Source of the DNA: an uncultured Eubacteriales bacterium
GTDB taxonomy: Bacteria > Acidobacteriota > Aminicenantia > Aminicenantales > UBA8522
NCBI GenBank assembly: GCA_964445305.1
Contig: CAYUKK010000022.1
Span: 3,174 to 67,173, forward strand
Direction of reading: 5' to 3'
Length of the DNA: 64,000 nucleotides
Shown one piece after another: positions 1 to 64,000 of the stretch; within the stretch, counting starts at the first letter, position 1, and each line of letters begins with the position of its first letter. The position numbers and the translations under genes were made by a program. The notes below the pieces were generated by a model. The model saw nothing but the letters and a program-made list of their open reading frames with translations. It was not told the origin of the DNA and searched no databases.

Positions 1-783
1 ACTTTCGTCCGGATCAGCGGACCTCCTCTCTCTCCTGCCTTAGTCCTTCTTCATGGAATTAACGGGAGTTCCCTCCAGTGGATACCCAACATCAAGGCTC
101 TATCTGAGCTTTTGAGGACCTACACCATCGATGGCATTTACGATTGCGGTCTGAGTGTTTATAGCCGGCTTCCCCGGGGCGCGGAAGACTTTGTCCTCTG
201 GCTCGACGAGCTTTTCGGAGCTCTTGACTTCAAGCACAAAATCAACCTTCTTGGGCTTTCCTATGGTGGCTGGCAGGCTATCCGCTATGCCCTTCGCTTC
301 CCCGAAAAGCTCAACAAACTTGTCCTTCTCGCGCCCGCCGGGACGCTCCTCCCCATCCGTAAGGAATGGCTCTTTCGGGCTGCCTGCTGCGCCTTGCCCT
401 GTCGCTGCTTCACCCGGAGTTTCCTCCGCTGGATTCTCGAAGACGCCGTGAGAAAAGATGAGACGACTCGAAAGATGGTCGAAGAATGGGTGGATATTTC
501 CTATGCCGCCATGCGCTCCTTCAAACCCAAGCGTCTCGTCAACCCCGACGTCCTCAAAGATGAGGAGCTCAACAGTCTGCGCGTGCCAACTCTCTTTCTC
601 GTCGGCGAAAATGAGAAGCTCTACCCGGCCCGAAAGGCCATCGCTCGTCTCAACGCCGTCGCTCCCCAGGTCCTGACGAAGCTCATTCCGGGGGCCGGGC
701 ATGATTTGACCCTGGCTCAGACCGAAACCGTCAACCGTGAGATTCTTGATTTTTTAATTGACAGGAAAAATTTCTCCTTATAA
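1..783 (+). CDS. alpha/beta-fold hydrolase (5' partial; continues upstream of window)
   Basis: Frame 1 is open from nt 1 (..LVLLHGINGSS..), i.e. the HG oxyanion region of alpha/beta hydrolases. GLSYGG nucleophile elbow (GxSxG). Late GAGH motif. The listed ORF 112..783 is the in-window part. Confidence 0.7.
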   Translation, partial: TFVRISGPPLSPALVLLHGINGSSLQWIPNIKALSELLRTYTIDGIYDCGLSVYSRLPRGAEDFVLWLDELFGALDFKHKINLLGLSYGGWQAIRYALRFPEKLNKLVLLAPAGTLLPIRKEWLFRAACCALPCRCFTRSFLRWILEDAVRKDETTRKMVEEWVDISYAAMRSFKPKRLVNPDVLKDEELNSLRVPTLFLVGENEKLYPARKAIARLNAVAPQVLTKLIPGAGHDLTLAQTETVNREILDFLIDRKNFSL

Positions 784-1146
784 ACTTTTTCTTCTCGTCG
801 CTATGCTTTCTTTAGGAAAGGCATGCCAAATCCGCCATGCCTTGAACCTTATCGAGGTCCCTATCTTTCGCCAAGAAAGGAAACGGCATCTTGCCATATT
901 TTACCCTCTCTCAAAGCGTGTTGAGAAAGAGCCGAACTTCAGGGCGCCCGATCGGGCCGGCCGGTCCAGCCGCGGGGTTCCCACACGCCGGGGAGCGAGT
1001 TCCGCCGCTTCTTCGGCCGGAGAAGTCCCCCTGTCGTCTTCTCCACGATGGGGCTTCAGGCCAGCATTGAAGCCATCTTGCGCTTGGGCTCTGCTACTTT
1101 TACCATGAAAGATATTTATCTTCACACCCGACAAAGGAGGTAATGG

Positions 1147-3558
1147 ATGAAAAGACAACCTGCGATCTTCCGTTCACGACTCTTTCTTTTTTGCCTTTTT
1201 CTTCTCAGCCTGACTTCTTTCCTCTTCTCCCAACAGCCCAAAAAGCCAGCCCGGATCCTGTCGACACCTCCGGAGGTGAGGCTGGAAGGATTCGCCAACC
1301 ACCTGGAGATGGAAAAGGCATCGCCCTTCAAGGACCTCAAGTGGCAATTCCTGGGTCCGACCAACGTGAGTGGCCGCTGCACAGACGTGGCCGTTCTCAC
1401 TCCAAAGGGCAAGAGCTACACTATCTATGTAGCTACCGCTTCGGGGGGCGTCTGGAAAACAGAGAATGAGGGAACGACATGGGAGCCCATCTTCGACCAG
1501 GAACTCTCCACGTCCATCGGCGACATCGCCGTTGCTCCTTCCGACCCCAACATCCTCTGGGTCGGCACGGGCGAGGCGAACATCTTCCGGAGCTCCCACC
1601 CCGGGTGCGGAATCTATAAGTCGACTGACGCCGGGAAGACGTGGCAGCATGCCGGCTTGACCGACACGAACACGATCGCCCGCATCGTCATCCATCCGAA
1701 GAACCCCGACGTGGTTTACGTGGCGGCCTCCGGCCACGAATGGACCTTCAACCCGGAGCGCGGGGTTTATAAGACCACGGACGGCGGGAAGACATGGGCC
1801 AAGATTCTCTACATCAACGAGCAGACCGGAGCGATCGACCTGGTCATGGACCCGACCAACCCCGATGTCCTCTATGCGGCCACCTGGCAGAGGGTCAGGA
1901 AAAAATGGAATGACCCCCGCAACGAGCCCCAGTACACAGGGAGCGGCATATGGAAGACGACCGACGGTGGAGCGACTTGGGACCCGATCAACAACGGCCT
2001 TCCCGAGCCCCGCTTCCGCGGCCGTATTGGCCTCGATATCTGTCTCTCCAAGCCCAATGTCCTCTACGCCTTTGTCGATAATTATGAAGTCGCCCGCGAG
2101 GCCGAGCCTGGCCGTTTCGATTCCTACGGCCGGCCTGCCCAGGCCGTTATCAAGGGAGCGACGGTTTACCGCTCTGACGACGCCGGCGAGAGCTGGCGGC
2201 TCGCCGCGCCCATAACCAACGAAATGAAACCCTACCTGGAGCGGCATTCGGGCACTTATGGCTGGGTCTTCGGGCAGATCCGCGTCGACCCCAACGACGA
2301 AAACAAAATCTTCATCCTGGGTGTGCCGATGAGTGTGTCCACGGACGGCGGCAAAAGCTTCCGCAGGGTGCCCAATATGTATCATGTCGACAATCACGGG
2401 CTCTGGATTGACCCGGATAATTCCAGCTACATCGTCAATGTCAACGACGGCGGCATCGAAATTTCCTATGACGGGGGCAAGACGTGGCGAAATTTCAGGA
2501 ACAACCTGCCCGTCTGCCAGTTCTTTAACCTCAATTACGACATGGACACTCCCTTCCGCGTCTATGGCTCGATGCAGGACCACGGAAGCTACCGGGCTGT
2601 CGTCGACCTTAGCCGGGGCCGTAACGCCATCCCCACGCAGGAATTCGAGAGGGCGCCGGGTGGGGAAGGCTCCCATCACGCCATCGACCCGACCAACCCG
2701 AACATCGTCTATTCCTGTGGCTTCTACGGCAACTTGTCCCGGACCGATTTGAGCAAGACGGGGCCCGAGCGCTCGAAGCTCATCGTGCCCCGCGTTTACC
2801 CTGACGAGCCGCCGCTCCGCGGCCAATGGCTGGCCCACTTCATCCTTTCGCCCCACAACCCGAACATCATCTACCACGGCATGCAGTATCTCTTCCGCTC
2901 TACTGACCGAGGCGACACCTGGGAGCGGATCAGCCCGGACCTGAGCTACTTCACGCCGACTGAGCAGGGCGATATCCCCTACCACACGATTACCGCCATC
3001 GCCGAATCTCCGCTAAAAGCCGGGCTCATCTATGTCGGGACGGATTGCGGCCGGGTGAGCGTGACCAGGGACGGCGGAAAGACCTGGCAGGAGATAACCC
3101 GTGGCCTCCCCTACCAGAAGTGGGTCTCCCGGATCGTCGCCTCCCAGTATGACATGGCCACCGTCTACCTCACTCAGCACGGCCGGGCTGATGACGATTT
3201 CGCTCCCTACATCTGGAAATCGACGGATTTCGGCAAGACGTGGACGAGCATCTCCGCCGGAATTCCTCTGGGGCCGGTCAACGTCATCAGGGAAGACCCG
3301 GTCGATAGAAACATCCTTTATGTGGGCACGGACCTTGGTGTTTACGTGAGCAAAGACGGGGCCAAGACTTGGCATGTCCTCGGCGCTAACCTTCCCTCCG
3401 CTTACGTCCATGACCTTATCATCCACCCGCGGGATAACATCATCGTCATCGCCACGCACGGCCGTGGCATGTGGGCCATGGACGCGGACCCAGTCAACGA
3501 GAAGCCCAAACGGCCGCGCCGCTTTTTCTTCGAGGATGAGCCTGCGACCGTCCGCTGA
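1147..3558 (+). CDS. secreted BNR/Asp-box repeat protein (sialidase/GH74/sortilin-like beta-propeller)
   Basis: AGGAGG 5 nt upstream of ATG. N-terminal signal peptide. At least 8 Asp-box repeats S/T-x-D-x-G-x-T-W (TDAGKTW, TDGGKTW x3, TDGGATW, YDGGKTW, TDFGKTW, KDGAKTW). Confidence 0.75.
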   Translation: MKRQPAIFRSRLFLFCLFLLSLTSFLFSQQPKKPARILSTPPEVRLEGFANHLEMEKASPFKDLKWQFLGPTNVSGRCTDVAVLTPKGKSYTIYVATASGGVWKTENEGTTWEPIFDQELSTSIGDIAVAPSDPNILWVGTGEANIFRSSHPGCGIYKSTDAGKTWQHAGLTDTNTIARIVIHPKNPDVVYVAASGHEWTFNPERGVYKTTDGGKTWAKILYINEQTGAIDLVMDPTNPDVLYAATWQRVRKKWNDPRNEPQYTGSGIWKTTDGGATWDPINNGLPEPRFRGRIGLDICLSKPNVLYAFVDNYEVAREAEPGRFDSYGRPAQAVIKGATVYRSDDAGESWRLAAPITNEMKPYLERHSGTYGWVFGQIRVDPNDENKIFILGVPMSVSTDGGKSFRRVPNMYHVDNHGLWIDPDNSSYIVNVNDGGIEISYDGGKTWRNFRNNLPVCQFFNLNYDMDTPFRVYGSMQDHGSYRAVVDLSRGRNAIPTQEFERAPGGEGSHHAIDPTNPNIVYSCGFYGNLSRTDLSKTGPERSKLIVPRVYPDEPPLRGQWLAHFILSPHNPNIIYHGMQYLFRSTDRGDTWERISPDLSYFTPTEQGDIPYHTITAIAESPLKAGLIYVGTDCGRVSVTRDGGKTWQEITRGLPYQKWVSRIVASQYDMATVYLTQHGRADDDFAPYIWKSTDFGKTWTSISAGIPLGPVNVIREDPVDRNILYVGTDLGVYVSKDGAKTWHVLGANLPSAYVHDLIIHPRDNIIVIATHGRGMWAMDADPVNEKPKRPRRFFFEDEPATVR

Positions 3559-3963
3559 AGGAAATCGACTTCAACCAAGAAGCCTTCTTGGTCACTCGGT
3601 TCTCAGGCGAGGCTACGGCCCATCCGGGGCAATCCTTGGGAGGCAGCGCTTGATGCTTTCCATCGGGTTGGCGGCCGTTTCGTGCTCAAAATTGGAGCAC
3701 GTGGTACCGCCCCTAGTTTCGCAGACCTCAAAGATTACTGGCAGGAAGTTCCCTGTGTCGAGCTGCTTAGCCACACCTCGCTCCGTATGATCAAAGAAAA
3801 TTTCTCAGCGAGGCGGAATGGTCCACCTTGCTGAATCGGGGCCCTTTTAACCATTTGGGCAGCTCCCCCGTCCGTTCCTCTGAGCTTTGACTCTCTCTCG
3901 TGGCCTGTGGTATTTTTACCGCGAAACATGAACCGATTTTACAACGCCGAAAGGTCATACTCC

Positions 3964-4764
3964 ATGAAGCGAAAACGCTTTTTTTTAACTTCTGTGGCCG
4001 GGTTGTTACTCGGGCTGGTCGCCGTTTTGCTTGTGTTCGCCAGCGCTGCCGCGCCATCCCGCGAAACCTATATCGAAGATTTCGACCACGGCGCAGGCGG
4101 GTGGCTGGCCAACCGCTACGACCCCTTGCCCATTTTCGATGGCGTCGCCTACTGTTTCGGCCCCTGGTATCTCGACAGCCACCACGCGCCGCCTGGCGCT
4201 GGCTACCTCCACATGCTCATGTATCTCTACACGAGCGATAAGAATGTCAGCCCCGAGCGGAAAGCTCACCTCAAGGGAAACCGGTTCATCGAACGCAACC
4301 AGAGCACCGACCTCACAAACGCCCGGTTGAGCGTTCGCCTACGGGGTGAAATCGACCTCCAGGGAGCCGAAATGCTGCTCCTCGTTCAGGGGAAGACAGC
4401 CAAGACGACGGCGAACTTCGTCCTCAGCGGCCAGCCCCTCCGAGTCAATCACGACTGGACTGAGCAAACGCTCGTCCTTGCGCCCGACCCCAAGCAGTGG
4501 ACCTGTCTCGGAGCCCGCTGGGACAAGACCTCCGAATACGGCTGCGACGACATCGCGACTGTCCTCAAGGACGTCAACTGGGACATCATGTTCGTCCTCT
4601 TCCCGCTCAAGATTGTGCCCACCCATCCCGAGCTCGTCAAGGATATGCACAAAATGCGGCCCGGACAGGATTACCCCGGCTATCCGAGCTATGAGGTCGA
4701 GCAGAAATTCCTGCCCAAGGGCATCATCATGATCGACTGGGTCCGAATCGATTACCCACAGTGA
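3964..4764 (+). CDS. hypothetical secreted protein (signal peptide/TM then ~240 aa, no recognisable motif)
   Basis: ORF 3907..4764. MKRKRFFLTSVAGLLLGLVAVLLVFASAAAP is a typical signal peptide from the ATG at 3964. Consistent coding frame. No homology recognised. Confidence 0.5.
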   Translation: MKRKRFFLTSVAGLLLGLVAVLLVFASAAAPSRETYIEDFDHGAGGWLANRYDPLPIFDGVAYCFGPWYLDSHHAPPGAGYLHMLMYLYTSDKNVSPERKAHLKGNRFIERNQSTDLTNARLSVRLRGEIDLQGAEMLLLVQGKTAKTTANFVLSGQPLRVNHDWTEQTLVLAPDPKQWTCLGARWDKTSEYGCDDIATVLKDVNWDIMFVLFPLKIVPTHPELVKDMHKMRPGQDYPGYPSYEVEQKFLPKGIIMIDWVRIDYPQ

Positions 4765-4792
4765 AGAAAACCTGAATCGCGAAAATTATTTC

Positions 4793-6829
4793 TTAGTACT
4801 CCGAAGAAAAGGCAATCCAGGGAAAGGATGAAATCCTCAGCCGGGCGCAACCCATCGGAATCAAGGTTACATCTTCGACAGGCTGCGGCGAATTGATGGG
4901 GCTCTGCGGGAGCTTTCCGACCATCCGTCCTTCCGCCTTCCATTGAGGGAGGCGCTTCGCCTTGGCCTTGAGGACAATCGGCGCCCGCTCCGGCTCAAAC
5001 GGCTGATAGGCAGGCGCCTCGTGTTTCACTATCTCCACCGAAAGCTCCGGCCTTTCGGGGTCAAGGACCAGGCCATAATTCCACGGGCTTATGGGGAGAA
5101 TTTCATAAGCTGGCCAATCGTCGGTTCCGCCGTAGCGGTTCCATTCTTCGGCAATCTTGAGGGAGAACCAGAGCGGACCCCGCCTGACCGAAACGGCGTT
5201 TCCTGTTTTCGGCCATTTTTTGACGCGGATTTTAGGAAAAAATTCCAGCCTCACCTGGTCGCCGTTTTTCCATTGCCGCGCCAGGACTGCATAATGACCT
5301 GGACGCAGCTCCGCCTCCTGTTTCCGACCGTTGACTGAGATAGCCGCCTCCTCCGCCCAATCAGGGAGCCTCAGATAAAGAGGAAATTCGGCGGCCGATT
5401 CCGTCCAGATGGTGAAATCGATGACATCGCCGAAAGGATACCAGGTGTCTTCCGAAATCCGAACCTCTTGTCCATTTCCCGCTTTGGCCCTGACCTCGGA
5501 AGGAGCATAGAGCACGGCGGCTAATCCGTTGTCCGGGGTGGCAAGCCAGAGATGCTCGGCAAAATAGGGCCAGCCAAAGGCAACGTTGTGCTGGCAGCAG
5601 CGGTAAGACCAGGGGTCATAGGAGACAAGCGTGCCCTCGTTCTGGAAATCGTGCTCGGCTGAGCTGTCGCAGGAGATTAGGTTCGGCGCCGTCAGATAAT
5701 GGAGAGCCCGCAGGTCTGGAGTCATCGCCGCCGGAAGCGAATTAAAGGCAATCTCCTCGCAGCGGTCAGCGTAGCGAGTATTGCCCGTGATTTTCAACAG
5801 CGACTCGTGGCTGTGCATGAACTCGACCATCGAGCAGGTTTCGGCGGCGTAGCGCGGGTCGGTGTGTCCGGGACGGATGTTCTCGTCGGCTCCGAACATG
5901 CCGCCCGGTTGCTGCCCGTACTCGCCCATGAGGAGGCGGTAATTCTTTTCAACGATCTCAAGGTACTTCGGGTCCCTGGCCTGCTGGAAATAAACGCCGG
6001 GGTAGCGAATCCCCATGGTGATGTTGACGCCGTGGTAAAACGAGCTCACTTCCCAATTCCTGTCCCTTTCCGGGCTGATGATATCACTTTCCCAGTCCGC
6101 TGTCCGTTCGTAGATCCGGCGGCCGAGGTCGAGGAGAAACCGCTCACCGGTCCGGTTGTAAAGCCAGTAAACGCTTTCCAGGTTTTCCCCACCGCGCAAT
6201 TTCTGCCAGCTTCCTGGAAGGAGGTCGTCAACAGGAAGGTTCCACTCAAACCGAAAATACTTGGCCATGAACGGGATGACCCGCTCATCTCCGGTCGCTT
6301 CGTAAAGGCTCTGGAGACAGGCAAGGACAAGCATGTTCGGCCACAGGTCCCGATTTTGACGGTTCTCCGGTGGGCCAAAATACCCGTCTTCCTGCTGGCT
6401 GCGGAAGACGATGTCCAGCCACTTTCTGGCGGTCGAAATAATCTCGGCGTCTTTGAGGATGTAGCCCAGGTCGCCATAGCCCTTAAGCCAGTAAGGCATC
6501 TCTTCCCAGCCGCGGCCTTTGAGCGTGATCCATCCGGAGTCCTCTTTCAAAAATCGGCTCAACTCCGGCAGATGTCCCGTTAAGCCGTCTCTCATGAGCT
6601 GGAGCTGACTGAGGAGCCAGCCCTTCGGCGCGATGCTGCCGATGGGAAGCTTCACCAGCGGGCTCGGGGCGAGCGGAGCCCGATTGGACACATAGAAGCG
6701 GTTGACGGCCAGCGTCGGCGGAGACTTAACGACCCTGACCTCATTCTTCATCGGCTCCTTCCCCTTACTCCTGGCCAGGCCAAGAATCAAAAAAAGGAAA
6801 AGGGAGATGGCCAAGACGTTTTTGATCAT
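4793..6829 (-). CDS. glycoside hydrolase family 127-like (beta-L-arabinofuranosidase HypBA1/DUF1680 family)
   Basis: E-T-C (AETCSMVEF) and C-C (SYRCCQHN) motifs match the Zn/catalytic Cys ligands of GH127. Signal peptide MIKNVLAISLFLFLILGLA. GGAGAAAG RBS before the ATG at 6829; the ORF extends to 6868. Confidence 0.7.
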   Translation of the reverse strand: MIKNVLAISLFLFLILGLARSKGKEPMKNEVRVVKSPPTLAVNRFYVSNRAPLAPSPLVKLPIGSIAPKGWLLSQLQLMRDGLTGHLPELSRFLKEDSGWITLKGRGWEEMPYWLKGYGDLGYILKDAEIISTARKWLDIVFRSQQEDGYFGPPENRQNRDLWPNMLVLACLQSLYEATGDERVIPFMAKYFRFEWNLPVDDLLPGSWQKLRGGENLESVYWLYNRTGERFLLDLGRRIYERTADWESDIISPERDRNWEVSSFYHGVNITMGIRYPGVYFQQARDPKYLEIVEKNYRLLMGEYGQQPGGMFGADENIRPGHTDPRYAAETCSMVEFMHSHESLLKITGNTRYADRCEEIAFNSLPAAMTPDLRALHYLTAPNLISCDSSAEHDFQNEGTLVSYDPWSYRCCQHNVAFGWPYFAEHLWLATPDNGLAAVLYAPSEVRAKAGNGQEVRISEDTWYPFGDVIDFTIWTESAAEFPLYLRLPDWAEEAAISVNGRKQEAELRPGHYAVLARQWKNGDQVRLEFFPKIRVKKWPKTGNAVSVRRGPLWFSLKIAEEWNRYGGTDDWPAYEILPISPWNYGLVLDPERPELSVEIVKHEAPAYQPFEPERAPIVLKAKAKRLPQWKAEGRMVGKLPQSPINSPQPVEDVTLIPMGCARLRISSFPWIAFSSEY

Positions 6830-6903
6830 CTTTCTTTCTCCTTGCTCAAAAGAAAGATACATTTCCACATCCGCTCCTCAAATCATTTCCGATAACTTCG
6901 GCC

Positions 6904-8358
6904 ATGTCAACCCCCAAAAAAACTTGGTTCTTAGAGCGAGCAAAGAAGTTTTTCTTTTACCCTGTCCAAAGCGATTTATTCTATAATATTTTTGCCATGA
7001 CCGAGGGCAAACTCCTGGCTGCCTTCGAAAAAGTCGAGATCACTCCCCGCTATTCTGTCCACCTGGGCGGATACTTCAACAAGAGAGTTTCCGAAGGCGT
7101 CCTCGACCCCCTTCATATGAGACTTGCCGCCCTATCAGACGGCGAGCACCGCTTTCTCTTTATCCAGGTCGAAAACTGCGCCATCTCCACCCCTGATGCT
7201 GAAGACATAAGGAACCGGATCGCCCGGGAGAGCGAATATCAAAAGCATGAGATCATGCTCTTCACCTCTCACATCCACACCGGACCTGACCTCATCGGGT
7301 TTTTTGGCCTGCCCAAAGAAAAAAGATACTTGGAAGACCTCAAGAGAATGGTCGTCGAGGCTGCCGTCCGACTGAATCCCCAGGCATCCGTCTCTCTTTC
7401 TTTCGCCAGAGCAACCTATGAACGTCTTGCCTATAACCGGCGCTGGGTGATGAAGGGCGGCGGCGTGGTTACCAACCCGCCGAAGAATTCAACGGAAAGG
7501 CTGAGGCCGGAGGGGGCGGTCGATCGAGAAGCGAATACAATCGTTTTTAAGGACGAAGGGGGAAGGATTCAGGCCCTGTTCGTCAATATCTCCAACCACA
7601 CCGATACCATTGGCGGGAATATGATTTCAGCCGACTGGCCAGGGTTTATGGAAAGGCATCTGAATAAACTTCTGGAAACCGATATCCCCGTCTTTCTCTT
7701 TCTTGCCCCTCAGGGAAACATCAACCACTTCGAGTTCGAGAGTGAGCGGGCGCAGACGAATTATCAAGAGGCGCAGCGGCTTGGCCGTGCCTATGCCGAG
7801 ATCGTGGCGAGCTCCCTGACCCATCTGAAACCCCTTTCTTTGAAAGGGGGAGCGAGCCCGGCCCAAAGTCTTGAGGCGAGGGAAATCCTTCTTCCCATTC
7901 CCGCTCGGAAAATCTCCGCCGCCGAGATAGAGAAGGCAGAGGAGATTCTATCTCGCAAAGAAGGGAGAAAAGAAAATCAAGGAAGACCATTAACTGCTGA
8001 AGACTTGGCTAAAAACCACGCCACGGTCGAGTGGCTTTTTGCCCGCGAGCTCGTGGAGCTGGCCAAAAACATGCCCAAAAACTACCGAGTACCCCTTCAG
8101 GCTGTCAAGCTGGGAAGCGTAGCGTTTGCCGCCATTCCGGGCGAGCCTTTTGTCGAAGTTGGACTCGAGCTCAAAAACATTGCTCCCTTCGAGCTTGTCT
8201 TTCCCGTTGCCCTTGCCAACGGCTATTTCGGCTACATTCCCCTCCGGAAGAATTTTGGCCGCGGCGGATACGAAACCCGGACAAGCTCGGCGAGTTTTCT
8301 CGCTGAGGATGCCGCGGACCGCATCCTCGAAGCTTTCCGTTTCCTCCTCGCCTTTTAA
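6904..8358 (+). CDS. neutral/alkaline ceramidase-like hydrolase (N-terminal catalytic domain type)
   Basis: KVEITPRYSVHLGGYF...DPLHMRLAAL..FLFIQVENCAIS resembles the neutral ceramidase N-terminal domain (K.DITP..GY..DPL..R.). Start uncertain (6904 or ATG 6997); no clear RBS. Confidence 0.55.
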   Translation: MSTPKKTWFLERAKKFFFYPVQSDLFYNIFAMTEGKLLAAFEKVEITPRYSVHLGGYFNKRVSEGVLDPLHMRLAALSDGEHRFLFIQVENCAISTPDAEDIRNRIARESEYQKHEIMLFTSHIHTGPDLIGFFGLPKEKRYLEDLKRMVVEAAVRLNPQASVSLSFARATYERLAYNRRWVMKGGGVVTNPPKNSTERLRPEGAVDREANTIVFKDEGGRIQALFVNISNHTDTIGGNMISADWPGFMERHLNKLLETDIPVFLFLAPQGNINHFEFESERAQTNYQEAQRLGRAYAEIVASSLTHLKPLSLKGGASPAQSLEAREILLPIPARKISAAEIEKAEEILSRKEGRKENQGRPLTAEDLAKNHATVEWLFARELVELAKNMPKNYRVPLQAVKLGSVAFAAIPGEPFVEVGLELKNIAPFELVFPVALANGYFGYIPLRKNFGRGGYETRTSSASFLAEDAADRILEAFRFLLAF

Positions 8359-8379
8359 GCCGACGGCGGCTCCTTTTTT
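8358..8379 (+). terminator. candidate intrinsic terminator after the ceramidase-like gene
   Basis: AGCCG-ACGG-CGGCT hairpin (5 bp GC-rich stem) followed by CC then TTTTTT immediately after the TAA stop at 8356-8358. Confidence 0.4.
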
Positions 8380-8412
8380 ATAGATGCCCAAGGAAAAGAG
8401 AGGCTAAGCCCA

Positions 8413-9186
8413 TCAAGCCGTTTTTGGGGGCGAAAAACAGAGCGGACCGAGGGCTTCCTGGAGCGGCCGGATATCCGTCGCCGCATATCCCAGATGGCTG
8501 TGCTGGCGCCACCCCTCGGCGTACTCAAACCGCCCCGACATGGCCCCGACTTTCCGGCTCATGTCCTTCATCGTGATGAGATAGGAATCCAGGCCCTGGC
8601 TTTTGTCCAGCCAGTCTTTCTGGCTGGCATGATGAGCCAGGAAATTCGCCTTTCGGTCAATGACCGAGGTAATGTCCACATAAAATTCTGGAACGACGGG
8701 CTCCCTGACCATATCCGTCAAGCCATAGGGAAGAGCATGGTAGAGAGCCGTGTCTTTGAGAATGGGGGGCCGCGGTGGGTTGGTGTCGTAATTGCGCATG
8801 GTCCGGACAAAAAGCGCCGTCGTGGCAATCCTGGCCGCGTTCATGTGATCCTCCATATAGTCCCGCAACGACAGGGTCAGGACAAGGTCAGGCTTGACTT
8901 CCCGGATGACGGCCGCTACCCGGCTGATGAGGTCCTGAGTATAAAAGACAGCCAAGTCGTCGACGATGCTCTCGTGATAGACAGCTCCGATGGATGAAGC
9001 AGCGCGGATACTCTCCTCCCGTCTGATACGGATGATTTCCTCTTTCGGGTGGACTTCTGTGCCGCAACTTCCGTTGGCGATATTCATGTAGTGGAGCTCA
9101 TGACCGCTATCCTTAAGGAGAAGCAGCGTTCCGCCCATCATGAACTCAATATCGTCAGGATGGCTACCGATGGCGAAAATAACCAT
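8413..9186 (-). CDS. PIG-L/LmbE family N-acetylglucosaminyl deacetylase
   Basis: N-terminal IFAIGSHPDDIEFMMGGTL is the PIG-L signature (HPDD). Length 257 aa, typical for the family. Confidence 0.8.
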   Translation of the reverse strand: MVIFAIGSHPDDIEFMMGGTLLLLKDSGHELHYMNIANGSCGTEVHPKEEIIRIRREESIRAASSIGAVYHESIVDDLAVFYTQDLISRVAAVIREVKPDLVLTLSLRDYMEDHMNAARIATTALFVRTMRNYDTNPPRPPILKDTALYHALPYGLTDMVREPVVPEFYVDITSVIDRKANFLAHHASQKDWLDKSQGLDSYLITMKDMSRKVGAMSGRFEYAEGWRQHSHLGYAATDIRPLQEALGPLCFSPPKTA

Positions 9187-9799
9187 CTTCCCTCCTCAGT
9201 CCATCTATGCTTTTAGCCGCCGCTTCCTTCCTCATGGCGACTTTGACTCTCCTGCCACTCCTCTGCCCCGACAAGAGGAATGATCCAGCATAGGCCGCGG
9301 CGACTTTTTCGAAAGCGGCAATCATGAGCTCAACATGCCTCTCCGTGTAAACGGGGTGAGTGAAAAAGGAAATGGTCCGGTCGCTCAGCCAGTGAGCAGT
9401 TGGGCAACGGACGGCCGAATAATCGACCCGACGCGCCGGCAGATTCCAGGAGGCAAACCTTTCAGGCTCAGCCAGTCCGATGGCCGACTGGACTTCGGTC
9501 ATCCGATAGTTAAACCCGACACGAGTATGGATGTGCATCAGCTTGGATTCAAGCTCGAGAAGGTTAAGTCTTTTCTGCACGTCATAACCATGGTCCCGGA
9601 ACGACCGGCAGCGCCAGGCAAGGTCCTCGTCATCGGTGATGACAGCGCCTCCTTCGCCGGCCGTCGTAAAATGCTTGCTCTGGCAAAAGCTGCCGGGGAC
9701 TGGGGATAACCTCTTCCGACCGCAACCAAACCCTTCCCTGGCAAGGCGGCTTTCCGCGATTCCACCAAACCCGACAATGGCGTACCGAATGGCCCTCAT
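9164..9799 (-). pseudogene. truncated DegT/DnrJ/EryC1 aminotransferase (C-terminal half only), apparently fused to a Gfo/Idh/MocA-type N-terminus
   Basis: Residues ~20-190 match the DegT C-terminal half (SFCQSKHFTTAGEGGAVITDD PLP-lysine motif; GFNYRMTEVQSAIGL). The ~150 N-terminal DegT residues are missing. The first 20 aa (MRAIRYAIVGFGGIAESRLA) look like a Gfo/Idh/MocA Rossmann N-terminus. The 3' end reads through into the PIG-L gene. In-frame stops lie immediately upstream of the ATG. Confidence 0.5.
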
Positions 9800-9915
9800 A
9801 GGACTCTCTCAGTCTTACCCAGCCGCACCGAAAAGCGCGACCAGATTCCCAAGTTTATTCAAGCTGGCGAGATGATGTCAAACCCGGGTTGCCTCATGAG
9901 AAAATGTACCCAATG

Positions 9916-10251
9916 GGTCCCGAAATTGCCGATCAAAGCACCCGACGGGTCCTCTCGTGGTTCACCCCCGGCCAGGCTCGGAGTTGGGATTGCGAAGCCC
10001 GCTCGTTTCCCCAGCGAGGAAACTCGCTCCGACGCAGCCTTCGCTCTTCTCTCGCTTGGCTCGAAAAACCATGCCCGCTCAGGCTTCGACGGGCTTTCTC
10101 ACCCCAGCCCCTCGCCTGTTTCCCCCAATTCACTAAGGCGAATTAAAGGGGCCTAGATCAAACATCGGGAGAGTGCATGTGGAGGCTCGGGGTTGGGATT
10201 GCGAAGCACGCTCGGGTCGGCGGGCCCCCGAACCACGCCACCCCTCGGGTG
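9916..10251 (+). repeat. structured non-coding repeat, copy 1 (left inverted repeat)
   Basis: Intergenic. Reverse-complement matches 29695-30003 at roughly 93% by manual alignment (about 20 mismatches over ~310 nt plus one 26-nt indel at 10211-10236). Contains a ~31-bp internal direct sub-repeat (9969-10001 and 10180-10210), a GAAA-tetraloop hairpin AGCGAG-GAAA-CTCGCT (10012-10027) and near-palindromes ACCCGNCGGGT at both ends (9939-9949, 10239-10249). Confidence 0.7.
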
Positions 10252-10411
10252 CGGGCGTGTTAATTTAGGTTTCTTTACTGCGGGAACTTCAACCATGCGT
10301 CCAGGCCTCTGCCTTCAGGATGTCAAGTGCCCCAATACGTCATCATTACTTAAGTTTTTCTGCTTCCTGAGGACCTTGTGGGCTGATTGGATAGTTGATA
10401 ATACCGCCTTC

Positions 10412-11818
10412 TCAGAGGAAGGGTAGGTACTTTCGAACCTCGAAGTCGCTGACTTGTTTTTCGAATTCGCGGGAGACGTTGATGTTGTATTCTTCTATTT
10501 CTGCCTTCTTATTGGCGATAAACGTCTTGAAGATATGGTCGCCCAGCGTTTCCCGCATCAGCTCACTTTTTTCCATCAGCTTGACTGCTTCCTCGAGGTT
10601 CCGGGGAAGAACATGGATGTCCAATTTTTTTTGTCTGGCGCCGGACATCTTATAGATATTTTCTTCCACCGGGTCGGGAAGAGGATAGCCTTCCTTGACT
10701 CCTTTTAGCCCGGCCATGAGCATGGTGGCAAAAGCCAGGTAGAGGTTGCACGCCGGGTCGGGCGAGCGGAGCTCAACCCGGGTCGCCGACTCTTTGCCCG
10801 GTTGGTACTCGGGCACGCGGATGTAGGCCGACCTGTTCCTTTGTCCCCAGGCGATGTAAACCGGAGCTTCATAACCTTCGATCAAACGCTTATAGGAATT
10901 CACCCACTGGCTGAGCACGGCTGAAATCTCCCGCGCGTGTTTCATCAACCCGGCCATGTAATGGTAAGCGAAGTCGGAAAGGTGGTACTTGTTGCGGGGG
11001 GCAAAAAAGATGTTTTTCCCTTCCTTCCAGATGGACTGGTGGACATGCATGCCGCTGCCGTTCTGACCGTTGAGGGGTTTGGGCATGAAGGTAGCATGGA
11101 GGTTGTGCATGCGGCATACCTTCTTGACCATGTACCGGAAGAGCATGCCGATGTCGGCCATGTCTAGGGCATTCTGGTATTTCAAGTCAATTTCATGCTG
11201 GCCGTGGGCGACCTCATGGTGGTCGTATTCAGATTCGATGCCCATCTTCTTGAGGAGGAGCTGGACTTCCTTACGGATGCCGCCGTGCTTTCCGCTAAAG
11301 AAATAGCCACCGACGTCCGTCAAGCTTGTGTCCCGGTCGCTGGGGAAAATGAAAAACTCGAGCTCTGGCCCGACTTTGAAATCTTCCACTCCGTATTCTT
11401 CCCGTGCGCGCTGGAGTGTTCTCTTGAGGATGGAGCGGGAGTCCCCTTCGTAGGGGCGGCCTTCTGGGGTCAGGATGTCGCCGAACATGATTGCTTCTCG
11501 CCAGCGGATTTCCTCAGAAAAGCCGACATACTCCCACGGCAAGACACGGAAGGTCCGTGCTTCAGGCTTGATGATCAAATCGCTTTCTTCAATGCGCACA
11601 AACCCCTCGACCGATGAACCGTCAAAGCCCTTGCCCTCGCGAAAGGCTTTTTCCAGCTCCTCGCTGGGAAAGGCGAAATCCATCGGCCGACCGAGGATGT
11701 CGGGGAAATGGAGGCGGATAAATTCCACCCGGTTAGCCGGGTTGAGGACATACTCAAGGACTTCCTCCTCCGTCTCAAAGCCGTACCCTTGGTCAGCCGG
11801 TCTTAAAGGTTTAGTCAT
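10412..11818 (-). CDS. glnA: glutamine synthetase type I
   Basis: GS beta-grasp N-domain. Catalytic-domain signature KPLNGQNGSGMHVHQSIW. 468 aa. AAAGGAGG RBS. Confidence 0.9.
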   Translation of the reverse strand: MTKPLRPADQGYGFETEEEVLEYVLNPANRVEFIRLHFPDILGRPMDFAFPSEELEKAFREGKGFDGSSVEGFVRIEESDLIIKPEARTFRVLPWEYVGFSEEIRWREAIMFGDILTPEGRPYEGDSRSILKRTLQRAREEYGVEDFKVGPELEFFIFPSDRDTSLTDVGGYFFSGKHGGIRKEVQLLLKKMGIESEYDHHEVAHGQHEIDLKYQNALDMADIGMLFRYMVKKVCRMHNLHATFMPKPLNGQNGSGMHVHQSIWKEGKNIFFAPRNKYHLSDFAYHYMAGLMKHAREISAVLSQWVNSYKRLIEGYEAPVYIAWGQRNRSAYIRVPEYQPGKESATRVELRSPDPACNLYLAFATMLMAGLKGVKEGYPLPDPVEENIYKMSGARQKKLDIHVLPRNLEEAVKLMEKSELMRETLGDHIFKTFIANKKAEIEEYNINVSREFEKQVSDFEVRKYLPFL

Positions 11819-11933
11819 GGAAACCTCCTTTTAATCAAAGAATAGAAACTATTTTGTTGACCTTGCCTCGCTCTTCGATTAGGATTATTGAGGACGGGTA
11901 AAAGAACCGAGCCCATGTTAACATTTGCACATT

Positions 11934-11962
11934 ATTTTATAAATAAATATTTTAATTGTCAA
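11934..11962 (-). promoter_or_regulatory. candidate sigma70 promoter for glnA in an AT-rich divergent region
   Basis: On the minus strand: TTGACA (11957-11962), 17 nt spacer, TAAAAT (11934-11939). Lies within the conspicuously AT-rich 11819-12033 spacer between glnA and lrp. Confidence 0.3.
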
Positions 11963-12033
11963 TGGGATAATTAAAAATATTATCATATGATTTAAAATAA
12001 TTGTGATTTATTAACCATTTAACGGAGGGGGAA

Positions 12034-12477
12034 ATGATTGACGAGCTCGAAGAAAAAATCATCAGGGTGATGAATGAGAATGCCCGAAAGAGCTTCCGGG
12101 AGATTGCCAAAGTAGTGGGAACTTCGCCCACGGCCGTGATCAATAAGGTTAAACGACTCGAAAGCGCTGGCGTCATCAAGGGGTATATCCCTGTTGTCAA
12201 TCCAGAACACTTTGGACTTGACCTCATGGCCATTATCGCCCTGCGCATCTCCAAGGGAAAACTGCTCGAGACTCAGCACAAGATTTCTGAGGATCGGCGA
12301 GTAACCGCTGTCTACGATATCACCGGAGAATGGGATTCTCTCGTCATCGGTCTATTCAGGGGCCGGGATGACCTTAATGATTTTATCAAGGGAATTCTCT
12401 CTTTACCTTACGTGGATAGGACAGTCACTCACCTTGTCCTCAATGTCGTCAAGGAAGAGAAGCGGGTGATGATTTAA
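12034..12477 (+). CDS. Lrp/AsnC family transcriptional regulator
   Basis: N-terminal HTH (LDEIDRKIL-like: DELEEKIIRVMNENARKSFREIAKVVGTSPTAVINKVKRLE) followed by a RAM domain. 147 aa. GGAGGGGG RBS. Confidence 0.85.
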   Translation: MIDELEEKIIRVMNENARKSFREIAKVVGTSPTAVINKVKRLESAGVIKGYIPVVNPEHFGLDLMAIIALRISKGKLLETQHKISEDRRVTAVYDITGEWDSLVIGLFRGRDDLNDFIKGILSLPYVDRTVTHLVLNVVKEEKRVMI

Positions 12478-12542
12478 TGAGAAATATCTTGACAGGGGGA
12501 AATATATCTCCTAACTTATAAATTTCAGGAAGGAGAGGAGAA

Positions 12543-12986
12543 ATGGACAAAGAAATCCACGCCACTCTGGGTCGGCATTATATCGTCGAAGCGTCGGGTT
12601 GCGACCCGAAAATCATCGGCAGTGTCGAGAAAGTGCAGCAAATTCTTGTCAAAGCCGCGGAAGTAGCCGGGGCCCAGGTTTGGTCCATTTCCTTCAGCAA
12701 GTTCCCTCCCCAAGGAGTGAGTGGAGTTGTAGTCATCTCGGAATCCCATATCTCCACCCACACATGGCCAGAGTATGGTTATGTAGCGCTGGATATATAT
12801 ACTTGCGGTCGGCATGTTGACCCGGAGAAGGCGGTCGTGTTTGCCGTTGAAGCTTTCGGTTCCTCAACCTCCCATATCACCGAGATTACCCGAGGGCTCG
12901 ATGAGGGAGATTCGATTTATTATCACAGCCTCGTCACCTGGGAGGAAGATTTCGAGAGGGGGCAATCGAAGAAGACCGCACCATAA
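12543..12986 (+). CDS. speH: S-adenosylmethionine decarboxylase proenzyme (class 1b, pyruvoyl)
   Basis: ESHISTHTWPE self-cleavage/pyruvoyl serine motif. ~147 aa, as in archaeal/Thermotoga-type AdoMetDC. GGAGAGGAG RBS. Weak sigma70 promoter TTGACA-17-TAACTT at 12489-12517. Confidence 0.8.
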   Translation: MDKEIHATLGRHYIVEASGCDPKIIGSVEKVQQILVKAAEVAGAQVWSISFSKFPPQGVSGVVVISESHISTHTWPEYGYVALDIYTCGRHVDPEKAVVFAVEAFGSSTSHITEITRGLDEGDSIYYHSLVTWEEDFERGQSKKTAP

Positions 12987-13082
12987 CCGCGCCTTTTATC
13001 GGGTTCGGGTTGCTGGTTGTAAAAATATTTTACGCGCCGAGCATTTTTTTTATCTCACGGGGGAAGAAAACCAGGCCAATCT

Positions 13083-13097
13083 TGGCACAAAAAATGC
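13083..13097 (+). promoter_or_regulatory. candidate sigma54 (-24/-12) promoter element
   Basis: TGGCAC-N6-TGC with the GG-to-GC spacing of the consensus TGGCACG-N4-TTGC. Lies 27 nt upstream of the GTG start of the M1-peptidase-like gene. A TATAAT hexamer also occurs at 13112-13117. Confidence 0.3.
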
Positions 13098-13123
13098 TCT
13101 CTATTTTCTGGTATAATAAATAA

Positions 13124-15763
13124 GTGATAAAGAAAATTATCCAGCTTTTTCTTGCTTGGCTCCTCGTTTTCCTTCTTTTCTCCAACCTTTCTGGCCAGGA
13201 TCAAGTTATCAACGGATTCATCGCTCATCTGGAAAAGTCACTCCAGTCCCGAGATTTTGATTCTTATCTCGCTTCCTTTACCCCAGCGTTGCAAGAGAGG
13301 GAAAGAGCCGCCCTCCGCAGCTATTTCGATGTGCTGCGGATGGAGACTTTTCATCTCCATTGGGCTAATAAAGGGAGCTTCACGCCCGATAACCCGTGCC
13401 TCTTTCTTCAGGTGATTAGTGAGAATGATTACTCTGCCCTCATCGAAATCTGGCAGTTGGAGCTCGCGGCCAGGGCTGGAGGATACGTCGTCGTCGAAAA
13501 GGATGTGCGAACCAACCTTAGCCAGCTTTACAAGATTAAGATTCCGTCTCAAGTCATGGAAAGGGTCGATTCGGTAGAAATCCGCCATGTCGATATCTCC
13601 ATGATTTTCAAGGATGCTCTCCTTTTTTATGATAATATCCCCGATCTCGAGACGGCCCTCCTCGTCATCGGCAAGGGACAACTTCTCTTTTCCCCATCTG
13701 ACGACAACGAAAAGCACCAGCTCAACTTGATGTTCCAAAGTCAAATGCTCGAGGACCGCCTCGATTACGTCTTTCTCCGTTTCTCCCCCACTTTCTTCGA
13801 GAATAATATCAAGATCCGGCGAAAAAATTCCCCAAGAGAAAAAGCGGTGAGCGAGGCGGATAAGAACAAGGCCTATTCCCTTTTCATGAAACACCATCGC
13901 CGCTACTTTACTGTCCAAAGCCCGCTCACTTCTGATGCGCTTTCCTTCGTGCCCCGCGGCGAAGAGGCCATCTTCCAGTTCCGGCTCCATCGCTTTGGAG
14001 AACTTGTTTATATCTACTCTCCCTTTGCTGAGGAGGAAGTGACGCTCTACGACCGGAGCCGCGACCGCTTCCTCAACCTCTATTCGCCTTCCGTGGAGAA
14101 GGGTAAGAAAAGGATGGTCGTTACCTTTGGCGAGAAGTACGATGTCCGTCATTACGACATCGAGCTCAGCTTTGAGCCGAAAAACAGTTTTCTTTCCGCC
14201 CGGGCTAAAATCCACCTGGCCGCCCGCTTGAGTGCCCTCGATGCCGTGAAATTTCGGTTCAATCCCGCCCTTGAGATTCTCCGCATCTACGATGAGGAGA
14301 AACGGGAGCTCTTTTTTACTCAGGATGAGGACAGCCGCAACCTGTACGTTTATTTCCTTGAGCCTGTCGACAAGGAGATTGTCACCGCTATCGAGGTCTA
14401 TTACCGGGGAATTCTGGAGCCCCCGCCTCAGCTCTCGGATACCCTTTCCTTCCCCCAGCATACGGAATCCTTTGTGATTGTCCCTCCCCGTTTCGACACT
14501 TATCTTTACAGCCAATCCGCCTACTGGTACCCTAACCCGGCTGATGAGGACTATTTTACAGCCAGGTTAAAAATCATCATCCCCCCCGGGTACAGTGCTG
14601 TGGCCAATGGAACTCAACGCGAGGCCGGTCAGCTCAACGGCGTCCAGCGGGTCACCGAAATCGACAAGATGGGAAGCTCCTTCCAGGTTTTCCAAACCGA
14701 AACGTCGGTGAAGTATTTGGCCTTTCTTGTCGGCAAATTTTCTGTGGCCGAGCAGAGCAAGGGCTCCTTCCCCATTTTCTCCCTTGTCTCCTCGGACGTG
14801 CGAACCCCGAGGAAGAACATCCTCGATGAAGCCGGCCGCATTCTTGATTTCTACGAACGCTCATTCGGCCCTTTCCCTTTCGAAACGCTCCGGATCGTCC
14901 GGCGGCTCTGGATGACGGGCGGTGGCCATAGCCCCGCCTCGTTCGTCATTCTTAACGATTTGCCTCGCTCTTCTGATCGGGACAAGGGGGTAAACCTCGT
15001 CTTAACGGGGAAAAGTCCAGTCGATTTATCAGGGTGGAAGGAATATTTTCTGGCCCACGAGATCGCTCACCAATGGTGGGGTCAGGCCGTCACTTGGGCC
15101 AGGTACAGGGATCAATGGCTGAGCGAGGGGATGGCCCAGTTTGCCTCCATCCTCTACATCCGGTGGAAATACGGCGAGGAGGATTTCTCCAGGATTCTGA
15201 AGAAGTTCGCCGACTGGACAGAGAAGAAATCGAGGTTCGGACCGATTACCCTGGGCTCTCGCCTGAGCTATCTCGATTTCGAGGCCTACCAAACCATCAT
15301 CTACAACAAAAGCGCCTTGGTGTTGAACATGCTTCACGACCTCATGGGGCCTGATCTCTTCTTCGCCGGGCTGAAGGAATTCTTCAACGAGCGCCGCTTT
15401 TCCGCCGCGACGACGCATCACTTCAAGCAAGCCATGGAGAGAGCCTCAGGCCGTAACCTCGATTCGTTTTTTGCGCTCTGGTTCGATTCCCATCTCCTGC
15501 CCGAAATTCGGGCTCGCTATTCAATCCTTCAAAGAGAGGGAAGGTCTCATTTAAAAGTTATCATCGACCAGGCTGGTGAGACATTTGTTTTCCCGCTATG
15601 GGTGGAGTGGCAAGAGGGGAAAAGCCAGGATCGGCGGCGAGAAAAGCTTATCATTGACCGGGCCCATCAGGAATTTGACTTTCCCCTTCGGGCTGTGCCC
15701 TTGAAAATTCGAATCAACCCCGCTAAAGCTGTCCCAGGGAGAATGACTCTGACCAAGGGTTGA
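13124..15763 (+). CDS. secreted M1-family (gluzincin) peptidase-like protein
   Basis: GTG start. Signal peptide MIKKIIQLFLAWLLVFLLFS. HEIAHQWWG..(18)..LSEGMAQF is the HExxH-E zinc-binding motif of aminopeptidase N-type M1 peptidases. 879 aa. Confidence 0.7.
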   Translation: MIKKIIQLFLAWLLVFLLFSNLSGQDQVINGFIAHLEKSLQSRDFDSYLASFTPALQERERAALRSYFDVLRMETFHLHWANKGSFTPDNPCLFLQVISENDYSALIEIWQLELAARAGGYVVVEKDVRTNLSQLYKIKIPSQVMERVDSVEIRHVDISMIFKDALLFYDNIPDLETALLVIGKGQLLFSPSDDNEKHQLNLMFQSQMLEDRLDYVFLRFSPTFFENNIKIRRKNSPREKAVSEADKNKAYSLFMKHHRRYFTVQSPLTSDALSFVPRGEEAIFQFRLHRFGELVYIYSPFAEEEVTLYDRSRDRFLNLYSPSVEKGKKRMVVTFGEKYDVRHYDIELSFEPKNSFLSARAKIHLAARLSALDAVKFRFNPALEILRIYDEEKRELFFTQDEDSRNLYVYFLEPVDKEIVTAIEVYYRGILEPPPQLSDTLSFPQHTESFVIVPPRFDTYLYSQSAYWYPNPADEDYFTARLKIIIPPGYSAVANGTQREAGQLNGVQRVTEIDKMGSSFQVFQTETSVKYLAFLVGKFSVAEQSKGSFPIFSLVSSDVRTPRKNILDEAGRILDFYERSFGPFPFETLRIVRRLWMTGGGHSPASFVILNDLPRSSDRDKGVNLVLTGKSPVDLSGWKEYFLAHEIAHQWWGQAVTWARYRDQWLSEGMAQFASILYIRWKYGEEDFSRILKKFADWTEKKSRFGPITLGSRLSYLDFEAYQTIIYNKSALVLNMLHDLMGPDLFFAGLKEFFNERRFSAATTHHFKQAMERASGRNLDSFFALWFDSHLLPEIRARYSILQREGRSHLKVIIDQAGETFVFPLWVEWQEGKSQDRRREKLIIDRAHQEFDFPLRAVPLKIRINPAKAVPGRMTLTKG

Positions 15764-15860
15764 TGTGCGTTCCTCTCTTCTTTAGCTCATCTCCAAAGGG
15801 AAATACATCCCAAAGATAGGAGGAGGGGTGCCGGCCAAATTCCATGTGGCTGGGCTGGCC

Positions 15861-17246
15861 TTAGATTAGGCTATCAAGGTCGATGTTCAACCTCTTGATC
15901 ATCTCGTTGAGGGTGGTCGCTTTGAGTCCGAGGGATTGAGCGGCTTTAACCTGGACGCCCCTGGCTTTTCGGAGGGCCTCGACGATGATTCTCTTCTGGA
16001 ACTGCCGGGTCTGCTCCTTGAGGGTGAGCTCCCCTGTGGGGTTGGCTGACGATTCTTGCCCTGGCGCACCGGGGAGGAGGAAGGCAGGCAAGCTGCTTCT
16101 GGTGATGTACCGGGAGTTGGTCAGGACCACTGCTCGCTCGATGAGGTTCTCGAGCTCGCGGACGTTGCCCGGCCAATCGTAGTCGAGGAGGATTTCCATC
16201 ACGTCCTCGGTCACCCCCTCGATGTTTTTCTTGTTTTCTTGGCTGTAGAGGCGGACGAAGTGCTTGACCAGGAGGGGGATGTCCTCTTTTCTTTCACGCA
16301 ACGGCGGCAGCTCGATCTTGATGACATTCAGGCGGTAGAAAAGGTCCTGGCGGAATTTTTTCTGGACGATAAGCTCTTCCAGGTCAGTGTTCGTAGCCGC
16401 AATGATGCGCGTATCGACCCGGATCGTTCTCGTCCCGCCGAGGCGCATAAATTCTTTGTCCTGCATGACTCGAAGCAATTTGGCCTGGGTCTCCGGGTTG
16501 AGGGTGGATATCTCATCGAAGAATATGCTCCCCTTGTCCGCCGCCTCAAACAGGCCCTTTTTCTGGGTAACCGCCCCGGTGAAGGCACCCTTGACATGGC
16601 CAAAAAGATGACTCTCCAAAAGGTCAGGGGGCAAAGAGCCGCTGTTGACGACGATAAAGGGAAAGTTGCGACGGTCGCTATGGAGGTGGATGGCTCGAGC
16701 GACAAGCTCCTTACCTGTGCCGCTTTCCCCTTGGATGAGGATCGTGCTCCGCGTCGGGGCTATGGCGTTAATCAGCTCAAAAATCTTGAGCATGGGCTTG
16801 CTTTTGCCTATGATATTGTCAAACCCGAATTTCCGGCTGAGCTCGCTCTTCAGCCGGATATTCTCCTCCTGCAGGTTCTTGTGGTCGAGCGCCCTTTTAA
16901 TGGTGAGAAGAAGCTCATCATGCTTGAAGGGCTTCTGGATGTAATCGAAGGCTCCCATTTTCATGGCCGCGATGGCGGATTCAACGGAAGCATAGGCGGT
17001 GATGATGATGACGATGGCCTGCGGGTCTATTTTCTTTATGCCTTTGAGGACTTCGATTCCGTCGAGACCTGGCATTAACAGGTCGAGAAGGATGAGGTCG
17101 TAAGCCTGGGAGGAGTGTTTTTCCAGAGCCTCTTCACCCGAGGCGGACAGCTCCACTTCGTAGCCCTCCGATGTCAGGAGCTGACTGAGAACCTCATGGA
17201 TGATTGGCTCATCATCGATGACGTGGATGATTCCTTTTTCCGCCAT
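15861..17246 (-). CDS. sigma54-dependent response regulator (NtrC/PilR family)
   Basis: Receiver domain (IHVIDDEP...LLDLLMPGLDG). AAA+ sigma54-interaction domain (GESGTGKELVARAIH, GAFTGA). C-terminal HTH. Confidence 0.9.
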   Translation of the reverse strand: MAEKGIIHVIDDEPIIHEVLSQLLTSEGYEVELSASGEEALEKHSSQAYDLILLDLLMPGLDGIEVLKGIKKIDPQAIVIIITAYASVESAIAAMKMGAFDYIQKPFKHDELLLTIKRALDHKNLQEENIRLKSELSRKFGFDNIIGKSKPMLKIFELINAIAPTRSTILIQGESGTGKELVARAIHLHSDRRNFPFIVVNSGSLPPDLLESHLFGHVKGAFTGAVTQKKGLFEAADKGSIFFDEISTLNPETQAKLLRVMQDKEFMRLGGTRTIRVDTRIIAATNTDLEELIVQKKFRQDLFYRLNVIKIELPPLRERKEDIPLLVKHFVRLYSQENKKNIEGVTEDVMEILLDYDWPGNVRELENLIERAVVLTNSRYITRSSLPAFLLPGAPGQESSANPTGELTLKEQTRQFQKRIIVEALRKARGVQVKAAQSLGLKATTLNEMIKRLNIDLDSLI

Positions 17247-17248
17247 GG

Positions 17249-20104
17249 CTAACTCCTGACGAAGTTCGTCTTCTGGGCGAGTTTTTTCGGGTCAGCATGA
17301 ACCGGCAGGGTGATGCTGAAGCAGGAACCCTTGCCGACCTCACTCTCCACCGTGATGTTGCCTTCGTGTTCCTTGATGATAGCGTAGCTGATGGACAGAC
17401 CAAGGCCAGTACCCTTGCCCAGGCCTTTGGTGGTAAAGAAGGGGTCGAAGATGTGCGGCAGATGCTGCCTCTTAATGCCCGTGCCCGTGTCGGCGATCTT
17501 GATGACGAGCTCACCGTCATTCTGGAAAGCCTCGATGCGGAGTGTGCCTCCCTTGGGCATGGCGTCGATGGCGTTGAGGATGATGTTGATGAAAACCTGT
17601 TGGAGCCTCTCTCCCTGGCCCCAAATCGGCTTGACAGGCTGAAGGGCCAACTCGAGCTGGATGTTCATCGCCTTCAGCTTGTAGTCGATGAGCGAGAGGA
17701 TCTCTTTTAAGCTGTCGATGACGTTTACGCGGTGGAAAGCACTGTCGGCGGGGTTGCGCGCAAAATTGAGAAGGTTCTTGACAATCTTGGACACCCGCTC
17801 CGTCTGAGCTTCGATCTTTTCCAGAATCTGGGCGTAATGGGGGTCGCTCAGCTTTTTCTGGAGCAACTGAATGTAGCTGGAAATCCCGGTCAAGGGCGTG
17901 TTGATCTCGTGGGCGACACCCGCGGAGAGGAGCCCGATCGAGGCCAATTTTTCTGAGGTGACGAGTTGTTGCTGAAGATGGATTTTTTCCGTGACATCTT
18001 CAAAGACGATGATCGTCCCGTAGGGGACGAGGCGGTTGTCGAGGAGTGGTGTCTTGGCAATGTCAAAGATTTTCTTTTCTCCGTCCGGCATATCGAGGCT
18101 GATTTCGCTGAGAAGGCGAAAGTCCTGCTGAGTGTCAGAGGGGAAGAGGGAAAGATAATTTTTCGGCCCAAGGACTTCCTCCAGGCGTCGGCCGAAAACC
18201 TGCTCTTTGGACCTTCTGAAAATTTCCTCGAGGATACGGTTCCAGCCGATAATCTCTCCTCTCTGGTTGAGAACCGCCACCCCAACCGTCAGGCTCTCGA
18301 TGATATTTTCGCTGTAGTCCTTGAGTCTTTCCAGTTCTTGAGCTCTGATACTCGCTTGATGGTAGAGGGCGGCGTTTTCGATGGCCAGCCCGACCGGAGA
18401 GGAAATGGTCGTCAGCAGCTCCCAGTCTTCGGAGTTAAGGAAAGAATTGTCCACTTTCTTCCCCATGGCCAGGCAGCCGACAAGCTTGTCTTCAACCTTG
18501 AAGGGAAGATAATGGAAGAATGCCAGAGAAGGAGAGTTTTCCGGCCGAGGCATTTCCCGTCGTTCGGCCAGCGAGTAGTAGGTGATGTAATCTTTTTCCT
18601 TGAGGCTTTCATAAAAGGAAGAAGAAAAGGCGACTTCGGTCGGCAGGCGAGAAGCCTCCCCTCGGGAACTGACGATGCGAAAAGTTTGGCTGCCCTCAGC
18701 CTGGGGAAGGAGGAGGGCGATGTCCTTGAGCATCAACGCGTTGGCCATGAGGTCGAGAAGGCGTTGGCAAAGCCTGTCCAGGTTTCTTTCCCGCGTCAGC
18801 TCTCGACTGATCGTCAATAGCGTTTTGCGGTATTTGTAGCTCCGGCGGTAGAAGAATCTATCGAGGAGGGAAGAAAACAGCCTCTTCAGCGGCGTAAACA
18901 AGGTTGCCCCGAGGATCATAGCCAGGATGCCCAGGACGAGGACGTTGAGTTTGTCCTCGGAGAAGGCTTGCGTTTGCGCGCTCAGAATGACATAGAGGGA
19001 GGCGAGGATGAAGTAAGAAAAAATCAAGGTAGCGGCTTTCTTGAGGAGGACTTCGAAGTCCATCAGCCGGTAGCGCGAGACAGAATAGGCAAAGGTAAGA
19101 GGCACCAGGGCTTGGAGCAAGATCGTCAACTCGCTAAACGGGGGTGGATTCTGCCCCAAAACATAAGGCACGGCGTAGAAAAAATTAAAGGGGACAATCC
19201 CGACCCCGAGGCCAGTAAAAATCCAGCGGAGCTGCTTTTTGGCGATGAGGCTGGGTGGTCGAGTCAGACTGTGGTAAATGCTGAGAAGGGTTACTAAAGT
19301 AAAAAGGGCAAAATGAAGGAGGCCCAGCTTTTCCAGAATCGCGTAAGCGGCGAGGAGAGAAAAATCATCCAAGCTCTTCCAGAAGGGAACGTGGAGGGCG
19401 ATGGTCGCCAAGCCGATGGCGACCGCCGGGCCGTAGAGGGCAAAAAGCCAGTTCGGATTCCGTCGAACCCACCTTTTTCGCTGGGGGAAGATGAGAAAAA
19501 AGTGGAGGAGCAGAGGAGGAAAAGCCAGGAAAGAAGCCTTGTCCAGCCAGTAAAAAGCGCTGTCCAGAAAATCCATTTCTCCCGTTGGGGAGAATGTATA
19601 GAAAGAATAGAGAATAAGACAAAGAAGATAAAAATAGAGATAGGGCATGGAAAGAGTCTTCCGCGAGCTGAAAAAGACGACGACAGCGATGGAAAGCGTG
19701 GTCAGACCGATGAGAGCCAGATAGTAATAGAGGAGGTGAGATTTCTTGTAGCTAACAAAGAGCGAGGGGAGGAGCAGCTCTCCTTCTCTGGCTATCTGGT
19801 ACTTGATTTTTTGTCCGGTAACTGAGGAAGCCCAATGACTCTTGACCACATCGACCAGGCTTCTAACCGGAATGTCATTGAGGGAATAAAGGATGTCGCC
19901 CTTCTTGATCCCGGCCAGGTAAGCGGGGCTGTTCGGTTCGACGCTCACGGCGGTGAGACGGCCGCCCCGGAGCCGCCAAGTCACCCCGTCCGTCGGCTCT
20001 CTCCAGACGACTTTTCGATAGATGTTGAGCCCGCCAAGCGCAACGAGTGCGACCATCAAAGCGATGGGGAAATAAACTCGCCTGTTCATGGACCATAAAT
20101 CCAA
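17249..20104 (-). CDS. multi-domain sensor histidine kinase (TM + PDZ-like + polytopic membrane + GAF/PAS + HisKA + HATPase)
   Basis: PDZ-like segment LAGIKKGDILYSLNDIPV. Multiple hydrophobic helices. H-box HEINTPLTGI. C-terminal GLGLSISYAII G-box. Immediately upstream of, and co-directional with, the sigma54 regulator (PilS/PilR-like arrangement). Confidence 0.85.
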   Translation of the reverse strand: MDLWSMNRRVYFPIALMVALVALGGLNIYRKVVWREPTDGVTWRLRGGRLTAVSVEPNSPAYLAGIKKGDILYSLNDIPVRSLVDVVKSHWASSVTGQKIKYQIAREGELLLPSLFVSYKKSHLLYYYLALIGLTTLSIAVVVFFSSRKTLSMPYLYFYLLCLILYSFYTFSPTGEMDFLDSAFYWLDKASFLAFPPLLLHFFLIFPQRKRWVRRNPNWLFALYGPAVAIGLATIALHVPFWKSLDDFSLLAAYAILEKLGLLHFALFTLVTLLSIYHSLTRPPSLIAKKQLRWIFTGLGVGIVPFNFFYAVPYVLGQNPPPFSELTILLQALVPLTFAYSVSRYRLMDFEVLLKKAATLIFSYFILASLYVILSAQTQAFSEDKLNVLVLGILAMILGATLFTPLKRLFSSLLDRFFYRRSYKYRKTLLTISRELTRERNLDRLCQRLLDLMANALMLKDIALLLPQAEGSQTFRIVSSRGEASRLPTEVAFSSSFYESLKEKDYITYYSLAERREMPRPENSPSLAFFHYLPFKVEDKLVGCLAMGKKVDNSFLNSEDWELLTTISSPVGLAIENAALYHQASIRAQELERLKDYSENIIESLTVGVAVLNQRGEIIGWNRILEEIFRRSKEQVFGRRLEEVLGPKNYLSLFPSDTQQDFRLLSEISLDMPDGEKKIFDIAKTPLLDNRLVPYGTIIVFEDVTEKIHLQQQLVTSEKLASIGLLSAGVAHEINTPLTGISSYIQLLQKKLSDPHYAQILEKIEAQTERVSKIVKNLLNFARNPADSAFHRVNVIDSLKEILSLIDYKLKAMNIQLELALQPVKPIWGQGERLQQVFINIILNAIDAMPKGGTLRIEAFQNDGELVIKIADTGTGIKRQHLPHIFDPFFTTKGLGKGTGLGLSISYAIIKEHEGNITVESEVGKGSCFSITLPVHADPKKLAQKTNFVRS

Positions 20105-20146
20105 AAAATTGAATTAAACAGGCAAAAAAAAGGAAACTTCGGCATT

Positions 20147-20440
20147 TCAGTTAAGGATATGTCCCATGCCAGCTCGAACCGCCCACTTGATGGCCGGTTG
20201 TCTCATCAGCCGCCTCAGGGCGACGTCTTCTTTGAGGCCAAGCGGCCGCGTGTTACGGGAGTAAAAAGAACTCATGTAATCGTATTTTGGCTTCTGGGGA
20301 GGGAATTCTTGGACAGCGAGGCTTCGGGTTGCTCCTCGGTTAAAAGGAGAATGGCTGAGGAAGCTTTCAGGCGAAAGACGAGAATAGGCTACTCCCGCGA
20401 AAAAAACGACTCCAATCAACCAGCCCAGCTTTTTTCTCAT
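20147..20440 (-). CDS. small hypothetical secreted protein
   Basis: 97 aa with signal peptide MRKKLGWLIGVVFFAGVAYS. No other support. Confidence 0.3.
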   Translation of the reverse strand: MRKKLGWLIGVVFFAGVAYSRLSPESFLSHSPFNRGATRSLAVQEFPPQKPKYDYMSSFYSRNTRPLGLKEDVALRRLMRQPAIKWAVRAGMGHILN

Positions 20441-20586
20441 TATTTAAAAAATAAATCTTTCTTTCTTTTTTGTCAACTTTGGAGAAGGGGCAAAACGTTA
20501 AGATTTCCAACTTTGGCGGCTGTGGGAAGACTAAAGAAGAGGGGAGGACCGAACGAGTAGCTATGAGCTGGATGGCTGGTATTTGT

Positions 20587-20615
20587 TTGACAAAAGGGGC
20601 TGGATACCCTAAGAT
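20587..20615 (+). promoter_or_regulatory. candidate sigma70 promoter upstream of pilC
   Basis: TTGACA (20587-20592), 17 nt spacer, TAAGAT (20610-20615), 20 nt before the pilC ATG. AT-rich spacer 20441-20635. Confidence 0.35.
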
Positions 20616-20635
20616 TGAGCATAGAAAAATAAAAA

Positions 20636-21847
20636 ATGCCGTATTTTATCTGCCGCCTGGCTACCGAGGACGGGCGCAACTTGTTTCAGTCTTTCCTTGC
20701 TTCCTCGGCTGAGGAATGTCGGAAGCACTTTGAGCAAGAAGGCTTTTGCGTCCTGTCAGTAAAGAAGGACTGGAAGAGGGCGGCCTCCCCCTCCGTCTTT
20801 CTTCTTCAGAAAAAGGTGAGGGATAAGGATTTCATCATGTTTAACCAGGAGCTCATGGCGCTCCTCAAGGCCGGGTATCCTGTCCTCAAGAGTCTGGAGA
20901 TGGTCATCCAGCGAACGAAAAATATCCATTTAAGGGAGCTCCTCATGAAAGTGGCGGCGGATGTTCGGGCCGGCAAGGCGCTCTCCGAATCTTTCGTTCC
21001 CCATGAAAAAAATTTTACTAAGGTTTACACTGCTTCTCTGCTGGCCGGCGAACAGAGCGGCAATCTCCCCGGCACCATTTCCCGCTACATCGATTATGCC
21101 AAGGTTATTGCCCAGACAAAGTCCAGGATCAGGTCAGCGTTGGCTTATCCGACGTTGCTCATCATTTTCTCCTTGATCTTGATGGGCATCCTGATCAATT
21201 TTATCCTTCCCCGTTTTTCCGGGTTCTATGCGGATTTCGAAGCCCAGCTCCCGGTCATCACCCGTTTCTTGATTGGAATGGCCACCTTCCTTCGGGCAAT
21301 GACTCCCTATGTAGTGGTGCTGGTCGGCTTCCTTTTTCTCCTTTTTGCTCAGCTAAAAAAGAACGAGAAGGTGGATCTTTTCCTTGAGAAAATGAAGCTC
21401 AAAATCCCTTATGCTCGCCAAATCTGGACAGATACCGCTGTTTCCCTCTTCAGCCGGACGCTTAGCCTTCTCCTTGAGGCCGGGATCACGCTGCTTTCCG
21501 CTCTGCCCATTGCCTCCCAGGCTATTCCCAATAGATTCCTGCGCCAGAAGACGCTCCATCTGCCCGAAGATATCCGGAACGGCCAGAGCCTGTCCGATTC
21601 CATGGCCAAGGCGGGTTTTTTTAGTTTTCTATCCCTCGACATGGTCCGGATCGGAGAAACCTCCGCCAACCTCCACGGCATGCTCCGGGAAGTGGCTGAC
21701 GTTCAGGATGACCGGATTCGGGCCAGGGTTGACACTCTTGTCTCCCTCGTTGAGCCGGTCATCATCATCTTCATGGGTGTGGCCGTGGCTACCATGCTTC
21801 TGGCCGTTTATTTGCCCATTTTCAACATCATCCGGATAACGAGATAA
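20636..21847 (+). CDS. pilC: type IV pilus/type II secretion platform protein (GspF/PilC family)
   Basis: Two T2SSF domains with 3 TM segments. N-terminal MPYFICRLATEDGRNLFQSFLASSAEECRKHFEQEGFCVL is typical of PilC/GspF. 403 aa. Confidence 0.85.
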   Translation: MPYFICRLATEDGRNLFQSFLASSAEECRKHFEQEGFCVLSVKKDWKRAASPSVFLLQKKVRDKDFIMFNQELMALLKAGYPVLKSLEMVIQRTKNIHLRELLMKVAADVRAGKALSESFVPHEKNFTKVYTASLLAGEQSGNLPGTISRYIDYAKVIAQTKSRIRSALAYPTLLIIFSLILMGILINFILPRFSGFYADFEAQLPVITRFLIGMATFLRAMTPYVVVLVGFLFLLFAQLKKNEKVDLFLEKMKLKIPYARQIWTDTAVSLFSRTLSLLLEAGITLLSALPIASQAIPNRFLRQKTLHLPEDIRNGQSLSDSMAKAGFFSFLSLDMVRIGETSANLHGMLREVADVQDDRIRARVDTLVSLVEPVIIIFMGVAVATMLLAVYLPIFNIIRITR

Positions 21848-21849
21848 AA

Positions 21850-23463
21850 ATGATAAAAGACGAAAAGAAAAAATCGGCCGTCCTCGCTGAGGAGGAAGAA
21901 ACGAGAAAGCTTGCCGAAAGGTACCGCGTGCCTTACATCGACCTATCCACCTTCACGCTCAACCGGGAACTCATTCAGTCTTTTCCGCCCGAATTTCTGT
22001 ACCGGTCCAATTTCATCCCCCTCGAAGAGAAAAATAATCTAATCCAGATCGCCATTGCCGACCCCTCGGACATCGGAACGATCGACGCTATCGAATCTTT
22101 CTTGGGGAAGAAAGTCGAGGTCTATGCCGCTTCCCGGCGTGGTATCCAGGAGGCCCTGCGCCGCAGCGAGACGGCCCTCCAGGTGCTCAAGGAGGCGACG
22201 GAGGGCTTTATTGTCCAGGTCGTAGAGAAGGATGGGGGGGAAGAGGAAGAAGTCATCTCCCTGGAGAAGCTGGCAGACCAGGATGGCTCCATCATCAAGC
22301 TCGTTAACACGATCATATTTACCGCCGTCCAGAAAAGGGCGAGCGATGTCCATGTCGAATCGCGGGAGGACGGTGTGCGCATCAAGTACCGCATCGATGG
22401 CGTTCTCAACGAGGCCATGGAGCCAATCGATAAGAAGTTCCAGTCGCCCATCATTTCCCGCATCAAGGTGATGTCCGACCTCGATATTGCCGAGCGTCGG
22501 GTACCCCAGGACGGGAGGTTTCGGCTCAAAATCAAGGATAAAACCATCGACTTCCGAGTTTCCATCATGCCCAGCATCTACGGTGAGGATGCCGTTATCC
22601 GGATTCTCGACAAGGAGATGATTACCGAGGCCATTTCCGAGCTGAGGTTAGACCTGCTCGGCTTCTCGGAAGAAGTGCTCCGCAAGTTCCGGCGATACAT
22701 CACCCAGCCCTATGGCATGATTTTGGTGACCGGTCCAACCGGTAGCGGGAAGACGACAACCCTCTATGCGGCTCTGACCGAGATCAAATCGCCTGAGGAC
22801 AAAATCATCACCATTGAAGACCCCGTCGAGTACCAAATCGAGGGTATAACCCAGATTCCTGTCAACGAAAAAAAGGGGCTCACCTTCGCCCGGGGGTTGA
22901 GGTCCATCCTCCGGCATGACCCGGACAAGATTATGGTCGGCGAAATCCGCGACCCGGAGACAGCTCAAATCGCCATCCAGTCCGCGCTGACCGGGCACCT
23001 TGTTTTTACCACCGTTCACGCCAACAATGTCTTTGATGTCATCGGTCGTTTTCTTCATATGCAGGTCGACCCCTACAGCTTCATTTCGGCCTTGAATTGC
23101 ATCTTAGCCCAGCGCCTGGTGCGAGTACTCTGTCCGAAGTGCAAGGTGGCCGTGAAATACTCGGCGGCTGAGCTCCTCGAATCTGGCCTGGACCCCACTT
23201 TTTACCGGGACCAAGCTTTTTATGAGGCCCGCGGTTGTCCGCACTGTGGGCAGACTGGCTATCGGGGGCGCACGGCTATTGCCGAGCTGCTCGAACTGAG
23301 CGACATCATCCGGGAAATGATCTTGGCTCGGAAGCCTCTCTCGGAGGTGAAGAAGAGAGCCAAAGAAGAGGGCATTGTCTTCCTCCGAGAGGTCGGGCTC
23401 GACAAGGTGCTGCGGGGGATCACCAGCTTGAAGGAATTAAATAAGGTCACCTTTGTCGAGTGA
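21850..23463 (+). CDS. pilB: type IV pilus assembly ATPase (GspE/PilB family)
   Basis: GspE-N domain. Walker A VTGPTGSGKTTTLYA. Asp box and Walker B ..IMVGEIRD. Tetracysteine CPKC...CPHC. 537 aa. Confidence 0.9.
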   Translation: MIKDEKKKSAVLAEEEETRKLAERYRVPYIDLSTFTLNRELIQSFPPEFLYRSNFIPLEEKNNLIQIAIADPSDIGTIDAIESFLGKKVEVYAASRRGIQEALRRSETALQVLKEATEGFIVQVVEKDGGEEEEVISLEKLADQDGSIIKLVNTIIFTAVQKRASDVHVESREDGVRIKYRIDGVLNEAMEPIDKKFQSPIISRIKVMSDLDIAERRVPQDGRFRLKIKDKTIDFRVSIMPSIYGEDAVIRILDKEMITEAISELRLDLLGFSEEVLRKFRRYITQPYGMILVTGPTGSGKTTTLYAALTEIKSPEDKIITIEDPVEYQIEGITQIPVNEKKGLTFARGLRSILRHDPDKIMVGEIRDPETAQIAIQSALTGHLVFTTVHANNVFDVIGRFLHMQVDPYSFISALNCILAQRLVRVLCPKCKVAVKYSAAELLESGLDPTFYRDQAFYEARGCPHCGQTGYRGRTAIAELLELSDIIREMILARKPLSEVKKRAKEEGIVFLREVGLDKVLRGITSLKELNKVTFVE

Positions 23464-23469
23464 AGAAAC

Positions 23470-24432
23470 ATGGAATTAAGCTCTGCGCCGACTCGGGCCT
23501 CATTCGGACAGAAACTTAAGGGCTTCTTTACCGCTCCCCCTTGCCCCGGTGCTGTTTTCCTCATTTCGACAACGGCCGTGAGCGCTATCTCCGTCGCGGC
23601 GCGGGAGAAAAAGGTTCGCTCTCATGCGGTTTTACCTCTCCGTCCGGGTCTGGTCGAACCCCATTTTGATAAGAAAAATATCCAGGACCCAGTCGCCTTG
23701 GCCGATGCTCTTAAAAGAGAACTGGTCCGATTACATTATGCCGGAGAGAAGGCGGCCTGCTTGCTGCCCGAACCCTGCCTGAGGATATTTGTTTTCTCGT
23801 TTGAATCGCTCCCCATGCCGGAGAAAGAAAGAAGGAAGCTCTTCCTGTGGCGGGCGAAAAAACAGCTGCCTCTCTTGCCCGACGACATCCGCCTGTCCTA
23901 TCAAGTTATGAACGCTGGGACCTCGCCCAGGGTTCTGGTTTCCTTGGCCCGCGCTTCTGTCCTCGATGAGTACGAGAATGTTTTACAAAAGGCTGGGATT
24001 AAAGTTGGCCTCCTGACCACACCGACGCTCAGCCTCCTCAACCTTGTTGATTGGGAAAAAGAAAGAGATTTTCTTCTCGTCAACGTGACTGCGGACTCGA
24101 CGTCACTGGTCGCCGTGAGCGACGGCCTCATCTCCCTCTTCCGGATCAAACCCCACTCTCTTGAGTCGGCGGGGCAGGCCCTGGATCGCTTCAAGGTCGA
24201 AAATGTTATGACGGAAATAGATAATACCATCCATTTCCTGGAGGACCGCGAAAAGCGAACGCTGAGCGCGCTGTGGCTGCATTCTGATTCAGCGGCGCTA
24301 AAGGCGGCGCTTGGTGACGGCCTGAGGGGAAGGTTCTCTTTTCCCGTGAAGGAATTCAACGTCGCTTTCCCCTCGGGTTGCCGGGAGTCGGAGAAAGGTC
24401 TCCTCGTTCCTCTTTTCGGTCAGATGCCATGA
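23470..24432 (+). CDS. pilM: PilM-like actin-fold pilus assembly protein
   Basis: Position (after pilB, before pilN, start 24429 overlapping the pilM stop at ATGA) and PilM-like N-terminal pattern. 320 aa. Start uncertain. Confidence 0.6.
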   Translation: MELSSAPTRASFGQKLKGFFTAPPCPGAVFLISTTAVSAISVAAREKKVRSHAVLPLRPGLVEPHFDKKNIQDPVALADALKRELVRLHYAGEKAACLLPEPCLRIFVFSFESLPMPEKERRKLFLWRAKKQLPLLPDDIRLSYQVMNAGTSPRVLVSLARASVLDEYENVLQKAGIKVGLLTTPTLSLLNLVDWEKERDFLLVNVTADSTSLVAVSDGLISLFRIKPHSLESAGQALDRFKVENVMTEIDNTIHFLEDREKRTLSALWLHSDSAALKAALGDGLRGRFSFPVKEFNVAFPSGCRESEKGLLVPLFGQMP

Positions 24433-24986
24433 GAAGGATTACGATCAACCTGGCTTCTCATCCCCTTCGCAATCGGAAGTTCTACTTTTTCGTCTTGAGC
24501 TGCCTCGGGCTGGGGGTGGTGGTGACCTTTTTCTTTTCGGCCAGTCTCTTCCTTTTCTATTATCAAAAGGGAAAAGCGGCCAAAGAGTCCCTGGCGGAGG
24601 TCGAGTCTTCGATCCTTCTGGCCCAGAGGGAAGAAAAGAGACTGGCCTCGAAAGTCGAGGACGCCTTCAAGAAGGACAAGGAAAAAGTCGACCTGATGAA
24701 CAGCATCATCCTGAAAAAGAGTTTTCCCTGGAGAGGATTTTTTTCTCTTCTCGAAAATTCCCTTCCCGATTCGAGCTATATCCTCTCCCTGGCGCCTGAT
24801 TTAGTGGACAGCTCTCGCCTCGAGATGCGCTTCAAAGTCGTTTCGCGCCATCTTGATGACCTTCTCCTCTTCCTCAACAACCTTTACCGGATGAATTTCA
24901 AGCAGATCCGGGTCGAAAGCGAAGACCAAAGCTCCCAGGGCCAACTCATCTCAGAGATTTCCCTGAGCTATGAAAGAACTCTTTAG
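24429..24986 (+). CDS. pilN: PilN-like bitopic inner-membrane protein
   Basis: MRRITINLASHPLRNRKFYFFVLSCLGLGVVVTFFF (PilN-type N-terminus plus one TM) followed by a coiled-coil region. ATG overlaps the pilM stop. Confidence 0.55.
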   Translation: MRRITINLASHPLRNRKFYFFVLSCLGLGVVVTFFFSASLFLFYYQKGKAAKESLAEVESSILLAQREEKRLASKVEDAFKKDKEKVDLMNSIILKKSFPWRGFFSLLENSLPDSSYILSLAPDLVDSSRLEMRFKVVSRHLDDLLLFLNNLYRMNFKQIRVESEDQSSQGQLISEISLSYERTL

Positions 24987-25533
24987 CCTCCTTACGGAAA
25001 GCGAGAAGAAGAGACTCCGCTGGGCAGCCATGTTGTTTATTGCCGGCCTGCTTTTCCTTCTCATCATTGGCCTGGGTGAGAGGCGAAGCTTCTTCAGCCT
25101 GGAACATCGTCTCCAGGCCAGGAAGAAAGTGTTGACCGAGGTCGAAGAGAAGCGAGCCAAAGCGGCGGCGGAATGGGCCAGATGGCAAGCCTCCTACCAA
25201 GACATGGAGGAGCTCGAAAAAACGTACTTTTATCGAGGCCTGAATGACCTCCACCAAATGCGGCTGGATCTGGAAAAAATCATGGCTGAAGCTGGTGTCA
25301 GCGTCAAGGCGTTGAAGTACGATTATTCGCGGTCCAGGAAAGAAAAAATCGATAAAATCAACATCAATTTTAATTTCGTCGGTTCTTACGTTATCTTAAA
25401 GAAATTTTTGGAGGTTGTGGAGAAGTTTCCCAAATTCCTGATGTTGGAAAAGGTCGATTTCGCCCGGATTGCTGGGGATGGAAGCATCCTCGAACTTCGG
25501 ATTGTCCTGGCGGGATATTATGAAGAGCAGTAA
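24970..25533 (+). CDS. pilO: PilO-like bitopic inner-membrane protein
   Basis: Single TM (AAMLFIAGLLFLLIIGL) followed by a coiled-coil/periplasmic domain. Gene order M-N-O. Confidence 0.5.
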   Translation: MKELFSLLTESEKKRLRWAAMLFIAGLLFLLIIGLGERRSFFSLEHRLQARKKVLTEVEEKRAKAAAEWARWQASYQDMEELEKTYFYRGLNDLHQMRLDLEKIMAEAGVSVKALKYDYSRSRKEKIDKININFNFVGSYVILKKFLEVVEKFPKFLMLEKVDFARIAGDGSILELRIVLAGYYEEQ

Positions 25534-26029
25534 GGCAGTCTTTCTACCCCTGGCTTTTTTTCTCCTCTCCGCCTTCTGGCTGTTTATGGCTGCTCAGGAA
25601 AAAACTGGACAGACTCCTGCCTCGGAAAAAGAAGGCGAAAGCCTGATCCGGAAAGAGCTGCTTCGTCAAACCAGCCCGGAGGGTGAACTCCCCAAGCGGA
25701 ACATCTTCTCCCCCCGGTCTTCGTCGGGGCCCTTTGTTTCCTCGCTGGCCCAGGTGACCGGCCCAGGGCAGGTCGGCCTCAGCCCGAGCGAGGAAATCTC
25801 CGGGGAAAAAACCAGCCCGCCCCAATTTTCTTTGGCCCTTCGCTATATCGGCTATATCGAGTCGGCTCGTCGAACCATCGCTCTCATCTTCCTGGATGGC
25901 CAAGCCCAGGCTGTGGCGGAAGGAGAAGTCATCCGGGAGGGAATTCGGGTCGGGAGGATTACCCCGGCGGAAATCGAGGTTATTTTTCCCGACTCGACGA
26001 CCAAGAAATTTTCCCTAGAAGGAGAATGA
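25520..26029 (+). CDS. pilP: PilP-like lipoprotein/periplasmic pilot protein
   Basis: Signal peptide MKSSKAVFLPLAFFLLSAFWLF. C-terminal beta-rich ...RTIALIFLDGQAQAVAEGEVI.EGIRVGRITPAEIEV is PilP-like. The ORF opens at 25469. Confidence 0.45.
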   Translation: MKSSKAVFLPLAFFLLSAFWLFMAAQEKTGQTPASEKEGESLIRKELLRQTSPEGELPKRNIFSPRSSSGPFVSSLAQVTGPGQVGLSPSEEISGEKTSPPQFSLALRYIGYIESARRTIALIFLDGQAQAVAEGEVIREGIRVGRITPAEIEVIFPDSTTKKFSLEGE

Positions 26030-28185
26030 GGATGCGGAACATCAAGGGCATACTCGTTGTCTTTGCCTTTACTTTCTGGGGATGCGTAAGCTTTGGCTCC
26101 TATTATTATAAGCTCGGCATCCGCGCCGAGATGAACAAGAACTGGGACGAGGCTATCGCCCATTATGAAAGGGCGCTCCAGGAGAGCCCCCATGTGTATG
26201 CCTACAAGGTGGCCTTGGCTCGAGCCAAGTTTTCCGCCAGTCTTTTTCAAATCCAGGAGGCCCGGCGACTGGCCGCCCAGGGAGACAGGGAGGGTGCCCG
26301 CAAAGCTTATGAGAAGGCTCTCTCTTACGACCCGCGCAACCGGGCCACAGCGGAGGAGATGCGCCGTTTCCTCCAGGAGCAAACTCAGGAAGAAAAGCCG
26401 AAGACGGAGAGACTCGAGTCTCCGGTGAAGCTCAAGGTTCCGCCGGAGAAGATTGAGCTCAAGTTCACGGAAGCCAGCCTGCGCTCGATTTTTCAGGCCC
26501 TGGCCAAGCACGCCCGGGTGAACATCCTGTTCGACGAATTGTTCAAGGACACGCCCATGACGATTGACCTTACGGGAAAGGAGTTCGAAGAAGCCATCAG
26601 CTTCCTCTGTCTGGCCAGCAAGAATTTCTATCGGGTGATCGATGAAGCAACGCTCATCATTGTTCCTGACCAACCCGTCAAGCGAATCCAGTATGAGCAA
26701 AACGCCGTCAAGGTTTTCTACCTTTCCAACCTCAACGCCCAGGATGTCCTGGCCGCTCTCACCCAGATGCTCCGGAGCCAATACCGGGCGCCCAACATCT
26801 TCGTCGACAAAAACCTCAACACGGTGACGATCCGGGATACGCCGGTCAATATCGAGCTGGCCGCGGACCTCATCCGCAAATGGGACAAACCCAAGGGGGA
26901 AGTGGTCATTGACTTGGAAATCATGGAAGTGTCCCGGCAAAAATTGCGGGAGATCGGCCTTGACTTGGACCAGGCCATGGTTGGGGTACGCTATGCCGGG
27001 CCTGGAGCTACGGATACAGAAGGTTGGTACAACCTTGGCGAAATCGACCTCGGACCAAGCACGAGTTACCAGATTTCCTTGCCCTCGGCCCTGATTCGTT
27101 TCCTCGAATCTGATGCCGATACGCGGATTCTGGCTCAGCCCAGGCTGAGGGGAGTGGCGGACGAGGAAATCAAGACATTGGTCGGGCAAAGGGTTCCCAT
27201 CCCCCAGACTACCTTCACGCCCATCGCCGCGGGCGGAATCAGCCAGCAGCCTGTGACCTCATTCACCTTTGAGGAGGTCGGCCTCGACATCAAGATCAAG
27301 CCGCGGGTTCATCTGGAGAAGGAAGTGACCCTGGAGATCGAGCTCAAAATCCGGTCCATTGCCGGGACCGGTTACGCCAACCTGCCCATCATTTCGACTC
27401 GAGAGATCAAGAACACGATTCGCTTGAAAGATGGGGAGACAAACCTCCTCGCCGGGTTGCTTCGGGACGAGGAGAGAAAGACGATGCGCGGCATCACCGG
27501 GCTAAAAAACATCCCTGTTCTGGGCTATCTTTTTGCTGCCACTGACCAGACCATCGAACAGTCGGACGTCATCCTGACCATCACACCCTACATCATCCGC
27601 AGCGTTCCCCGAACAGCCGAGGACGATCGGCCTGTCTGGATTCCGCTCGAAGGGGTGGCTGGGGCCGGCAGGGTAGAGAGGGAAATGGGGGAGCCGATGC
27701 TGGTCACCCCAGACATGCTCCCCGGGTTGGGTCGGCAGGAAGAGGTGATGCCTGAAGCTCGGCCTGAAGCGGCCGGGGAAAACGTCATCACCCTTGACCC
27801 GGCCAGTTTTGAGATTCCGCGGGGGCGGGAATTTCGCCTCAGCGTTAACATTCGCTCTCAGCAGGAGATTGGCAGTTTTTCCCTGAACTTGAGTTTTAAC
27901 CCTCAAGTGGTCAAGCTCAAGGACGTTCTTGAGGGGGGATTCGTGCGGCAATTGGGAGATAAGGTGCCTTTCCTCAAGAGTGTGGCTGAGGGAAGCTGCA
28001 CTCTGGGTTTCTCCAGTCCTCAGCCGAGCCGGGGATTCCGCGGCGGCGGGAACCTGGCTGTTCTCGTTTTCGATGCTGCAGCGCAGGGAGAGACATCTAT
28101 CCGGGTGGTCGGAGTCACGGCCAATGCGCCCACAGGCGCGCCCATCCGTTTCGTCAGTCGAGAATCGCAGGTCATCGTCCGGTAA
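26026..28185 (+). CDS. pilQ: secretin (PilQ/GspD family) with N-terminal TPR region and a C-terminal cohesin-like beta-sandwich extension
   Basis: Secretin_N and secretin domains (..ILTITPYIIRSV). N-terminal TPR-like (YKLGIRAEMNKNWDEAIAHYERAL...). C-terminal ~150 aa FRLSVNIRSQQEIGSFSLNLSFNPQVVKLKDV...GNLAVLVFDAAAQGETSIRVVGV resembles cohesin domains. Confidence 0.8.
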   Translation: MRMRNIKGILVVFAFTFWGCVSFGSYYYKLGIRAEMNKNWDEAIAHYERALQESPHVYAYKVALARAKFSASLFQIQEARRLAAQGDREGARKAYEKALSYDPRNRATAEEMRRFLQEQTQEEKPKTERLESPVKLKVPPEKIELKFTEASLRSIFQALAKHARVNILFDELFKDTPMTIDLTGKEFEEAISFLCLASKNFYRVIDEATLIIVPDQPVKRIQYEQNAVKVFYLSNLNAQDVLAALTQMLRSQYRAPNIFVDKNLNTVTIRDTPVNIELAADLIRKWDKPKGEVVIDLEIMEVSRQKLREIGLDLDQAMVGVRYAGPGATDTEGWYNLGEIDLGPSTSYQISLPSALIRFLESDADTRILAQPRLRGVADEEIKTLVGQRVPIPQTTFTPIAAGGISQQPVTSFTFEEVGLDIKIKPRVHLEKEVTLEIELKIRSIAGTGYANLPIISTREIKNTIRLKDGETNLLAGLLRDEERKTMRGITGLKNIPVLGYLFAATDQTIEQSDVILTITPYIIRSVPRTAEDDRPVWIPLEGVAGAGRVEREMGEPMLVTPDMLPGLGRQEEVMPEARPEAAGENVITLDPASFEIPRGREFRLSVNIRSQQEIGSFSLNLSFNPQVVKLKDVLEGGFVRQLGDKVPFLKSVAEGSCTLGFSSPQPSRGFRGGGNLAVLVFDAAAQGETSIRVVGVTANAPTGAPIRFVSRESQVIVR

Positions 28186-28230
28186 GTGGGGAGTCGGACC
28201 GCACCAAAAGAGGAAGTTGGGTAAGGCCGT

Positions 28231-28857
28231 TTAGCCGACAAATCTGCCCGTTAGCCAGAAAAGGAGAGTCAGGATAAAAATGCCCGTCAGGGACAAGCGG
28301 AGTTGTCGAAGAAAAAGCGTTTCGCTTTTCTTGCCCAGATAGAAGCCCAAGGGCACAAGAAAAACGGCCAGCATGGCTAAGAAGCTTCCGCTGACGAAGA
28401 TATGATCAAGGACTTTGGTCAGGCCTCCACTAACCCAATAAGCGTACCGGATTGCATAAGTTATGACCAAAGCAAAGAGAATATGGCTTCCGTAGGCCGA
28501 GAGGATTCCGATGAGGGAAAGACGCGTTGCCTTTTTTGTCCTGAACCCGGAGAGGAGACTGACCACGGCCTCGAAAGCTAACCCCAGCATCAAAATCCCC
28601 AGGAGGTGGCAAAGATAAGGGCCCGCGTTAACAAGACGGAAGAGGGAGGCAATGACGCTGATGGTGGCCGATGAGCCGGGCCAGTGAGCTATCGCCCGGC
28701 CGGCCGAAAGGAGGAAGAGAGCGATGGACGAAAGCCAAACCGAAGCCAGGGGAATGTCCTTCGAATAGAGGAAGTCGCCGGTGATCATTTCGTTCAGCCC
28801 CCAGAGCGACCCGATGAATAGAAGACAGGTTATTTGCTTGATTTTAACCATAGCCAT
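28231..28857 (-). CDS. hypothetical polytopic membrane protein (~6 TM)
   Basis: 208 aa, almost entirely hydrophobic helices. No motif recognised. Confidence 0.45.
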   Translation of the reverse strand: MAMVKIKQITCLLFIGSLWGLNEMITGDFLYSKDIPLASVWLSSIALFLLSAGRAIAHWPGSSATISVIASLFRLVNAGPYLCHLLGILMLGLAFEAVVSLLSGFRTKKATRLSLIGILSAYGSHILFALVITYAIRYAYWVSGGLTKVLDHIFVSGSFLAMLAVFLVPLGFYLGKKSETLFLRQLRLSLTGIFILTLLFWLTGRFVG

Positions 28858-28968
28858 ATTCTCCCTGAGGAGATCTGATGATCGATTCCTTCTTATACAA
28901 TGAACCGGAAAAAATTTCTACCCTGCCATCAGGTTGACTTATAGGATGGCCTTTCCTATTTCTTTATC

Positions 28969-29514
28969 ATGATCCTCGTCCTGACCGGTCCGGTTCATTC
29001 GGGAAAGACGAGCTTTCTTCGTCAAGTGATTGCCCGCCTGCGGAAACAAAACGTTGCCTTCGACGGCTACTTGAGCTTTGCTGTCATAAGAGAGGGACGG
29101 AACATAGGTTACGACCTCTTTGACTTGACGACTGAAGAGGCCACACCTTTTTTGCGGTGCGAAGGCGAGAAAGGCTGGCCAAGGGTTGGCCGCTATTTTT
29201 TTGTTCCTGAAGGGCTCGAGAAAGCGCGGCAAAAAATCGTCGCATGTTCTCCTCGTACCTTCCTCATTGTCGATGAAATTGGGCCGATGGAGGTTAGGGG
29301 TGGCGGAGTTTGGCCGGCTTTTTCCTCATGGCTAAAAAAAGCTGGCCGAGGTTGTCTGCTCGTCGTTCGACGGTCCATTCTCGGCGACTTCCTTCGTCGA
29401 GTTGAGCCGAGTCGAGTTGAAGTTATTGACATTGGCGATAAACAAGCCTCTCTCAAGATTGAAAGAAGACTCCGTGCTTCAAGCGAGGGGAAAAGGCGAG
29501 GCTCTAAAGAATAA
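28969..29514 (+). CDS. small P-loop NTPase (THEP1/DUF2478-like)
   Basis: Walker A ILVLTGPVHSGKTSF. Walker B FLIVDEIGPME. 181 aa. Confidence 0.6.
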   Translation: MILVLTGPVHSGKTSFLRQVIARLRKQNVAFDGYLSFAVIREGRNIGYDLFDLTTEEATPFLRCEGEKGWPRVGRYFFVPEGLEKARQKIVACSPRTFLIVDEIGPMEVRGGGVWPAFSSWLKKAGRGCLLVVRRSILGDFLRRVEPSRVEVIDIGDKQASLKIERRLRASSEGKRRGSKE

Positions 29515-29694
29515 AGAATAAGGTTAAAGGCAAGAATATTGAGCTGGATGGGTCAAGAGGACTATGAAAATTGGGATTGCGTCCCTTTTCTCCCGACACC
29601 GTAAGCTAACGTGGCGCTCCCTAAGTCTTCCGATAGAGAATTCTTCTCGAGCGAGAGGGATTTAAGTTGGCTAGAGATGATGAGGATGGCGAGT

Positions 29695-30003
29695 GCACCC
29701 CAGGGGTGGCGGGCTTCGCCATCCCAACCCCGAGCCTCCACACGCACTCTCCCGATGTTGGATATAAGGCCCTTTAATCTGCTTTAGTGAATTGGGGGGA
29801 ACAGGCGAGGGGTTTGGGTGAGAAAGCCCGTCGAAGCCTGAGCGGGCAGGGTTTCTCGAGCGAAGCGAGAGAAGAGCGAAGGCTGAGTCGGAGCGAGTTT
29901 CCTCGCTGGGGAAACGAGCGGGCTTCGCCATCCCAACCCCGAGCCTGGCCGGGGGTGAACCACGACAGGACCCGTCGGGTGCTTTGATCGGCAATTTCGG
30001 GAC
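29695..30003 (-). repeat. structured non-coding repeat, copy 2 (right inverted repeat)
   Basis: Reverse complement aligns with 9916-10251 (see copy 1). Same sub-repeats (29706-29740, 29916-29946 by eye) and the same GAAA-tetraloop hairpin. Lacks the 26-nt insertion present in copy 1. Intergenic between the NTPase and AOR genes. Confidence 0.7.
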
Positions 30004-30015
30004 AATCCGTTCTTC

Positions 30016-30044
30016 TTGTCAGAAAAGAATGGATTTGATATGCT
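30016..30044 (+). promoter_or_regulatory. candidate sigma70 promoter for the AOR operon
   Basis: TTGTCA (30016-30021), 17 nt spacer, TATGCT (30039-30044), 27 nt upstream of the AOR ATG. Directly abuts repeat copy 2. Confidence 0.35.
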
Positions 30045-30071
30045 CGACATCCTTTTCAGGCATTTTAGAAC

Positions 30072-31901
30072 ATGAGCGATCTTCCTTCTGGCTATCACGG
30101 CAAAATCCTGGAGGTTGACCTTTCCAAGGGTCAGGTGGAAGCCTTCCCTCTCGACCCGGAAGACTTGGCACGGTATCTGGGAGGCCGCGGTCTTGGCGCC
30201 CGAATTCTCTATGACCGAATTGACCCGACCTGTGATCCCCTGGGTCCAGACAACGCGATTGTGATCGCCACTTCACCCCTCATCGGTACGAACGCGCCGA
30301 CAGCCGGTCGCGGCCACATGGTCTTCAAGTCCCCTCTCACTGGCGGGATCGGAAGCTCCAACTGCGGCGGAACATGGGCCCCGGCGTTCAAGGCGACGGG
30401 CAGCGATGTTCTCGTCATCAAAGGCAGAGCTTCGGCGCCTGTTTTCCTCGATATCACTCCTGAAAAGGTAGAAATTCTGCCTGCTTCCCATCTCTGGGGC
30501 ATGGATGTTCATCAGACGACGGACATTCTGACCTCCGGGGAGGCACCGCGCCAGAGTCGGGTCCTTTGCATCGGGCCAGCCGGAGAGAAAAGAGTTCGTT
30601 TCGCTACTGTCATGAACGACCGGAACCGAGCTTATGGCCGGAGCGGTTCGGGCGCTGTCTGGGGAAGCAAGAACCTTAAGGCCATTCGAGTCGCCGGTCG
30701 GGTGAAAATCGATATCCGGGATAAAGATCAATTCCGGTCCGGAGCCGAACAAGCCTACTACCTCCTGAAACAAGCGCCTGCGACGAAGCGCCTGCTCAAG
30801 GACCTTGGAACGATCGGACTCATCGAGCTCATCAACCTCATCCAGATGCTTCCCCACCGCAATTTTCAAGACAACGTTCACCGGGATGAAGATGTGGACA
30901 AGATTTCGGGGGAGACCTTTTCCAAACGGTTGTTGGAAAGAGCTGGCGGTTGCTATCTGTGTCCAATCGCCTGCCAACGGCACACCCGGGTTGGCCAGAA
31001 AAAGGGGGAGGGGCCAGAGTACGAGACAACGGTGATGTTAGGTCCAGACTGTCATATTTACGATTTGGAAGCCATCACCCTGGCCAACTATGCCTGTAAC
31101 GAGCTGGGCATCGATACCATTTCTTTTGGTGGCACCCTGGCTTGTGCCATGGAGCTCTTCGAGCGAGGCCTCCTTACCGAAAGGGACACAGAAGGCCTCG
31201 ACCTGCGATTTGGCAACGCCCAAATTCTCGTGGAGATGGTCCGCCGCACCGCCCTGCGACAGGGGATCGGCGATCTTCTGGCTGAGGGCTCCTTTCGGTT
31301 GGCCAGCGCTTTCTCCCATCCCGAGTTTTCGATGACCATCAAGAAGCAGGAAATTCCGGCTTACGAGCCGCGTGCTTCCTTCACTCAGGCTCTCGGTTAC
31401 ATGACCTCGCCCACGGGGGCCTGCCATCTCAAGGGTGGCTATGCTGTTTCCCTGGCTTTCTTTGGCGGGCCCAGGGAGATCCCCCGCTTCAGCTTGCTCC
31501 AGTCTCCCCTGGCCATCCGCAACATGCACAACTTGGGGATCGTGCAGGACACTCTGGGCATCTGCCGCTTCACGGGATATGCGTTTTCGACAGACCCCTG
31601 GGCGAGGATGGCCAGCGGCGTGACGGGCCTTGATTTTTCTACGGCTGAGCTTGAGCGGATGGCCAACCGGGTGGCGGCCCTGGAGAGGCTTTTCAACCTG
31701 GAAGCGGGGCTGGGAGCTGAGGATGATACTTTGCCGGAAAGGTTCAGCCTCGAGCCGATCGTTGTCGCGGGCGAGGAGCGGGTGATTTCTCGAGACATCA
31801 TCCGACGCCTCCGGTCGGATTACTACCGGGCCCGTGGCTGGGACGAAGAAGGGAGACCGCCAGCCGCCCTCCTCGAATCCCTCGGCATCAGGAGGCGGTA
31901 G
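30072..31901 (+). CDS. tungsten-type aldehyde:ferredoxin oxidoreductase (AOR family)
   Basis: AFOR N-domain (YHGKILEVDLSKG.., TSPLIGT..PTAGRGHMVFKSPLTGG). CYLCPIAC [4Fe-4S] motif. GIDTISFGG. 609 aa. Confidence 0.9.
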   Translation: MSDLPSGYHGKILEVDLSKGQVEAFPLDPEDLARYLGGRGLGARILYDRIDPTCDPLGPDNAIVIATSPLIGTNAPTAGRGHMVFKSPLTGGIGSSNCGGTWAPAFKATGSDVLVIKGRASAPVFLDITPEKVEILPASHLWGMDVHQTTDILTSGEAPRQSRVLCIGPAGEKRVRFATVMNDRNRAYGRSGSGAVWGSKNLKAIRVAGRVKIDIRDKDQFRSGAEQAYYLLKQAPATKRLLKDLGTIGLIELINLIQMLPHRNFQDNVHRDEDVDKISGETFSKRLLERAGGCYLCPIACQRHTRVGQKKGEGPEYETTVMLGPDCHIYDLEAITLANYACNELGIDTISFGGTLACAMELFERGLLTERDTEGLDLRFGNAQILVEMVRRTALRQGIGDLLAEGSFRLASAFSHPEFSMTIKKQEIPAYEPRASFTQALGYMTSPTGACHLKGGYAVSLAFFGGPREIPRFSLLQSPLAIRNMHNLGIVQDTLGICRFTGYAFSTDPWARMASGVTGLDFSTAELERMANRVAALERLFNLEAGLGAEDDTLPERFSLEPIVVAGEERVISRDIIRRLRSDYYRARGWDEEGRPPAALLESLGIRRR

Positions 31902-31903
31902 GC

Positions 31904-33223
31904 GTGGGCAAAAAGACATGGAAAGCGAGCGCAGACATCCTCCGGTTGTTCCAATCCATAGGCCGGGCCTCCCTCCTCTATGATGTCCAGGACAGTCACA
32001 GCGGGAACATGGCCATTCGCTACCGTGACGAGGCCGGCCATGAATGGATCGTCATCACCGCCACGGGCTCGCAGAAAGGGGATCTCGATGCGAGCCAGAT
32101 TTGTTTTCTCTCGCCGACCGAAACGGATTTTGGCTATTATAAAGCCTCTTCGGAAACGGATATCCATGCCCGCATCCTCAACCTGGAAGGAGTCGCCGCC
32201 TCCATCCACGCTCATACCAAAGACCTGACAATTGTTACCCTCGACGATGCCCCCAAGCCGAGCCAACCGCCGCCTTTCGTCCCTGTCGATCCCCTCGGCC
32301 ATTTTTATCTGGGTGAGGTGCCCGTCGACTGGGTCGAAGTTCCAAGCGGCTCAGCCGAGATGACCAGAATCATCCCGGAAAGGCTGGCCCGACATCCCGC
32401 CGCGGTCATCCAGACGCATGGCACTTTTGCTCGGGGAAGGACGTTGCCTGAGGCTTTCTTCCTGGCATCCATTGCCAACAATTCCGGCTATGTCGTTCGC
32501 CTCCTCCACCGCCTGAAGGTGGATGTCGAGGCGTTGCGCCAGAAAGTTCTTAGCGAGCCCGAAACGATGTTCGCCCATCCTCCGCCTGCCTATACTATCG
32601 ACGATGATCACGTTTGTGAATTTGCTGACGAGAAAGAGATTCTTCAGGAATTCCGGAAGACAGGAGCGAGGATTTTTGAATCCCGGCTTTCGCCCTTCCA
32701 TACCGGTTCGATCTCGGTTCGGGGGGTCGAAAGGATGCTTTACGCTCCCAAGGCTTCCATGCCAAGGGAAGTCGGCGGCCCACTGCTCAATGTGCCCCTC
32801 GAAATCGAGGAAGAGGACACAGCCGAGCTCAGACTCCACAAACAGATTTACGCCGCCAGCGATTTTCAGACGATTATCCACTGTTATGTTCCGGAGGCAG
32901 AGGCCATGGCCCATTTCCGGCCACCCGGGCAAGAAGAACCGACGAACCGGATTGTTCCCCTTGATGCCGAGGGAAGCTTTCTTTACCTCGTCATTCCTGT
33001 CGTCCCGCCAAGAACTCAGGTAGGGGAGCTTGTCCGCCTTCTCCATGATTATAAGATTGTCGTCGTCCGAGGAGGGGGAGCCTGGGCCGTGGGTAGTCAA
33101 TCTCTCTCCGAAGCCCTGCATCATCCCTCCTCGCTCCGGGAGATCTGCTTGTACCGCATCGGTGCCTTCGAGCTGGGCCTCGACTTGAGGCGTCTTGAAC
33201 CGGAAAAAGCCAAGCGATGGTAA
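31904..33223 (+). CDS. tandem class II aldolase/adducin-domain protein
   Basis: Two repeats of the class II aldolase N-terminal pattern (SGNMAIRYRDEAGHEWIVITATGS and HTGSISVRGVERMLYAPKAS). H-x-H (SIHAHT) in domain 1. Translationally coupled to AOR and lutC (2-nt gap, 7-nt overlap). Confidence 0.55.
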   Translation: MGKKTWKASADILRLFQSIGRASLLYDVQDSHSGNMAIRYRDEAGHEWIVITATGSQKGDLDASQICFLSPTETDFGYYKASSETDIHARILNLEGVAASIHAHTKDLTIVTLDDAPKPSQPPPFVPVDPLGHFYLGEVPVDWVEVPSGSAEMTRIIPERLARHPAAVIQTHGTFARGRTLPEAFFLASIANNSGYVVRLLHRLKVDVEALRQKVLSEPETMFAHPPPAYTIDDDHVCEFADEKEILQEFRKTGARIFESRLSPFHTGSISVRGVERMLYAPKASMPREVGGPLLNVPLEIEEEDTAELRLHKQIYAASDFQTIIHCYVPEAEAMAHFRPPGQEEPTNRIVPLDAEGSFLYLVIPVVPPRTQVGELVRLLHDYKIVVVRGGGAWAVGSQSLSEALHHPSSLREICLYRIGAFELGLDLRRLEPEKAKRW

Positions 33224-33783
33224 GAGTCCGCCTCATCGAAAGGTTCATCTCCTCCGCCCAGGCTTCGGGAGCAGAAGTGGTGCGGCTGACAGGAACCGAC
33301 GAGGCCCTCGGCTTTGTTTTGAGCTTCCTTGAAGAAAGCGGCCGGCCATCCCTCGTTGTTTCTCCTGAAGTCCTCGATCAACTTGCCGGCGCCGCCAGCC
33401 TGGCCTCCCCGCTTCCGCAGACAAGAGAGGAATGGATGAGGACTGAAGTCAGCCTCGTTCGGGCCGACTATGGCCTGGCGCGAACGGGTACTCTCGTCCA
33501 CCTCGACCGGAGCGAGGAGGAACGTCTGAGCTGGACGCTTGCCTCCGCATGCCTTTGTCTTTTGAGCACAGAGAGCATTGTTGACGGGGCGGAGGAGCTG
33601 GCACCCGTTTTGGCGGCTCATCTTGGCCGCCGCGACCTTTTATCTCCCGCTGTCTCCTTGGTGACTGGACCGAGCCGGACGGCTGACATCGAAGGCCAGC
33701 TCATCTGCGGCGTCCATGGACCCAAGCGGTTGATTATCCTTCTCCTTAACGCCTCGACTTCACCGACAGATGAAAACGCTTGA
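33217..33783 (+). CDS. lutC: LutC-like (LUD domain) lactate utilisation protein C
   Basis: LUD-domain pattern ..DYGLARTGTLVHL...SLVTGPSRTADIEGQLICGVHGPKRLIILLL. 188 aa. Confidence 0.7.
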   Translation: MVRVRLIERFISSAQASGAEVVRLTGTDEALGFVLSFLEESGRPSLVVSPEVLDQLAGAASLASPLPQTREEWMRTEVSLVRADYGLARTGTLVHLDRSEEERLSWTLASACLCLLSTESIVDGAEELAPVLAAHLGRRDLLSPAVSLVTGPSRTADIEGQLICGVHGPKRLIILLLNASTSPTDENA

Positions 33784-35857
33784 CCCTCACCTTAAATCCG
33801 TTCTTAGCCATTTCGCCGAGAATTATTTACTGAAAAGAAAAGCAGCCCTGACGGACCTGGATTTTGAAGCGGCTCGGGAGGAAGTGGCCAACGTAAAGGA
33901 TCGAACTCTCCAGGAGCTTGACCGATGGCTGGAGGTTTTTGAGGCGAAGGTTGGCGAGCGGGGCGGCAAGGTCTATCGCGCTCGCGGCATTGCCGAGGCA
34001 AACCGATTCGTCCTCCACATCATGAAAGAGAGCGGGGCGGATTATCTCGTCAAGAGCAAATCCATGGTCAGCGAGGAGACAGGGCTGAATGCGTTTCTCG
34101 AGAGCCAGGGGATCACGGTCAGGGAAACGGACTTGGGCGAGTGGATCATCCAGCTTCGGCGGGAGAAGCCTACCCACATGGTCATGCCGGCCATCCATCT
34201 TACCCGCGAGGAAGTGGCTGATGCTTTCTCCTGTTATTTAAAGAAAAACATTCCTCCCGACATTCCTACCCTCGTCGAGGTGGCTCGCCAGGAACTCCGC
34301 CGGGACATCTGCCGGGCGGGAGTCGGACTCCTGGGCGCTAACGCCCTCATCGCGGAAAGCGGCTGTGTTATGCTCGTGACGAACGAAGGAAACGGCCGCC
34401 TTGTCTCCCTCATCCCACCAGTAAGCATTGTCCTGGCCAGCGTGGAGAAAGTCTTGCCCACGATCCAGGACGCCCTCACGATTCTCAAGATCCTCCCCGT
34501 CAACGCCACCGGCCAGACTATCACGAGCTATGTCTCTTTTCTCACCCCTTCTTCTTCGAGGCCACTCCACATCATCCTTCTGGATAATCATCGGTCAGAG
34601 ATCCTGGCCGACCCCGTTTTCCGGACCATCCTCCGCTGCCTCAAGTGCTCAGCTTGCTTGAACGTTTGTCCGGTCTATCAGGCCCTCGGGGGCAAGGATT
34701 ACGGAGCTATCTATATGGGCGGCATCGGCACGCTTCTTACCGCCTGGATGGATGGCCTCCGCAAGTCCCGTCGCCTCGCCGACTTGTGCCTGGGCTGCCA
34801 TCGCTGCGAAGTTTTCTGCGCGGCGAAAATTCCTATCGCCGACCTGATCATCGCCCTTCGAGAGCGTGTCAACCAGGGCTTGGGCAAGCCTTTCTGGAAA
34901 CGGATCCTTTTTGATAGCGGCATGGCCAAGGCTCATCGCTGGAGAAAAATTCTGGCCACCCTGAGCGCCGCGCGTCCCCTTGTGGCTCGAAAAGAAGGAT
35001 TTGCGCGCCGTCTGCCCCTGGCCCTCCGGAAGTACGATCAACATCGAGCGCTCCCCGCGCCGGCCCGGCCTCCGTTGTCGCGGCTTGTTAAAAGAAAGGA
35101 GACTCGCCCGACCATCGACACTCCCAAAGCTCGGGTCGTCCTCTTCACTGGCTGCCTGGTTGAGTATTTCTATCCAGAAATTGGAGAGGCCGCGCTTCGC
35201 GTTCTGGCCAGGCTTGGCCAGGAGGCTCGGCCGAGTGAGCCGGCATGCTGCGGCTTTCCGGCCTTCAACAGCGGTTGCCGCGATGCGGCGGCCAGAGCCA
35301 TGCGCTCAGCTCTGGTCGACCTTGAAGAAGCGGAGCGGATTCTGACTCTCTGTCCCACCTGCACGGCGATGCTCAAACATCATGGTCCCAAAATCCTGTC
35401 CGCCGAGATAGCGCAACGCGTGGCCGAGCGCGTTTCACCCATCAGCGCTTATCTTTTTGAGCTTTATGGGGACAGAATCCAAACCCTCTTCCCTCGGCGA
35501 AAGCCATCGATCAAAGTCACCTACCACGATTCCTGCCATCACAAGCATGTGCTCGGAGCTTCGAGGGGCTCGAGGTTGGCCCTGGAGCTAGCCCTGGGCC
35601 ATAAGGTTCAGGAAATGGACAGCCCGGACGCCTGCTGCGGTTTTGGGGGAATTTTTTCGGTCGTCCAGCCCGAGGTTTCCGCCTCCCTTCTCGAGGACAA
35701 GCTCAATGCTCTGGAGCGGAGTGGGGCAGAAATGGTGGCCATGGATTGTCCGGGATGTTTGCTTCAGATTCGTGGCGGCTTGCGGAGAAGAAAGTCGAGT
35801 CGGCGAGCCCACCACACGATCGAGATCATCGACGCCCGCCTGGCCGGAAAACTTTGA
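33770..35857 (+). CDS. lutB: fused LutB-LutA type iron-sulfur oxidoreductase (LUD domain + 2x[4Fe-4S] + CCG domains)
   Basis: LUD domain (GANALIAESGCVMLVTNEGNGRL). CLKCSACLNVCP and CLGCHRCEVFC ferredoxin motifs. C-terminal CCG repeats (TGCLVEYF..ACCGFPAFNSGC; DSCHHKH..ACCGFGG). Confidence 0.8.
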   Translation: MKTLDPHLKSVLSHFAENYLLKRKAALTDLDFEAAREEVANVKDRTLQELDRWLEVFEAKVGERGGKVYRARGIAEANRFVLHIMKESGADYLVKSKSMVSEETGLNAFLESQGITVRETDLGEWIIQLRREKPTHMVMPAIHLTREEVADAFSCYLKKNIPPDIPTLVEVARQELRRDICRAGVGLLGANALIAESGCVMLVTNEGNGRLVSLIPPVSIVLASVEKVLPTIQDALTILKILPVNATGQTITSYVSFLTPSSSRPLHIILLDNHRSEILADPVFRTILRCLKCSACLNVCPVYQALGGKDYGAIYMGGIGTLLTAWMDGLRKSRRLADLCLGCHRCEVFCAAKIPIADLIIALRERVNQGLGKPFWKRILFDSGMAKAHRWRKILATLSAARPLVARKEGFARRLPLALRKYDQHRALPAPARPPLSRLVKRKETRPTIDTPKARVVLFTGCLVEYFYPEIGEAALRVLARLGQEARPSEPACCGFPAFNSGCRDAAARAMRSALVDLEEAERILTLCPTCTAMLKHHGPKILSAEIAQRVAERVSPISAYLFELYGDRIQTLFPRRKPSIKVTYHDSCHHKHVLGASRGSRLALELALGHKVQEMDSPDACCGFGGIFSVVQPEVSASLLEDKLNALERSGAEMVAMDCPGCLLQIRGGLRRRKSSRRAHHTIEIIDARLAGKL

Positions 35858-35919
35858 ATTTCATCTCTGGTTGTGGCTGGGCGAAAGCCAAGGGAAAATG
35901 AATCGAAGCATATCCTTGC

Positions 35920-36432
35920 CTAGATATATTTTTTTATATGAGAGGCGAGGAAACGGGCGACTTCCTCCACCGCAAATGGCCAGGCATAAATGATTTTTTT
36001 CCCGGGACAGAGGGCTCGGCCGCGTTCGATGGCGGCGGCAATTTCTACTTCTGAGTGCTCGCCGCCCCGTGTCATCATCGGAGTGACGACGACGATCGTC
36101 TCGGCTTCCAAGCTCGCCGCCAGGCCAATGGCCTCGTCAATCGAGGGGGCGCAGAATTCATTGAAGCCGAGGATGACCTCCAGGCCTGTTTCCTGGCGAA
36201 GCTGCTGGGCGAGCTCGCCGGAGCCAGCATAGAAAGGGTCGTTCTCGGCGTTTCGGGGCCAGGTTCTCATTTTCTTTTCCAGCTCGAGGTAGCGAAGACG
36301 AAGCGATTCGTCGGTATCCGCGTGGCCGTGAGCCACCCGGCCATGAAGAGCCATGAATTCCTGGAGTTCGGAGCGGGGGAAATCGAGCGGCGGAGCGCCG
36401 TGCATGGCCAGGACAAGGACAGCTCGCTTCAT
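35920..36432 (-). CDS. CbiX/SirB-like small chelatase-fold protein
   Basis: VLVLAMHGAPPLDFP and ..TPMMTRGGEHSEVEI resemble the CbiX metal-binding His motifs. 170 aa. Moderate support. Confidence 0.45.
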   Translation of the reverse strand: MKRAVLVLAMHGAPPLDFPRSELQEFMALHGRVAHGHADTDESLRLRYLELEKKMRTWPRNAENDPFYAGSGELAQQLRQETGLEVILGFNEFCAPSIDEAIGLAASLEAETIVVVTPMMTRGGEHSEVEIAAAIERGRALCPGKKIIYAWPFAVEEVARFLASHIKKYI

Positions 36433-36444
36433 CGTCTTTCCTCC

Positions 36445-37491
36445 TCAGCGATGGGGCTCGATGATGACCTTGAGGGATTCACCGGCTTTTTCCATCAGCT
36501 CAAAACCGAGGCCGATGGCCTCAAGAGGAAGCCGGTGGGTGATCATGTCCACGACTTCGACCCGCTTATTTCTTAGTATTTCGACCGTTTCAGTAAGGTC
36601 AGCGCCGTCGGCCGCGTAAGAAGTGAGAAGGGTGATGTCGTTCCGCCAGAACTCGTTGATGGGGAGGACGAGCCTGTCGTCAGGGTGGGGGACAGCAAAG
36701 AAAAGGATGGCCCCGCCCCGATCCACGCACTGAAGGGCCTGCTCGGCGGCCGAGAGCGCGCCGGCGCAGATGATGACCCGGTCGGCCAGCCGGCCATCGT
36801 TGACGGCTTTCAGGCGATCGGGGGTGAGTTCGCTGGCTTGGAAAGCAAAATCCGCCCCGAATTTCCCGGCCATAGCCAAGCGATAGGGCGAAATGTCGGT
36901 GGCGATGATTCTTCCCGCCCCCATGGCTGCGGCCAGCTTGATGTGGAGAATCCCTGACACGCCGCTCCCGAGGACGAGAATTGTCTGGCCGGGCTTGACC
37001 CGGGCCACCTTCTGGCCGCGCCAGGCGCAGGCCAGCGGCTCGACGAAAGTTCCGGCCTCGAAGGAGAGCTCATCGGGGAGGAGGAAAGTCCCGCGGTCGA
37101 CGTTGATCCAGGGGACGCGGATGTACTCGGCGAAACCGCCCGGGTCGAAATTCGTCCGGTGGAGCGTGGAGCAGGCCGTGGTGTGGCCACTCAAGCAGTA
37201 GTGGCAGGTGAGGCAGGGAACGTGGTGGGTGACCGTGACCCGTTCGCCCACCTTAAACTTTTCAACCTTGCGGCCAGCCTCGACGACGACGCCAGCGATC
37301 TCGTGGCCGAGGACGCGAGGGGCCTGCTTGACCCGGTACCATTCAAGGACGTCGCTACCGCAAATGCTCGAGGCCATGACTTGGACGAGAAGCTCGTCCT
37401 CGCCAATGGACGGCACCGGCCGCTCTTCGAGGCGGATGTCCCGGTTATGGTAATAAACCGCCACGCGCATCGTCCCTTTTTCGGGGCTCAA
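36445..37491 (-). CDS. Zn-dependent medium-chain alcohol/polyol dehydrogenase (threonine/sorbitol-DH-like)
   Basis: Catalytic Zn ligands (SICGSD...GHEIAG). Structural Zn CLTCHYCLSGHTTAC. Rossmann GSGVSGIL. 348 aa. Confidence 0.85.
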   Translation of the reverse strand: MSPEKGTMRVAVYYHNRDIRLEERPVPSIGEDELLVQVMASSICGSDVLEWYRVKQAPRVLGHEIAGVVVEAGRKVEKFKVGERVTVTHHVPCLTCHYCLSGHTTACSTLHRTNFDPGGFAEYIRVPWINVDRGTFLLPDELSFEAGTFVEPLACAWRGQKVARVKPGQTILVLGSGVSGILHIKLAAAMGAGRIIATDISPYRLAMAGKFGADFAFQASELTPDRLKAVNDGRLADRVIICAGALSAAEQALQCVDRGGAILFFAVPHPDDRLVLPINEFWRNDITLLTSYAADGADLTETVEILRNKRVEVVDMITHRLPLEAIGLGFELMEKAGESLKVIIEPHR

Positions 37492-37503
37492 GGCTTTATC
37501 CTC

Positions 37504-38301
37504 TTATTTCGCTTTTTCTTCAAGGAAAAGCGCGTAGGCTTCTTCGGGCGATTTGTTTTCGTGGACAACGCTCCGGACAGCTTTGATCATGGCCACTGGT
37601 GCTTCGGACTGAAAAATGTTCCGACCCATATCCACGCCGACAGCGCCGCAGCGCAGAGCCTTCGAAGCCAGCTCCAGCGCCTCCTTCTCCGGAGTTTTTT
37701 TACCACCAGCGATGACGACGGGCACGGGGCAAGTCTCGACCACGGTCTCGAAATCGTCGCAATAATAAGTCTTGACGAAGTGGGCGCCGAGCTCAGCGGC
37801 AATTCGGCACGCCAGGCTGAGATAGCGCGCATCGCGGACCATGTCCTTGCCCACGGCAGTCACGGCCAGCACGCCCAGCCCGTACCTTTGCGCTTCATTG
37901 ACGAGGCTGGCAAGGGAGAGGAGGGTTTCCTTTTCGTGGGGAGAGCCGATAAAAATGGAGAGAGCCACCGCCGCCGCGTTCAAGCGGAGCGCTTCCTCGA
38001 TCGAGGTGATGATTCCTTCGTTGGAGAGCTCGCTCAAGATGCTCGTCCCACCTGAGACGCGAAGGACAATGGGCACATCAACTTCGGGCGGCACCGAGGT
38101 TCGCAAAACACCCCGGGTGAGCATGAGGGAGTCGGCGTAAGGAAGGAGAGGCTCGATCGTCCGGCGCGGCACCTCCAGACCGCTCGTGGGCCCGAGGAAG
38201 TAGCCGTGGTCGACAGCCAGCATGACCGTCCTTCCGGTTTCCGGCTTGATGATCCGAGAAAGTCGGTTGCGAAGCCCCCAATCCATGGTTGCCTCCATCA
38301 T
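37504..38301 (-). CDS. DhnA-type class I aldolase (FbaB / ADH-synthase family)
   Basis: Archaeal-type class I aldolase pattern (..VMLAVDHGYFLGPTSGLE.., Schiff-base Lys region HFVKTYY). 265 aa. Immediately upstream of the Zn-ADH gene. Confidence 0.65.
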   Translation of the reverse strand: MMEATMDWGLRNRLSRIIKPETGRTVMLAVDHGYFLGPTSGLEVPRRTIEPLLPYADSLMLTRGVLRTSVPPEVDVPIVLRVSGGTSILSELSNEGIITSIEEALRLNAAAVALSIFIGSPHEKETLLSLASLVNEAQRYGLGVLAVTAVGKDMVRDARYLSLACRIAAELGAHFVKTYYCDDFETVVETCPVPVVIAGGKKTPEKEALELASKALRCGAVGVDMGRNIFQSEAPVAMIKAVRSVVHENKSPEEAYALFLEEKAK

Positions 38302-38370
38302 AAGAAGTGGTATCCTGCTTTTTTAGTCTGCTTATAACACAGCCGCCTGCCAATGGCAAATATGGAGCGA

Positions 38371-39255
38371 TCAGTCCATCTTGGCTCTGGCGATGTATTC
38401 CTCGAGGCGGTTTTTTTCGGCTGGCGAAAGGCGAGCGTAGGAACGGCTCGCTTTGTATTTCAAAAAAAAGGCGAGTGATTTCTCTTTGTTCCCGGTGCTC
38501 AGATGAGCCAGGCCGAGAAAGAGAAGGGCTTCGTCAAGGTGGCGAAGAAAATTTCCGATAACTCCCTCGGTATAAGCGACCTCTCCATCATAAAGGCGGG
38601 TTGCAAACTGCGTTCGGTATGGCTCCGGGGGCGTGTAAGGGTCATGAGGGTCAAAGCAGTGAACCCAGAGGAACCAGGGTGAGGGCTGATGGGAAAGCCA
38701 ATCCCTGGCTCTCGTGGCCACTTTTTCAGCCCGCCTTTCCCGGCCTTTTTCGATATCCGCCTCTGGCTGGTTGAAATTGTCATCATAAACATCGAAACCC
38801 TGGTCGAGCCCAAAGCGAGATTCCAGGAGAAAACCGCCCACGAAGGCCCCCGCCCGGTACCCCTGGCTGCGGAGGAGCTCAGCCAGGCTGACGAATTCCG
38901 GCTGGACGACGAAATTGGCATTGTCGTGGACCCCATGATAAAAAGGCGTCGTGCCAAGAAGGATGCTGGTGTGGGAGGGCAGAGTTGTTGGCGCGTGGGC
39001 AAAAGCCCGCGTGAAGACGACGCTCTTTTTGAGGAGCGCGTCGAAGTGAGGTGTTTGGAGGTGAGCCTGGCTGTAGAAACTGACCCTATCGGCCCGGAGG
39101 GTATTAATAGTGATGAGGAGCAGGTTGAGCTTGGATCCAGATTGGGGTGAATCACCCGCCGAGCCGGGAAGGAAGAAGGACAAAGCGAGCGGGCTGGAGG
39201 TGACCAGGAGAAATGGCAGAAGGCAAATTACCCAAGAGCGTTTGATGCCAGTCAC
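38371..39255 (-). CDS. sulfatase/alkaline-phosphatase superfamily protein, unusually short with TPR-like tail
   Basis: Signal peptide. LLLITINTLRADRV, FTRAFAHAPTTLPSHTSILLG, DPHDPYTPPEPY and YDGEVAYTEGVIG are sulfatase-family N-domain motifs. Only 294 aa; the C-terminal ~55 aa are non-sulfatase. Confidence 0.55.
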   Translation of the reverse strand: MTGIKRSWVICLLPFLLVTSSPLALSFFLPGSAGDSPQSGSKLNLLLITINTLRADRVSFYSQAHLQTPHFDALLKKSVVFTRAFAHAPTTLPSHTSILLGTTPFYHGVHDNANFVVQPEFVSLAELLRSQGYRAGAFVGGFLLESRFGLDQGFDVYDDNFNQPEADIEKGRERRAEKVATRARDWLSHQPSPWFLWVHCFDPHDPYTPPEPYRTQFATRLYDGEVAYTEGVIGNFLRHLDEALLFLGLAHLSTGNKEKSLAFFLKYKASRSYARLSPAEKNRLEEYIARAKMD

Positions 39256-39371
39256 CTGCTACCTTGCTAGTTAATCAAATAGTCAGCGAGCAGGCGCCGG
39301 GGACGAACCGCGACATGACCCGTCGGGTATTTTTATCGGCCATCTCGGGAACATTCTTCCCGGCCTGCTTT

Positions 39372-40436
39372 TTAACGCTTGACCCGCTCGAGCCCCATGG
39401 CCGCTTTGGCCTCGGCGATGACGCTGGCCGCGACCCGGCGGGCCTTTTGGGCGCCGCGTGTGAGCGCAGCCTGGACCTCTTCGGGATGGTCTTTCAGTTT
39501 GGCTGCTCTTTTCCGAATGGGAGCGAGCACTTTGTCCATGTTTTCGAGAAGCCTTTTCTTGCAGTCAAGGCAACCAATCCCGGCCGTCGTGCAGCCCTTC
39601 TTGACCCACTCGAGGTCTTCCGGTGGCGAGAAATAGCGGTGGTAGCTCATGTAGATGTTGCAATCTTCCGGCACACCGGCGTCTTCCTTTCGCTTGCGGC
39701 GCTCGTCTGTCTTCGCCGGAGCCAGTTTCTTCCAGATGGTTTCTGGCGTCTCGAGGATGCCGATGGTGTTACCCAGGCTCTTGGACATTTTGTTTTCGCC
39801 GTCGAGACCGAGGATGCGCTTGGCTTCGGAAACATAAGCCTGGCACTCGGGGAAGACTTCACCATAGCGGGCGTTAAAGCTGCGAGCGATCTCCCGGGCG
39901 AGCTCGATGTGCTGGACCTGGTCCTCACCGACGGGAACGGCGCTCGCTTTGTAGAGGAGGATGTCGGCAGCCTGGAGAACGGGGTAGATGAAGAGCCCGA
40001 CGTTGACGTTTTCCTCTTGCTGGCGGGCCTTTTGCTTGAACTGGGTCATCCGGGCGAGGTCGCCGAACATCGTCACAGTCCCGAACATCCAGGCCAGCTC
40101 GGTGTGCTCCGGGACTTCGCTCTGAACGAAGAGGGTGCATTTGTCCGGGTCAAGGCCAGCGGCCATGTTGGCCAAGGCGGCGTCGAAAACACGGGCCGGC
40201 ATCTCCGCTGGATCGTAGGCAACTGTGGTGGCGTGGTGGTCGACAATGCAGAAGAAACATTCGTAATCGTCGAGAAACTTCACCCAGTTGGCGATGGCCC
40301 CGAGGTAGTTTCCGATGTGGATTTCGCCCGTCGGCTGGATGCCAGAAAAAACACGGATTTTTCCTTCTTCATTCCAGTAAGTCAAGTAGCCCTTCTCGTC
40401 CCGTTTCATCATCGCCAACTCCGAACCGCCGCTCAA
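39372..40436 (-). CDS. trpS: tryptophan--tRNA ligase
   Basis: HIGH motif (TGEIHIGNY). KMSKS motif (ENKMSKSLGN). 354 aa. Confidence 0.9.
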   Translation of the reverse strand: MSGGSELAMMKRDEKGYLTYWNEEGKIRVFSGIQPTGEIHIGNYLGAIANWVKFLDDYECFFCIVDHHATTVAYDPAEMPARVFDAALANMAAGLDPDKCTLFVQSEVPEHTELAWMFGTVTMFGDLARMTQFKQKARQQEENVNVGLFIYPVLQAADILLYKASAVPVGEDQVQHIELAREIARSFNARYGEVFPECQAYVSEAKRILGLDGENKMSKSLGNTIGILETPETIWKKLAPAKTDERRKRKEDAGVPEDCNIYMSYHRYFSPPEDLEWVKKGCTTAGIGCLDCKKRLLENMDKVLAPIRKRAAKLKDHPEEVQAALTRGAQKARRVAASVIAEAKAAMGLERVKR

Positions 40437-40532
40437 CGTTCAGTTAGTCTGGTCTGAAGCGACCGGATGACGCCCCTATTATAGTGGTTTCAGGGAGAGA
40501 GTGGCAACAGCCAAAGTTGGAGGTGCCGATTG

Positions 40533-40964
40533 TCAAGCGTCTTCAATGACATGGTGGGCCCACTCGATGATGGGGTGGAGCCTGGGCGGCGCTAATTTCA
40601 GAATTTCCGGGTAGGTTAACCAGCGGTATTCATGGTGCTCGGGTACGCCGAGTTCCGGGTTGATGGAGAAGACGATTTTTTCTTGCCGGGTGGCGGCGAT
40701 GTAATAGCGGGCAATTTTTCGACCGCCGCCATAGGGCTCGGTTTCTCGAAAAGCATTTCCCCAGGCGAAATCGAGGTCTCTGATGCCGGCTTCCTCTCGG
40801 GCTTCCCGCCGGGCGGCGGCCAGCGGGTCTTCACCGGGCTCGACAAGTCCCTTGGGGAAATCCCAGTTCTTGTAAGAGCGAAGAAAGAGATATCGCCACT
40901 TGGAGCCGTCCCGGCGGACAATGACGATTCCAGCTGAGAGGACTGTTTCTTTATTTTTATTCAT
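40533..40964 (-). CDS. NUDIX hydrolase
   Basis: Nudix box GLVEPGEDPLAAARREAREEAGI. 143 aa. Confidence 0.8.
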   Translation of the reverse strand: MNKNKETVLSAGIVIVRRDGSKWRYLFLRSYKNWDFPKGLVEPGEDPLAAARREAREEAGIRDLDFAWGNAFRETEPYGGGRKIARYYIAATRQEKIVFSINPELGVPEHHEYRWLTYPEILKLAPPRLHPIIEWAHHVIEDA

Positions 40965-41046
40965 AGCTCCTCTCCCTTATAGCCTTGACTGAAGAAATCT
41001 GTCAATCCCTTGGCTTCCCGTGTATAATAAAAGAGAAAAAAATTCC

Positions 41047-41706
41047 ATGACAAAGTTTCGCTTTCCCCATTCCCTCTTTGCCCAAATTTCGAGGGAAGCC
41101 AGGCGCTATTTCCGCAACGCCCGCGGAAGCCATGGCTGGGACCACACAATGAGGGTGGACAAGCTCTGCCAGCGCATCGGCCGGAAAGAGAAGGCTGACT
41201 TGGCTGTCTTGAGGCTGGCCGCTCTTCTTCATGATATCGGACGAGAAGAGGAAGATCGGACAAACGGAGAAATCTGTCACGGCGAAAGGGGGGCGGCCCT
41301 GGCCCGGGACATCCTCGTTCGATACGCCGTCCCGGCGGAGTTGACGGAGCGGGTCATCCACTGCATCGAAAGCCACCGCTTCCGCAGGAACAAGGCTCCT
41401 CTTACCCTGGAGGCGAAAATTCTTTTCGATGCCGATAAGCTCGATTCCATCGGCGCTGTTGGCATCGGTCGGGCCTTCCTTTTTGCCGGGGAGGTGGGAG
41501 CCAGGCTCCACAACCCTGAGAGGGACCTTAAGAAGACAAAGCCATACACGAAGGAGGATACGGCCTACCGGGAATTCGAGATAAAGCTCCGCCACATCCA
41601 AAGCCGCCTCCACACGCGAGAAGGAAAAAGGATTGCCCGTGACCGCCACAAGTTCATGGTCGTGTTTTTTGACCGGCTGGATAAAGAGATCAAGGGCCTT
41701 CGATGA
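41047..41706 (+). CDS. HD-domain phosphohydrolase
   Basis: H...HD motif (HTMRVDKLC...AALLHDIGR). The ORF opens at GTG 41020 but ATG 41047 (MTKFRF..) lies downstream of a perfect TATAAT at 41023-41028. Confidence 0.7.
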   Translation: MTKFRFPHSLFAQISREARRYFRNARGSHGWDHTMRVDKLCQRIGRKEKADLAVLRLAALLHDIGREEEDRTNGEICHGERGAALARDILVRYAVPAELTERVIHCIESHRFRRNKAPLTLEAKILFDADKLDSIGAVGIGRAFLFAGEVGARLHNPERDLKKTKPYTKEDTAYREFEIKLRHIQSRLHTREGKRIARDRHKFMVVFFDRLDKEIKGLR

Positions 41707-41869
41707 TCGTCGGCTGGCTGAGCGCTCTTTGGCCAGGCGGTCCTTTCCCTTTCGGTCCGCCTGTGCCTTATGGCGGCGAAATCTTTTCCACCCTGTCGAC
41801 GGCGGGGAACGGGCCTCGCTTGAGGTGACCAAGGAATGAAATACAAATAAAAAAGAGAAGGAGAAGAAA

Positions 41870-42997
41870 ATGTTGGGAAGGACGGTAACCCTGATAAAAC
41901 TTTTTGGCTTCGAGGTCAAAATCGATTTTTCCTGGCTCATCCTCGGTCTCCTTATTACCTGGACGCTGGCCAAGGGATTTTTCCCCACTTCTTACCAGGG
42001 GTTTGCCATGAGCACTTACTGGCTGATGGGAATTGCCGGCGCGCTGGGCTTGCTTATCTCGATCGTTTTCCATGAATTGTGGCATTCTCTTATCGCCAGG
42101 CGGTTCGGCCTGCCGATGAAGGGTATCACCCTCTTTGTTTTTGGCGGCGTGGCCGAGATGACCGATGAGCCGCCTCATCCACGGGCTGAATTTTTCATGG
42201 CCGTCGCCGGCCCCCTTTCCAGTATCTTCCTGGGCTTTGTTCTCCTCGCCCTTGGCATGCTGGGCGGAAGGAGCGGCTGGCCAAGGCCTGTTCTCGGAGT
42301 GGTCAATTACTTGGGTTTCCTCAACCTCATCCTGGCCGGGTTTAACCTTCTGCCTGCCTTTCCCCTCGACGGTGGCCGTGTCCTCCGGGCTGTGCTCTGG
42401 GGCTGGAAGGATAACATCCGCTGGGCGACCCGCATCGCCAGTCAGATTGGCTCCGCCTTCGGCGTCCTGCTCATTGTTGTTGGGGCTATCGAGTTCGTCA
42501 TCGGAAACATCATCGGCGGCGTTTGGATGTTCCTCATCGGGATGTTCTTGCGCGGCGCTTCCCAGACGGCTTATCGCCAATTGCTCATCCGGAGAGCCCT
42601 GGAAGGGGAGAGTGTGCGCAAGTTCATGAAAGAAAACCCCGTCACCGTGTCGCCCTCCATTTCCCTCCAGGAGCTCATCGAGGATTATATTTTCAAACAC
42701 CATTTCAAGATGTTCCCTGTTGTCAGGGATGATGAACTTATCGGCTGTGTGACGGTCCATCAAGTCAAGCAGGTGCCTAAGGAGGAATGGCCAACGCGGC
42801 GCGTGGCTGACCTCGCCAGCGGTTGCACGGCCGAAAACACTATCTCCCCCGATGAAGACGCGATGGAGGCGCTGGCCTTAATGAACCGCAAGAATGCGAG
42901 CCGGCTTATGGTCGTGGACAAAGGGAAGCTGGTTGGCGTCATTGCCCTTAAAGACATGATGAAGCTGCTTTCCCTCAAGCTTGACCTGGAGGGATGA
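41870..42997 (+). CDS. M50 (site-2 protease) family zinc metalloprotease with C-terminal CBS pair
   Basis: HELWHSLIARRFG (HExxH) in TM2. LDG motif (NLLPAFPLDGGRVL). Two CBS domains at the C-terminus. Confidence 0.8.
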   Translation: MLGRTVTLIKLFGFEVKIDFSWLILGLLITWTLAKGFFPTSYQGFAMSTYWLMGIAGALGLLISIVFHELWHSLIARRFGLPMKGITLFVFGGVAEMTDEPPHPRAEFFMAVAGPLSSIFLGFVLLALGMLGGRSGWPRPVLGVVNYLGFLNLILAGFNLLPAFPLDGGRVLRAVLWGWKDNIRWATRIASQIGSAFGVLLIVVGAIEFVIGNIIGGVWMFLIGMFLRGASQTAYRQLLIRRALEGESVRKFMKENPVTVSPSISLQELIEDYIFKHHFKMFPVVRDDELIGCVTVHQVKQVPKEEWPTRRVADLASGCTAENTISPDEDAMEALALMNRKNASRLMVVDKGKLVGVIALKDMMKLLSLKLDLEG

Positions 42998-43265
42998 GCC
43001 GGTCCCACCCAGGCTTGGGCCGGCGTTCTCCCTCAAGCTCTTTGCCTTTTGGCCTAAGTCCAAAGGGGCTGTCATGTTTATTATCAGCCAGAGACCCGCT
43101 GCTTTTTTCAGCCATTGAATCACCCTTTGGGCCAGTAAAGGAGGTCAGAAAAAGGCAGCCGGGAGCGCTCTTGTCTGCTGGCCGAAGTGATGTAAAATAT
43201 AAGCAGCGCCAACTCTTGAGTCGTTGCCAGAAAGGCACAAGGCAAGGACATCGATGAGGTGAGGG

Positions 43266-47095
<3,830 letters not shown>

Positions 47096-47161
47096 AAATG
47101 CCGTTTAGACACGAAAAATCTGGGTTAAAGTGTCACTGATGTCCTCACCCCATCCACTCGC

Positions 47162-47190
47162 TTGACAGGGAGGGGGAGGTGACGTATATT
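47162..47190 (+). promoter_or_regulatory. candidate sigma70 promoter for pfp
   Basis: TTGACA (47162-47167), 17 nt spacer, TATATT (47185-47190). ~77 nt leader with GGGGAGGTGG SD before ATG 47274. Confidence 0.45.
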
Positions 47191-47273
47191 CTTGAACCAG
47201 GGTTGAGGGGGAAATCAAGACGATGGGAGAAGCAGCCCAGCTTATGCAGGATATGGACTAGGGGAGGTGGAGA

Positions 47274-48476
47274 ATGGCTAACATCAAGAAGAAAAAAGGC
47301 ATTATCGGGATTTTAACCGGTGGTGGCGATGTCCCTGGTCTCAACCCGGCCATTCGGGCGGTCACTATCCGGGCCATTCACGAAGGGTATGAAGTCATCG
47401 GCATCCGCCGTGGGTGGGCCGGCCTTATCGAGATCAATCGGGACAAGGACGCTGACAATTCGAGTTGCTGCCTGACTCTAACCGAGGAAATCGTGAACAG
47501 GGTTGGCCGGACCGGCGGCACTTTCCTCCACACTTCGCGCACCCGCCCCAGCCATGTTCCTGACGTGAACGTTCCGGCCCACCTCCGCCACAAGTACAAG
47601 GACAAGTTCAATGACCTCACCGACGAGGTGATGAAGAACCTGGAGTTCCTCGGCATCGACACCCTCATCCCTGTCGGTGGCGATGACACCCTGAGCTACG
47701 CGGTTACCCTTCACCAGAGAGGAGTTAGAGTCATTGCCATTCCGAAGACGATGGACAATGATGTTCCAGGCACCGATTATTGCATCGGCTTCAGCACGTG
47801 CGTTACCCGGACAATAAGCCTTACCCATGCCCTGCGCACGACGGCCGGCTCCCATGAGCGATTCCTCGTCATCGAGGTCTTCGGTCGTTACGCTGGGTTC
47901 ACCGCCCTTCTTCCGACCATGGCCGGCGCGGCCAACCGCTGCCTTATCCCCGAGCATCCGTTCAACATCGAACGGCTGTGCGAGCTCCTGACCGAAGATC
48001 GGGCTGAAAACCCGAGCCTCTATTCGGTCGTCCTCGTCTCCGAAGGGGCTTCGCCCGAGGGCGGGTCGATGGTTTTCCAGAGCGAAGAGAAGGATATGTA
48101 CGGGCACAAGAAGCTGGGCGGAATCGGCGATTATGTTTCTGAAAAGTTGAAAGAACTTTCCCCGAAGTACAACAACGGCCGCCGGATCAACGTGATCAAT
48201 CAGAAATTGAGCTACCTGGTTCGCTGCGGCGACCCGGATGCAGTCGATTCCATCGTGCCCATGGCCTATGGCAACCTGGCTCTGGACCTCGTCCTGGATA
48301 AGAAATCGGGCCGGATGGTCTGCCTGAGAAACGGCGAATACGATAGTGTGCCCATCGACATTGTCACCAGCCGAAAAAAGGTGGTCGATGTCGATAAATA
48401 TTATGACCGCGATCGTCTGCGGCCGCTTTACAAGAGCTTTTTCCAGAAGCCGCTTTTCATCATGACCAGCGAATAG
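47274..48476 (+). CDS. pfp: 6-phosphofructokinase, pyrophosphate-dependent type
   Basis: PFK fold. GGDDT (Asp at the E. coli Gly104 position) and PKTMDND (Lys at the Gly124 position) are the residues that distinguish PPi- from ATP-dependent PFKs. 400 aa. Confidence 0.8.
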   Translation: MANIKKKKGIIGILTGGGDVPGLNPAIRAVTIRAIHEGYEVIGIRRGWAGLIEINRDKDADNSSCCLTLTEEIVNRVGRTGGTFLHTSRTRPSHVPDVNVPAHLRHKYKDKFNDLTDEVMKNLEFLGIDTLIPVGGDDTLSYAVTLHQRGVRVIAIPKTMDNDVPGTDYCIGFSTCVTRTISLTHALRTTAGSHERFLVIEVFGRYAGFTALLPTMAGAANRCLIPEHPFNIERLCELLTEDRAENPSLYSVVLVSEGASPEGGSMVFQSEEKDMYGHKKLGGIGDYVSEKLKELSPKYNNGRRINVINQKLSYLVRCGDPDAVDSIVPMAYGNLALDLVLDKKSGRMVCLRNGEYDSVPIDIVTSRKKVVDVDKYYDRDRLRPLYKSFFQKPLFIMTSE

Positions 48477-48546
48477 GGGAGAGACAAGGGAAAAAACATC
48501 AGCCCGCTTGATTTTTCTTGGCTCCGAGCTAGACTAGAATAGAATT

Positions 48547-49085
48547 ATGGAGAGGGGAAAATGTCAAAGGGGTGCCGCCTACTTTCACCTGAAAAATTAC
48601 CGGACGGCCGAGGACCAATTCAGACAAGCTCTGGCTCTCGACGCTTCCTACGCTGAGGCTTATACCAATCTCGGTAGTGTTTACTTCGTGACGCGCCAGC
48701 TCGAAAGAGCCATAAAGATGTTCGAGAAATCTCTACAGCTTTCGCCTGATTCTATCTCAGCCCATCACAGCCTGGGAACGCTTCTTCTCTTCCTGGAGGA
48801 AGCCGAAGAGGGACCCGCCATCTGGCCCGAGGCGTTGAACTCGACCCGAAATTCCTGGATGCGCACCCCGTTGTCGCCGTCGATGTTCCGATGTCAGAGG
48901 AAAGCAGGGCGGAGATCTATTTTGCCTACGCCAAGATTTGTGCCCGAAAGGGCGATATCGAGAAAGCGCTCGAATACTTGACCAAAGCGCGGCAGGCCGG
49001 GTTTCGCGACCGGCGAAGGATCGAAACAGAGAGAGATTTCGACGTTGTCCGGGACGACCCAAGAATTCGCGCCTTTGTCCGCTAA
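48547..49085 (+). pseudogene. TPR-repeat protein interrupted by a -1 frameshift (or 1-nt sequence error) near 48811-48813
   Basis: Frame 1 (48547..) encodes good TPR repeats up to ..LGTLLLFLEEAEEG. Frame 0 continues as ..RHLARGVELDPKFLDAH..FAYAKICARKGDIEKALEYL.. to the stop at 49085. Restoring one G in the GAGGGACC run gives a continuous ORF. Confidence 0.45.
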
Positions 49086-50415
49086 ATCAGCCAGGGCAAA
49101 GACGTTTCAAGATAGGAAAGCAGTGAGTAAAGAGAACAGGTATTTACCTCCGTGGTCTCGCTCCCGAAAGCAATCCTGGTATTCACGCATAGTCCTTGGT
49201 TTGATAGTCGCGGCGACGGGAGTCGGCGCCGGCGACCTCATCACGGCCAGCTTAGCCGGCTCTGAGGCTGGTCTTGTCGTCCTCTGGGCCGCAATCGTCG
49301 GAGCCGTCCTCAAGTGGGCGCTGAACGAGGGCCTGGCTCGCTGGCAGATGGCTACCCGGACCACTCTCCTCGAAGGCTGGACTGCCCACCTCAGTCGAGC
49401 CACTTCCTGGGTCTTTTTCTTTTATTTTGTCATCTGGTCTTATTCTGTGGGCGGAGCGTTGATCAATGCCTGCGGTGTGGCTGGAGCCGGTTTATGGAGG
49501 CTTGGCGACCTCCACACGTCCAAAATAATCTGGGGAATCCTGCACTCGCTGGCCGGGCTTCTCCTTGCCTGGGCGGGCGGCTTCCGGATTTTCCAGCTGG
49601 CCATGTCATTCCTGACTGGCTTGATGGTGGGGGCTGTTTTTCTGACTGTCGTCTTGATCAAGCCCGACTGGGTCGCGATAGCCAGAGGAATCGCCCTTCC
49701 GAGCATTCCGGCGAGTGGTGCTGGCTGGCTCCTGGCGGTCATGGGTGGCGTCGGCGGGACGGTGACGCTTCTCTGCTATTCTTACTGGATTAAAGAGAAG
49801 CAAAGGTCGGGTCGGCCGGGGTTGAGCGAGTGTCGGTTTGACCTTGGCGTTGCCTACGGTCTGACCGCCTTCTTCGGCCTGGCCATGGTCACGATCGGCT
49901 CCCGCATTCAAGTGACAGGCAGGGGAGAAGCGGTCGCTCTCCTCCTTGCCGACCAGCTCGGCCAGGCTCTCGGGCCTCTCGGCCGCTGGGTATTTCTCCT
50001 GGGTTTCTGGGGAGCTGTCTTCACCAGCCTCCTCGGAGTCTGGCAGGGTGTGCCCTACATCTTCGCCGATTTCATCCGGGTCCAAAGAAAGCCAGGCTGC
50101 TCGACAAAGGATGAAGACCTCGCCATCGACCTTGAAAAATCCAAAGAATACCGTGGCTATCTGGCGGCTCTTGCTACCCTGCCGCTTAGCCTCCTCTGGT
50201 TTAGGGTTCAAGAGGTTCAGCTCGTCTATGGAATTCTCGGTGCTTTGTTTATGCCTTTTGTCGCTCTAACGCTTCTTCTCCTCAATAACCGTGAGGGATT
50301 GGTCGGCCGTGGCTTCAAGAACAGCTTGGCCATGAACCTGCTCCTCGTCATCACTCTCTTCCTTTTCACCTTCCTCGGCCTCCGCGAGATCGTCGACTTG
50401 CTCCTCAAACCCTGA
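49045..50415 (+). CDS. mntH: Nramp-family divalent metal (Mn2+/Fe2+) transporter
   Basis: Nramp TM1 region ..ATGVGAGDLITASLAGSEAGLVVLW.. and ~11 TM helices. The ORF opens at TTG 49045; real start uncertain (in-frame GTG 49123 also possible). Confidence 0.75.
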   Translation: MSGTTQEFAPLSAKSARAKTFQDRKAVSKENRYLPPWSRSRKQSWYSRIVLGLIVAATGVGAGDLITASLAGSEAGLVVLWAAIVGAVLKWALNEGLARWQMATRTTLLEGWTAHLSRATSWVFFFYFVIWSYSVGGALINACGVAGAGLWRLGDLHTSKIIWGILHSLAGLLLAWAGGFRIFQLAMSFLTGLMVGAVFLTVVLIKPDWVAIARGIALPSIPASGAGWLLAVMGGVGGTVTLLCYSYWIKEKQRSGRPGLSECRFDLGVAYGLTAFFGLAMVTIGSRIQVTGRGEAVALLLADQLGQALGPLGRWVFLLGFWGAVFTSLLGVWQGVPYIFADFIRVQRKPGCSTKDEDLAIDLEKSKEYRGYLAALATLPLSLLWFRVQEVQLVYGILGALFMPFVALTLLLLNNREGLVGRGFKNSLAMNLLLVITLFLFTFLGLREIVDLLLKP

Positions 50416-50517
50416 GCCCAACTGCTGAGGGGGCGGTCCCATGAATTCATGAATTCTGTTCAAGAAGCGCATTGCATCATCATGGAATGAAGGATGCTTA
50501 AGGATACCTCGGGCTCA

Positions 50518-50547
50518 TTGACTTCAAGGGAGACAATCCGTTACAAT
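50518..50547 (+). promoter_or_regulatory. candidate sigma70 promoter for the tRNA gene
   Basis: TTGACT (50518-50523), 18 nt spacer, TACAAT (50542-50547). Mature tRNA 5' end 12 nt downstream. Confidence 0.4.
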
Positions 50548-50558
50548 CAGGTGAGCTT

Positions 50559-50632
50559 GGCGGTGTAGCTCAGTTGGTTAGAGCATGCGGCTCATATCCG
50601 CAGTGTCGGGGGTTCAAATCCCTCCACCGCCA
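50559..50632 (+). tRNA. tRNA with CAU anticodon (elongator Met or lysidine-type Ile2)
   Basis: Manual cloverleaf: acceptor GGCGGTG/CACCGCC, D-arm GCTC-AGTTGGTTA-GAGC, anticodon stem TGCGG/CCGCA with loop CTCATAT (CAT), variable GTGTC, T-arm GGGGG-TTCAAAT-CCCTC, discriminator A. G1:C72 argues against initiator. No encoded CCA. Confidence 0.85.
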
Positions 50633-50716
50633 CTTCATGAGTCGAAACTATTTCCTACTTAATCTATAGAAACTATAAGGAAGATAGATTTTAAAGAGCC
50701 CTTCTTTCTTTCGTCT

Positions 50717-52198
50717 TTGACCATGGATTCTCAGCGCCAAAGTCCGTTTTTCCAGAACGATCCGGCCGCCCGGACAGCCCGAAAGCGGCGCCAGGTTCGA
50801 CTCTTCCTTGACAAGGTCAAGAGGGCGATCGATAAATACCATCTCCTCGAGAAAGGGGATAAAGTTCTCATCGGTTACTCGGGCGGTCCGGATTCGACGG
50901 CTCTCCTGGCCGCATGTCTCGAGCTGCGGAAGTCGTATTCGCTCCGCCTGGCCCTCGGCCACTTCAACCACATGCTGAGACGAAGCGCCGCGGCGGACGA
51001 AGAGTTTGTCATGAGGGTTGCCCGCGAAAACTCCCTTCCTCTTTATCTCAAGCGCGAGGACATCCGGGCTTATGCCCGCGCCCATCGCCTCAACATCGAA
51101 GAGGCAGGCCGGGAGAGGCGCTACGCTTTCCTTCGCCAGACGGCGGCCAAAATCGGAGCGACGAGAATCGCCACCGGCCACACCATGACCGACCTGGCTG
51201 AAACCTTCCTTCTTCGTCTCCTCCGGGGGACTGGACGGCGTGGGCTGACCGCGGTGGCGCCCATCGTGGAGGGCCTCATCATCCGACCCCTTCTCGGTGT
51301 CGAGCGCCGCGATGTGGAGACCTACCTTCGCGCTTGTCGGCTTCCTTTCCGGGTAGATGAGAGCAATTTCGACCGCCGCTACCTCCGCAATCGCGTTCGC
51401 CTCGAGCTTGTCCCTCTCCTTGAAAAGAAATTTGAGCCGCGGGTTGTCCGCCACATCGCCCGCCTCGTCGACATCCTCCGCGAGGAGGAGGAATTCCTGG
51501 AGAAACTCAGCCAGGATGAGGCCAGGAAGGCGGTCCGGGGGGAGGCAGGTAGGCTCTTCCTTGATATGAACGCTCTTGCTTCGCTCCCGGTTCCCTTAGC
51601 CCGGCGAGTGGTGAGACTCTTCCTTGCCGAAATCAAGGGTGATTTAAGAACAATCAGCTTCGGCGATATTGAGTCTGTTCGCCTCCTCGATCAAAACAAA
51701 GAGCTCCAGCTTCCTGGCGGCTTGACGCTCCGGCGGGAGAAGAACCGCGTCTTCCTCAAGCCTTCCCGTCGTCCTCAGTCCAGCTGGGTGTATCACTGGG
51801 ACGGGAGGAAGAAGCTCGCCGTGGCTGAAATTGGCCTCACTTTTTCCGGCCGAAAAAAGAGAATCGAAGCCGAGACTGTGCCTCACCTTCCCTTCGACGA
51901 CAGCCGGCGGGCCATCCTCGATGGGGACCGCCTTCACTTTCCCCTCGTTGTCCGCCACCGCCGGCCCGGGGATTGCTATCAACCCCTGGGCGCCCCGGGG
52001 AGAAAGAAACTTAAGGAAATCCTGCGCTCCCGGGGCATCGCTCTGTCCGAGAGAAGCGCCTTCCCGGTATTCCTATCTGAAAATCAAATCATCTGGGTCC
52101 TGGGACTTCCTGTGGCTGAGGCCTTCAAGGTCACGCCCCGGACAAAAACCGTCTTCATCATCGAAAAAGAAGCTGAGGAGAAGCCGCCTCAGAGGTAA
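50717..52198 (+). CDS. tilS: tRNA(Ile)-lysidine synthetase
   Basis: PP-loop LIGYSGGPDSTAL (SGGxDS). TilS N-domain followed by a substrate-binding C-domain. 493 aa. Confidence 0.85.
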   Translation: MTMDSQRQSPFFQNDPAARTARKRRQVRLFLDKVKRAIDKYHLLEKGDKVLIGYSGGPDSTALLAACLELRKSYSLRLALGHFNHMLRRSAAADEEFVMRVARENSLPLYLKREDIRAYARAHRLNIEEAGRERRYAFLRQTAAKIGATRIATGHTMTDLAETFLLRLLRGTGRRGLTAVAPIVEGLIIRPLLGVERRDVETYLRACRLPFRVDESNFDRRYLRNRVRLELVPLLEKKFEPRVVRHIARLVDILREEEEFLEKLSQDEARKAVRGEAGRLFLDMNALASLPVPLARRVVRLFLAEIKGDLRTISFGDIESVRLLDQNKELQLPGGLTLRREKNRVFLKPSRRPQSSWVYHWDGRKKLAVAEIGLTFSGRKKRIEAETVPHLPFDDSRRAILDGDRLHFPLVVRHRRPGDCYQPLGAPGRKKLKEILRSRGIALSERSAFPVFLSENQIIWVLGLPVAEAFKVTPRTKTVFIIEKEAEEKPPQR

Positions 52199-54096
52199 TT
52201 CTCGCGCCAGATTTCAAAGACGAGCAAGGCCCAGAGCTGGTGGCTGAAGTTTTTCCGGCCGCCAAGATGAGCGTGGATCATCTTTTGGATGGCTTCAGGC
52301 CGGAAGAGCCCGCCGCTCCGGATTCTCCTTTCACTGAGATAGTCGAGCATCATGTCCTTCAGTTCTTCCCTCAACCAGTGCTTGATGGGGATACTGAACC
52401 CCTCTTTGGGTCGATAGATATTTTCGCGCGGCAAGAGCCTTTCCATCGTCTTCTTGAACACCCATTTGGTCTCGAGCCCATTGAGTTTGAAACGACCGGG
52501 AAGACGGAAGGCAAACTCGACGAGCTCATGGTCGAGGAGAGGCTCTCTGGCTTCGAGCGATGTGGCCATGCTCATGCGGTCGACTTTGACCATGATGTCG
52601 TCGGGCAAATAAGCCTTCAAATCCAGGTAGAGCTCGGCGTTCGTCGCGTCGAAAGCAGGGAGGGCGGCGAAGATTTCGCGGAAAGGGGAAAGGTGATGGA
52701 TTTCTTCGATGCCCCCCAGCCCCTCGAGCGCTCTTTTGAGGTCTTCTCCGTAGAGATGGTCCTTCTCCATGGGTGAAAGAAACGTCATCCAGCGGAGGTG
52801 GCGGAGCTCCGCGTTCTGCTCCAGGCCAAGGAGGAATCTCTGGAGCTTATTCCAGAAACCTTTCTTCTTGCCCGATGGCGGAAATCGGTTGACAAGAGAG
52901 GAGAGAGGCCGACCCAAGGCTCGCCCGGCCGGCGAAGCAGCGATTTTTTGGGCCTGGTAGTGTTCGTAGCCGCCGAAGATTTCATCGCCGCCATCTCCAG
53001 ACAGGATGACCTTGACGCGGGAGCGAGCCATTTGGCTAACCAGATAGGTGGGGAAAATGGAAAAATCGCCAAAGGGTTCGTCGATATGGCGGATGAGCTT
53101 TTCGGTGAGCTCGAGGGCCTTTGGCTTGATGATAAATTCTTCGTGTTCTGTGCCGAATGCCTCGGCTACGCGCCGGGCGTACTTGAGCTCGTTATAGGAG
53201 ACCTCCTCAAAGCCGATGGAGAAGGTCTTGAGGGGAGAGGCACCGAGTTCGCGCATCAAGCCTACGATGGCCGAGGAATCGATTCCGCCGCTGAGGAAGG
53301 CACCGAGCGGGACGTCGCTGATGAGCCTCAGCCGGACGGATTCTTTGAGCCGATGGTAGAGCTCATCCATGACCGAGGGCACATCTTTGGCTTCCCGAGG
53401 AGATAGAGAGTCGGATGACGGGGTTATGTCCCAATATTTTTTTATCTCGACGCGTCCGTTTTGATAGAGCAAATAGCTTCCGGCCGGAAGCTTGTGGACG
53501 TCCTTTAAAATGCTGTGCGGAGCAGGGATGTATTCGAGGGTTAAGTAGAGGTCAAGGGCCCGCGGGTTGAGAGCGCGCCGAACCCCGGGATGGGCGATGA
53601 CGGCTTTGAGCTCGGAGCCGAAGACGAGGCTTCCCTCATCGAGGCGAGTGTAGTAGAGGGGCTTGACACCGAGCCTGTCCCTTACCAGAAGGAGCTTGCC
53701 CTCCCGTCCGTCCCAGAGGGCAAAAGCGAACATCCCCCTCAGTTTGTGGACAAATTCCTGTCCCCATTCCTCATAGCTATGGACAATAGTCTCTGTGTCT
53801 GTCCGCGTTTTGAAGACATGGCCCCGCTCGATGAGCTCTTGGCGCAACGCCGGGAAGTTGTAAATTTCGCCGTTGTGAGCAACCCAGATGGTTTTGTCCT
53901 CATTGGCCAGGGGTTGATGGCCGCCTTCGATGTCGATGATGCTCAATCGCCGAGCGCCCAGGCCGATTCCACTGGCCGTGAAGATTCCTTCATCGTCTGG
54001 ACCGCGATGGACAATCGTCTGGCACATGGAGGCCAGCAGTGATGCCCGGACAGTCTCAGCCAGGGAAGTCGTGGCCAGGCCGCAGATACCGCACAT
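52189..54096 (-). CDS. asnB: asparagine synthetase (glutamine-hydrolysing), AsnB family
   Basis: N-terminal MCGI nucleophile Cys. Ntn-type glutaminase domain. PP-loop SGGIDSS. 635 aa. Confidence 0.9.
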   Translation of the reverse strand: MCGICGLATTSLAETVRASLLASMCQTIVHRGPDDEGIFTASGIGLGARRLSIIDIEGGHQPLANEDKTIWVAHNGEIYNFPALRQELIERGHVFKTRTDTETIVHSYEEWGQEFVHKLRGMFAFALWDGREGKLLLVRDRLGVKPLYYTRLDEGSLVFGSELKAVIAHPGVRRALNPRALDLYLTLEYIPAPHSILKDVHKLPAGSYLLYQNGRVEIKKYWDITPSSDSLSPREAKDVPSVMDELYHRLKESVRLRLISDVPLGAFLSGGIDSSAIVGLMRELGASPLKTFSIGFEEVSYNELKYARRVAEAFGTEHEEFIIKPKALELTEKLIRHIDEPFGDFSIFPTYLVSQMARSRVKVILSGDGGDEIFGGYEHYQAQKIAASPAGRALGRPLSSLVNRFPPSGKKKGFWNKLQRFLLGLEQNAELRHLRWMTFLSPMEKDHLYGEDLKRALEGLGGIEEIHHLSPFREIFAALPAFDATNAELYLDLKAYLPDDIMVKVDRMSMATSLEAREPLLDHELVEFAFRLPGRFKLNGLETKWVFKKTMERLLPRENIYRPKEGFSIPIKHWLREELKDMMLDYLSERRIRSGGLFRPEAIQKMIHAHLGGRKNFSHQLWALLVFEIWRENYL

Positions 54097-55946
54097 TATT
54101 CACGCGGGATGAGGTCGAGCTCGAAAAAAACACCCAGGTACCGCCTTTCCAGGCTTTTCTGGTTCTCATAATAGGGAATAGACCCCTTAGACGCCTTGAT
54201 TTTCATTCGATAATGGTAGCGGTCCTCCATCTTGAACCCGTTTCCGACCAGAAAGCGGAGTTCCCCCCGCTGGTTTGGCTGGAGAACGATTTTTTTCGTT
54301 CGCCCTTCCACCCTGACCCTGATTTCGTTGTTGCTGCGGGGGTTGTTGAGCAGCCGCACCCCGATTTCACGCAGCGGATAGTAGGTTTTCAGGATGAACT
54401 CACACGTCCGCGCCCCTCGCGTCCAGATGCCGTTGGGTTCGAGCCGCGGGTAGAAGTTGTCGTCGAGGAAATGGAGGAATTCCCGAGCGGGGTGGGGCTT
54501 ATCCGGCCAGATGTGGACGCGGAAGGCGTCAGGGTTCGTGTTGGTGGGAAGGTTATTGACCTGGGTCATTTCGACAGGCAGGATTTTAATCGGAAATTTC
54601 TTGGCATGGGTGGCCGGTCGAGCCGAGGAGCGGAAGGGACTGATGAGGATGGGCGAGATAAAGATAGCGGCCATAACCCAGCAAGCGACCATGGCCCGCC
54701 ATGTTTTTCTCGCCGGTGGAAGGAAAAGGAAGAGAGGGTAAATATTGAGGAAATAACGGTTAGCCAGGGACCCGCCGCCACCGCCGTAGTTATCGGGCAT
54801 GAGAACGATATAAATGAGGATTCCGGCCGCGGCGGTTGCCAGGACTATCCAGTCGAGAAACCCCCGCCGCCGCCAAAAAAAGAGGAGCAAGGCGAGGAAA
54901 GCAGGGAAGTAGTACCAAGTAATACCCGTGTATCGACCGAAGAAATAATAAAAGATGTTGAAGAAAATGAATTGGGCCGGAAGGAGGAATTCTTGAAAAT
55001 AGCCCTCCGAGGTCATGGTGTGGCCGAGATTATCGAACGTGGATTCCTCTTTTTCGAGGGGAAAGGTGAAAAAGAAAGTCTTCCTCTCGCCGCCCTGGTA
55101 GTTCCATTCCGAGGTGAGGAGATAGTTGGCGCCGAAAAAGAGGCTGGCGCTCAGGATGAAAACGAGCATGAGGAGGCACGCCTTGAGGATTTTCTGGCGA
55201 GCGAGGGCGGCGATGGTGAGCGGCAGAATGAGGACGATGTTGGGGGGTTTGGAAAAGGCAGCCAGCCCGGCCAGGAAAGCCGCTCCATAATCTGTGGCCG
55301 GGGAGAGGAGGAAGCGTGGCGGCGAAAGACTTGGGCTGGCTTCGGCCGCTGCTTCGCGCCATTTTATTTTGTAAAGCCACAGAAAGATGATGCTCAAGAC
55401 GAGGCTGAAGTTGAAAAAGTCGGGGGAAATCCAGAGAAAATAGACTCCAGCCACAGAAGCACCGAGGAAGGTTAAAAAATACAGGACGGCGGTTAGGCGA
55501 GAGTTAGCGAGGGAGAGGTAAGCCCGGGCCATGAGCATGACGAGGAGAAGGAGAAGGGCGTGGAATACCAAGAAGCCGTTGTAGCCAAAAAGCCGAACAA
55601 AAGGAGCGGCAAACAAAGGGTAAGCCCAGGATTTGGCGTAGAAAAGCCGTCCATCTTTAACCTTCTTCAAGAACAACCCTTGCGGTCCAGCCGTAAAATC
55701 CTGGTAGTACCGGACGAGGTCTTTCTTCGTGTATTCTAAATCTCCATCGTGGGCGATACTTTGGGTCATGGCGTAATAGACGGCCTGATCAGCGAAAAGG
55801 AAGTGGTCATGGATGACGGGCAGGTTGATAAAAAGGGAGAAGCCGAGGGCAAAGAAAAAAACAAGGAAAATAACCCAGCCGCTTGACGTTCTATCGTCGG
55901 GCATCGTCGATGTCCGTCCTATGACCAATATCACAGTTGGACACAA
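54096..55946 (-). CDS. large polytopic membrane protein, glycosyltransferase-C fold-like (ArnT/PMT-like)
   Basis: 616 aa with >12 hydrophobic helices. N-terminal loop with an acidic motif (ADQAVYYAMTQSIAHDGDLEY) as in GT-C enzymes. Weak family assignment. Confidence 0.45.
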   Translation of the reverse strand: MCPTVILVIGRTSTMPDDRTSSGWVIFLVFFFALGFSLFINLPVIHDHFLFADQAVYYAMTQSIAHDGDLEYTKKDLVRYYQDFTAGPQGLFLKKVKDGRLFYAKSWAYPLFAAPFVRLFGYNGFLVFHALLLLLVMLMARAYLSLANSRLTAVLYFLTFLGASVAGVYFLWISPDFFNFSLVLSIIFLWLYKIKWREAAAEASPSLSPPRFLLSPATDYGAAFLAGLAAFSKPPNIVLILPLTIAALARQKILKACLLMLVFILSASLFFGANYLLTSEWNYQGGERKTFFFTFPLEKEESTFDNLGHTMTSEGYFQEFLLPAQFIFFNIFYYFFGRYTGITWYYFPAFLALLLFFWRRRGFLDWIVLATAAAGILIYIVLMPDNYGGGGGSLANRYFLNIYPLFLFLPPARKTWRAMVACWVMAAIFISPILISPFRSSARPATHAKKFPIKILPVEMTQVNNLPTNTNPDAFRVHIWPDKPHPAREFLHFLDDNFYPRLEPNGIWTRGARTCEFILKTYYPLREIGVRLLNNPRSNNEIRVRVEGRTKKIVLQPNQRGELRFLVGNGFKMEDRYHYRMKIKASKGSIPYYENQKSLERRYLGVFFELDLIPRE

Positions 55947-56118
55947 AATTCAATTTTCGGGTTTGAGGTGTCGGGAGTGGGGGCCATGGGATTTCCAAAT
56001 GGGCGAACCGACGGGACCCTTTCCCCGCACCCGGCTGGCAAGGGCGGCTTCTTGGGCCTGTCCCATAAATATCAAGGGAAAAGATTCTCATGGGAATGAG
56101 GAGATGGCGGAAAGGCCG

Positions 56119-56883
56119 CTACCGCCTGTAGAGGCTCAGGTAGGCCTGGATGATTTTGTCACCCCAGAGGAAGGAGAAAAAGGCGGCTGGCGCGAGAAAG
56201 GTGCCAAAGGGAAGAGAGTACTGGAAAGTTTTTTTCCGGATGTAGACGAGAAAAAGGCCGACCAGAGAACCAACCAAGCTGGCGATGATGAGCGTGAAAA
56301 CGGCCTTCGTCCAGCCAAGATAAGCCCCGATGAGGAGCATCATCGTGATATCGCCCAGACCCATACCCTCTTTTTTCCGGAGCACAAAGTAGCCGACATA
56401 GATGGCAAGGAGGAGGGAGGCGCCAACGACAGCGCCGACGAGTGATTGGCGAAAGGTGAGGTCATCTCTAAACAGGGAATAGACAATGGCCAGCCCAAGA
56501 CCAGGCAGAGTGATTTCATCGGGCAGGATTTGATGGAAATAATCGATAAACCCGAGAGCGATGAGGGCGCTCACGAAAAGGCAGGAGGCGAAGAAATGAA
56601 GACGCCAGGAATACTGAGCATGGAGGATGAGAAAGCTCAGCGCGGTGAGGAGCTCGACGAGGGGATAGCTTGGGGAAATCGGACCGCCGCAGGCTCGGCA
56701 TCGGCCGCGCAGGAGAAGATAGGAGAGGAGGGGGATGTTGTCGTAGAATTTGATCCGACTGCCGCAGCGAGGGCAGGCGGAGGGAGGATGGACCAGGCTC
56801 ATGTTCCGGGGAAGACGATAGATGACGACGTTGAGGAAGCTTCCCCAGGCCAGGCCGAAAAGAAAGAGGATTACTTCTTCCAC
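56119..56883 (-). CDS. pilD: type IV prepilin leader peptidase (A24 family)
   Basis: GSFLNVVIYRLP...CPRCGSRI..YDNIPLLSYLLLRGRCRACGGPI tetracysteine motif plus conserved PilD TM pattern. The ORF is open to 57144 with no ATG; GTG at 56883 just before the conserved core is the proposed start (uncertain). Confidence 0.7.
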   Translation of the reverse strand: MEEVILFLFGLAWGSFLNVVIYRLPRNMSLVHPPSACPRCGSRIKFYDNIPLLSYLLLRGRCRACGGPISPSYPLVELLTALSFLILHAQYSWRLHFFASCLFVSALIALGFIDYFHQILPDEITLPGLGLAIVYSLFRDDLTFRQSLVGAVVGASLLLAIYVGYFVLRKKEGMGLGDITMMLLIGAYLGWTKAVFTLIIASLVGSLVGLFLVYIRKKTFQYSLPFGTFLAPAAFFSFLWGDKIIQAYLSLYRR

Positions 56884-57740
56884 CAGATTTTCGGAGGTCC
56901 GACTTCTCCTTTTTCCGGGTTGTAGAGATAATCGTCGCCATCGAGGTCCTTGGGCAGCGAGGACAGCAGCCGAAACTTGACGAGCTCGGCAAGCTCTTGA
57001 GGATAGCGGCCGAAGCGCTGCTTGAAGCGGGCTATTGCATCCTCGAGAATCTTTATATCCATGGCTGCCTTGACCCGGTAAAGATGCCGGCTGGCGATTT
57101 CTTTGACGCGCGGATCGGTGGCCGTCGCGTAGATTTCTTGCCATGTCTCCCAGGCGGTCTCAAGGTCCATCACTTTGAAACTGGCCGCCGCATAGAGCCG
57201 CTTGGCGATGTCGGGTGCACCCGGTATCTTCATCGTCTTTTCGTAGTATCGGCGAGCTAAATCGAAATCCTTGGCCATCTGGGCGTAGTGTCCGGCCTGG
57301 AAGGGAAAAATCCACTGGTCCGGGTTTTTGGCCAGACCCAAATCGAGAATCTTAAGGCCGAGCTCAAGGTTTCTTGCTTCGTAGATGGCAATCAGGGCTC
57401 CCACCTCGTAGGGGTCCTGATACCGAGGGTCGAGCTCAGCGATGACGGAGAAGATGTGGTCGAGGTATTGATACCGGTCGACAATCGTGTAGGTGCTGTA
57501 ATACTGGATGGCCCAGAGGTAGATCAAGTCGGCCGCGAGCGAGGGGAAGCCGAAGGTGATGTATTTCAGGTATTTGCCCGACGGAAGGTAGATGACTGAG
57601 GCGCCCGGGATTTTCTGGCGGGGGATGGTGTTGATGGTCATTTTTAGCGAAACGATGCTTGCCAGGAGAAGAAAAAGCGCCAGCCCAGAAGAAATGGAGG
57701 CCAGCCCGCGGCGGTGAGAAAAGGAAGGAAGCGAGTTCAT
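56871..57740 (-). CDS. membrane-anchored TPR-repeat protein
   Basis: N-terminal TM (LALFLLLASIVSL) followed by TPR-like repeats. 289 aa. Stop overlaps the proposed pilD start region. Confidence 0.55.
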   Translation of the reverse strand: MNSLPSFSHRRGLASISSGLALFLLLASIVSLKMTINTIPRQKIPGASVIYLPSGKYLKYITFGFPSLAADLIYLWAIQYYSTYTIVDRYQYLDHIFSVIAELDPRYQDPYEVGALIAIYEARNLELGLKILDLGLAKNPDQWIFPFQAGHYAQMAKDFDLARRYYEKTMKIPGAPDIAKRLYAAASFKVMDLETAWETWQEIYATATDPRVKEIASRHLYRVKAAMDIKILEDAIARFKQRFGRYPQELAELVKFRLLSSLPKDLDGDDYLYNPEKGEVGPPKIWWKK

Positions 57741-58501
57741 ACAAAATCCCTTTTCTTGAAGATGAGGATGGCCAGCATGAGGATGAAGAGGGTGTAAACG
57801 ATGCCGTAGAGGGCCGAGAAGAGGTAGAAGCGGGGAAGTACGGTCAGCCCGTGGACGACTTCTGTCTTGAAATTAAAGCTCTCCAGGTCGGGAAGGACGA
57901 TAGACAGTGCCTGGATGAAAAGCCGCAGGGCGGCCGATTTGGTTCTCTGGAGGAGCGTCTGGAAACCCCAGGAGAAATGGCCAATAAGATAAAAGGACAA
58001 CGAGAAGAGGGAGCTCAGAATGGGGGTGGAAAAACAGGAGAAGAGGATGGCCACGGCCGTAAGGAGGACGAGCTCGATGAAGATGAAGAGGATGGCCAGC
58101 AGGAGGTTGAGCTCTATTTTGAAGGTATGGAGGAAGACGATGATGAGGAAAATGAGGCTCATCAGGGTCGTCATGACGAAGAGGGTGAGGACGAGGCCGA
58201 AGAATTTTCCTACCAGGAATTCGTGGCGGTGGATGGGCTTGGAAATGAGCGCGTAAATCGTTTTTTTGTCGATTTCCTTGTAGACCAGGCCAGTGCCGAT
58301 GAGGACGGCCATCAGGACGCCGAACAGGTTGATCGAGGCGAGGCCGACGTCCTTGATGATTTTGACGCGGTCGCCGACTGTCAGGATGGCCAGCAGCCGG
58401 GAGAAGATAACGGCCACGGCGGCGAAAAAGAAGAGGAGGTAAAGGACTCGATCGCGGATGGCCTCCTTGAACGTGTTCAGGGCGATAGCTTTGATCTTCA
58501 T
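57737..58501 (-). CDS. ABC-2 type transporter permease
   Basis: 254 aa, 6 TM. N-terminal MKIKAIALNTFKEAIRDRVLY is typical of ABC-2/NosY-like permeases. Start overlaps the ATPase stop by 4 nt. Confidence 0.7.
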   Translation of the reverse strand: MKIKAIALNTFKEAIRDRVLYLLFFFAAVAVIFSRLLAILTVGDRVKIIKDVGLASINLFGVLMAVLIGTGLVYKEIDKKTIYALISKPIHRHEFLVGKFFGLVLTLFVMTTLMSLIFLIIVFLHTFKIELNLLLAILFIFIELVLLTAVAILFSCFSTPILSSLFSLSFYLIGHFSWGFQTLLQRTKSAALRLFIQALSIVLPDLESFNFKTEVVHGLTVLPRFYLFSALYGIVYTLFILMLAILIFKKRDFV

Positions 58502-59415
58502 CCTTGTTTGACCATCTCGACGAAGAGGTCTTCCAGAGTCTCTGTTCGGGGGACGAGTGAATGGATTCTCCCCTTTTTGTCGTGAACGAGATCGACCAGA
58601 CGGTCGACCTTTTCTTCGTCGAAGACCTTGACCATGATCCTGTCCCGATGAAAAGAGACGGGTTGGGCTAGCCCGGTAAGGTCGGAAAAAGCCAGCCCCG
58701 AGAGAGTCACTTCTGTGTAGAGAATCTTTTCTGAGATTAAGTCCCCCAGCTTCCCTTCACTCAAAACGCGGCCGCCAACGAGGATGGCGACTCGATCGCA
58801 GATCATCTCGATGTCCTGAAGGATATGGGAACAGAGAAAAATCGTCTTTCCGGCGTCCTTCAACTGGAGGATGACGTCGCGGAGTTCTTTCCGGCCGATG
58901 GGGTCGAGGCCTCCCAGGGGCTCGTCGAGGAAAACGAGCTCCGGGTCGTTGATGAGTGCCTGGGCCAGGCCAATCCTCTGGAGCATGCCGCGGGAAAACT
59001 TGCGCAACTGGAGGTTCGCCGCTCTCTCCAGACCGACGAGCCGGAGCAGGCGGGGAATTTTTTCTTCCTTGATTGCCTTCTTGAGATGAAAGAGCCCGGC
59101 ACAAAAATCGAGAAACTCGGCGGCCGTGAGATAATCATAGAAATAAGGATGCTCGGGCAAATAGCCGACGCGTTCCTTAGCCCGGAGGGAGAGGTGGGGA
59201 TGGCCGAAGATTTCAACCAGGCCTTGATCGGGGAAAATCAACCCGAGCACGCACTTGAGGGTCGTCGTCTTCCCGGCACCGTTAGGGCCAAGATAGCCGA
59301 AAATTTCGCCGGCTTCGACCGAAAAAGAAATGCCCTTGAGGACTTCTCTTTTTTTGGGGATGAATCCCACCTTGAAGGTCTTGTGGAGGTTGGTGATCCT
59401 TAGAACAGTAGACAT
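58498..59415 (-). CDS. ABC transporter ATP-binding protein
   Basis: Walker A GPNGAGKTTT. Signature FSRGMLQRIGLA. Walker B LVFLDEPLGGLDP. 305 aa. Confidence 0.9.
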   Translation of the reverse strand: MSTVLRITNLHKTFKVGFIPKKREVLKGISFSVEAGEIFGYLGPNGAGKTTTLKCVLGLIFPDQGLVEIFGHPHLSLRAKERVGYLPEHPYFYDYLTAAEFLDFCAGLFHLKKAIKEEKIPRLLRLVGLERAANLQLRKFSRGMLQRIGLAQALINDPELVFLDEPLGGLDPIGRKELRDVILQLKDAGKTIFLCSHILQDIEMICDRVAILVGGRVLSEGKLGDLISEKILYTEVTLSGLAFSDLTGLAQPVSFHRDRIMVKVFDEEKVDRLVDLVHDKKGRIHSLVPRTETLEDLFVEMVKQG

Positions 59416-59429
59416 CGAATTCGCTTGCT

Positions 59430-59457
59430 ATTATAGTGAAATCACCGGGCAAGTCAA
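59430..59457 (-). promoter_or_regulatory. candidate sigma70 promoter for the ABC/TPR/pilD operon
   Basis: Minus strand: TTGACT (59452-59457), 16 nt spacer, TATAAT (59430-59435). Only 14 nt before the ATG, implying a very short leader. Confidence 0.4.
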
Positions 59458-59494
59458 AATCCTTGACTGCCAACGGCCGAGGGAACGGTCTGGG

Positions 59495-60055
59495 CTAGTC
59501 GGGGACGACGTGCCGGAGGGTACTCTGATCGATAGTAATGTAGAAATCGCTCCCTAAATAAAGAAGCGGCCTGACCTGGCGGGGATTGAGAATCCCTTCG
59601 GCGTTGAAGGAGCCCGGTTCTTCATGGATGGCCAGGACCTCGCCGACAAAAAGGTCGTGGTCGCCGTAAGGCCTGACTTCGGCCAGCCGGCATTCGAAGG
59701 AAGCGTAAGCTTCCTCCACGATGGGCGATTGGATGACCTTGCCCGGCGCCAATCGAAGCGCGAACTCCTTGACCTTGTCCATGTCATGACCGGATTTGCG
59801 GCCCATCTGGGCGGAGAGTTTCACTTTTTCGTAATTGATGAAGTTCACGGTAAACTCTTTGGCCCGGATGATCACCCCATGGGTGAAGCGCTTCTTGGAA
59901 ATGAGGACGCCGAAAAGCGGTGGGTCAAAGGAGAGAGCGGTGTGCCATGCACAGCTCATGAAGTTGGTTTGACCCTGGGCCGTGGCTCCCACGATCGACA
60001 CCGTATAAGGGTAAAAATATTGAAAATGTTTGATTTGGGTTTTGACCGTCTTCAT
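59495..60055 (-). CDS. flavin reductase-like (FMN-binding split-barrel) protein
   Basis: PYTVSIVGATAQGQTNFMSCAWHTALSFDPPLFGVLI is the flavin_reduct family pattern. 186 aa. Confidence 0.75.
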   Translation of the reverse strand: MKTVKTQIKHFQYFYPYTVSIVGATAQGQTNFMSCAWHTALSFDPPLFGVLISKKRFTHGVIIRAKEFTVNFINYEKVKLSAQMGRKSGHDMDKVKEFALRLAPGKVIQSPIVEEAYASFECRLAEVRPYGDHDLFVGEVLAIHEEPGSFNAEGILNPRQVRPLLYLGSDFYITIDQSTLRHVVPD

Positions 60056-60091
60056 GGATCCTCCTTTTCCAGGCTACAAAACACTCTCTCT

Positions 60092-61072
60092 TTACCCAAG
60101 CCCCTTGATTTTTCGGGCATTCTTGAGCAGCCACTCCTGAGTAAAGAGATGCTCCTTGTTGAGGCCGAGATGGAGGTTAACCTGGTCCCTGATCTCGCCT
60201 GGGGGTAGCAGGCGAAGAAGCTTTTCGTAAGCGCTGATGAGCTCTCTTTCAGCCGGGATGAGCGTTTCCAGGGCTGAGATGCGGTCATGGCCGGGGTAGA
60301 CGGAGGGCATCGGGCTTGTGCTCTTTTCTGCGCCCGCCTCATCCCGGACGGCGTTTTCGATGCGGATGACACTTCCCAGCTTGATAAGAAGGCCCGAATT
60401 CTTGTCCCAGTGCCTCATGTGGTCGATGGAATTCTTGAACAGCCGCTGGCTAAGGTCCTGGTGTTCGCTAAAAAGGATGACATATCGAAGATAGCGGTGC
60501 ATGAGCTCGTTTTCCATCCGCATGATGTCATGGAGAAGCTGGACTTCTTCCCGGGCGGCCGCCTCCGGGCTTTCTTCAAAACAGCGAGCTTCCGAGGCTC
60601 CTTCCTTCTCCATCGTCCGGATCATCACCTCGAACTGTTGGGAGTGACGCACCTCATCGTAAGAAATGTTGAGGACCATGTTCTGGATTTTGGGGAAAGC
60701 GCCCTCTGCCCATTGCGCCGATTGATAGAGCTCGGTGACCATGTCCTCGGTCATTTTATCCCGCTTGAGGTTATCAACAAGGCGAGGATAGCGGACGATT
60801 TCATCGGTGCGGAAGGAAGGAACCCCGCCCATCTGGGTGATGATGATGCCGAGCTGCAAGGCGTGGTACATCTCGTCGATTCCAATCTGGATGGTCTGGG
60901 CGCGGACGTCGGTCCGCAAGTTCATGATGGGGTCCTCATAGAAGAACTTGGCCTTGGGCATGGAATAGGCATGGATGGTGTACTCAAAGCTAACGGCCCA
61001 TTCGTGCTCAAGGGCAGTGTTAAGCAGTTGATGAACGTCGCTTTCGGTTTGGATTTTTCCGCTCTTTTCCAT
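60092..61072 (-). CDS. ferritin-like superfamily diiron-carboxylate protein (two ferritin-like halves)
   Basis: Repeated E..H / E..E motifs (EHEWAVSFEY, DEMYHALQLG, YDEVRHSQQFE, ENELMHRYL, IDHMRHWD). GGAGGAG SD before the ATG at 61072; the ORF extends to 61102. Confidence 0.5.
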   Translation of the reverse strand: MEKSGKIQTESDVHQLLNTALEHEWAVSFEYTIHAYSMPKAKFFYEDPIMNLRTDVRAQTIQIGIDEMYHALQLGIIITQMGGVPSFRTDEIVRYPRLVDNLKRDKMTEDMVTELYQSAQWAEGAFPKIQNMVLNISYDEVRHSQQFEVMIRTMEKEGASEARCFEESPEAAAREEVQLLHDIMRMENELMHRYLRYVILFSEHQDLSQRLFKNSIDHMRHWDKNSGLLIKLGSVIRIENAVRDEAGAEKSTSPMPSVYPGHDRISALETLIPAERELISAYEKLLRLLPPGEIRDQVNLHLGLNKEHLFTQEWLLKNARKIKGLG

Positions 61073-61494
61073 TATAGCTCCTCCGGATATTTTTTTGTCC
61101 ATTATATGCTTCTTCGGAAAATAAGGGAAGCTCAGGGGGATCTTTATTACATTGGTTCATCCCTGAGAATTGCTGTTTCCCTAAGCAGGGGAGGGGAAAC
61201 GGGGGAGAGAAATTCACCCCCAAATCCCTCCCAAGAGGTGATTGTGCTCTCCGTTCAGGCAAGTCAGTATGGTTTTGTCGCAGCCTCAAAGGCTCTACAC
61301 TTTCTCATCCAAGGCGTAGCCGAGGTTGTGAAAAAGGAGAGGGGGCTAAGGTCCCTCTCTCCCCCCACCCCCACCCTCCTTTCGATGGCCTCCTTGAACC
61401 CAGACAATGAGTCAAGGGGGCCATTTTCTTACCGGCTAGGTGTTGCTTTTTCGGTCAAAAAATTATACTAAAAGATGACGGCCGAGGTGCTCGC

Positions 61495-62727
61495 ATGGCC
61501 ATAAGAGAAGACCATCCTGTCCCGCGTTTGAGGACAGACTTGGAAGTGGTCCCCACTTCCTACCAGGGCAAAAGAGCTCTCCTCATCAGGGATGCTCTCG
61601 GCCTCATTCGCCAGCCCGTCATCCTTCAGGGCGAAGCCCTCAGCCTGGTCACGCTCATCGATGGAAAAAAGACAATCCGGGACCTCCAGGTCGAGCTCGT
61701 ACGAGCCAGAAGAGGTATGCTCATCGATTTGGATGACGTCGAAAAAATCATCGACCAGCTGGATTCGGCTTTTCTTCTCCAGAGTCGTCTCTACGAGAGG
61801 GAGAAGGAACGGCTCATCTCTGAATACGCCCAGCTCGCCGTCAGAGAGGCCTCCCACGCTGGCCTTTCCTACCCTGCTTCCGAGCCGGAGTTGCGGCGCT
61901 ATCTCGATTCGATTCTCGAATCTGAAGGGAGGCTGGAACCGGGTCCCGACCGTCCTCCAGATGCGCTCATCTCCCCGCACATTGACCTCGAAGCGGGGAA
62001 AAGGGCCTATGCCTTGGCCTACGGAGCTATCCGGCATCGGCGCTTCGGTCGAGTTTTTCTGCTCGGCACCGGCCACAGCCTTGACGACGGCTTTTACTGC
62101 CTCACCGGAAAAGACTTCCAGACGCCGCTCGGTCTCGTCAAGACTGAAAGAGAAGTGGTCAAGAAACTCAGGAAAGCGGGGGGTGTGGCTATCTCCCGCT
62201 CGGATATATTTCACCGCCGCGAGCATTCCCTCGAGTTCCAAATCCTCTTCCTCCAGCACCTCTTCGGTTCCTCTTTTGTCATCGTCCCCATCCTGTGTGG
62301 CTCCTTTGCGGCCATGCTGGAAAGGGTTTCCCGTCCGTCTCAGCTTGAAGGAGTGGCCGACTTCCTGGCGCAGCTCCGGCGTTGCTGGGAAGAAGAGAGG
62401 GAGGACAGCCTTTTTGTCGCTGGCGTCGATTTTTCCCACATCGGGCCCAAGTTTGGCCACCGCGAACGCGCCGCCTCTCTCCTCCTCGAGGCCCGGCATC
62501 ATGACCAAAAACTGCTCGAGGCGGTTACTCGGGGCGATGTGGAAGCACTCTGGGCGGAGGCGAGGCGAGTGAGAGATAGGTTCAATGTGTGCGGTTTTTC
62601 TGCCCTGGCCGCGCTCCTCGAAGTTCTGCCGGGCGCTCAAGGCCGTGTCTTGGATTACCGCTTCTGGCAGGAGGAGGCGACCCAGTCGGCGGTGAGCTTT
62701 GCGGCTGCAGTCTTGGTCGCTTGTTGA
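61495..62727 (+). CDS. MEMO1-family protein (AmmeMemoRadiSam system protein B-like) with N-terminal PqqD-like domain
   Basis: Residues ~110-410 carry the MEMO1 His/Asp/Cys pattern (ISPHIDLEAG, FLLGTGHS, EHSLEFQI, VAGVDFSHIGPKFGH, NVCGFSAL). Residues ~8-95 (PRLRTDLEVV..ILQGEALSLVTLIDGKKTIRDL..DLDDVEKIIDQL) resemble PqqD-type RiPP recognition elements. Confidence 0.65.
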   Translation: MAIREDHPVPRLRTDLEVVPTSYQGKRALLIRDALGLIRQPVILQGEALSLVTLIDGKKTIRDLQVELVRARRGMLIDLDDVEKIIDQLDSAFLLQSRLYEREKERLISEYAQLAVREASHAGLSYPASEPELRRYLDSILESEGRLEPGPDRPPDALISPHIDLEAGKRAYALAYGAIRHRRFGRVFLLGTGHSLDDGFYCLTGKDFQTPLGLVKTEREVVKKLRKAGGVAISRSDIFHRREHSLEFQILFLQHLFGSSFVIVPILCGSFAAMLERVSRPSQLEGVADFLAQLRRCWEEEREDSLFVAGVDFSHIGPKFGHRERAASLLLEARHHDQKLLEAVTRGDVEALWAEARRVRDRFNVCGFSALAALLEVLPGAQGRVLDYRFWQEEATQSAVSFAAAVLVAC

Positions 62728-62740
62728 AGGAGGGGAGCGG

Positions 62741-63607
62741 ATGACGGATTTCTGGGGAGCGGTAAAAAAAAGCCAGTCCTATGACCTGGCCATCATCGGC
62801 GTGCCATTTGATGAGAAGTCTTGTTTCCTGCGGGGAGCAGCTCTGGGACCAGCCGCCATCCGGGCGGCCTCGACAGGTAAGGCGCTGAACCCCTTCACGG
62901 AACTGGGGGTCAACCTGGAGGAGGAGACTGTCCTTATCGATTGGGGTGATGTGGATACTTCGGGAGACGTGGATAAGACTTTTAGCCGAATTGAAGACGC
63001 GGTCAAGGAAGTCGCAGGCAAGAAGGGCAAGCCGATTGTTCTCGGTGGCGATCACTCCATCACCTATCCAGTGGTGAAAGCTCTGGCGCGGAAATACCGG
63101 CAGCTTTCCATCCTCCATTTTGACGCTCACCCCGACCTTTATGAAGAACTCTACGGGGATCGGTACTCCCACGCCTGTCCTTTTGCCAGAATCATGGAGG
63201 AAGGGCTGGCCAGAGAGCTAGTCCAGGTCGGTATCCGGGCCGCTACCCGAGAGCAGAGGGACAAAGCCCGGCGTCACGGCGTGCGGATGATCGAAATGAA
63301 GGACATGGGGCCGGAGTTGCAGCTGAAATTTGAGTCACCGCTCTATATTTCTTTCGACCTGGATGCTCTGGACCCCGCTTTCGCGCCCGGTGTGAGCCAC
63401 CATGAACCGGGCGGGATGACGATGCGGCAGGCCATCGATATCATCCATTCATTGAGGGCAGAGGTTATCGGCCTGGATGTCGTTGAGCTCAACCCGACCC
63501 GAGACCCGTCCGGAATAACCGCGGCCGCGGCTGTCAAAATCATTAAGGAAGTGGCTGGCCGGATGGTAGGAAAGGATTATCCGTCGTCAAAAAAGCGGTC
63601 CGTCTGA
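62741..63607 (+). CDS. speB: agmatinase/arginase-family ureohydrolase
   Basis: GGAGGGGAG RBS. Mn-binding motifs GGDHSITYPV, HFDAHPD, SFDLDALDP. 288 aa from ATG 62741. Confidence 0.8.
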   Translation: MTDFWGAVKKSQSYDLAIIGVPFDEKSCFLRGAALGPAAIRAASTGKALNPFTELGVNLEEETVLIDWGDVDTSGDVDKTFSRIEDAVKEVAGKKGKPIVLGGDHSITYPVVKALARKYRQLSILHFDAHPDLYEELYGDRYSHACPFARIMEEGLARELVQVGIRAATREQRDKARRHGVRMIEMKDMGPELQLKFESPLYISFDLDALDPAFAPGVSHHEPGGMTMRQAIDIIHSLRAEVIGLDVVELNPTRDPSGITAAAAVKIIKEVAGRMVGKDYPSSKKRSV

Positions 63608-63655
63608 GTGGATGGAGAGCGAAGAGGAAGACCATCATCGGCGGGAGGTTTTTCC

Positions 63656-64000
63656 GTGGCTAAACGATTTTCTTTTCTTCTTTCTGTCGTTCTTTTGCCG
63701 ATAGTTGTTACGAGCGCGCCGGACGTCGACTTCGACAAGTACTTCATTGACCGGACGATGCGGGTCGATTATTTTCATGTCGGCGATGCGACGAGCGAGT
63801 TCATCACCCTGGATAGAGTTTATGAGCAGGGGAGCTGGGCTGGCAGCCTGAAGAATTTGATCGACCGTCTCAACCTTGGCCGCTACGCCGCCAAGGTTTA
63901 TGATGGGGCTTCGGGAGGGCTCATTTTTTCGCGAGGCTTCGATAGTTATTTCGGCGAATACAAGACAACAGGTCCCGCTCTCAGGGGGGTCAAGCGGACC
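63656..64000 (+). CDS. secreted protein, 3' truncated by window end (possible peptidase-M64-like N-terminal domain)
   Basis: GGGAGG RBS then GTG at 63656. Signal peptide AKRFSFLLSVVLLPIVVTSA. FDKYFIDRTMRVDYFHVGDATSE resembles the M64 peptidase N-domain from memory (weak). Open to the end of the window. Confidence 0.45.
   Translation, partial: MAKRFSFLLSVVLLPIVVTSAPDVDFDKYFIDRTMRVDYFHVGDATSEFITLDRVYEQGSWAGSLKNLIDRLNLGRYAAKVYDGASGGLIFSRGFDSYFGEYKTTGPALRGVKRT

Follow-up and report, generated by a model that had tools for sequence, protein, structure and literature searches.

A probable decayed copy from a modular, nested MITE family of Aminicenantes, with terminal inverted repeats often phased to -35 hexamers

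MITEs are non-coding, non-autonomous DNA transposons, and the repeat considered here, situated about ten kilobases into the window (the whole stretch of DNA that was analysed, 64 kb in length), is probably (at roughly 0.85) a decayed copy from a new MITE family of Aminicenantes that is both modular and nested. The class is assigned because members of the family have terminal inverted repeats (TIRs) and 5-bp target-site duplications (TSDs), lack coding capacity, occur in high copy number and fall into discrete size classes; from the TIRs and TSDs we infer that the family has been mobile. The original prediction had offered both a structured RNA and a MITE-like element, and it is the latter that these relatives bear out; the hairpins and near-palindromes are explained as MITE features by inverted-repeat ancestry, and not by an RNA function. 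In addition, the tips of the TIRs are very often phased 13–14 bp upstream of -35 hexamers. The assignment would account for three intergenic repeats, for a break in synteny by glnA and for contig breaks in related assemblies, and it removes a candidate RNA gene from the window. It also defines a high-copy repeat family which fragments Aminicenantes metagenome assemblies and generates spurious short ORFs. Our literature searches returned no description of this family, nor anything for Aminicenantes.

A metagenome scan with a 22-base pattern taken from the conserved 5' module, slightly loosened, detected at least 114 loci; among the matches listed, a single metagenome contributes no fewer than 27 different contigs. 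The organism of the window is present in the metagenomes JGI 3300010308, JGI 3300017449 and ENA ERZ27245602. With a stricter pattern of the 5' module two GTDB genomes were matched, one of them a Candidatus Aminicenantes MAG, and the closest named homologues of the TrpRS encoded in the window (69–80% identity) come from Candidatus Aminicenantes/Aminicenantales MAGs. Searching for exact matches to the proteins of the adjoining glnA and aldehyde:ferredoxin oxidoreductase genes retrieved contigs of the same or sister strains, and several of these contigs terminate within the repeat, as is expected because the sequence is multi-copy. When clustered at 80% identity, the flanks of the element ends form 132 independent clusters among the matches listed, and copies occur in both orientations relative to the adjoining genes.

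The ends of the element are well defined. When 108 non-identical left flanks were aligned by means of the conserved module, the boundary on the left came out sharply at CCC(R)AAATTGCC, 21 nt ahead of ACCCGACGGGT. The TIRs measure 17–21 bp (CCC(R)AAATTGCCGATAG / CTATCGGCAAATTTGGG), and their inverted partner is found at discrete distances in 45 copies among the matches listed. Exact flank duplications of at least 5 nt abut the TIRs in 25 of 42 non-redundant complete copies (among the matches listed), as compared with 2.5% of 2000 mismatched flank pairs serving as control; these duplications are 5–6 nt long and variable in sequence, with a loose TNNNA pattern. From TIR to TIR, complete copies among the matches listed span 133–532 nt and fall into classes of about 133, 230, 340, 435 and 530 nt, represented by one copy (133 nt), 23 copies (229–231 nt), eight (262–341 nt), seven (430–444 nt) and three (519–532 nt), respectively.

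Modules, nesting and size classes were read from aligned copies placed side by side. The shortest form consists of a TIR, a hairpin (GCACCCGACGGGTCCTGTCGYGGTTC ACCCCC GAACCACGCCACCCNTCGGGTGC) with its two arms directly adjoining, a spacer of ~75 nt in the right subterminal region and the second TIR. Type I (230 nt) bears a palindromic insert of ~82 nt within the loop of this GC-rich central hairpin, and a complete 231-nt copy of this type folds end to end as a single hairpin (z = -7.45 as DNA), while type II (~340 nt) has a different loop insert, the core seen in copies A and B of the window. In the 430–530-nt forms, one or two more palindromic elements are nested in the right arm; the nested inner element, ~95–100 nt in length, carries inverted ends of its own (CCGAGACGCT / AGCGTCTCGG), with GGTCGGC flanking it. 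The size classes probably arose by repeated uptake of small palindromic inserts into the hairpin loop. One pair of loci, L121 and L122, was considered as a polymorphism of the nested insert and rejected, because their right flanks differ and the loci are therefore not orthologous.

The three copies in the 64-kb window, A, B and the relic C (Table 1), belong to one dispersed repeat family. Copies A (9917–10211, plus strand) and B (30003–29709, minus strand) are inverted to each other and 93% identical over 295 nt, and the first 55 nt of the repeat recur within the 64-kb window at 39350–39296 (minus strand), as a partial third copy. Copy A was delimited by BLAST of the 45 complete family members against the window, which gave clusters at 9913–10127 and 10182–10281, and its architecture was judged against the complete family copies among the matches listed. 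The extent first proposed, 9916–10251, is accordingly too short on the right, the element reaching from 9919 to ~10281. The left TIR of A has its inverted partner CTATCGGCAAATTTGGG at the opposite end of complete copies, the left hairpin arm pairs with 10230–10252 in the minimum-free-energy fold, and the type II core module is nearly invariant across ~27 copies among the matches listed. On the right side of A, the hairpin arm is followed by a decayed stretch without a right TIR; in B the right TIR is degenerate, and the first 27 nt of the right arm (10212–10238 in A, TCGGGTCGGCGGGCCCCCGAACCACGC) are deleted. Relic C, a diverged copy, sits between trpS and a sulfatase gene; relatives with an 84% identical TrpRS lack it behind trpS, where the spacer is too diverged for a base-exact comparison. 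No target-site duplication was detectable around A, B or C. Given this decay, with the right end of A lost and the right TIR of B degenerate, the three copies are therefore immobile relics. The genes of the window are those of an ordinary chromosome (glnA, type IV pilus/secretion genes, ligA, a polX-like polymerase, pfk, tilS and asnB). As had been predicted, six-frame translation finds stops in every frame of A and B, although open stretches of 75–94 codons are present, and mechanical ORFs of up to 94 codons overlap the element copies.

Table 1. Coordinates of the repeat copies, their parts and the adjoining putative promoters in the window
Feature	Position	Strand	Remarks
MITE copy A	9919..10281 (right limit ~10281)	+	probable type II; left end intact; right subterminal region and right TIR lost
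Left TIR of A (CCCGAAATTGCCGATCAAAGC)	9919..9939	+	family boundary in 108 aligned left flanks
Central hairpin of A, left arm (GCACCCGACGGGTCCTCTCGTGGTTC)	9938..9963	+	contains palindrome ACCCGACGGGT at 9940-9950
Sub-repeat R1 of A (GGCTCGGAGTTGGGATTGCGAAGCCCGC)	9975..10002	+	one per type II copy; apparent recombination breakpoint of A at its 3' edge
Type II core module of A	10003..10125	+	includes hairpin AGCGAG-GAAA-CTCGCT at 10013-10028
Extra 58-nt module of A (CAATTCACTAAGG...GTGCATGTGGA)	10126..10183	+	only in the sub-lineage A, B, L073, L101 (among the matches listed)
Sub-repeat R2 of A	10184..10211	+	apparent secondary copy of R1; GCTCGG microhomology at its bounds
Central hairpin of A, right arm (TCGGGTCGGCGGGCCCCCGAACCACGCCACCCCTCGGGTGC)	10212..10252	+	homologous to right arm of all complete copies
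MITE copy B	30001..29619	-	sub-lineage architecture as in A; left TIR 30001-29981
Sub-repeats of B	R1 29945-29918; R2 29736-29709	-	
Right side of B	hairpin remnant 29708-29695; decayed right TIR 29639-29619 (TCTCTATCGGAAGACTTAGGG)	-	
MITE relic C	39349..39231	-	left TIR, hairpin arm and part of type I core; right-truncated
Sigma-70-like promoter TTGTCA-17-TATGCT	30016..30044	+	putative, from promoter scan; aldehyde:ferredoxin oxidoreductase gene (ATG 30072)
Promoter-like site TTGACA-18-TAAACT	9852..9881	-	of truncated DegT-like ORF

A direct sub-repeat of ~31 bp at both ends of a ~175-bp core had been singled out in the original prediction. It is real in both A and B, but it is 28 nt long and encloses a core of 181 nt; the unit (GGCTCGGRGTTGGGATKGCGAAGCMCGC) occurs twice per long copy, 209 nt apart, with 4 matches as against 0 in 100 shuffles. 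As a hallmark of the repeat it does not hold, for the 28-mer is single in 35 related copies and doubled only in the orthologues of A and B and in L073 (among the matches listed). The carriers of R2 are the A orthologues L001 and L002, the B orthologues L003 and L004, and one independent copy, L073. Because L101 possesses the 58-nt module without R2, the latter is a later duplication of 24–28 nt between GCTCGG microhomologies. The paired sub-repeat is thus a secondary duplication and no defining feature of the family.

Copy A itself has the appearance of a hybrid of two copies. Over 9919–10002 it is 83% identical to the orthologous copy in the sister-strain contig L001, versus 96–98% to copy B (98% over 9919–9974), and over 10003–10420 it is 99.5% identical to L001. 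The left flanks are unrelated, with cytochrome genes in L001 versus the truncated DegT-like ORF in the window. Since identity switches within the element and the left flanks do not correspond, homologous exchange inside it probably joined different chromosomal contexts. A type II element of the 340-nt class would first have gained the 58-nt module and the secondary duplication R2 (24–28 nt); its right end would then have disappeared, and homologous recombination would have swapped the leftmost 84 nt of A with those of another copy. Repeats A, B and C could likewise serve as substrates for rearrangement.

The phasing of the element ends was analysed by recording -35 matches (5-of-6 or better to TTGACA, reading outward) in 134 non-identical ends for which 120 nt or more of flank were available, among the matches listed. 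In 35 of these ends a -35 box starts 13 or 14 nt from the tip, while other offsets average 0.65 per position. Counted by independent sites, with flanks clustered at 80% identity, 39 of 132 among the matches listed have the hexamer at offsets 12–15 versus 2.6 expected (Poisson P ~4e-32), and the phasing is seen in every subtype and at both ends. A -10-like hexamer follows at a spacing of 16–18 nt in 22 of the 39 clustered phased ends; without clustering, a -10 box is present after 22 of 38 phased hexamers versus 7 of 56 at other offsets (both among the matches listed). In the position-frequency table of all flanks, TTG stands at positions +13 to +15, followed by TAtAaT at +36 to +41 (T-A-(A/T)-A at +36 to +39). 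Of 32 phased ends among the matches listed, 26 point towards an ORF of 120 codons or more whose start is no further than 400 nt away and mostly at 40–105 nt. Among the 42 complete copies in the matches listed, the hexamer occurs at the left end only in eight, at the right end only in six and at both in three, and 25 have no such promoter on either side. In the window, copy B obeys the phasing, the -35 box of the oxidoreductase promoter (the gene being assigned by its AFOR domains) starting 14 nt past its left tip, and copy A breaks the 13–14 nt rule, with the nearest promoter-like site 37 nt from its tip.

These promoters belong to the host and not to the element, because no conservation is seen between tip and -35 box and because the TIR is immediately adjoined by the 5-bp duplication. 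A uniform zone of tolerated insertion would give a step instead of a 2-bp peak, which leaves two options: the transposase chooses such targets, or selection favours an effect of the tip on the promoter. We tentatively suggest, with the odds somewhat against it, that the family is placed at promoters with base-pair precision, either because the transposase would read the promoter or because the tip would be a retained, mobile upstream promoter element. In the former case the transposase may recognise the hexamer (TTGAC), perhaps as a mimic of the TTGCC of its own TIR, or, alternatively, promoter DNA held by RNA polymerase; in a pseudo-TIR test the likeness of the flanks to the TIR showed a weak peak (5.15 versus 4.26 matches of 17), driven by TTG. 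The promoter-targeted retroelement Ty3 of yeast integrates at Pol III start sites, and a promoter-targeting family would resemble it, under this reading only, in inserting at a set distance from the core elements of a promoter. The two are entirely different in element class, enzyme and kingdom, and targeting in Aminicenantes is deduced from the positions of surviving copies. Promoter-phased bacterial MITEs were not found in literature searches.

It is unlikely, albeit compatible with a MITE origin, that many members of the family, perhaps with copy B among them, have been recruited as upstream promoter modules; in the detailed form of this proposal, an A/T tract at the TIR tip would be an UP-element-like or factor-binding site ~50–58 bp upstream of the start site, kept by selection. 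Co-option would fit the excess of phased ends (39 of 132 independent ends among the matches listed, versus 2.6), the in-phase -10 box together with the TTG/TAtAaT matrix and the ends facing ORF starts, the occurrence of the pattern at both ends and in all subtypes, and the position of copy B 14 nt from TTGTCA-17-TATGCT. Nevertheless, transposase target-site choice predicts the same pattern without any benefit to the host, and the 25 of 42 complete copies without such a promoter (among the matches listed), as well as the 37-nt distance in copy A, argue against co-option. If true, either reading of the phasing would tie transposition to bacterial promoter architecture in an unusual and testable way, and the phased ends provide a natural data set on how bacterial transposons find promoters and how mobile DNA becomes upstream promoter sequence.

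For a MITE, movement would depend on a transposase encoded elsewhere, which would bind both TIRs, excise or copy the element and insert it at a 5-bp staggered cut. No autonomous element was found as TIR pairs 550–6000 nt apart in the 850 kb of fetched loci, clustering of ORFs of at least 250 aa from the fetched loci yielded syntenic orthologues only as multi-copy genes and no transposase, and none was found among 29 window proteins scanned against Pfam. A search of the fetched loci with joined flanks for an exact pair of filled and empty alleles gave one artefactual self-match only. A TIR scan of viral contigs produced 10 matches, all attributable to chance, the rest of the element being absent. 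As candidate parents, the IS1380 family and Tn3-derived TIMEs (4–5 bp duplications) were compared, and the 5-bp duplication fits. The 5'-CC termini of the Aminicenantes family, together with its 5-bp duplication, may point to the IS1380 family, of which termini of 5'-CC are typical. The ends of the Tn3 family start with 5'-GGGG and are ~38 bp long, which the Aminicenantes ends do not match; no transposase partner of the Aminicenantes family was found in the 850 kb of loci or among the window proteins scanned.

A palindromic element of REP/REPIN type or derived from IS200/IS605 would be moved as single-stranded DNA by a Y1 transposase (RAYT/TnpA) that recognises subterminal hairpins. The high copy number and intergenic location of the family would suit such an origin, as would the conserved near-palindromic subterminal motifs ACCCGACGGGT and ACCCNTCGGGT near both ends. 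It is nevertheless very improbable, because such elements have no TIRs or TSDs and insert 3' of a fixed tetra- or pentanucleotide, whereas outer TIRs are present here, along with 5-bp duplications that vary in sequence. In a Pfam scan of 29 window proteins, no Y1 transposase domain was detected. The near-palindromes that had been reported at both termini of copy A do exist, ACCCGACGGGT (Table 1) and ACCCCTCGGGT at 10240–10250, but each lies one base from the position given, and the second has only a 4-bp stem.

It can scarcely be maintained that the repeat is a structured non-coding RNA gene or a cis-regulatory leader, with the hairpins, including the GNRA-capped one, as the functional product. 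Several hairpins can be drawn, copies A and B adjoin gene starts, and the predicted GAAA-capped stem AGCGAG-GAAA-CTCGCT is identical in A and B, though shifted by one base from the 10012–10027 assigned to it. However, Rfam has no match in the window at the gathering threshold apart from a tRNA elsewhere, in agreement with the earlier comparison, which had matched it to none of tmRNA, RNase P, SRP, 6S and group II domain V, and a permissive threshold adds only a 14-bit THF-II fragment (E=9.3). Folding of both copies, which had been proposed as a check, stays within the range of shuffled sequences, with non-significant z of -1.4 to -1.6 (-1.60 for the plus and -1.43 for the minus strand of A, -1.45 for B). 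Over 30 copies, whose low variation limits power, the covariation term of RNAalifold is +0.17 kcal/mol, and the consensus prefers a competing GTTTCC/GGAAAC stem over the GNRA hairpin. The six pairs of the GNRA stem never vary in type II copies, being invariant in 25–28 of the 30 copies, and in three divergent variants they are unpaired without compensation. The compensatory-looking substitutions that had been described between copies are thus not supported, and the T/G variant shared by the two sub-repeats of each copy is not compensatory either, because it sits in direct repeats, which do not pair. Moreover, the family bears TIRs and TSDs, and its internal sequence is swappable module by module. 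With neither an Rfam match nor covariation, and with folding no better than that of shuffles, the structured-RNA half of the original prediction is not supported.

Several minor readings were dropped: a sigma-54 promoter, whose GG-N10-GC pattern is unconserved; an internal promoter with TAGAAT as -10 box, for which there is no conserved -35 box; a CRISPR-like array, with which two units spaced 209 nt apart are at odds; and a tRNA-like fragment or att site.

Known bacterial and plant elements offer partial parallels to the MITE family proposed here. Nested ('Russian-doll') MITEs have been described mainly in plants; the Aminicenantes family likewise has one MITE inside another, each with its own inverted ends, but its host is a bacterium. 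To our knowledge, the repeated use of one hairpin loop as a landing site is undescribed. The BOX elements of Streptococcus pneumoniae are modular (boxA-boxB-boxC), with conserved terminal modules, variable internal content and discrete lengths, all of which recur in the Aminicenantes family. BOX elements, however, are tandem units without a TIR-plus-TSD structure and share no sequence similarity with it, and in Aminicenantes it is palindromic inserts, nested within the loop of a hairpin, that make up the variable part. The Correia elements (CREE/NEMIS) of Neisseria, ~100–160 nt in their basic form, are non-coding, high-copy and intergenic, with TIRs and a short target duplication, a position near promoters and a long hairpin. 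The Aminicenantes family is similarly small, non-coding, high-copy, intergenic and TIR-bounded, with a target duplication, a frequent position near promoters and a long hairpin. In contrast to the Correia elements, its TIR sequence is unrelated, its duplication is a variable 5 bp and not TA, its promoters are found at a constant distance in the flank instead of inside the element, and it has grown by nested inserts to ~530 nt.

Outward-facing sigma-70-like promoters lie 13–14 nt beyond the tips (the outer ends of the TIRs) of this MITE family at 39 of 132 independent ends, as compared with 2.6 expected, in the flanks of the fetched relative loci L009–L122. An end was counted when a -35-like hexamer fell at offsets 12–15 from the tip, with ends clustered by flank identity. 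In these flanks, the -10 box is in phase with the tip-spaced promoters, and the promoter of the aldehyde:ferredoxin oxidoreductase gene conforms with copy B to the 13–14 nt spacing (window 30002–30044). An Aminicenantes MAG (L008, 2950–3130) and a metagenome contig (L073, 3660–3760) share an orthologous gene and promoter, with an element upstream in each. The element subtype differs between the two loci and the sequence from the tip to the -35 box is unrelated, which suggests either separate insertions at one promoter or turnover in place.

Synteny between the window and L001, the sister-strain contig carrying the orthologue of copy A, breaks exactly at the element (window 9919–10420 versus L001 11400–12010). 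To the right, on the glnA side, the two are 99.5% identical, while the left side carries multi-haem cytochrome genes in L001 and the DegT-like and PIG-L genes in the window. The exchange point is inside copy A, at ~10002/10003. The 211-aa ORF next to this copy matches the DegT/DnrJ aminotransferase profile only over positions 169–241 of 360, and looks like a remnant of a fusion or deletion. Its N-terminus, judged by eye, is Rossmann-like (MRAIRYAIVGFGG), of the Gfo/Idh/MocA type. The sulfatase ORF in the window is short, as compared with the 718–725 aa, with TPR repeats, of its relatives L137 and L138. The ATG start of these relatives is not kept in the window, and relic C (39231–39349) contains the predicted GTG start and the first ~8 codons (MTGIKRSW).

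Features of the window
Feature	Coordinates	Strand	Remark
ORF, 211 aa	9164–9799	-	directly adjoins MITE copy A
Sulfatase ORF, 294 aa	38371–39255	-	5' end overlaps relic C
tRNA gene, single	50559–50632	+	sole Rfam match in the window (gathering threshold)

The right arm of longer family copies (L040 2125–2565, L058 1284–1730 and L041 153–695) contains, as a nested insert, a second and smaller palindromic element of ~95–100 nt, which has the ends CCGAGACGCT / AGCGTCTCGG and is bordered by GGTCGGC. Some of the copies bearing it have a third insert. Two further loci, L121 (reverse complement, 1–80) and L122 (1–60), have a common alternative left junction, GCAGCGCTTTCATACA|TGCCGATA, with a TIR 9 nt shorter, where the end of another element may have inserted in the TIR; their right flanks differ despite this common junction. 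Positions 1–420 of L007, at the extreme start of a contig from a GTDB MAG labelled 'uncultured Eubacteriales', are occupied by a family member whose core is different (…GTCATTGCGAGCGTTAGCGAAGCAATCCC…); its presence there could reflect either mis-binning or a spread of the family by horizontal transfer.

Follow-up and report, generated by a model that had tools for sequence, protein, structure and literature searches.

A tungsten-type aldehyde:ferredoxin oxidoreductase coupled with a tandem class II aldolase: a candidate NAD-independent lower pathway of L-rhamnose and/or L-fucose degradation

The locus described here raises the question of which aldehyde, if any in particular, connects an aldehyde:ferredoxin oxidoreductase (AOR) with an aldolase encoded by the adjacent gene, and whether the lactate-utilization (Lut) genes that follow belong to the same route. 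The locus resides in a 64-kb stretch of DNA (hereafter, the window), the host of which is an uncultured anaerobe, probably of the Aminicenantes. In the initial annotation, it was read as a lactaldehyde-to-pyruvate route, and comparative genomics (the conserved gene pair, its rha, fuc, and Lut neighbors, and the intact residues) lends support to this reading. Specifically, we suggest, with a probability of roughly 0.7, that the operon encodes the lower half of an anaerobic, NAD-independent pathway of L-rhamnose and/or L-fucose degradation. Its features are as follows:

30016..30044, forward strand: sigma-70-like promoter match (TTGTCA-17-TATGCT), 28 nt 5' of the AOR start codon; weak evidence
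30072..31901, forward strand: tungsten-type AOR, 609 aa (Pfam AFOR_N and AFOR_C; AOR sensu stricto clade)
31890..31895, forward strand: AGGAGG Shine–Dalgarno sequence of the aldolase gene, within the AOR 3' end, read directly from the sequence
31904..32548, forward strand: N-terminal half of the aldolase (aa 1–215), predicted to be a catalytically competent Zn aldolase domain from residue alignment to FucA
32639..33223, forward strand: C-terminal half of the aldolase (aa 246–439), the same fold with a degenerate metal/phosphate site (alignment, AF2, Foldseek)
33217..33783, forward strand: LutC/LldG-like LUD-domain subunit, 188 aa (Pfam LUD_dom, E 3e-25)
33770..35857, forward strand: LutB-LutA fusion of the LldH/LdhH type, 695 aa (Pfam LUD_dom, Fer4_8, and two CCG)

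The four open reading frames (AOR, the 439-aa tandem aldolase, the LutC-like LUD protein, and the LutB-LutA fusion) are tightly coupled on the forward strand. Their junctions, in gene order a 2-nt gap and overlaps of 7 and 14 nt, are exactly those initially annotated, and the same boundaries come from independent gene calls on a near-identical ENA contig. A perfect AGGAGG precedes the GTG start of the aldolase gene by 8 nt; in other loci, ATGA stop/start overlaps are found at the AOR/aldolase junction. The promoter match is the sole one on the forward strand in the region, the match count not exceeding the shuffle expectation.

Within this four-gene operon, the AOR–aldolase arrangement is far beyond chance, since AOR lies directly 5' of the tandem aldolase, on the same strand, in 63/68 close-family loci and in 41/49 loci of distant relatives (25–42% identity), counted among phylogenetically related, hence not independent, loci with enough upstream sequence. 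The two proteins diverge in parallel (r = 0.95 and 0.83), and the adjacency is kept down to 25–35% aldolase and 35–50% AOR identity amid very different flanks. The Lut genes adjoin the pair in only about one-fourth of the loci; hence, of the unit initially proposed, the pair has stood the comparison as the conserved part, and the four-gene set has not.

Membership of the AOR in the GAPOR or FOR clade had been named beforehand as an argument against the route. The protein (AFOR_N, E 1e-75; AFOR_C, E 6e-120) falls into AOR sensu stricto, scoring 486, 470, and 468 bits against the AOR structures 9mqx, 9g7j, and 1aor vs. 269 for FOR, 203 for WOR5, and 62 for the GAPOR model. The cofactor and catalytic motifs are all intact in comparison with 1AOR (CYLCPIAC, EGPEYE, IDTIS, GACHLK, QDTLGIC). 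The Pyrococcus furiosus AOR (1AOR) matches the protein in family, cofactor-binding motifs, and catalytic residues but is tied to amino-acid-derived aldehydes. We propose that the enzyme encoded here may function as an L-lactaldehyde:ferredoxin/flavodoxin oxidoreductase; if so, one AOR clade gains a specific physiological substrate, the toxic lactaldehyde.

The aldolase (31904–33223, forward strand) matches Pfam Aldolase_II in two stretches. It remains under every NCBIfam equivalog cut-off, the best match being the generic "aldolase" PRK08660 (151 bits vs. 203), with 50 bits for MtnB and 21.5 for FucA. Within the class II aldolase superfamily, this Zn site also occurs in dehydratases, epimerases, and decarboxylases. 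The catalytic His/Zn ligands had been singled out as the critical point, their loss from both halves being regarded as fatal to the proposal. In the N-terminal half, all FucA catalytic and Zn residues are kept: N35, T52, G55, S82, S83, E84, H102, H104, and H172 correspond to N29, T43, G44, S71, S72, E73, H92, H94, and H155 of FucA (the sequence used was confirmed to match 1FUA exactly). These residues are invariant or near-invariant across sets of 73, 62, and 22 sequences, the Glu and the three Zn histidines being invariant in the set of 73.

In the C-terminal half, only one of the three Zn histidines remains, and the phosphate serines are missing: the FucA H94 position is taken by Y/F/W, that of H155 by Gly391, and the Ser-Ser pair is gone. 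Yet this half is strongly conserved (0.777 vs. 0.737 for the N-terminal half), so it is probably a pseudo-subunit completing the N-terminal active site, as judged from alignment. Even in relatives as distant as 25% identity, its P352-x-D354-x-E356-G loop and G392 do not vary, and the alignment places the loop opposite the inter-subunit Tyr113 loop of FucA. The AF2 model has a pLDDT of 90.8 and a pTM of 0.92, and the Foldseek matches cover only one half each, with a query-normalised TM-score of at most 0.39.

The same conservation could signify, within the pathway as proposed, a second catalytic or ligand-binding domain, e.g., an isomerase- or epimerase-like, allosteric, or metal site, the more so as a set of polar residues (E308, H312, H326, E331, D354, E356, H406, H407, R412, and C415) is invariant in the close family. 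We consider this unlikely: H326, H406, and H407 vary in distant tandem relatives, where only P352, D354, E356, and G392 are invariant and the G268-S269-x-S271 loop nearly so, and, apart from the missing metal and phosphate ligands, what stays invariant is the very loop corresponding to the inter-subunit contact of FucA.

L-Lactaldehyde and dihydroxyacetone phosphate (DHAP) are the only cleavage products common to the rhamnose and fucose routes (PMC3870299). The search for genes of these routes suggested in the initial annotation was negative within the 64-kb window (rhaA, rhaB, fucI, GH78, GH29), where the operon is flanked by housekeeping genes, and was positive in the orthologous loci. There, rhaA was found in 15 loci (NCBIfam 644 bits vs. 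a cut-off of 572), a rhamnulokinase-like (rhaB-like) FGGY kinase in 9 (496 bits vs. 528), a GH78 alpha-L-rhamnosidase in 6, and a bona fide fucI in 5 (1089 bits vs. 775). A GH29 alpha-L-fucosidase occurs in some loci, and FGGY kinase is also among the fucose-type neighbors. In the metagenomic locus L147, a single strand reads GH29-AOR-aldolase-FucI-LutA-LutB-LutC-kinase. With at least 3 kb downstream available, rha or Lut genes accompany the pair in 25/54 close-family and 11/38 distant loci, the fuc genes having been probed separately, outside these counts. Apart from the tandem aldolase, the surveyed loci offer no aldolase candidate: E. coli RhaD and FucA, used as probes after a check against 1GT7 and 1FUA, revealed no other RhaD/FucA homologs in any of them. 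For the host organism itself, the sugar link would follow from orthology at 58–68% identity.

Two hydrolases had been remarked as lying nearby, and both are indeed present in the window:

4793–6868, reverse strand: GH127 hydrolase
1147–3558, forward strand: BNR hydrolase

Neither bears on the operon, from which they are separated by over 23 kb and by a dispersed repeat; it is at this repeat that the window and a near-identical public contig part.

FucI enzymes are also D-arabinose isomerases, which leaves room for another ketose-1-phosphate as the aldolase substrate: 5-deoxyribulose-1-phosphate, 5-methylthioribulose-1-phosphate (the SAM-salvage "DHAP shunt"), or (D-)ribulose-1-phosphate. The other roles would differ accordingly, the AOR oxidizing acetaldehyde, methylthioacetaldehyde, or glycolaldehyde and the Lut genes of the window being an unrelated lactate unit. 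Sub-threshold NCBIfam matches (MtnB, 50 bits; ribulose-1-phosphate aldolase, 39; OtnC, 36), a Foldseek match to the 5-deoxyribose-pathway aldolase 6btd, and the prevalence of loci without Lut genes are in line with such a specificity. It seems improbable nonetheless, since the recurrent sugar genes are rhaA, the rhaB-like kinase, GH78, fucI, and GH29, with no MtnA/MtnK/DrdI/DrdK-type genes among the recurrent neighbors, and the Lut genes recur in three independent architectures (LutC with fused LutBA; LutC...Hcp...fused LutBA; split LutA-LutB-LutC); in L147 and L152, they lie within the fucI-kinase cluster.

Under the deoxy-sugar reading, the tandem aldolase would split L-rhamnulose-1-phosphate and/or L-fuculose-1-phosphate into DHAP and L-lactaldehyde using the Zn site preserved in its N-terminal half, as its residues and gene context suggest. 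The degenerate C-terminal half would act as a built-in partner subunit, its loop taking the part of the Tyr113 loop that in FucA enters the active site of the neighbor. The coupled AOR would then convert L-lactaldehyde to L-lactate, passing low-potential electrons to ferredoxin or flavodoxin, as the gene pairing and family chemistry indicate. Finally, the LutC-like protein and the LutB-LutA fusion are proposed, by homology to LutABC/LldGH, to oxidize L-lactate to pyruvate. The isomerase, kinase, and glycosidase, which lie beside the pair in related genomes, would be encoded elsewhere in the host genome.

The fusion comprises a LUD domain, a 2x[4Fe-4S] dicluster, and two CCG domains and scores 336.6 bits against TIGR00273 (LutB/LldF). 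In Desulfovibrio vulgaris, lldGH (DVU3032-3033) encodes a functional L-lactate dehydrogenase and shows the same order, i.e., a small LUD gene followed by a LutB-LutA fusion gene (PMC6456213). The NCBIfam model quin_L_LdhH matches the fusion end to end (residues 5–687) with 739.8 bits, falling short of the equivalog cut-off (800). The D. vulgaris genes sit in a por-pta-ack lactate operon, whereas their counterparts here form part of an aldolase/AOR operon.

AORs are reversible and broad-spectrum, so adjacency is no proof of the AOR substrate. That the AOR operates reductively (lactate to lactaldehyde with reduced ferredoxin, then to 1,2-propanediol) or is a general aldehyde detoxifier kept by synteny, as the role in detoxifying several aldehydes ascribed to WOR1 (PMC11725836) and a few aldolase loci without AOR (L057, L065, L066, L134, and L143) might suggest, is very improbable, because the deep adjacency is unlike drift-level synteny, lactaldehyde reductase and propanediol genes are absent among the recurrent neighbors, the Lut genes use lactate oxidatively, and the glycosidases point to catabolism.

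The initial annotation also remarked that such a unit had not been seen described as such, which holds for the AOR/tandem-aldolase variant; its logic is known from RhaEW with lldEFG (PMC3870299) and from an earlier proposal that AORs clear lactaldehyde derived from rhamnose (PMC9324843). The E. coli pathways (RhaA-RhaB-RhaD and FucI-FucK-FucA) share with the present one the genes flanking the pair in related loci (rhaA, rhamnulokinase-like kinase, fucI), the DHAP plus L-lactaldehyde chemistry, the class II fold, and the Zn/Glu catalytic set. Unlike the 215- or 274-aa subunits of the E. coli homotetramers, the aldolase here is internally duplicated (440 aa) and degenerate in one half, failing both the FucA and RhaD family models, and the NAD-dependent AldA oxidation or FucO reduction gives way to a proposed ferredoxin-linked tungstopterin AOR.

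Closer in design are the rhamnose (RhaR) regulons extended by lldD/lldEFG (Rodionova et al. 2013, PMC3870299), where the bifunctional rhamnulose-1-phosphate aldolase/L-lactaldehyde dehydrogenase RhaEW likewise couples aldol cleavage to lactaldehyde oxidation and then L-lactate oxidation to pyruvate. In both cases, a non-orthologous class II aldolase takes the place of RhaD, but the protein described here has neither an SDR (RhaW) domain nor a RhaEW model match. The fusion and NAD+ of RhaEW contrast with adjacent genes and, as proposed, ferredoxin/flavodoxin, in hosts belonging to strict anaerobe lineages (Aminicenantes, Planctomycetota). The microcompartments of Planctomycetes/Verrucomicrobia degrading fucose and rhamnose also handle toxic L-lactaldehyde under anoxia (PMC9324843) but disproportionate it via propanediol, in contrast to the oxidation to lactate proposed here; no shell-protein genes were found among the recurrent neighbors of any locus examined.

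Lactaldehyde is oxidized in vitro by another W-enzyme of the AOR family, WOR1 of Eubacterium limosum (PMC11725836). It is a multisubunit bifurcating enzyme of multi-aldehyde detoxification; compared with it and the P. furiosus AOR, the present AOR is a single-subunit gene locked to a specific aldehyde-producing aldolase. Neighboring genes add support: in 4 rha-type loci, the gene after the aldolase encodes a flavodoxin, and in 11 loci the AOR is preceded by a gene for a MoaD-like GG-terminal protein, identified by eye from the sequence.

The initial annotation had read four co-directional genes in this segment as a candidate route from lactaldehyde to pyruvate in fucose or rhamnose catabolism. 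The open reading frames (ORFs) bore out the layout, with a 2-nt gap at the first junction and overlaps of 7 and 14 nt at the others, the latter between the LutC-like gene and the large-subunit gene:

30072–31901, +, AOR (aldehyde:ferredoxin oxidoreductase), 609 aa, Pfam AFOR_N and AFOR_C
31904–33223, +, tandem class II aldolase, 439 aa, GTG start, Pfam Aldolase_II in two stretches
33217–33783, +, LutC-like protein, 188 aa, Pfam LUD_dom
33770–35857, +, LutB-LutA fusion, 695 aa, Pfam LUD_dom, 4Fe-4S dicluster and two CCG

On an ENA metagenome contig of 99.9% identity, genes called independently had identical boundaries for the operon. The aldolase GTG is preceded by a perfect AGGAGG at a distance of 8 nt, still inside the terminal part of the AOR gene. 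A sigma-70-like match 28 nt ahead of the AOR start is weak, the scan being at chance level; the operon is followed by no convincing terminator (the counts equal the shuffle expectation), and no Moco/Tuco riboswitch was detected upstream of the AOR at the gathering threshold or at E ≤ 1. The flanks are of the housekeeping type (T2SS/pilus, secretin, NTPase, TrpRS/TyrRS-family, LigA, PFK, TilS, AsnB).

The AOR is covered over its full length by AFOR_N (253 bits) and AFOR_C (401 bits). Among solved structures, it scored 486, 470, and 468 bits against three AORs, including that of P. furiosus (1AOR), followed by the Aromatoleum AOR (391), the Haloferax WOR (334), FOR (269), WOR5 (203), and BamB (187), and the archaeal GAPOR model (GAPOR_Arch) gave only 62 bits. 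By these matches, the protein belongs to the AOR sensu stricto clade and not to the GAPOR or FOR clade; a placement in either of the latter would, according to the initial annotation, have refuted the proposed route. The alignment to 1AOR showed that the [4Fe-4S] cysteines (CxxCxxxC as CYLCPIAC, and the distal Cys in QDTLGIC), both pterin-binding Asp motifs, including IDTIS, and the catalytic Glu (EGPEYE) and His (GACHLK), corresponding to Glu313 and His448 in the P. furiosus numbering, are all kept. A tungsten-containing, ferredoxin-linked aldehyde oxidoreductase is predicted. Enzymes of this type are promiscuous in their substrates.

The second protein represents a family of ca. 440 aa known only from metagenomes, mainly from Aminicenantes MAGs but also from Planctomycetota, as read from cluster look-ups, and annotated only generically as “class II aldolase/adducin family protein”. 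An exhaustive search with it among 1.84 billion cluster representatives returned no more than 39 clusters at E ≤ 1e-30, among them full-length tandem relatives with identities as low as ca. 25–30%. No curated family threshold was reached: the best curated match was the generic PRK08660 (151 vs. 203 bits), the FucA subfamily model gave 21.5 bits (cut-off 264), and the RhaD model did not match; neither an adh_short domain nor a RhaEW-type NCBIfam match was found in the protein. On this evidence, the aldolase is a member of the superfamily PF00596 and not of the FucA or RhaD families. Unlike the FucA/RhaD type, in which a single-domain subunit forms a homotetramer, it is a tandem duplication. Its AlphaFold2 model is confident (pLDDT 90.8, pTM 0.92), and its Foldseek matches are single-domain FucA-type aldolases, each spanning one half (TM-score ca. 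0.8 normalized to the target and at most 0.39 normalized to the query), so no solved structure has the tandem architecture.

Both halves (the N-half, residues 1–215, and the C-half, residues 246–439) were aligned to the E. coli FucA and RhaD references, verified as identical to 1FUA and 1GT7. The N-half possesses the phosphate-binding set N35, T52, G55, S82, and S83 (FucA N29, T43, G44, S71, and S72), the Zn ligands H102, H104, and H172, and the catalytic base E84 (FucA H92, H94, H155, and E73). These positions are invariant or nearly so in 73 members of the family, in an alignment of 62 sequences, and in 22 tandem proteins at 25–67% identity, with E84, H102, H104, and H172 invariant throughout. 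Thus, the loss of the catalytic ligands from both halves, which the initial annotation had considered to be damaging to the hypothesis, does not apply. In the C-half, the metal site is degenerate: of its residues, only H326 and E308 are left, Tyr (Y/F/W in the family) stands at the H94 position and Gly at the H155 position, and the Ser-Ser pair of the phosphate site is lost.

The C-half is nevertheless the more conserved of the two (mean top-residue frequency 0.777 vs. 0.737), which could be taken, along with the remaining His and Glu, as a sign of a functional second site; considering the ligands and the phosphate-binding serines it has lost, this seems improbable. Its deepest invariant feature is the loop P352-x-D354-x-E356-G, aligning with the Tyr113 loop of FucA. 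In the FucA tetramer, the loop bearing Tyr113 inserts into the active site of the neighboring subunit. The chances are roughly even that each polypeptide has one active site, with the C-half serving as a built-in pseudo-subunit that would complete the N-half site. Judging from the residues, the tandem aldolase would clearly exemplify how the active site of a homo-oligomer can be turned into an asymmetric pseudo-dimer. A further suggestion, which is speculative and rather doubtful, is that the AOR and the aldolase form a stoichiometric complex where the degenerate C-half docks the AOR or builds a tunnel to it, so that the toxic L-lactaldehyde released at the Zn site reaches the tungsten site directly. 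If so, the fermentation of 6-deoxy sugars would have, besides bacterial microcompartments, a solution that needs no compartment, and this AOR would be the first to receive a dedicated physiological substrate by channeling.

The AOR gene and the tandem aldolase gene constitute the conserved core of the operon (the pair). In the close-family set, i.e., 79 genome loci encoding family members at 58–86% identity, 63 of the 68 loci whose upstream sequence is long enough have an AOR ortholog immediately before the aldolase on the same strand; at several junctions, stop and start codons overlap as ATGA, and the divergences of the two proteins are tightly correlated (r = 0.95). The distant set, for which an alignment of the more remote tandem relatives was scanned against metagenome contigs, comprises 80 loci, mostly at 25–42% identity. 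An AOR (35–50% identical) is directly upstream in 41 of the 49 informative loci, and the correlation of divergences is r = 0.83. Since the loci share ancestry, these counts overstate their independence.

A 1058-aa ORF resembling a natural AOR-aldolase fusion in L045 (L-numbers denote other loci encoding tandem aldolase relatives) is an artefact that stems from a frameshift, the MAG being of high GC content, and the other long ORFs of this kind are out-of-frame extensions. A Mo-hydroxylase replacing the AOR was considered for the AOR-less loci L134 and L143 and rejected; the upstream genes there encode a secretin and an NTPase_1, as in the synteny of the window. This NTPase_1 (THEP1-like) gene precedes the pair or a lone aldolase in the window (28969–29514, +), in L134 (L134:5342–5869), and in ca. 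35 other loci, usually following the secretin gene, which may be plain synteny.

Genes for rhamnose or fucose utilization, which the initial annotation proposed to look for elsewhere, are absent from the 64-kb window as far as isomerases, kinases, and glycosidases are concerned; they are present in orthologous loci. A convergent rhaA (NCBIfam, 644 bits against a cut-off of 572) occurs in 15 other close-family loci, mostly 1.3–2.8 kb downstream and nearly 7 kb in one. It is often joined by a rhamnulokinase-like (rhaB-like) kinase (9 loci; 496 vs. 528 bits, the fuculokinase model giving only 130), and a GH78 alpha-L-rhamnosidase is encoded in 6 orthologous loci. Three rha-linked loci (L057, L065, and L066) harbor the aldolase and lack the AOR, hence the aldolase itself is tied to the rhamnose genes. 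Apart from the tandem aldolase, E. coli RhaD and FucA used as probes picked up no class II aldolase in any of the loci. In the distant set, an FGGY kinase adjoins in 14 loci, and a bona fide L-fucose isomerase gene (fucI) is found in five; the FucI of L147 scored 1089 bits against a cut-off of 775. This locus carries on one strand the genes for a GH29 alpha-L-fucosidase, AOR, tandem aldolase, FucI, LutA, LutB, LutC, and an FGGY kinase. Its LutB reached 444.6 bits against a cut-off of 444.8, its aldolase displays HSGN, STE, HAH, and HG in the N-half and PIDAE in the C-half, and L152 resembles it from the AOR onward. Among the loci with at least 3 kb of downstream sequence, rha or Lut genes were recorded in only about half of the close family and in under a third of the distant set (fuc genes were probed separately).

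DHAP and L-lactaldehyde are the only point where rhamnose and fucose catabolism converge. Accordingly, the occurrence of the pair in both rhamnose and fucose contexts together with lactate-oxidizing genes is best explained by an aldolase and a lactaldehyde oxidase. The gene context thus supports the prediction that the aldolase cleaves L-fuculose-1-P or L-rhamnulose-1-P. Non-aldolases that share this Zn site also belong to the class II aldolase superfamily, and many loci have neither rha nor Lut genes nearby. A different ketose-phosphate substrate, e.g., in a DHAP shunt or ribulose-1-P, is considered improbable. That the AOR works reductively or purely in detoxification, its adjacency stemming from synteny only, is very unlikely: the pairing persists in the distant set.

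The preferred reading, i.e., an aldolase–AOR–Lut pathway, is held at a probability of about 0.7, its three steps being deduced from gene context, conserved residues, and homology. In the first step, the N-half site of the aldolase, completed by the C-half loop, would split a 6-deoxy-L-hexulose-1-P into DHAP and L-lactaldehyde. In the second step, the AOR would oxidize L-lactaldehyde to L-lactate, reducing ferredoxin or flavodoxin. A 160-aa flavodoxin encoded directly after the aldolase in four rha-type loci (L032, L035, L043, and L051; e.g., L035:9349–9840) is a candidate electron acceptor of the AOR. In the third step, LutC and LutBA would convert L-lactate into pyruvate. A 93-aa MoaD/ThiS-like protein ending with GG, assigned by eye from the sequence without a family-library scan, is encoded before the AOR in 11 loci, including L003, L004, L006, L007, L013 (L013:2190–2471), and L020, and would fit pterin cofactor synthesis; in the window, this gene is absent and a dispersed repeat (see below) holds its position.

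For the third step, the 188-aa LutC-like protein matched LUD_dom at E 3e-25. In the 695-aa protein, the LutB part (LUD_dom and Fer4_8) and the LutA part (two CCG) are fused as in LdhH, the NCBIfam “L-lactate dehydrogenase (quinone) large subunit LdhH”, to which residues 5–687 of 695 match with 739.8 bits, under the cut-off of 800; its N-terminal 380 residues match LutB/LldF with 336.6 bits against a cut-off of 444.8. It is a close homolog without equivalog status and is treated here as LldGH-type. The gene order, a small LUD gene followed by the fusion gene, is the same as in lldGH of D. vulgaris (DVU3032-3033), whose product is reported to be a functional L-lactate dehydrogenase (PMC6456213). 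Lactate is thus the likely substrate of the Lut proteins of the window, with pyruvate as the product. LutC and the fused LutBA directly follow the aldolase only in the nearest relatives of the window; in Saccharicenans-type loci, LutC comes next, then a hybrid-cluster protein, and the fused LutBA lies 3.5–4.4 kb downstream. The hybrid-cluster protein (Hcp, hydroxylamine reductase, 858 bits) is consistently situated between the two in L026, L034, L036–L039, L041, L058, and L076.

The acetate/acetaldehyde couple is at ca. −0.58 V, and acid/aldehyde couples are low enough to reduce ferredoxin. Hence, the route would provide low-potential electrons where FucO would consume NADH. Compared with propanediol formation, the conversion of lactaldehyde via lactate into pyruvate would yield additional ATP by substrate-level phosphorylation as well as low-potential electrons that can go to H2 or respiration, changing the fermentation products predicted for abundant sediment and digester bacteria. 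For most bacterial enzymes of the AOR family, the physiological substrate is, to our knowledge, not established; for one AOR clade, the persistence of the pairing over deep divergence suggests L-lactaldehyde. The tandem aldolase would be the third non-orthologous type of rhamnulose/fuculose-1-P aldolase, after RhaD/FucA and RhaE.

In RhaEW, a class II aldolase is fused to an NAD-dependent lactaldehyde dehydrogenase, and lldD/lldEFG in rhamnose regulons extend the pathway to pyruvate (Rodionova et al. 2013, PMC3870299). This is the logic of the operon described here realized with different enzymes: the dehydrogenase domain of RhaEW is of the SDR type, whereas the aldolase of the window has no such domain. 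Based on MAGs, AORs were suggested to detoxify rhamnose-derived lactaldehyde (Williams et al. 2022, PMC9324843), and WOR1 of E. limosum oxidizes lactaldehyde in vitro (Thorgersen et al. 2024, PMC11725836). The lactaldehyde-consuming step of rhamnose/fucose catabolism was “missing” in a reconstruction for Caldicellulosiruptor (PMC8579813) and likewise in that for “Zymogenia” Desulfobacterota (bioRxiv 10.1101/2021.03.22.436540); in Aminicenantes, Planctomycetota, and other uncultured lineages, an AOR could supply this step. In searches of the literature for AOR with rhamnose and lactaldehyde, fuculose, or Aminicenantes, no description of the AOR-aldolase pair or of the tandem aldolase was found. 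Overall, the pathway is not categorically new, but it offers a concrete, testable candidate substrate for one AOR clade.

Genes for corrinoid-binding proteins (MtgC/MtbC-like) and MtaA/URO-D-like methyltransferases were encountered between the aldolase and rhaA in L017, L019, L031, L057, and L066, and an MttB-superfamily methyltransferase gene upstream of the AOR in L135 (L135:2259–3719). Speculatively, corrinoid-dependent O-demethylation of methylated deoxy-sugars may feed the pathway. Downstream of the operon lies a convergent trio (35920–38301):

35920–36432, −, CbiX-like small protein
36445–37491, −, Zn-dependent alcohol dehydrogenase, best sub-threshold matches threonine or scyllo-inosose dehydrogenase
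37504–38301, −, DeoC-family, LsrF-like protein (PRK08227), 423 bits vs. the LsrF equivalog cut-off of 297

The dehydrogenase and LsrF-like genes also adjoin the pair in the nearest relatives (L004, L005, L010, L022, L054, and L079). LsrF-type enzymes carry out the thiolytic cleavage of a phosphorylated diketone to DHAP and acetyl-CoA, which makes a second route to DHAP, starting from a modified sugar, conceivable.

The AOR start is immediately preceded by a 295-nt dispersed repeat (29709–30003, +) with an inverted copy at 9917–10211, the arms being 93% complementary and 19.5 kb apart, and a partial copy near 39296–39350. The element contains a perfect 29-nt direct repeat, at its 5' end (29709–29737) and ca. 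210 nt further on (29918–29946). A repeat core of ca. 140 nt recurs at 72–84% identity in intergenic spots of the Aminicenantes loci L014, L018, L007, L047, and L012. The upstream copy yielded no Rfam match and a fold z-score of 0.08. The repeat probably represents an element of the MITE or REP kind that is specific to the lineage.

The near-identical ENA contig k141_207573 (L082) is collinear with the window only from 9913 on, exactly at the inverted copy of the repeat. To the left of this point, it encodes multihaem cytochromes, and the window encodes two other proteins:

1147–3558, +, BNR/sortilin protein
4793–6868, −, GH127

Either the strains differ by a rearrangement here, or one of the assemblies contains a chimeric join mediated by the repeat. 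The GH127 and BNR genes, considered in the initial annotation as a possible hint at deoxy-sugar use, were rejected as evidence for it: they are more than 23 kb away, GH127 is an arabinofuranosidase family, and their linkage to the operon crosses the dispersed repeat where the public contig diverges. At the gathering threshold, Rfam matched the window only once, at a tRNA gene (50559–50632, +).

Follow-up and report, generated by a model that had tools for sequence, protein, structure and literature searches.

A PqqD-like domain fused to a Memo domain in an Aminicenantes-type locus and in related proteins from several phyla

The analyzed stretch of DNA, 64 kb in length (hereafter, the window), contains a complete gene encoding what is very probably a two-domain metalloprotein, in which an N-terminal PqqD-like domain of the RRE type is joined to an intact Memo domain. 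This domain composition had been proposed in the initial annotation, and it was confirmed by the AF2 fold, Foldseek searches, and deep profile comparisons of the N-terminal part, as well as by the Pfam family PF01875 for the C-terminal part. The gene is a further member of the known and uncharacterized Memo_RRE-type architecture, to which it was assigned by its domain content (RRE plus PF01875). Analysis of related genomes showed that the fusion is widespread and that its Memo part keeps all the residues forming the metal pocket of human MEMO1. The coordinates of the gene, its domains, the metal-pocket codons, and the downstream genes are presented in Table 1.

Table 1. Features of the fusion gene and of the genes downstream of it (positions in the window)
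Feature	Coordinates	Strand	Basis and remarks
Shine-Dalgarno-like GAGGTG	61484..61489	+	5 nt 5' of the ATG; read from the sequence
PqqD-like/Memo fusion ORF, complete, 410 aa + stop	61495..62727	+	Coordinates exactly as in the initial annotation
PqqD/RRE-like domain, residues 8-97	61516..61785	+	AF2 fold, Foldseek, hhalign
Linker, residues 98-116, with predicted helix 98-112 joining the RRE-like domain to Memo	61786..61842	+	Helix in both AF2 models; least conserved segment
Memo (LigB-superfamily) domain, residues 117-406	61843..62712	+	PF01875, TIGR04336, Foldseek
H162 codon, aligned with MEMO1 His49	61978..61980	+	phmmer alignment to 7kq8/3bcz; 54/54 diverse members
H194 codon, aligned with MEMO1 His81	62074..62076	+	phmmer alignment to 7kq8/3bcz; 54/54 diverse members
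D312-F-S-H315 codons, aligned with MEMO1 Asp189 and His192	62428..62439	+	phmmer alignment; each 52/54 diverse members
C366 codon, aligned with MEMO1 Cys244	62590..62592	+	phmmer alignment; 48/54 diverse members
Agmatinase, 288 aa	62741..63607	+	13 nt 3' of the fusion gene; PF00491 E 6e-78; TIGR01230 219 bits vs cutoff 174
Peptidase M64 gene, 5' part, runs off the window	63656..64000	+	M64_N E 1.4e-26; third gene of the apparent operon

The encoded protein is identical to a 410-aa fusion recorded in NCBI, JGI, ENA, and Logan, and more than 120 homologous clusters span 96%–100% of its length. Residue ~5 of human MEMO1 pairs with residue ~115 of the fusion in the phmmer alignment; therefore, residues 1–112 represent a true N-terminal addition. 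This extension of about 112 residues was retained in the more than 120 close clusters and in all 54 diverse representatives, and it is a conserved domain, not the product of a mis-called start. The evolutionary constraint on it equals that on the Memo domain: the mean pairwise identity was 32.6% for the N-terminal domain and 33.6% for Memo, with a value of 21.6% for the linker. The AF2 model of the full-length protein (pLDDT 96.2, pTM 0.93) suggests that the two domains are rigidly packed, with the N-terminal domain docked on Memo.

In the AF2 model of the isolated N-terminal domain (pLDDT 92.2), three strands (residues 17–23, 26–32, and 42–45) are followed by three helices (residues 46–52, 61–71, and 79–91), and the same elements recur in the full-length model. 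The predicted domain thus has the RRE fold for which the initial annotation had proposed an AlphaFold check, with the order of three strands and then three helices by which Bregman et al. (2025; PMC12710340) recognize RREs. When the isolated model was compared with the PDB using Foldseek, the top five matches were all RRE proteins, including PqqD (5SXY), leader-bound TbiB1, ThcOx, and TglHI, at E-values that were in no case as low as 1e-3. With the full-length model, PqqD 5SXY was the first match outside the LigB group (probability 0.99, TM 0.60). A reading of the domain as a DNA-binding winged helix was rejected, since the high-probability structural matches were all RRE proteins and none was a DNA-binding winged-helix regulator; the specificity of the PqqD profile match also counters it.

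At the sequence level, comparison of deep profiles with hhalign matched the N-terminal domain to PqqD with a probability of 91.6% and an E-value of 8.2e-7, and the global alignment of the two profiles was collinear across 90 columns. Each of the 24 controls (one reversed, 20 shuffled, and three Memo-segment profiles) gave at most 1.4%. A thin profile-profile comparison against two PqqD sequences had given 3.6%, and deeper profiles then replaced the thin ones. The Pfam scan, including PF05402, found nothing in the N-terminal domain of the query or of 39 family members, and TIGR03859 (PqqD) remained below its cutoff (E 0.05; 13.5 bits vs 46). The sole match when PDB sequences were searched with a profile was a weak one (E 0.15) to residues 48–95 of PaaA chain 5ff5_A, a segment which we take to be the N-terminal RRE of PaaA. 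The profile check proposed in the initial annotation for this region was thus positive with deep hhalign, while the curated models PF05402 and TIGR03859 were not reached. The PqqD-like character of the domain is real and detectable only with sensitive methods.

Comparison of 54 diverse members revealed a P-x-L-R motif at the N-terminus with an invariant R13, an invariant D33, and a nearly invariant “DG” at positions 56–57. Two of these features, the P-x-L motif at the N-terminus and the “DG” turn located between helices 1 and 2, also occur in PqqD (PF05402/TIGR03859; 5SXY, 3G2B), which serves as peptide chaperone in the biosynthesis of PQQ. Unlike PqqD, the domain scores below the cutoffs of the curated HMMs, contains six additional residues between beta2 and beta3, carries the invariant R13 and D33, and is fused to Memo, whereas PqqD is free-standing or fused to PqqC. 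Moreover, neither a PqqA-like peptide nor a PqqE radical SAM gene lies beside the fusion gene. The P-x-L-R segment makes a beta-bridge in both AF2 models, and, as modeled, this segment of the fusion itself could fill the beta3/alpha3 groove.

The identity of the C-terminal part was established by PF01875, which matched residues 118–406 over the full model length (1–269) with an E-value of 8.2e-39 and a score of 133.9 bits against a cutoff of 27, in agreement with the initial annotation. TIGR04336 (AmmeMemoSam_B) gave 108.2 bits. In the Foldseek search, the predicted structure was closest to iron-bound MEMO1 (7kq8_A; E 3.4e-18, TM 0.81, 22% identity), followed by class III extradiol dioxygenases, namely, aminophenol dioxygenase, LigAB, DOPA dioxygenase, and DesB (TM 0.4–0.6, E 1e-5 to 1e-8). 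MEMO1 is a eukaryotic signaling and metal-homeostasis protein. The fusion shares with the human protein (3BCZ, 7KQ8, 7L5C) the fold and the His/His/Asp/His/Cys pocket; however, MEMO1 is a single-domain protein of 297 aa without an N-terminal RRE. Judging by the alignment with the MEMO1 metal-pocket residues, taken from PMC9477392, the complete His3/Asp/Cys metal pocket is kept in the Memo domain of the fusion. With LigB-type class III extradiol dioxygenases the fusion has the PCAD/LigB superfamily fold in common, but not the ligand set. The Glu-containing iron ligand set of these enzymes is absent, and C366 aligns with MEMO1 Cys244, which stands where the dioxygenase homologs have Glu (PMC9477392). 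It was reported that the MEMO1 pocket binds an ErbB2 phosphopeptide (PMC9477392, citing Qiu 2008), and MEMO1 may simply bind metal (PMC9477392).

RRE-Memo fusions make up 946 or more clusters when grouped at 50% identity, and their hosts belong to Aminicenantes, Desulfobacterota, Planctomycetota, and Fermentibacteria, so that the rarity implied in the initial annotation did not hold. Complete chromosomes of Aminicenantes and Desulfobacterota bearing the gene include OY970261.1, OY969586.1, CP070750.1, and CP070746.1. The N-terminal domain was always fused to Memo, which was present in 54 of the 54 diverse representatives. Short database matches that could be taken for a stand-alone version of the domain look like truncated or frameshifted fusions and do not support such a version. 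The implied novelty did not hold either, as the fusion is already in the literature: the RRE-Finder model “Memo_RRE” (RREFam044) was presented without function in November 2025 by Bregman et al. (mSystems 2025; PMC12710340), who gave it one sentence and an HMM with a cutoff of 20 bits (Table S1). These authors, whose classification of a Memo-fused RRE family is independent of ours, detected it with Foldseek, using PqqD 5SXY, and described the fusion, predicted by AlphaFold with high confidence, as “unprecedented in RiPPs” (PMC12710340). The likeness of our gene product to RREFam044 lies in the same RRE plus PF01875 architecture, by which the two were compared. The case of an extension common to an already characterized MEMO subfamily, named in the initial annotation as a point against its reading, therefore does not strictly apply, because Memo_RRE is catalogued, not characterized. 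Our analysis adds to the work of Bregman et al. the distribution of the fusion, the conservation of the metal pocket, the missing cluster context, and the lineage-specific linkage to agmatinase.

By analogy with characterized RRE fusions, the N-terminal domain would bind a peptide segment in extended conformation, which would add a strand next to beta3 and alpha3, and the neighboring residues of the captured peptide would be positioned at the metal centre of Memo and modified there in a metal-dependent reaction. Taken as a whole, the RRE-Memo architecture together with such a peptide-directed, metal-dependent mechanism and a substrate encoded elsewhere is the explanation that we favor, with, in our estimate, about an even chance of being correct. 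Since the gene is a single one among housekeeping genes, and since no precursor, protease, transporter, radical SAM, or AMMECR1 neighbor is conserved in any lineage, the substrate would more likely be the terminus of a peptide or protein whose gene lies elsewhere, i.e., a cellular target, than the precursor of a clustered natural product. The hosts of the fusion, judging by lineage names, appear to be anaerobes, and a LigB-type ring cleavage that depends on O2 is therefore unlikely as the chemistry. We tentatively consider it possible that RRE-Memo is a conserved stand-alone post-translational modification enzyme of anaerobes, in which the PqqD-like domain selects a cellular peptide or protein terminus and the Memo metal centre modifies it.

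Another explanation, which we regard as rather unlikely, is that the N-terminal domain is an RRE by descent that no longer recruits a substrate and now caps the Memo pocket structurally, regulates it, or provides a docking site for a distant partner, such as the radical SAM protein or AMMECR1 of the AmmeMemoRadiSam system, similar to the docking of PqqD on PqqE. PqqD binds PqqE as well as PqqA. The pTM of 0.93 points to a fixed interface within the molecule rather than to a module that recruits flexibly, and the invariant charged residues R13 and D33, unusual for leader-binding RREs, could be interface or active-site residues. The missing precursor near the gene also fits this explanation, as does the name of TIGR04336, AmmeMemoRadiSam protein B, under which public annotation pipelines record the fusion and which its Memo domain matches. 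However, any Memo protein passes the 26-bit cutoff of TIGR04336, and the name is therefore no evidence for an AmmeMemoRadiSam system. A typical AmmeMemoRadiSam protein B has ~270 aa and no N-terminal domain, and a literature search found no paper on AmmeMemoRadiSam function. In contrast to the three-gene system, the fusion has no AMMECR1 or radical SAM partner at hand. Radical_SAM (PF04055) and AMMECR1 (PF01871) were absent from the scanned ORFs of the window (roughly 115 aa and longer), as noted initially. Related loci were then collected with a mid-diversity alignment and compared within ~7 kb of the homologs in 75 loci (36 Aminicenantes-type and 39 other), and no radical SAM or AMMECR1 gene recurred there; the recurrent neighbor ORFs bearing CxxxCxxC were lipoyl synthase only, in two loci. 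In addition, retention of the whole RRE topology, collinear with that of PqqD, in several phyla would not be required of a domain that is only a structural cap.

The fusion could also be a true RiPP maturase, with a precursor that is encoded at a distant site or escapes recognition because of its small size or its variability, although this is improbable. Characterized RRE fusions mostly act in RiPP pathways. PaaA (5FF5), ThcOx (5LQ4), and TglHI (8HCI), which come next among the structural or sequence matches of the N-terminal domain, resemble the fusion in having an RRE-type domain plus a catalytic domain or partner enzyme acting on the bound peptide. They sit in biosynthetic clusters with a precursor peptide, whereas no precursor or cluster is evident around the fusion gene. 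RRE-Finder lists Memo_RRE among novel fusions, and in the survey of Bregman et al. about 40% of the RREs likewise had no known RiPP protein nearby (PMC12710340). On the other hand, conserved small ORFs (18–110 aa) were found within 2.5 kb of the gene in none of 76 loci, the recurrent ones being shadow frames of neighboring genes, and the close Aminicenantes loci also lacked them within this distance. The upstream intergenic region (61103–61494) contained no credible ORF and no Rfam family. A weak RNA-fold signal (z = -2.08) was observed in this region. No protease, transporter, or further tailoring enzyme near the gene was conserved across phyla, and the same was true of any neighbor within ~7 kb in the 75 loci. 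Outside Aminicenantes, the neighbors were unrelated housekeeping genes, such as LipA, MobA, FdhD, and Map. The gene keeps a stable syntenic position among housekeeping genes, as opposed to the patchy distribution typical of biosynthetic clusters. Thus, the RiPP-like reaction hinted at in the initial annotation received no support from the genomic context; the search for homologous fusions and their neighborhoods that it had recommended revealed that the fusions are widespread, with no conserved precursor peptides or radical SAM genes nearby.

The neighbors of the fusion gene in the window are those reported initially as a diiron/flavin reductase pair and agmatinase, i.e., genes for a ferritin-like protein and a flavin reductase on the minus strand, and the agmatinase gene. 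No terminator-like site was found between the fusion gene and agmatinase, which are probably co-transcribed, and in a related locus (L006) the two genes overlap by 4 bp. The peptidase M64 gene is present as a whole (490 aa) in four related loci (L001–L004), and all 20 hmmsearch matches of this peptidase among neighboring ORFs were in Aminicenantes-type loci. Agmatinase occupied the +1 position in 26 of the 36 Aminicenantes-type loci, irrespective of differences in the upstream genes, and was located near the gene in one of the 39 other loci. As a functional context, these neighbors did not stand up, being a matter of lineage-specific synteny; agmatinase in particular is not established as a functional partner, because its linkage is confined to the Aminicenantes lineage. 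In two of the 39 non-Aminicenantes loci, both deltaproteobacterial, an HDAC-type deacetylase was encoded directly 5' of the fusion gene. HDAC-type deacetylases belong to the arginase fold superfamily. The window also encodes SAM decarboxylase. A joint role of the fusion and agmatinase in the metabolism of guanidino compounds or polyamines, or in acting on peptidyl-arginine, with the operon as a functional unit, would accord with the short gap lacking a terminator, the overlap in L006, the frequent +1 position, and the two upstream deacetylases, but it is highly improbable, because HMMs built from the neighbors found few cases of either enzyme outside Aminicenantes, the agmatinase passes the ordinary SpeB equivalog cutoff and together with SAM decarboxylase fits routine polyamine synthesis, and a gene order kept within a single lineage can be put down to common descent alone.

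Memo, whose conservation extends from bacteria to humans, has been linked to the migration of cancer cells. To our knowledge, no enzymatic activity, substrate, or reaction has been established for any Memo protein. The contexts of Memo were reportedly tied to nucleotide-base or isoprenoid modification, and not to peptides, in the 2019 JBC study of the PCAD-Memo superfamily by Burroughs and colleagues. The value of the present finding is limited in that the fusion was catalogued in 2025 and nothing in the window or in the 75 related loci points to a substrate. That Memo is obligatorily fused to a peptide-recognition domain in several phyla, with equal constraint on both domains, provides circumstantial evidence for action on peptides by at least one Memo clade; such a role would be reminiscent of the phosphopeptide binding of MEMO1, which is disputed. 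In practical terms, the N-terminal domain could serve as bait to identify the ligand. If RRE-Memo is indeed a stand-alone peptide-modifying enzyme, it would be the first direct evidence of Memo domains as peptide-directed catalysts, and, since the RRE is usable as bait for the substrate, the still unsolved biochemistry of MEMO1 and of the AmmeMemoRadiSam system could then be approached by experiment.

The open reading frame of the fusion was found exactly as the initial annotation had delimited it, with a Shine-Dalgarno-like hexamer (GAGGTG) 5 nt upstream of the start. Protein database searches retrieved a 100%-identical protein recorded in NCBI, JGI, ENA, and Logan. They also returned more than 120 clusters with members of about 410 aa that span 96%–100% of the query. 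The Memo domain expected from the first reading is complete (PF01875, residues 118–406; Pfam E 8.2e-39; score 133.9 bits, threshold 27), and the NCBIfam model TIGR04336, "AmmeMemoRadiSam system protein B," scored 108 bits. The phmmer alignment with human MEMO1 (7KQ8, 3BCZ) begins at about residue 5 of MEMO1 and residue 115 of the query; therefore, residues 1–112 are a true N-terminal addition.

Curated sequence models did not recognize this N-terminal domain: Pfam gave no match to it in the query or in 39 relatives, and the PqqD model TIGR03859 reached only E 0.05 (13.5 bits, below the cutoff of 46). The sole match in a profile search of PDB sequences (E 0.15) was to residues 48–95 of PaaA chain 5ff5_A, which we take to be the N-terminal RiPP recognition element (RRE) of PaaA. 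Structure prediction was decisive. The AlphaFold2 model of residues 1–118 (pLDDT 92.2) contains strands 17–23, 26–32, and 42–45, helices 46–52, 61–71, and 79–91, and an additional helix 98–112, a predicted order matching the three-strand, three-helix arrangement that defines RREs. A Foldseek search of the PDB ranked PqqD 5SXY first (probability 1.00, E 8e-3), followed by TbiB1 with bound leader peptide (5V1V/5V1U, probability 0.97), ThcOx (5LQ4), Rv2067c (8HKR, among the RRE reference structures of Bregman et al., PMC12710340), TglHI (8HCI), and PqqD 3G2B. Since no single E-value for the isolated domain was as low as 1e-3, sequence homology was tested directly using authentic PqqD sequences from the PDB and 56 PF05402 proteins. 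A thin profile-profile comparison gave a probability of only 3.6%. Alignment of a diverse N-domain set with a deeper PqqD profile by hhalign gave 91.6% (E 8.2e-7, score 40.1), and none of the controls (one alignment reversed, 20 with shuffled columns, and three segments of the Memo domain) exceeded 1.4% or a score of 16.1. Run globally, hhalign produced a collinear alignment of 90 columns that pairs the N-terminal P-x-L motif and the "DG" turn common to both families; between beta2 and beta3, the N-domain carries six additional residues. Therefore, it is a divergent PqqD/RRE homologue, as the initial annotation had proposed, although curated models place it below threshold.

The protein thus combines a PqqD-type RRE with an intact Memo metal domain. 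The pTM of the full-length model (0.93; pLDDT 96.2) is high for a two-domain chain, so the interdomain arrangement is predicted with confidence, implying that the domains would be held in fixed positions. The best PDB match of the Memo part was iron-bound MEMO1 (E 3.4e-18, TM 0.81), with LigB-type extradiol dioxygenases ranking next; outside the LigB superfamily, the top match was PqqD 5SXY (probability 0.99, TM 0.60, rmsd 3.1 Å). No PDB structure with both domains was found by this search. The MEMO1 pocket, reported to bind a peptide, comprises His49, His81, Asp189, His192, and Cys244, with Cys standing where dioxygenase homologues have Glu (PMC9477392). The aligned residues H162, H194, D312, H315, and C366 are kept in 54, 54, 52, 52, and 48 of 54 diverse members, respectively. 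The pocket set is common to MEMO1 and the fusion, while residues 1–112 are present only in the latter. Judged from these alignments, the site is of the Memo type, and a LigB dioxygenase site was rejected on account of the Cys replacing Glu.

The fusion is obligatory and widespread. An N-domain HMM searched against 1.84 billion representatives matched 946 clusters at 50% identity, 204 of them at E 1e-10 or better. Full-length matches were 385–440 aa long and carried the domain right at the N-terminus, and PF01875 was present in all 54 diverse representatives. A free-standing RRE was not supported, since short matches break off inside Memo or run into tails that resemble frameshifts and therefore look like truncated fusions. 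A search of species-representative genomes matched more than 580 stretches; full-length fusions occurred in Aminicenantes, including Saccharicenans, many Desulfobacterota, Deferrimicrobiaceae, Planctomycetota, and Fermentibacteria, lineages that, from their names, are probably anaerobic. A full-length homologue (42% identity) in a metagenome bin labelled "archaeon" may stem from a bacterial contig that was binned wrongly or may be truly archaeal. Both domains are under equal constraint: mean pairwise identity among the 54 representatives was 32.6% for the N-domain, 33.6% for Memo, and 21.6% for the linker region. Residues R13, D15, E17, G25, D33, G36, P41, G57, R70, G74, and L95 were invariant among 49 relatives, and R13 and D33 remained so in the 54 representatives with only 27%–51% identity to the query.

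Features of the window and of related loci
Feature	Sequence	Coordinates	Strand	Remark
SAM decarboxylase	window	12543-12986	+	AdoMet_dc, E 4e-40
Type IV pilus/T2SS-like cluster	window	20636-28185	+	T2SSF, T2SSE, three ORFs without Pfam match, secretin
Membrane protein	window	54096-55946	-	~602-616 aa, no Pfam match
Prepilin peptidase A24	window	56119-57144	-	28 kb from T2SS-like cluster
Flavin reductase	window	59495-60055	-	
Ferritin-like protein	window	60092-61072	-	two-lobed; weak PF00210 match only
Intergenic region	window	61103-61494		392 bp
Complementary tracts (example)	window	61201-61210 with 61356-61365		
Complementary tracts (example)	window	61333-61345 with 61370-61382		
RRE-Memo fusion	window	61495-62727	+	410 aa
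Agmatinase	window	62741-63607	+	13-nt gap after fusion; TIGR01230 219 bits, cutoff 174
Peptidase M64	window	from 63656, beyond edge	+	
Upstream neighbour compared	L005	6810-7883		
Upstream neighbour compared	L007	6700-7800		
HDAC-type deacetylase	L043	1322-2428		PF00850, E 1e-82
HDAC-type deacetylase	L069	8339-9463		PF00850, E 1e-82
Fusion homologue	L076 (DATKXY010000202.1)	8809-10035		"archaeon" bin

The fusion gene stands alone. No terminator-like site was found between the fusion, agmatinase, and M64 genes, and Pfam scans of window ORFs of roughly 115 aa and longer detected neither Radical_SAM nor AMMECR1 domains. The remaining genes are housekeeping: glutamine synthetase, SAM decarboxylase, a two-component system, the type IV pilus/T2SS-like cluster, aldehyde:ferredoxin oxidoreductase, LUD/CCG proteins, a class I (Trp/Tyr-type) tRNA synthetase, PolX, LigA, PFK, Nramp, TilS, and AsnB. 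The secretin of the T2SS-like cluster unusually combines TPR repeats with a C-terminal Cohesin domain. The membrane protein gene lies directly downstream of the AsnB-like asparagine synthase gene, a pair kept in the three related Aminicenantes contigs inspected.

Clustering of ORFs within ~7 kb of the fusion in 75 loci revealed no neighbour cluster common to several phyla. Of 36 Aminicenantes-type loci, 26 had agmatinase at +1; among the 34 deltaproteobacterial loci, a single one had an agmatinase, at position -3. Only in Aminicenantes was the fusion accompanied by M64, the ferritin-like protein, and flavin reductase. HMMs built from agmatinase, M64, and the HDAC-type neighbour confirmed the lineage restriction at the remote-homology level. 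Recurrent Desulfobacterota neighbours (lipoyl synthase, MobA, FdhD, methionine aminopeptidase, and HDAC-type deacetylase) had no common theme. The deacetylase was directly upstream of the fusion in two deltaproteobacterial loci, a number too small for interpretation; HDACs and agmatinase belong to one superfamily, that of the arginase fold. The adjacent agmatinase might indicate a polyamine-related function, but the SAM decarboxylase in the same window suggests an ordinary arginine-agmatine-putrescine/spermidine route, which argues that this bona fide agmatinase is housekeeping, and the association is best explained as lineage-specific synteny. The ferritin-like/flavin reductase pair is present as first described, but the divergent upstream neighbour varies among Aminicenantes (ferritin-like protein or metallophosphoesterase), and the pair is therefore no fixed partner. 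Conserved small ORFs (18–110 aa, within 2.5 kb, 76 loci) were only shadow frames of neighbouring genes. The unusually long divergent intergenic region, with complementary G-rich and C-rich tracts, contained no credible ORF or Rfam match, and its RNA fold z-score of only -2.08 is a weak signal.

The novelty implied by the initial annotation did not hold. Bregman et al. (mSystems, November 2025) searched the AlphaFold database by Foldseek with RRE structures, listed a predicted fusion of an RRE to a Memo-like domain as unprecedented in RiPPs, and derived the Memo_RRE HMM (RREFam044; cutoff 20 bits, 72% true positives) from a similarity-based sequence group with 100 or more nodes, giving no function or substrate (PMC12710340). 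By its architecture, our protein is probably another member of this catalogued, functionally uncharacterized family. Among the papers searched, none dealt with AmmeMemoRadiSam function. Memo contexts were reportedly tied to nucleotide-base or isoprenoid modification in a 2019 survey of the PCAD-Memo superfamily by Burroughs et al.

By analogy with characterized RRE fusions, the N-domain may take up a peptide in extended form alongside beta3 and alpha3 and would deliver it to the metal site of the Memo domain. A RiPP-like reaction, as originally inferred, was not borne out: conserved neighbours include no precursor, protease, transporter, or partner enzyme, and the gene keeps a stable place among housekeeping genes; therefore, a peptide or protein terminus of the cell, encoded at another locus, is a likelier target than the precursor of a RiPP cluster. 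Since the hosts appear to be anaerobic, O2-dependent chemistry is disfavoured. In the main rival to peptide presentation, the RRE would have been converted into a fixed cap, a regulator, or a module for protein docking, a view favoured by the predicted rigid packing of the two domains and by the invariant R13 and D33. After the 2025 report, the RRE-Memo architecture is no longer a surprise to specialists, and the RRE, used as bait, offers a concrete handle on the long-standing question of the role of the Memo domain.
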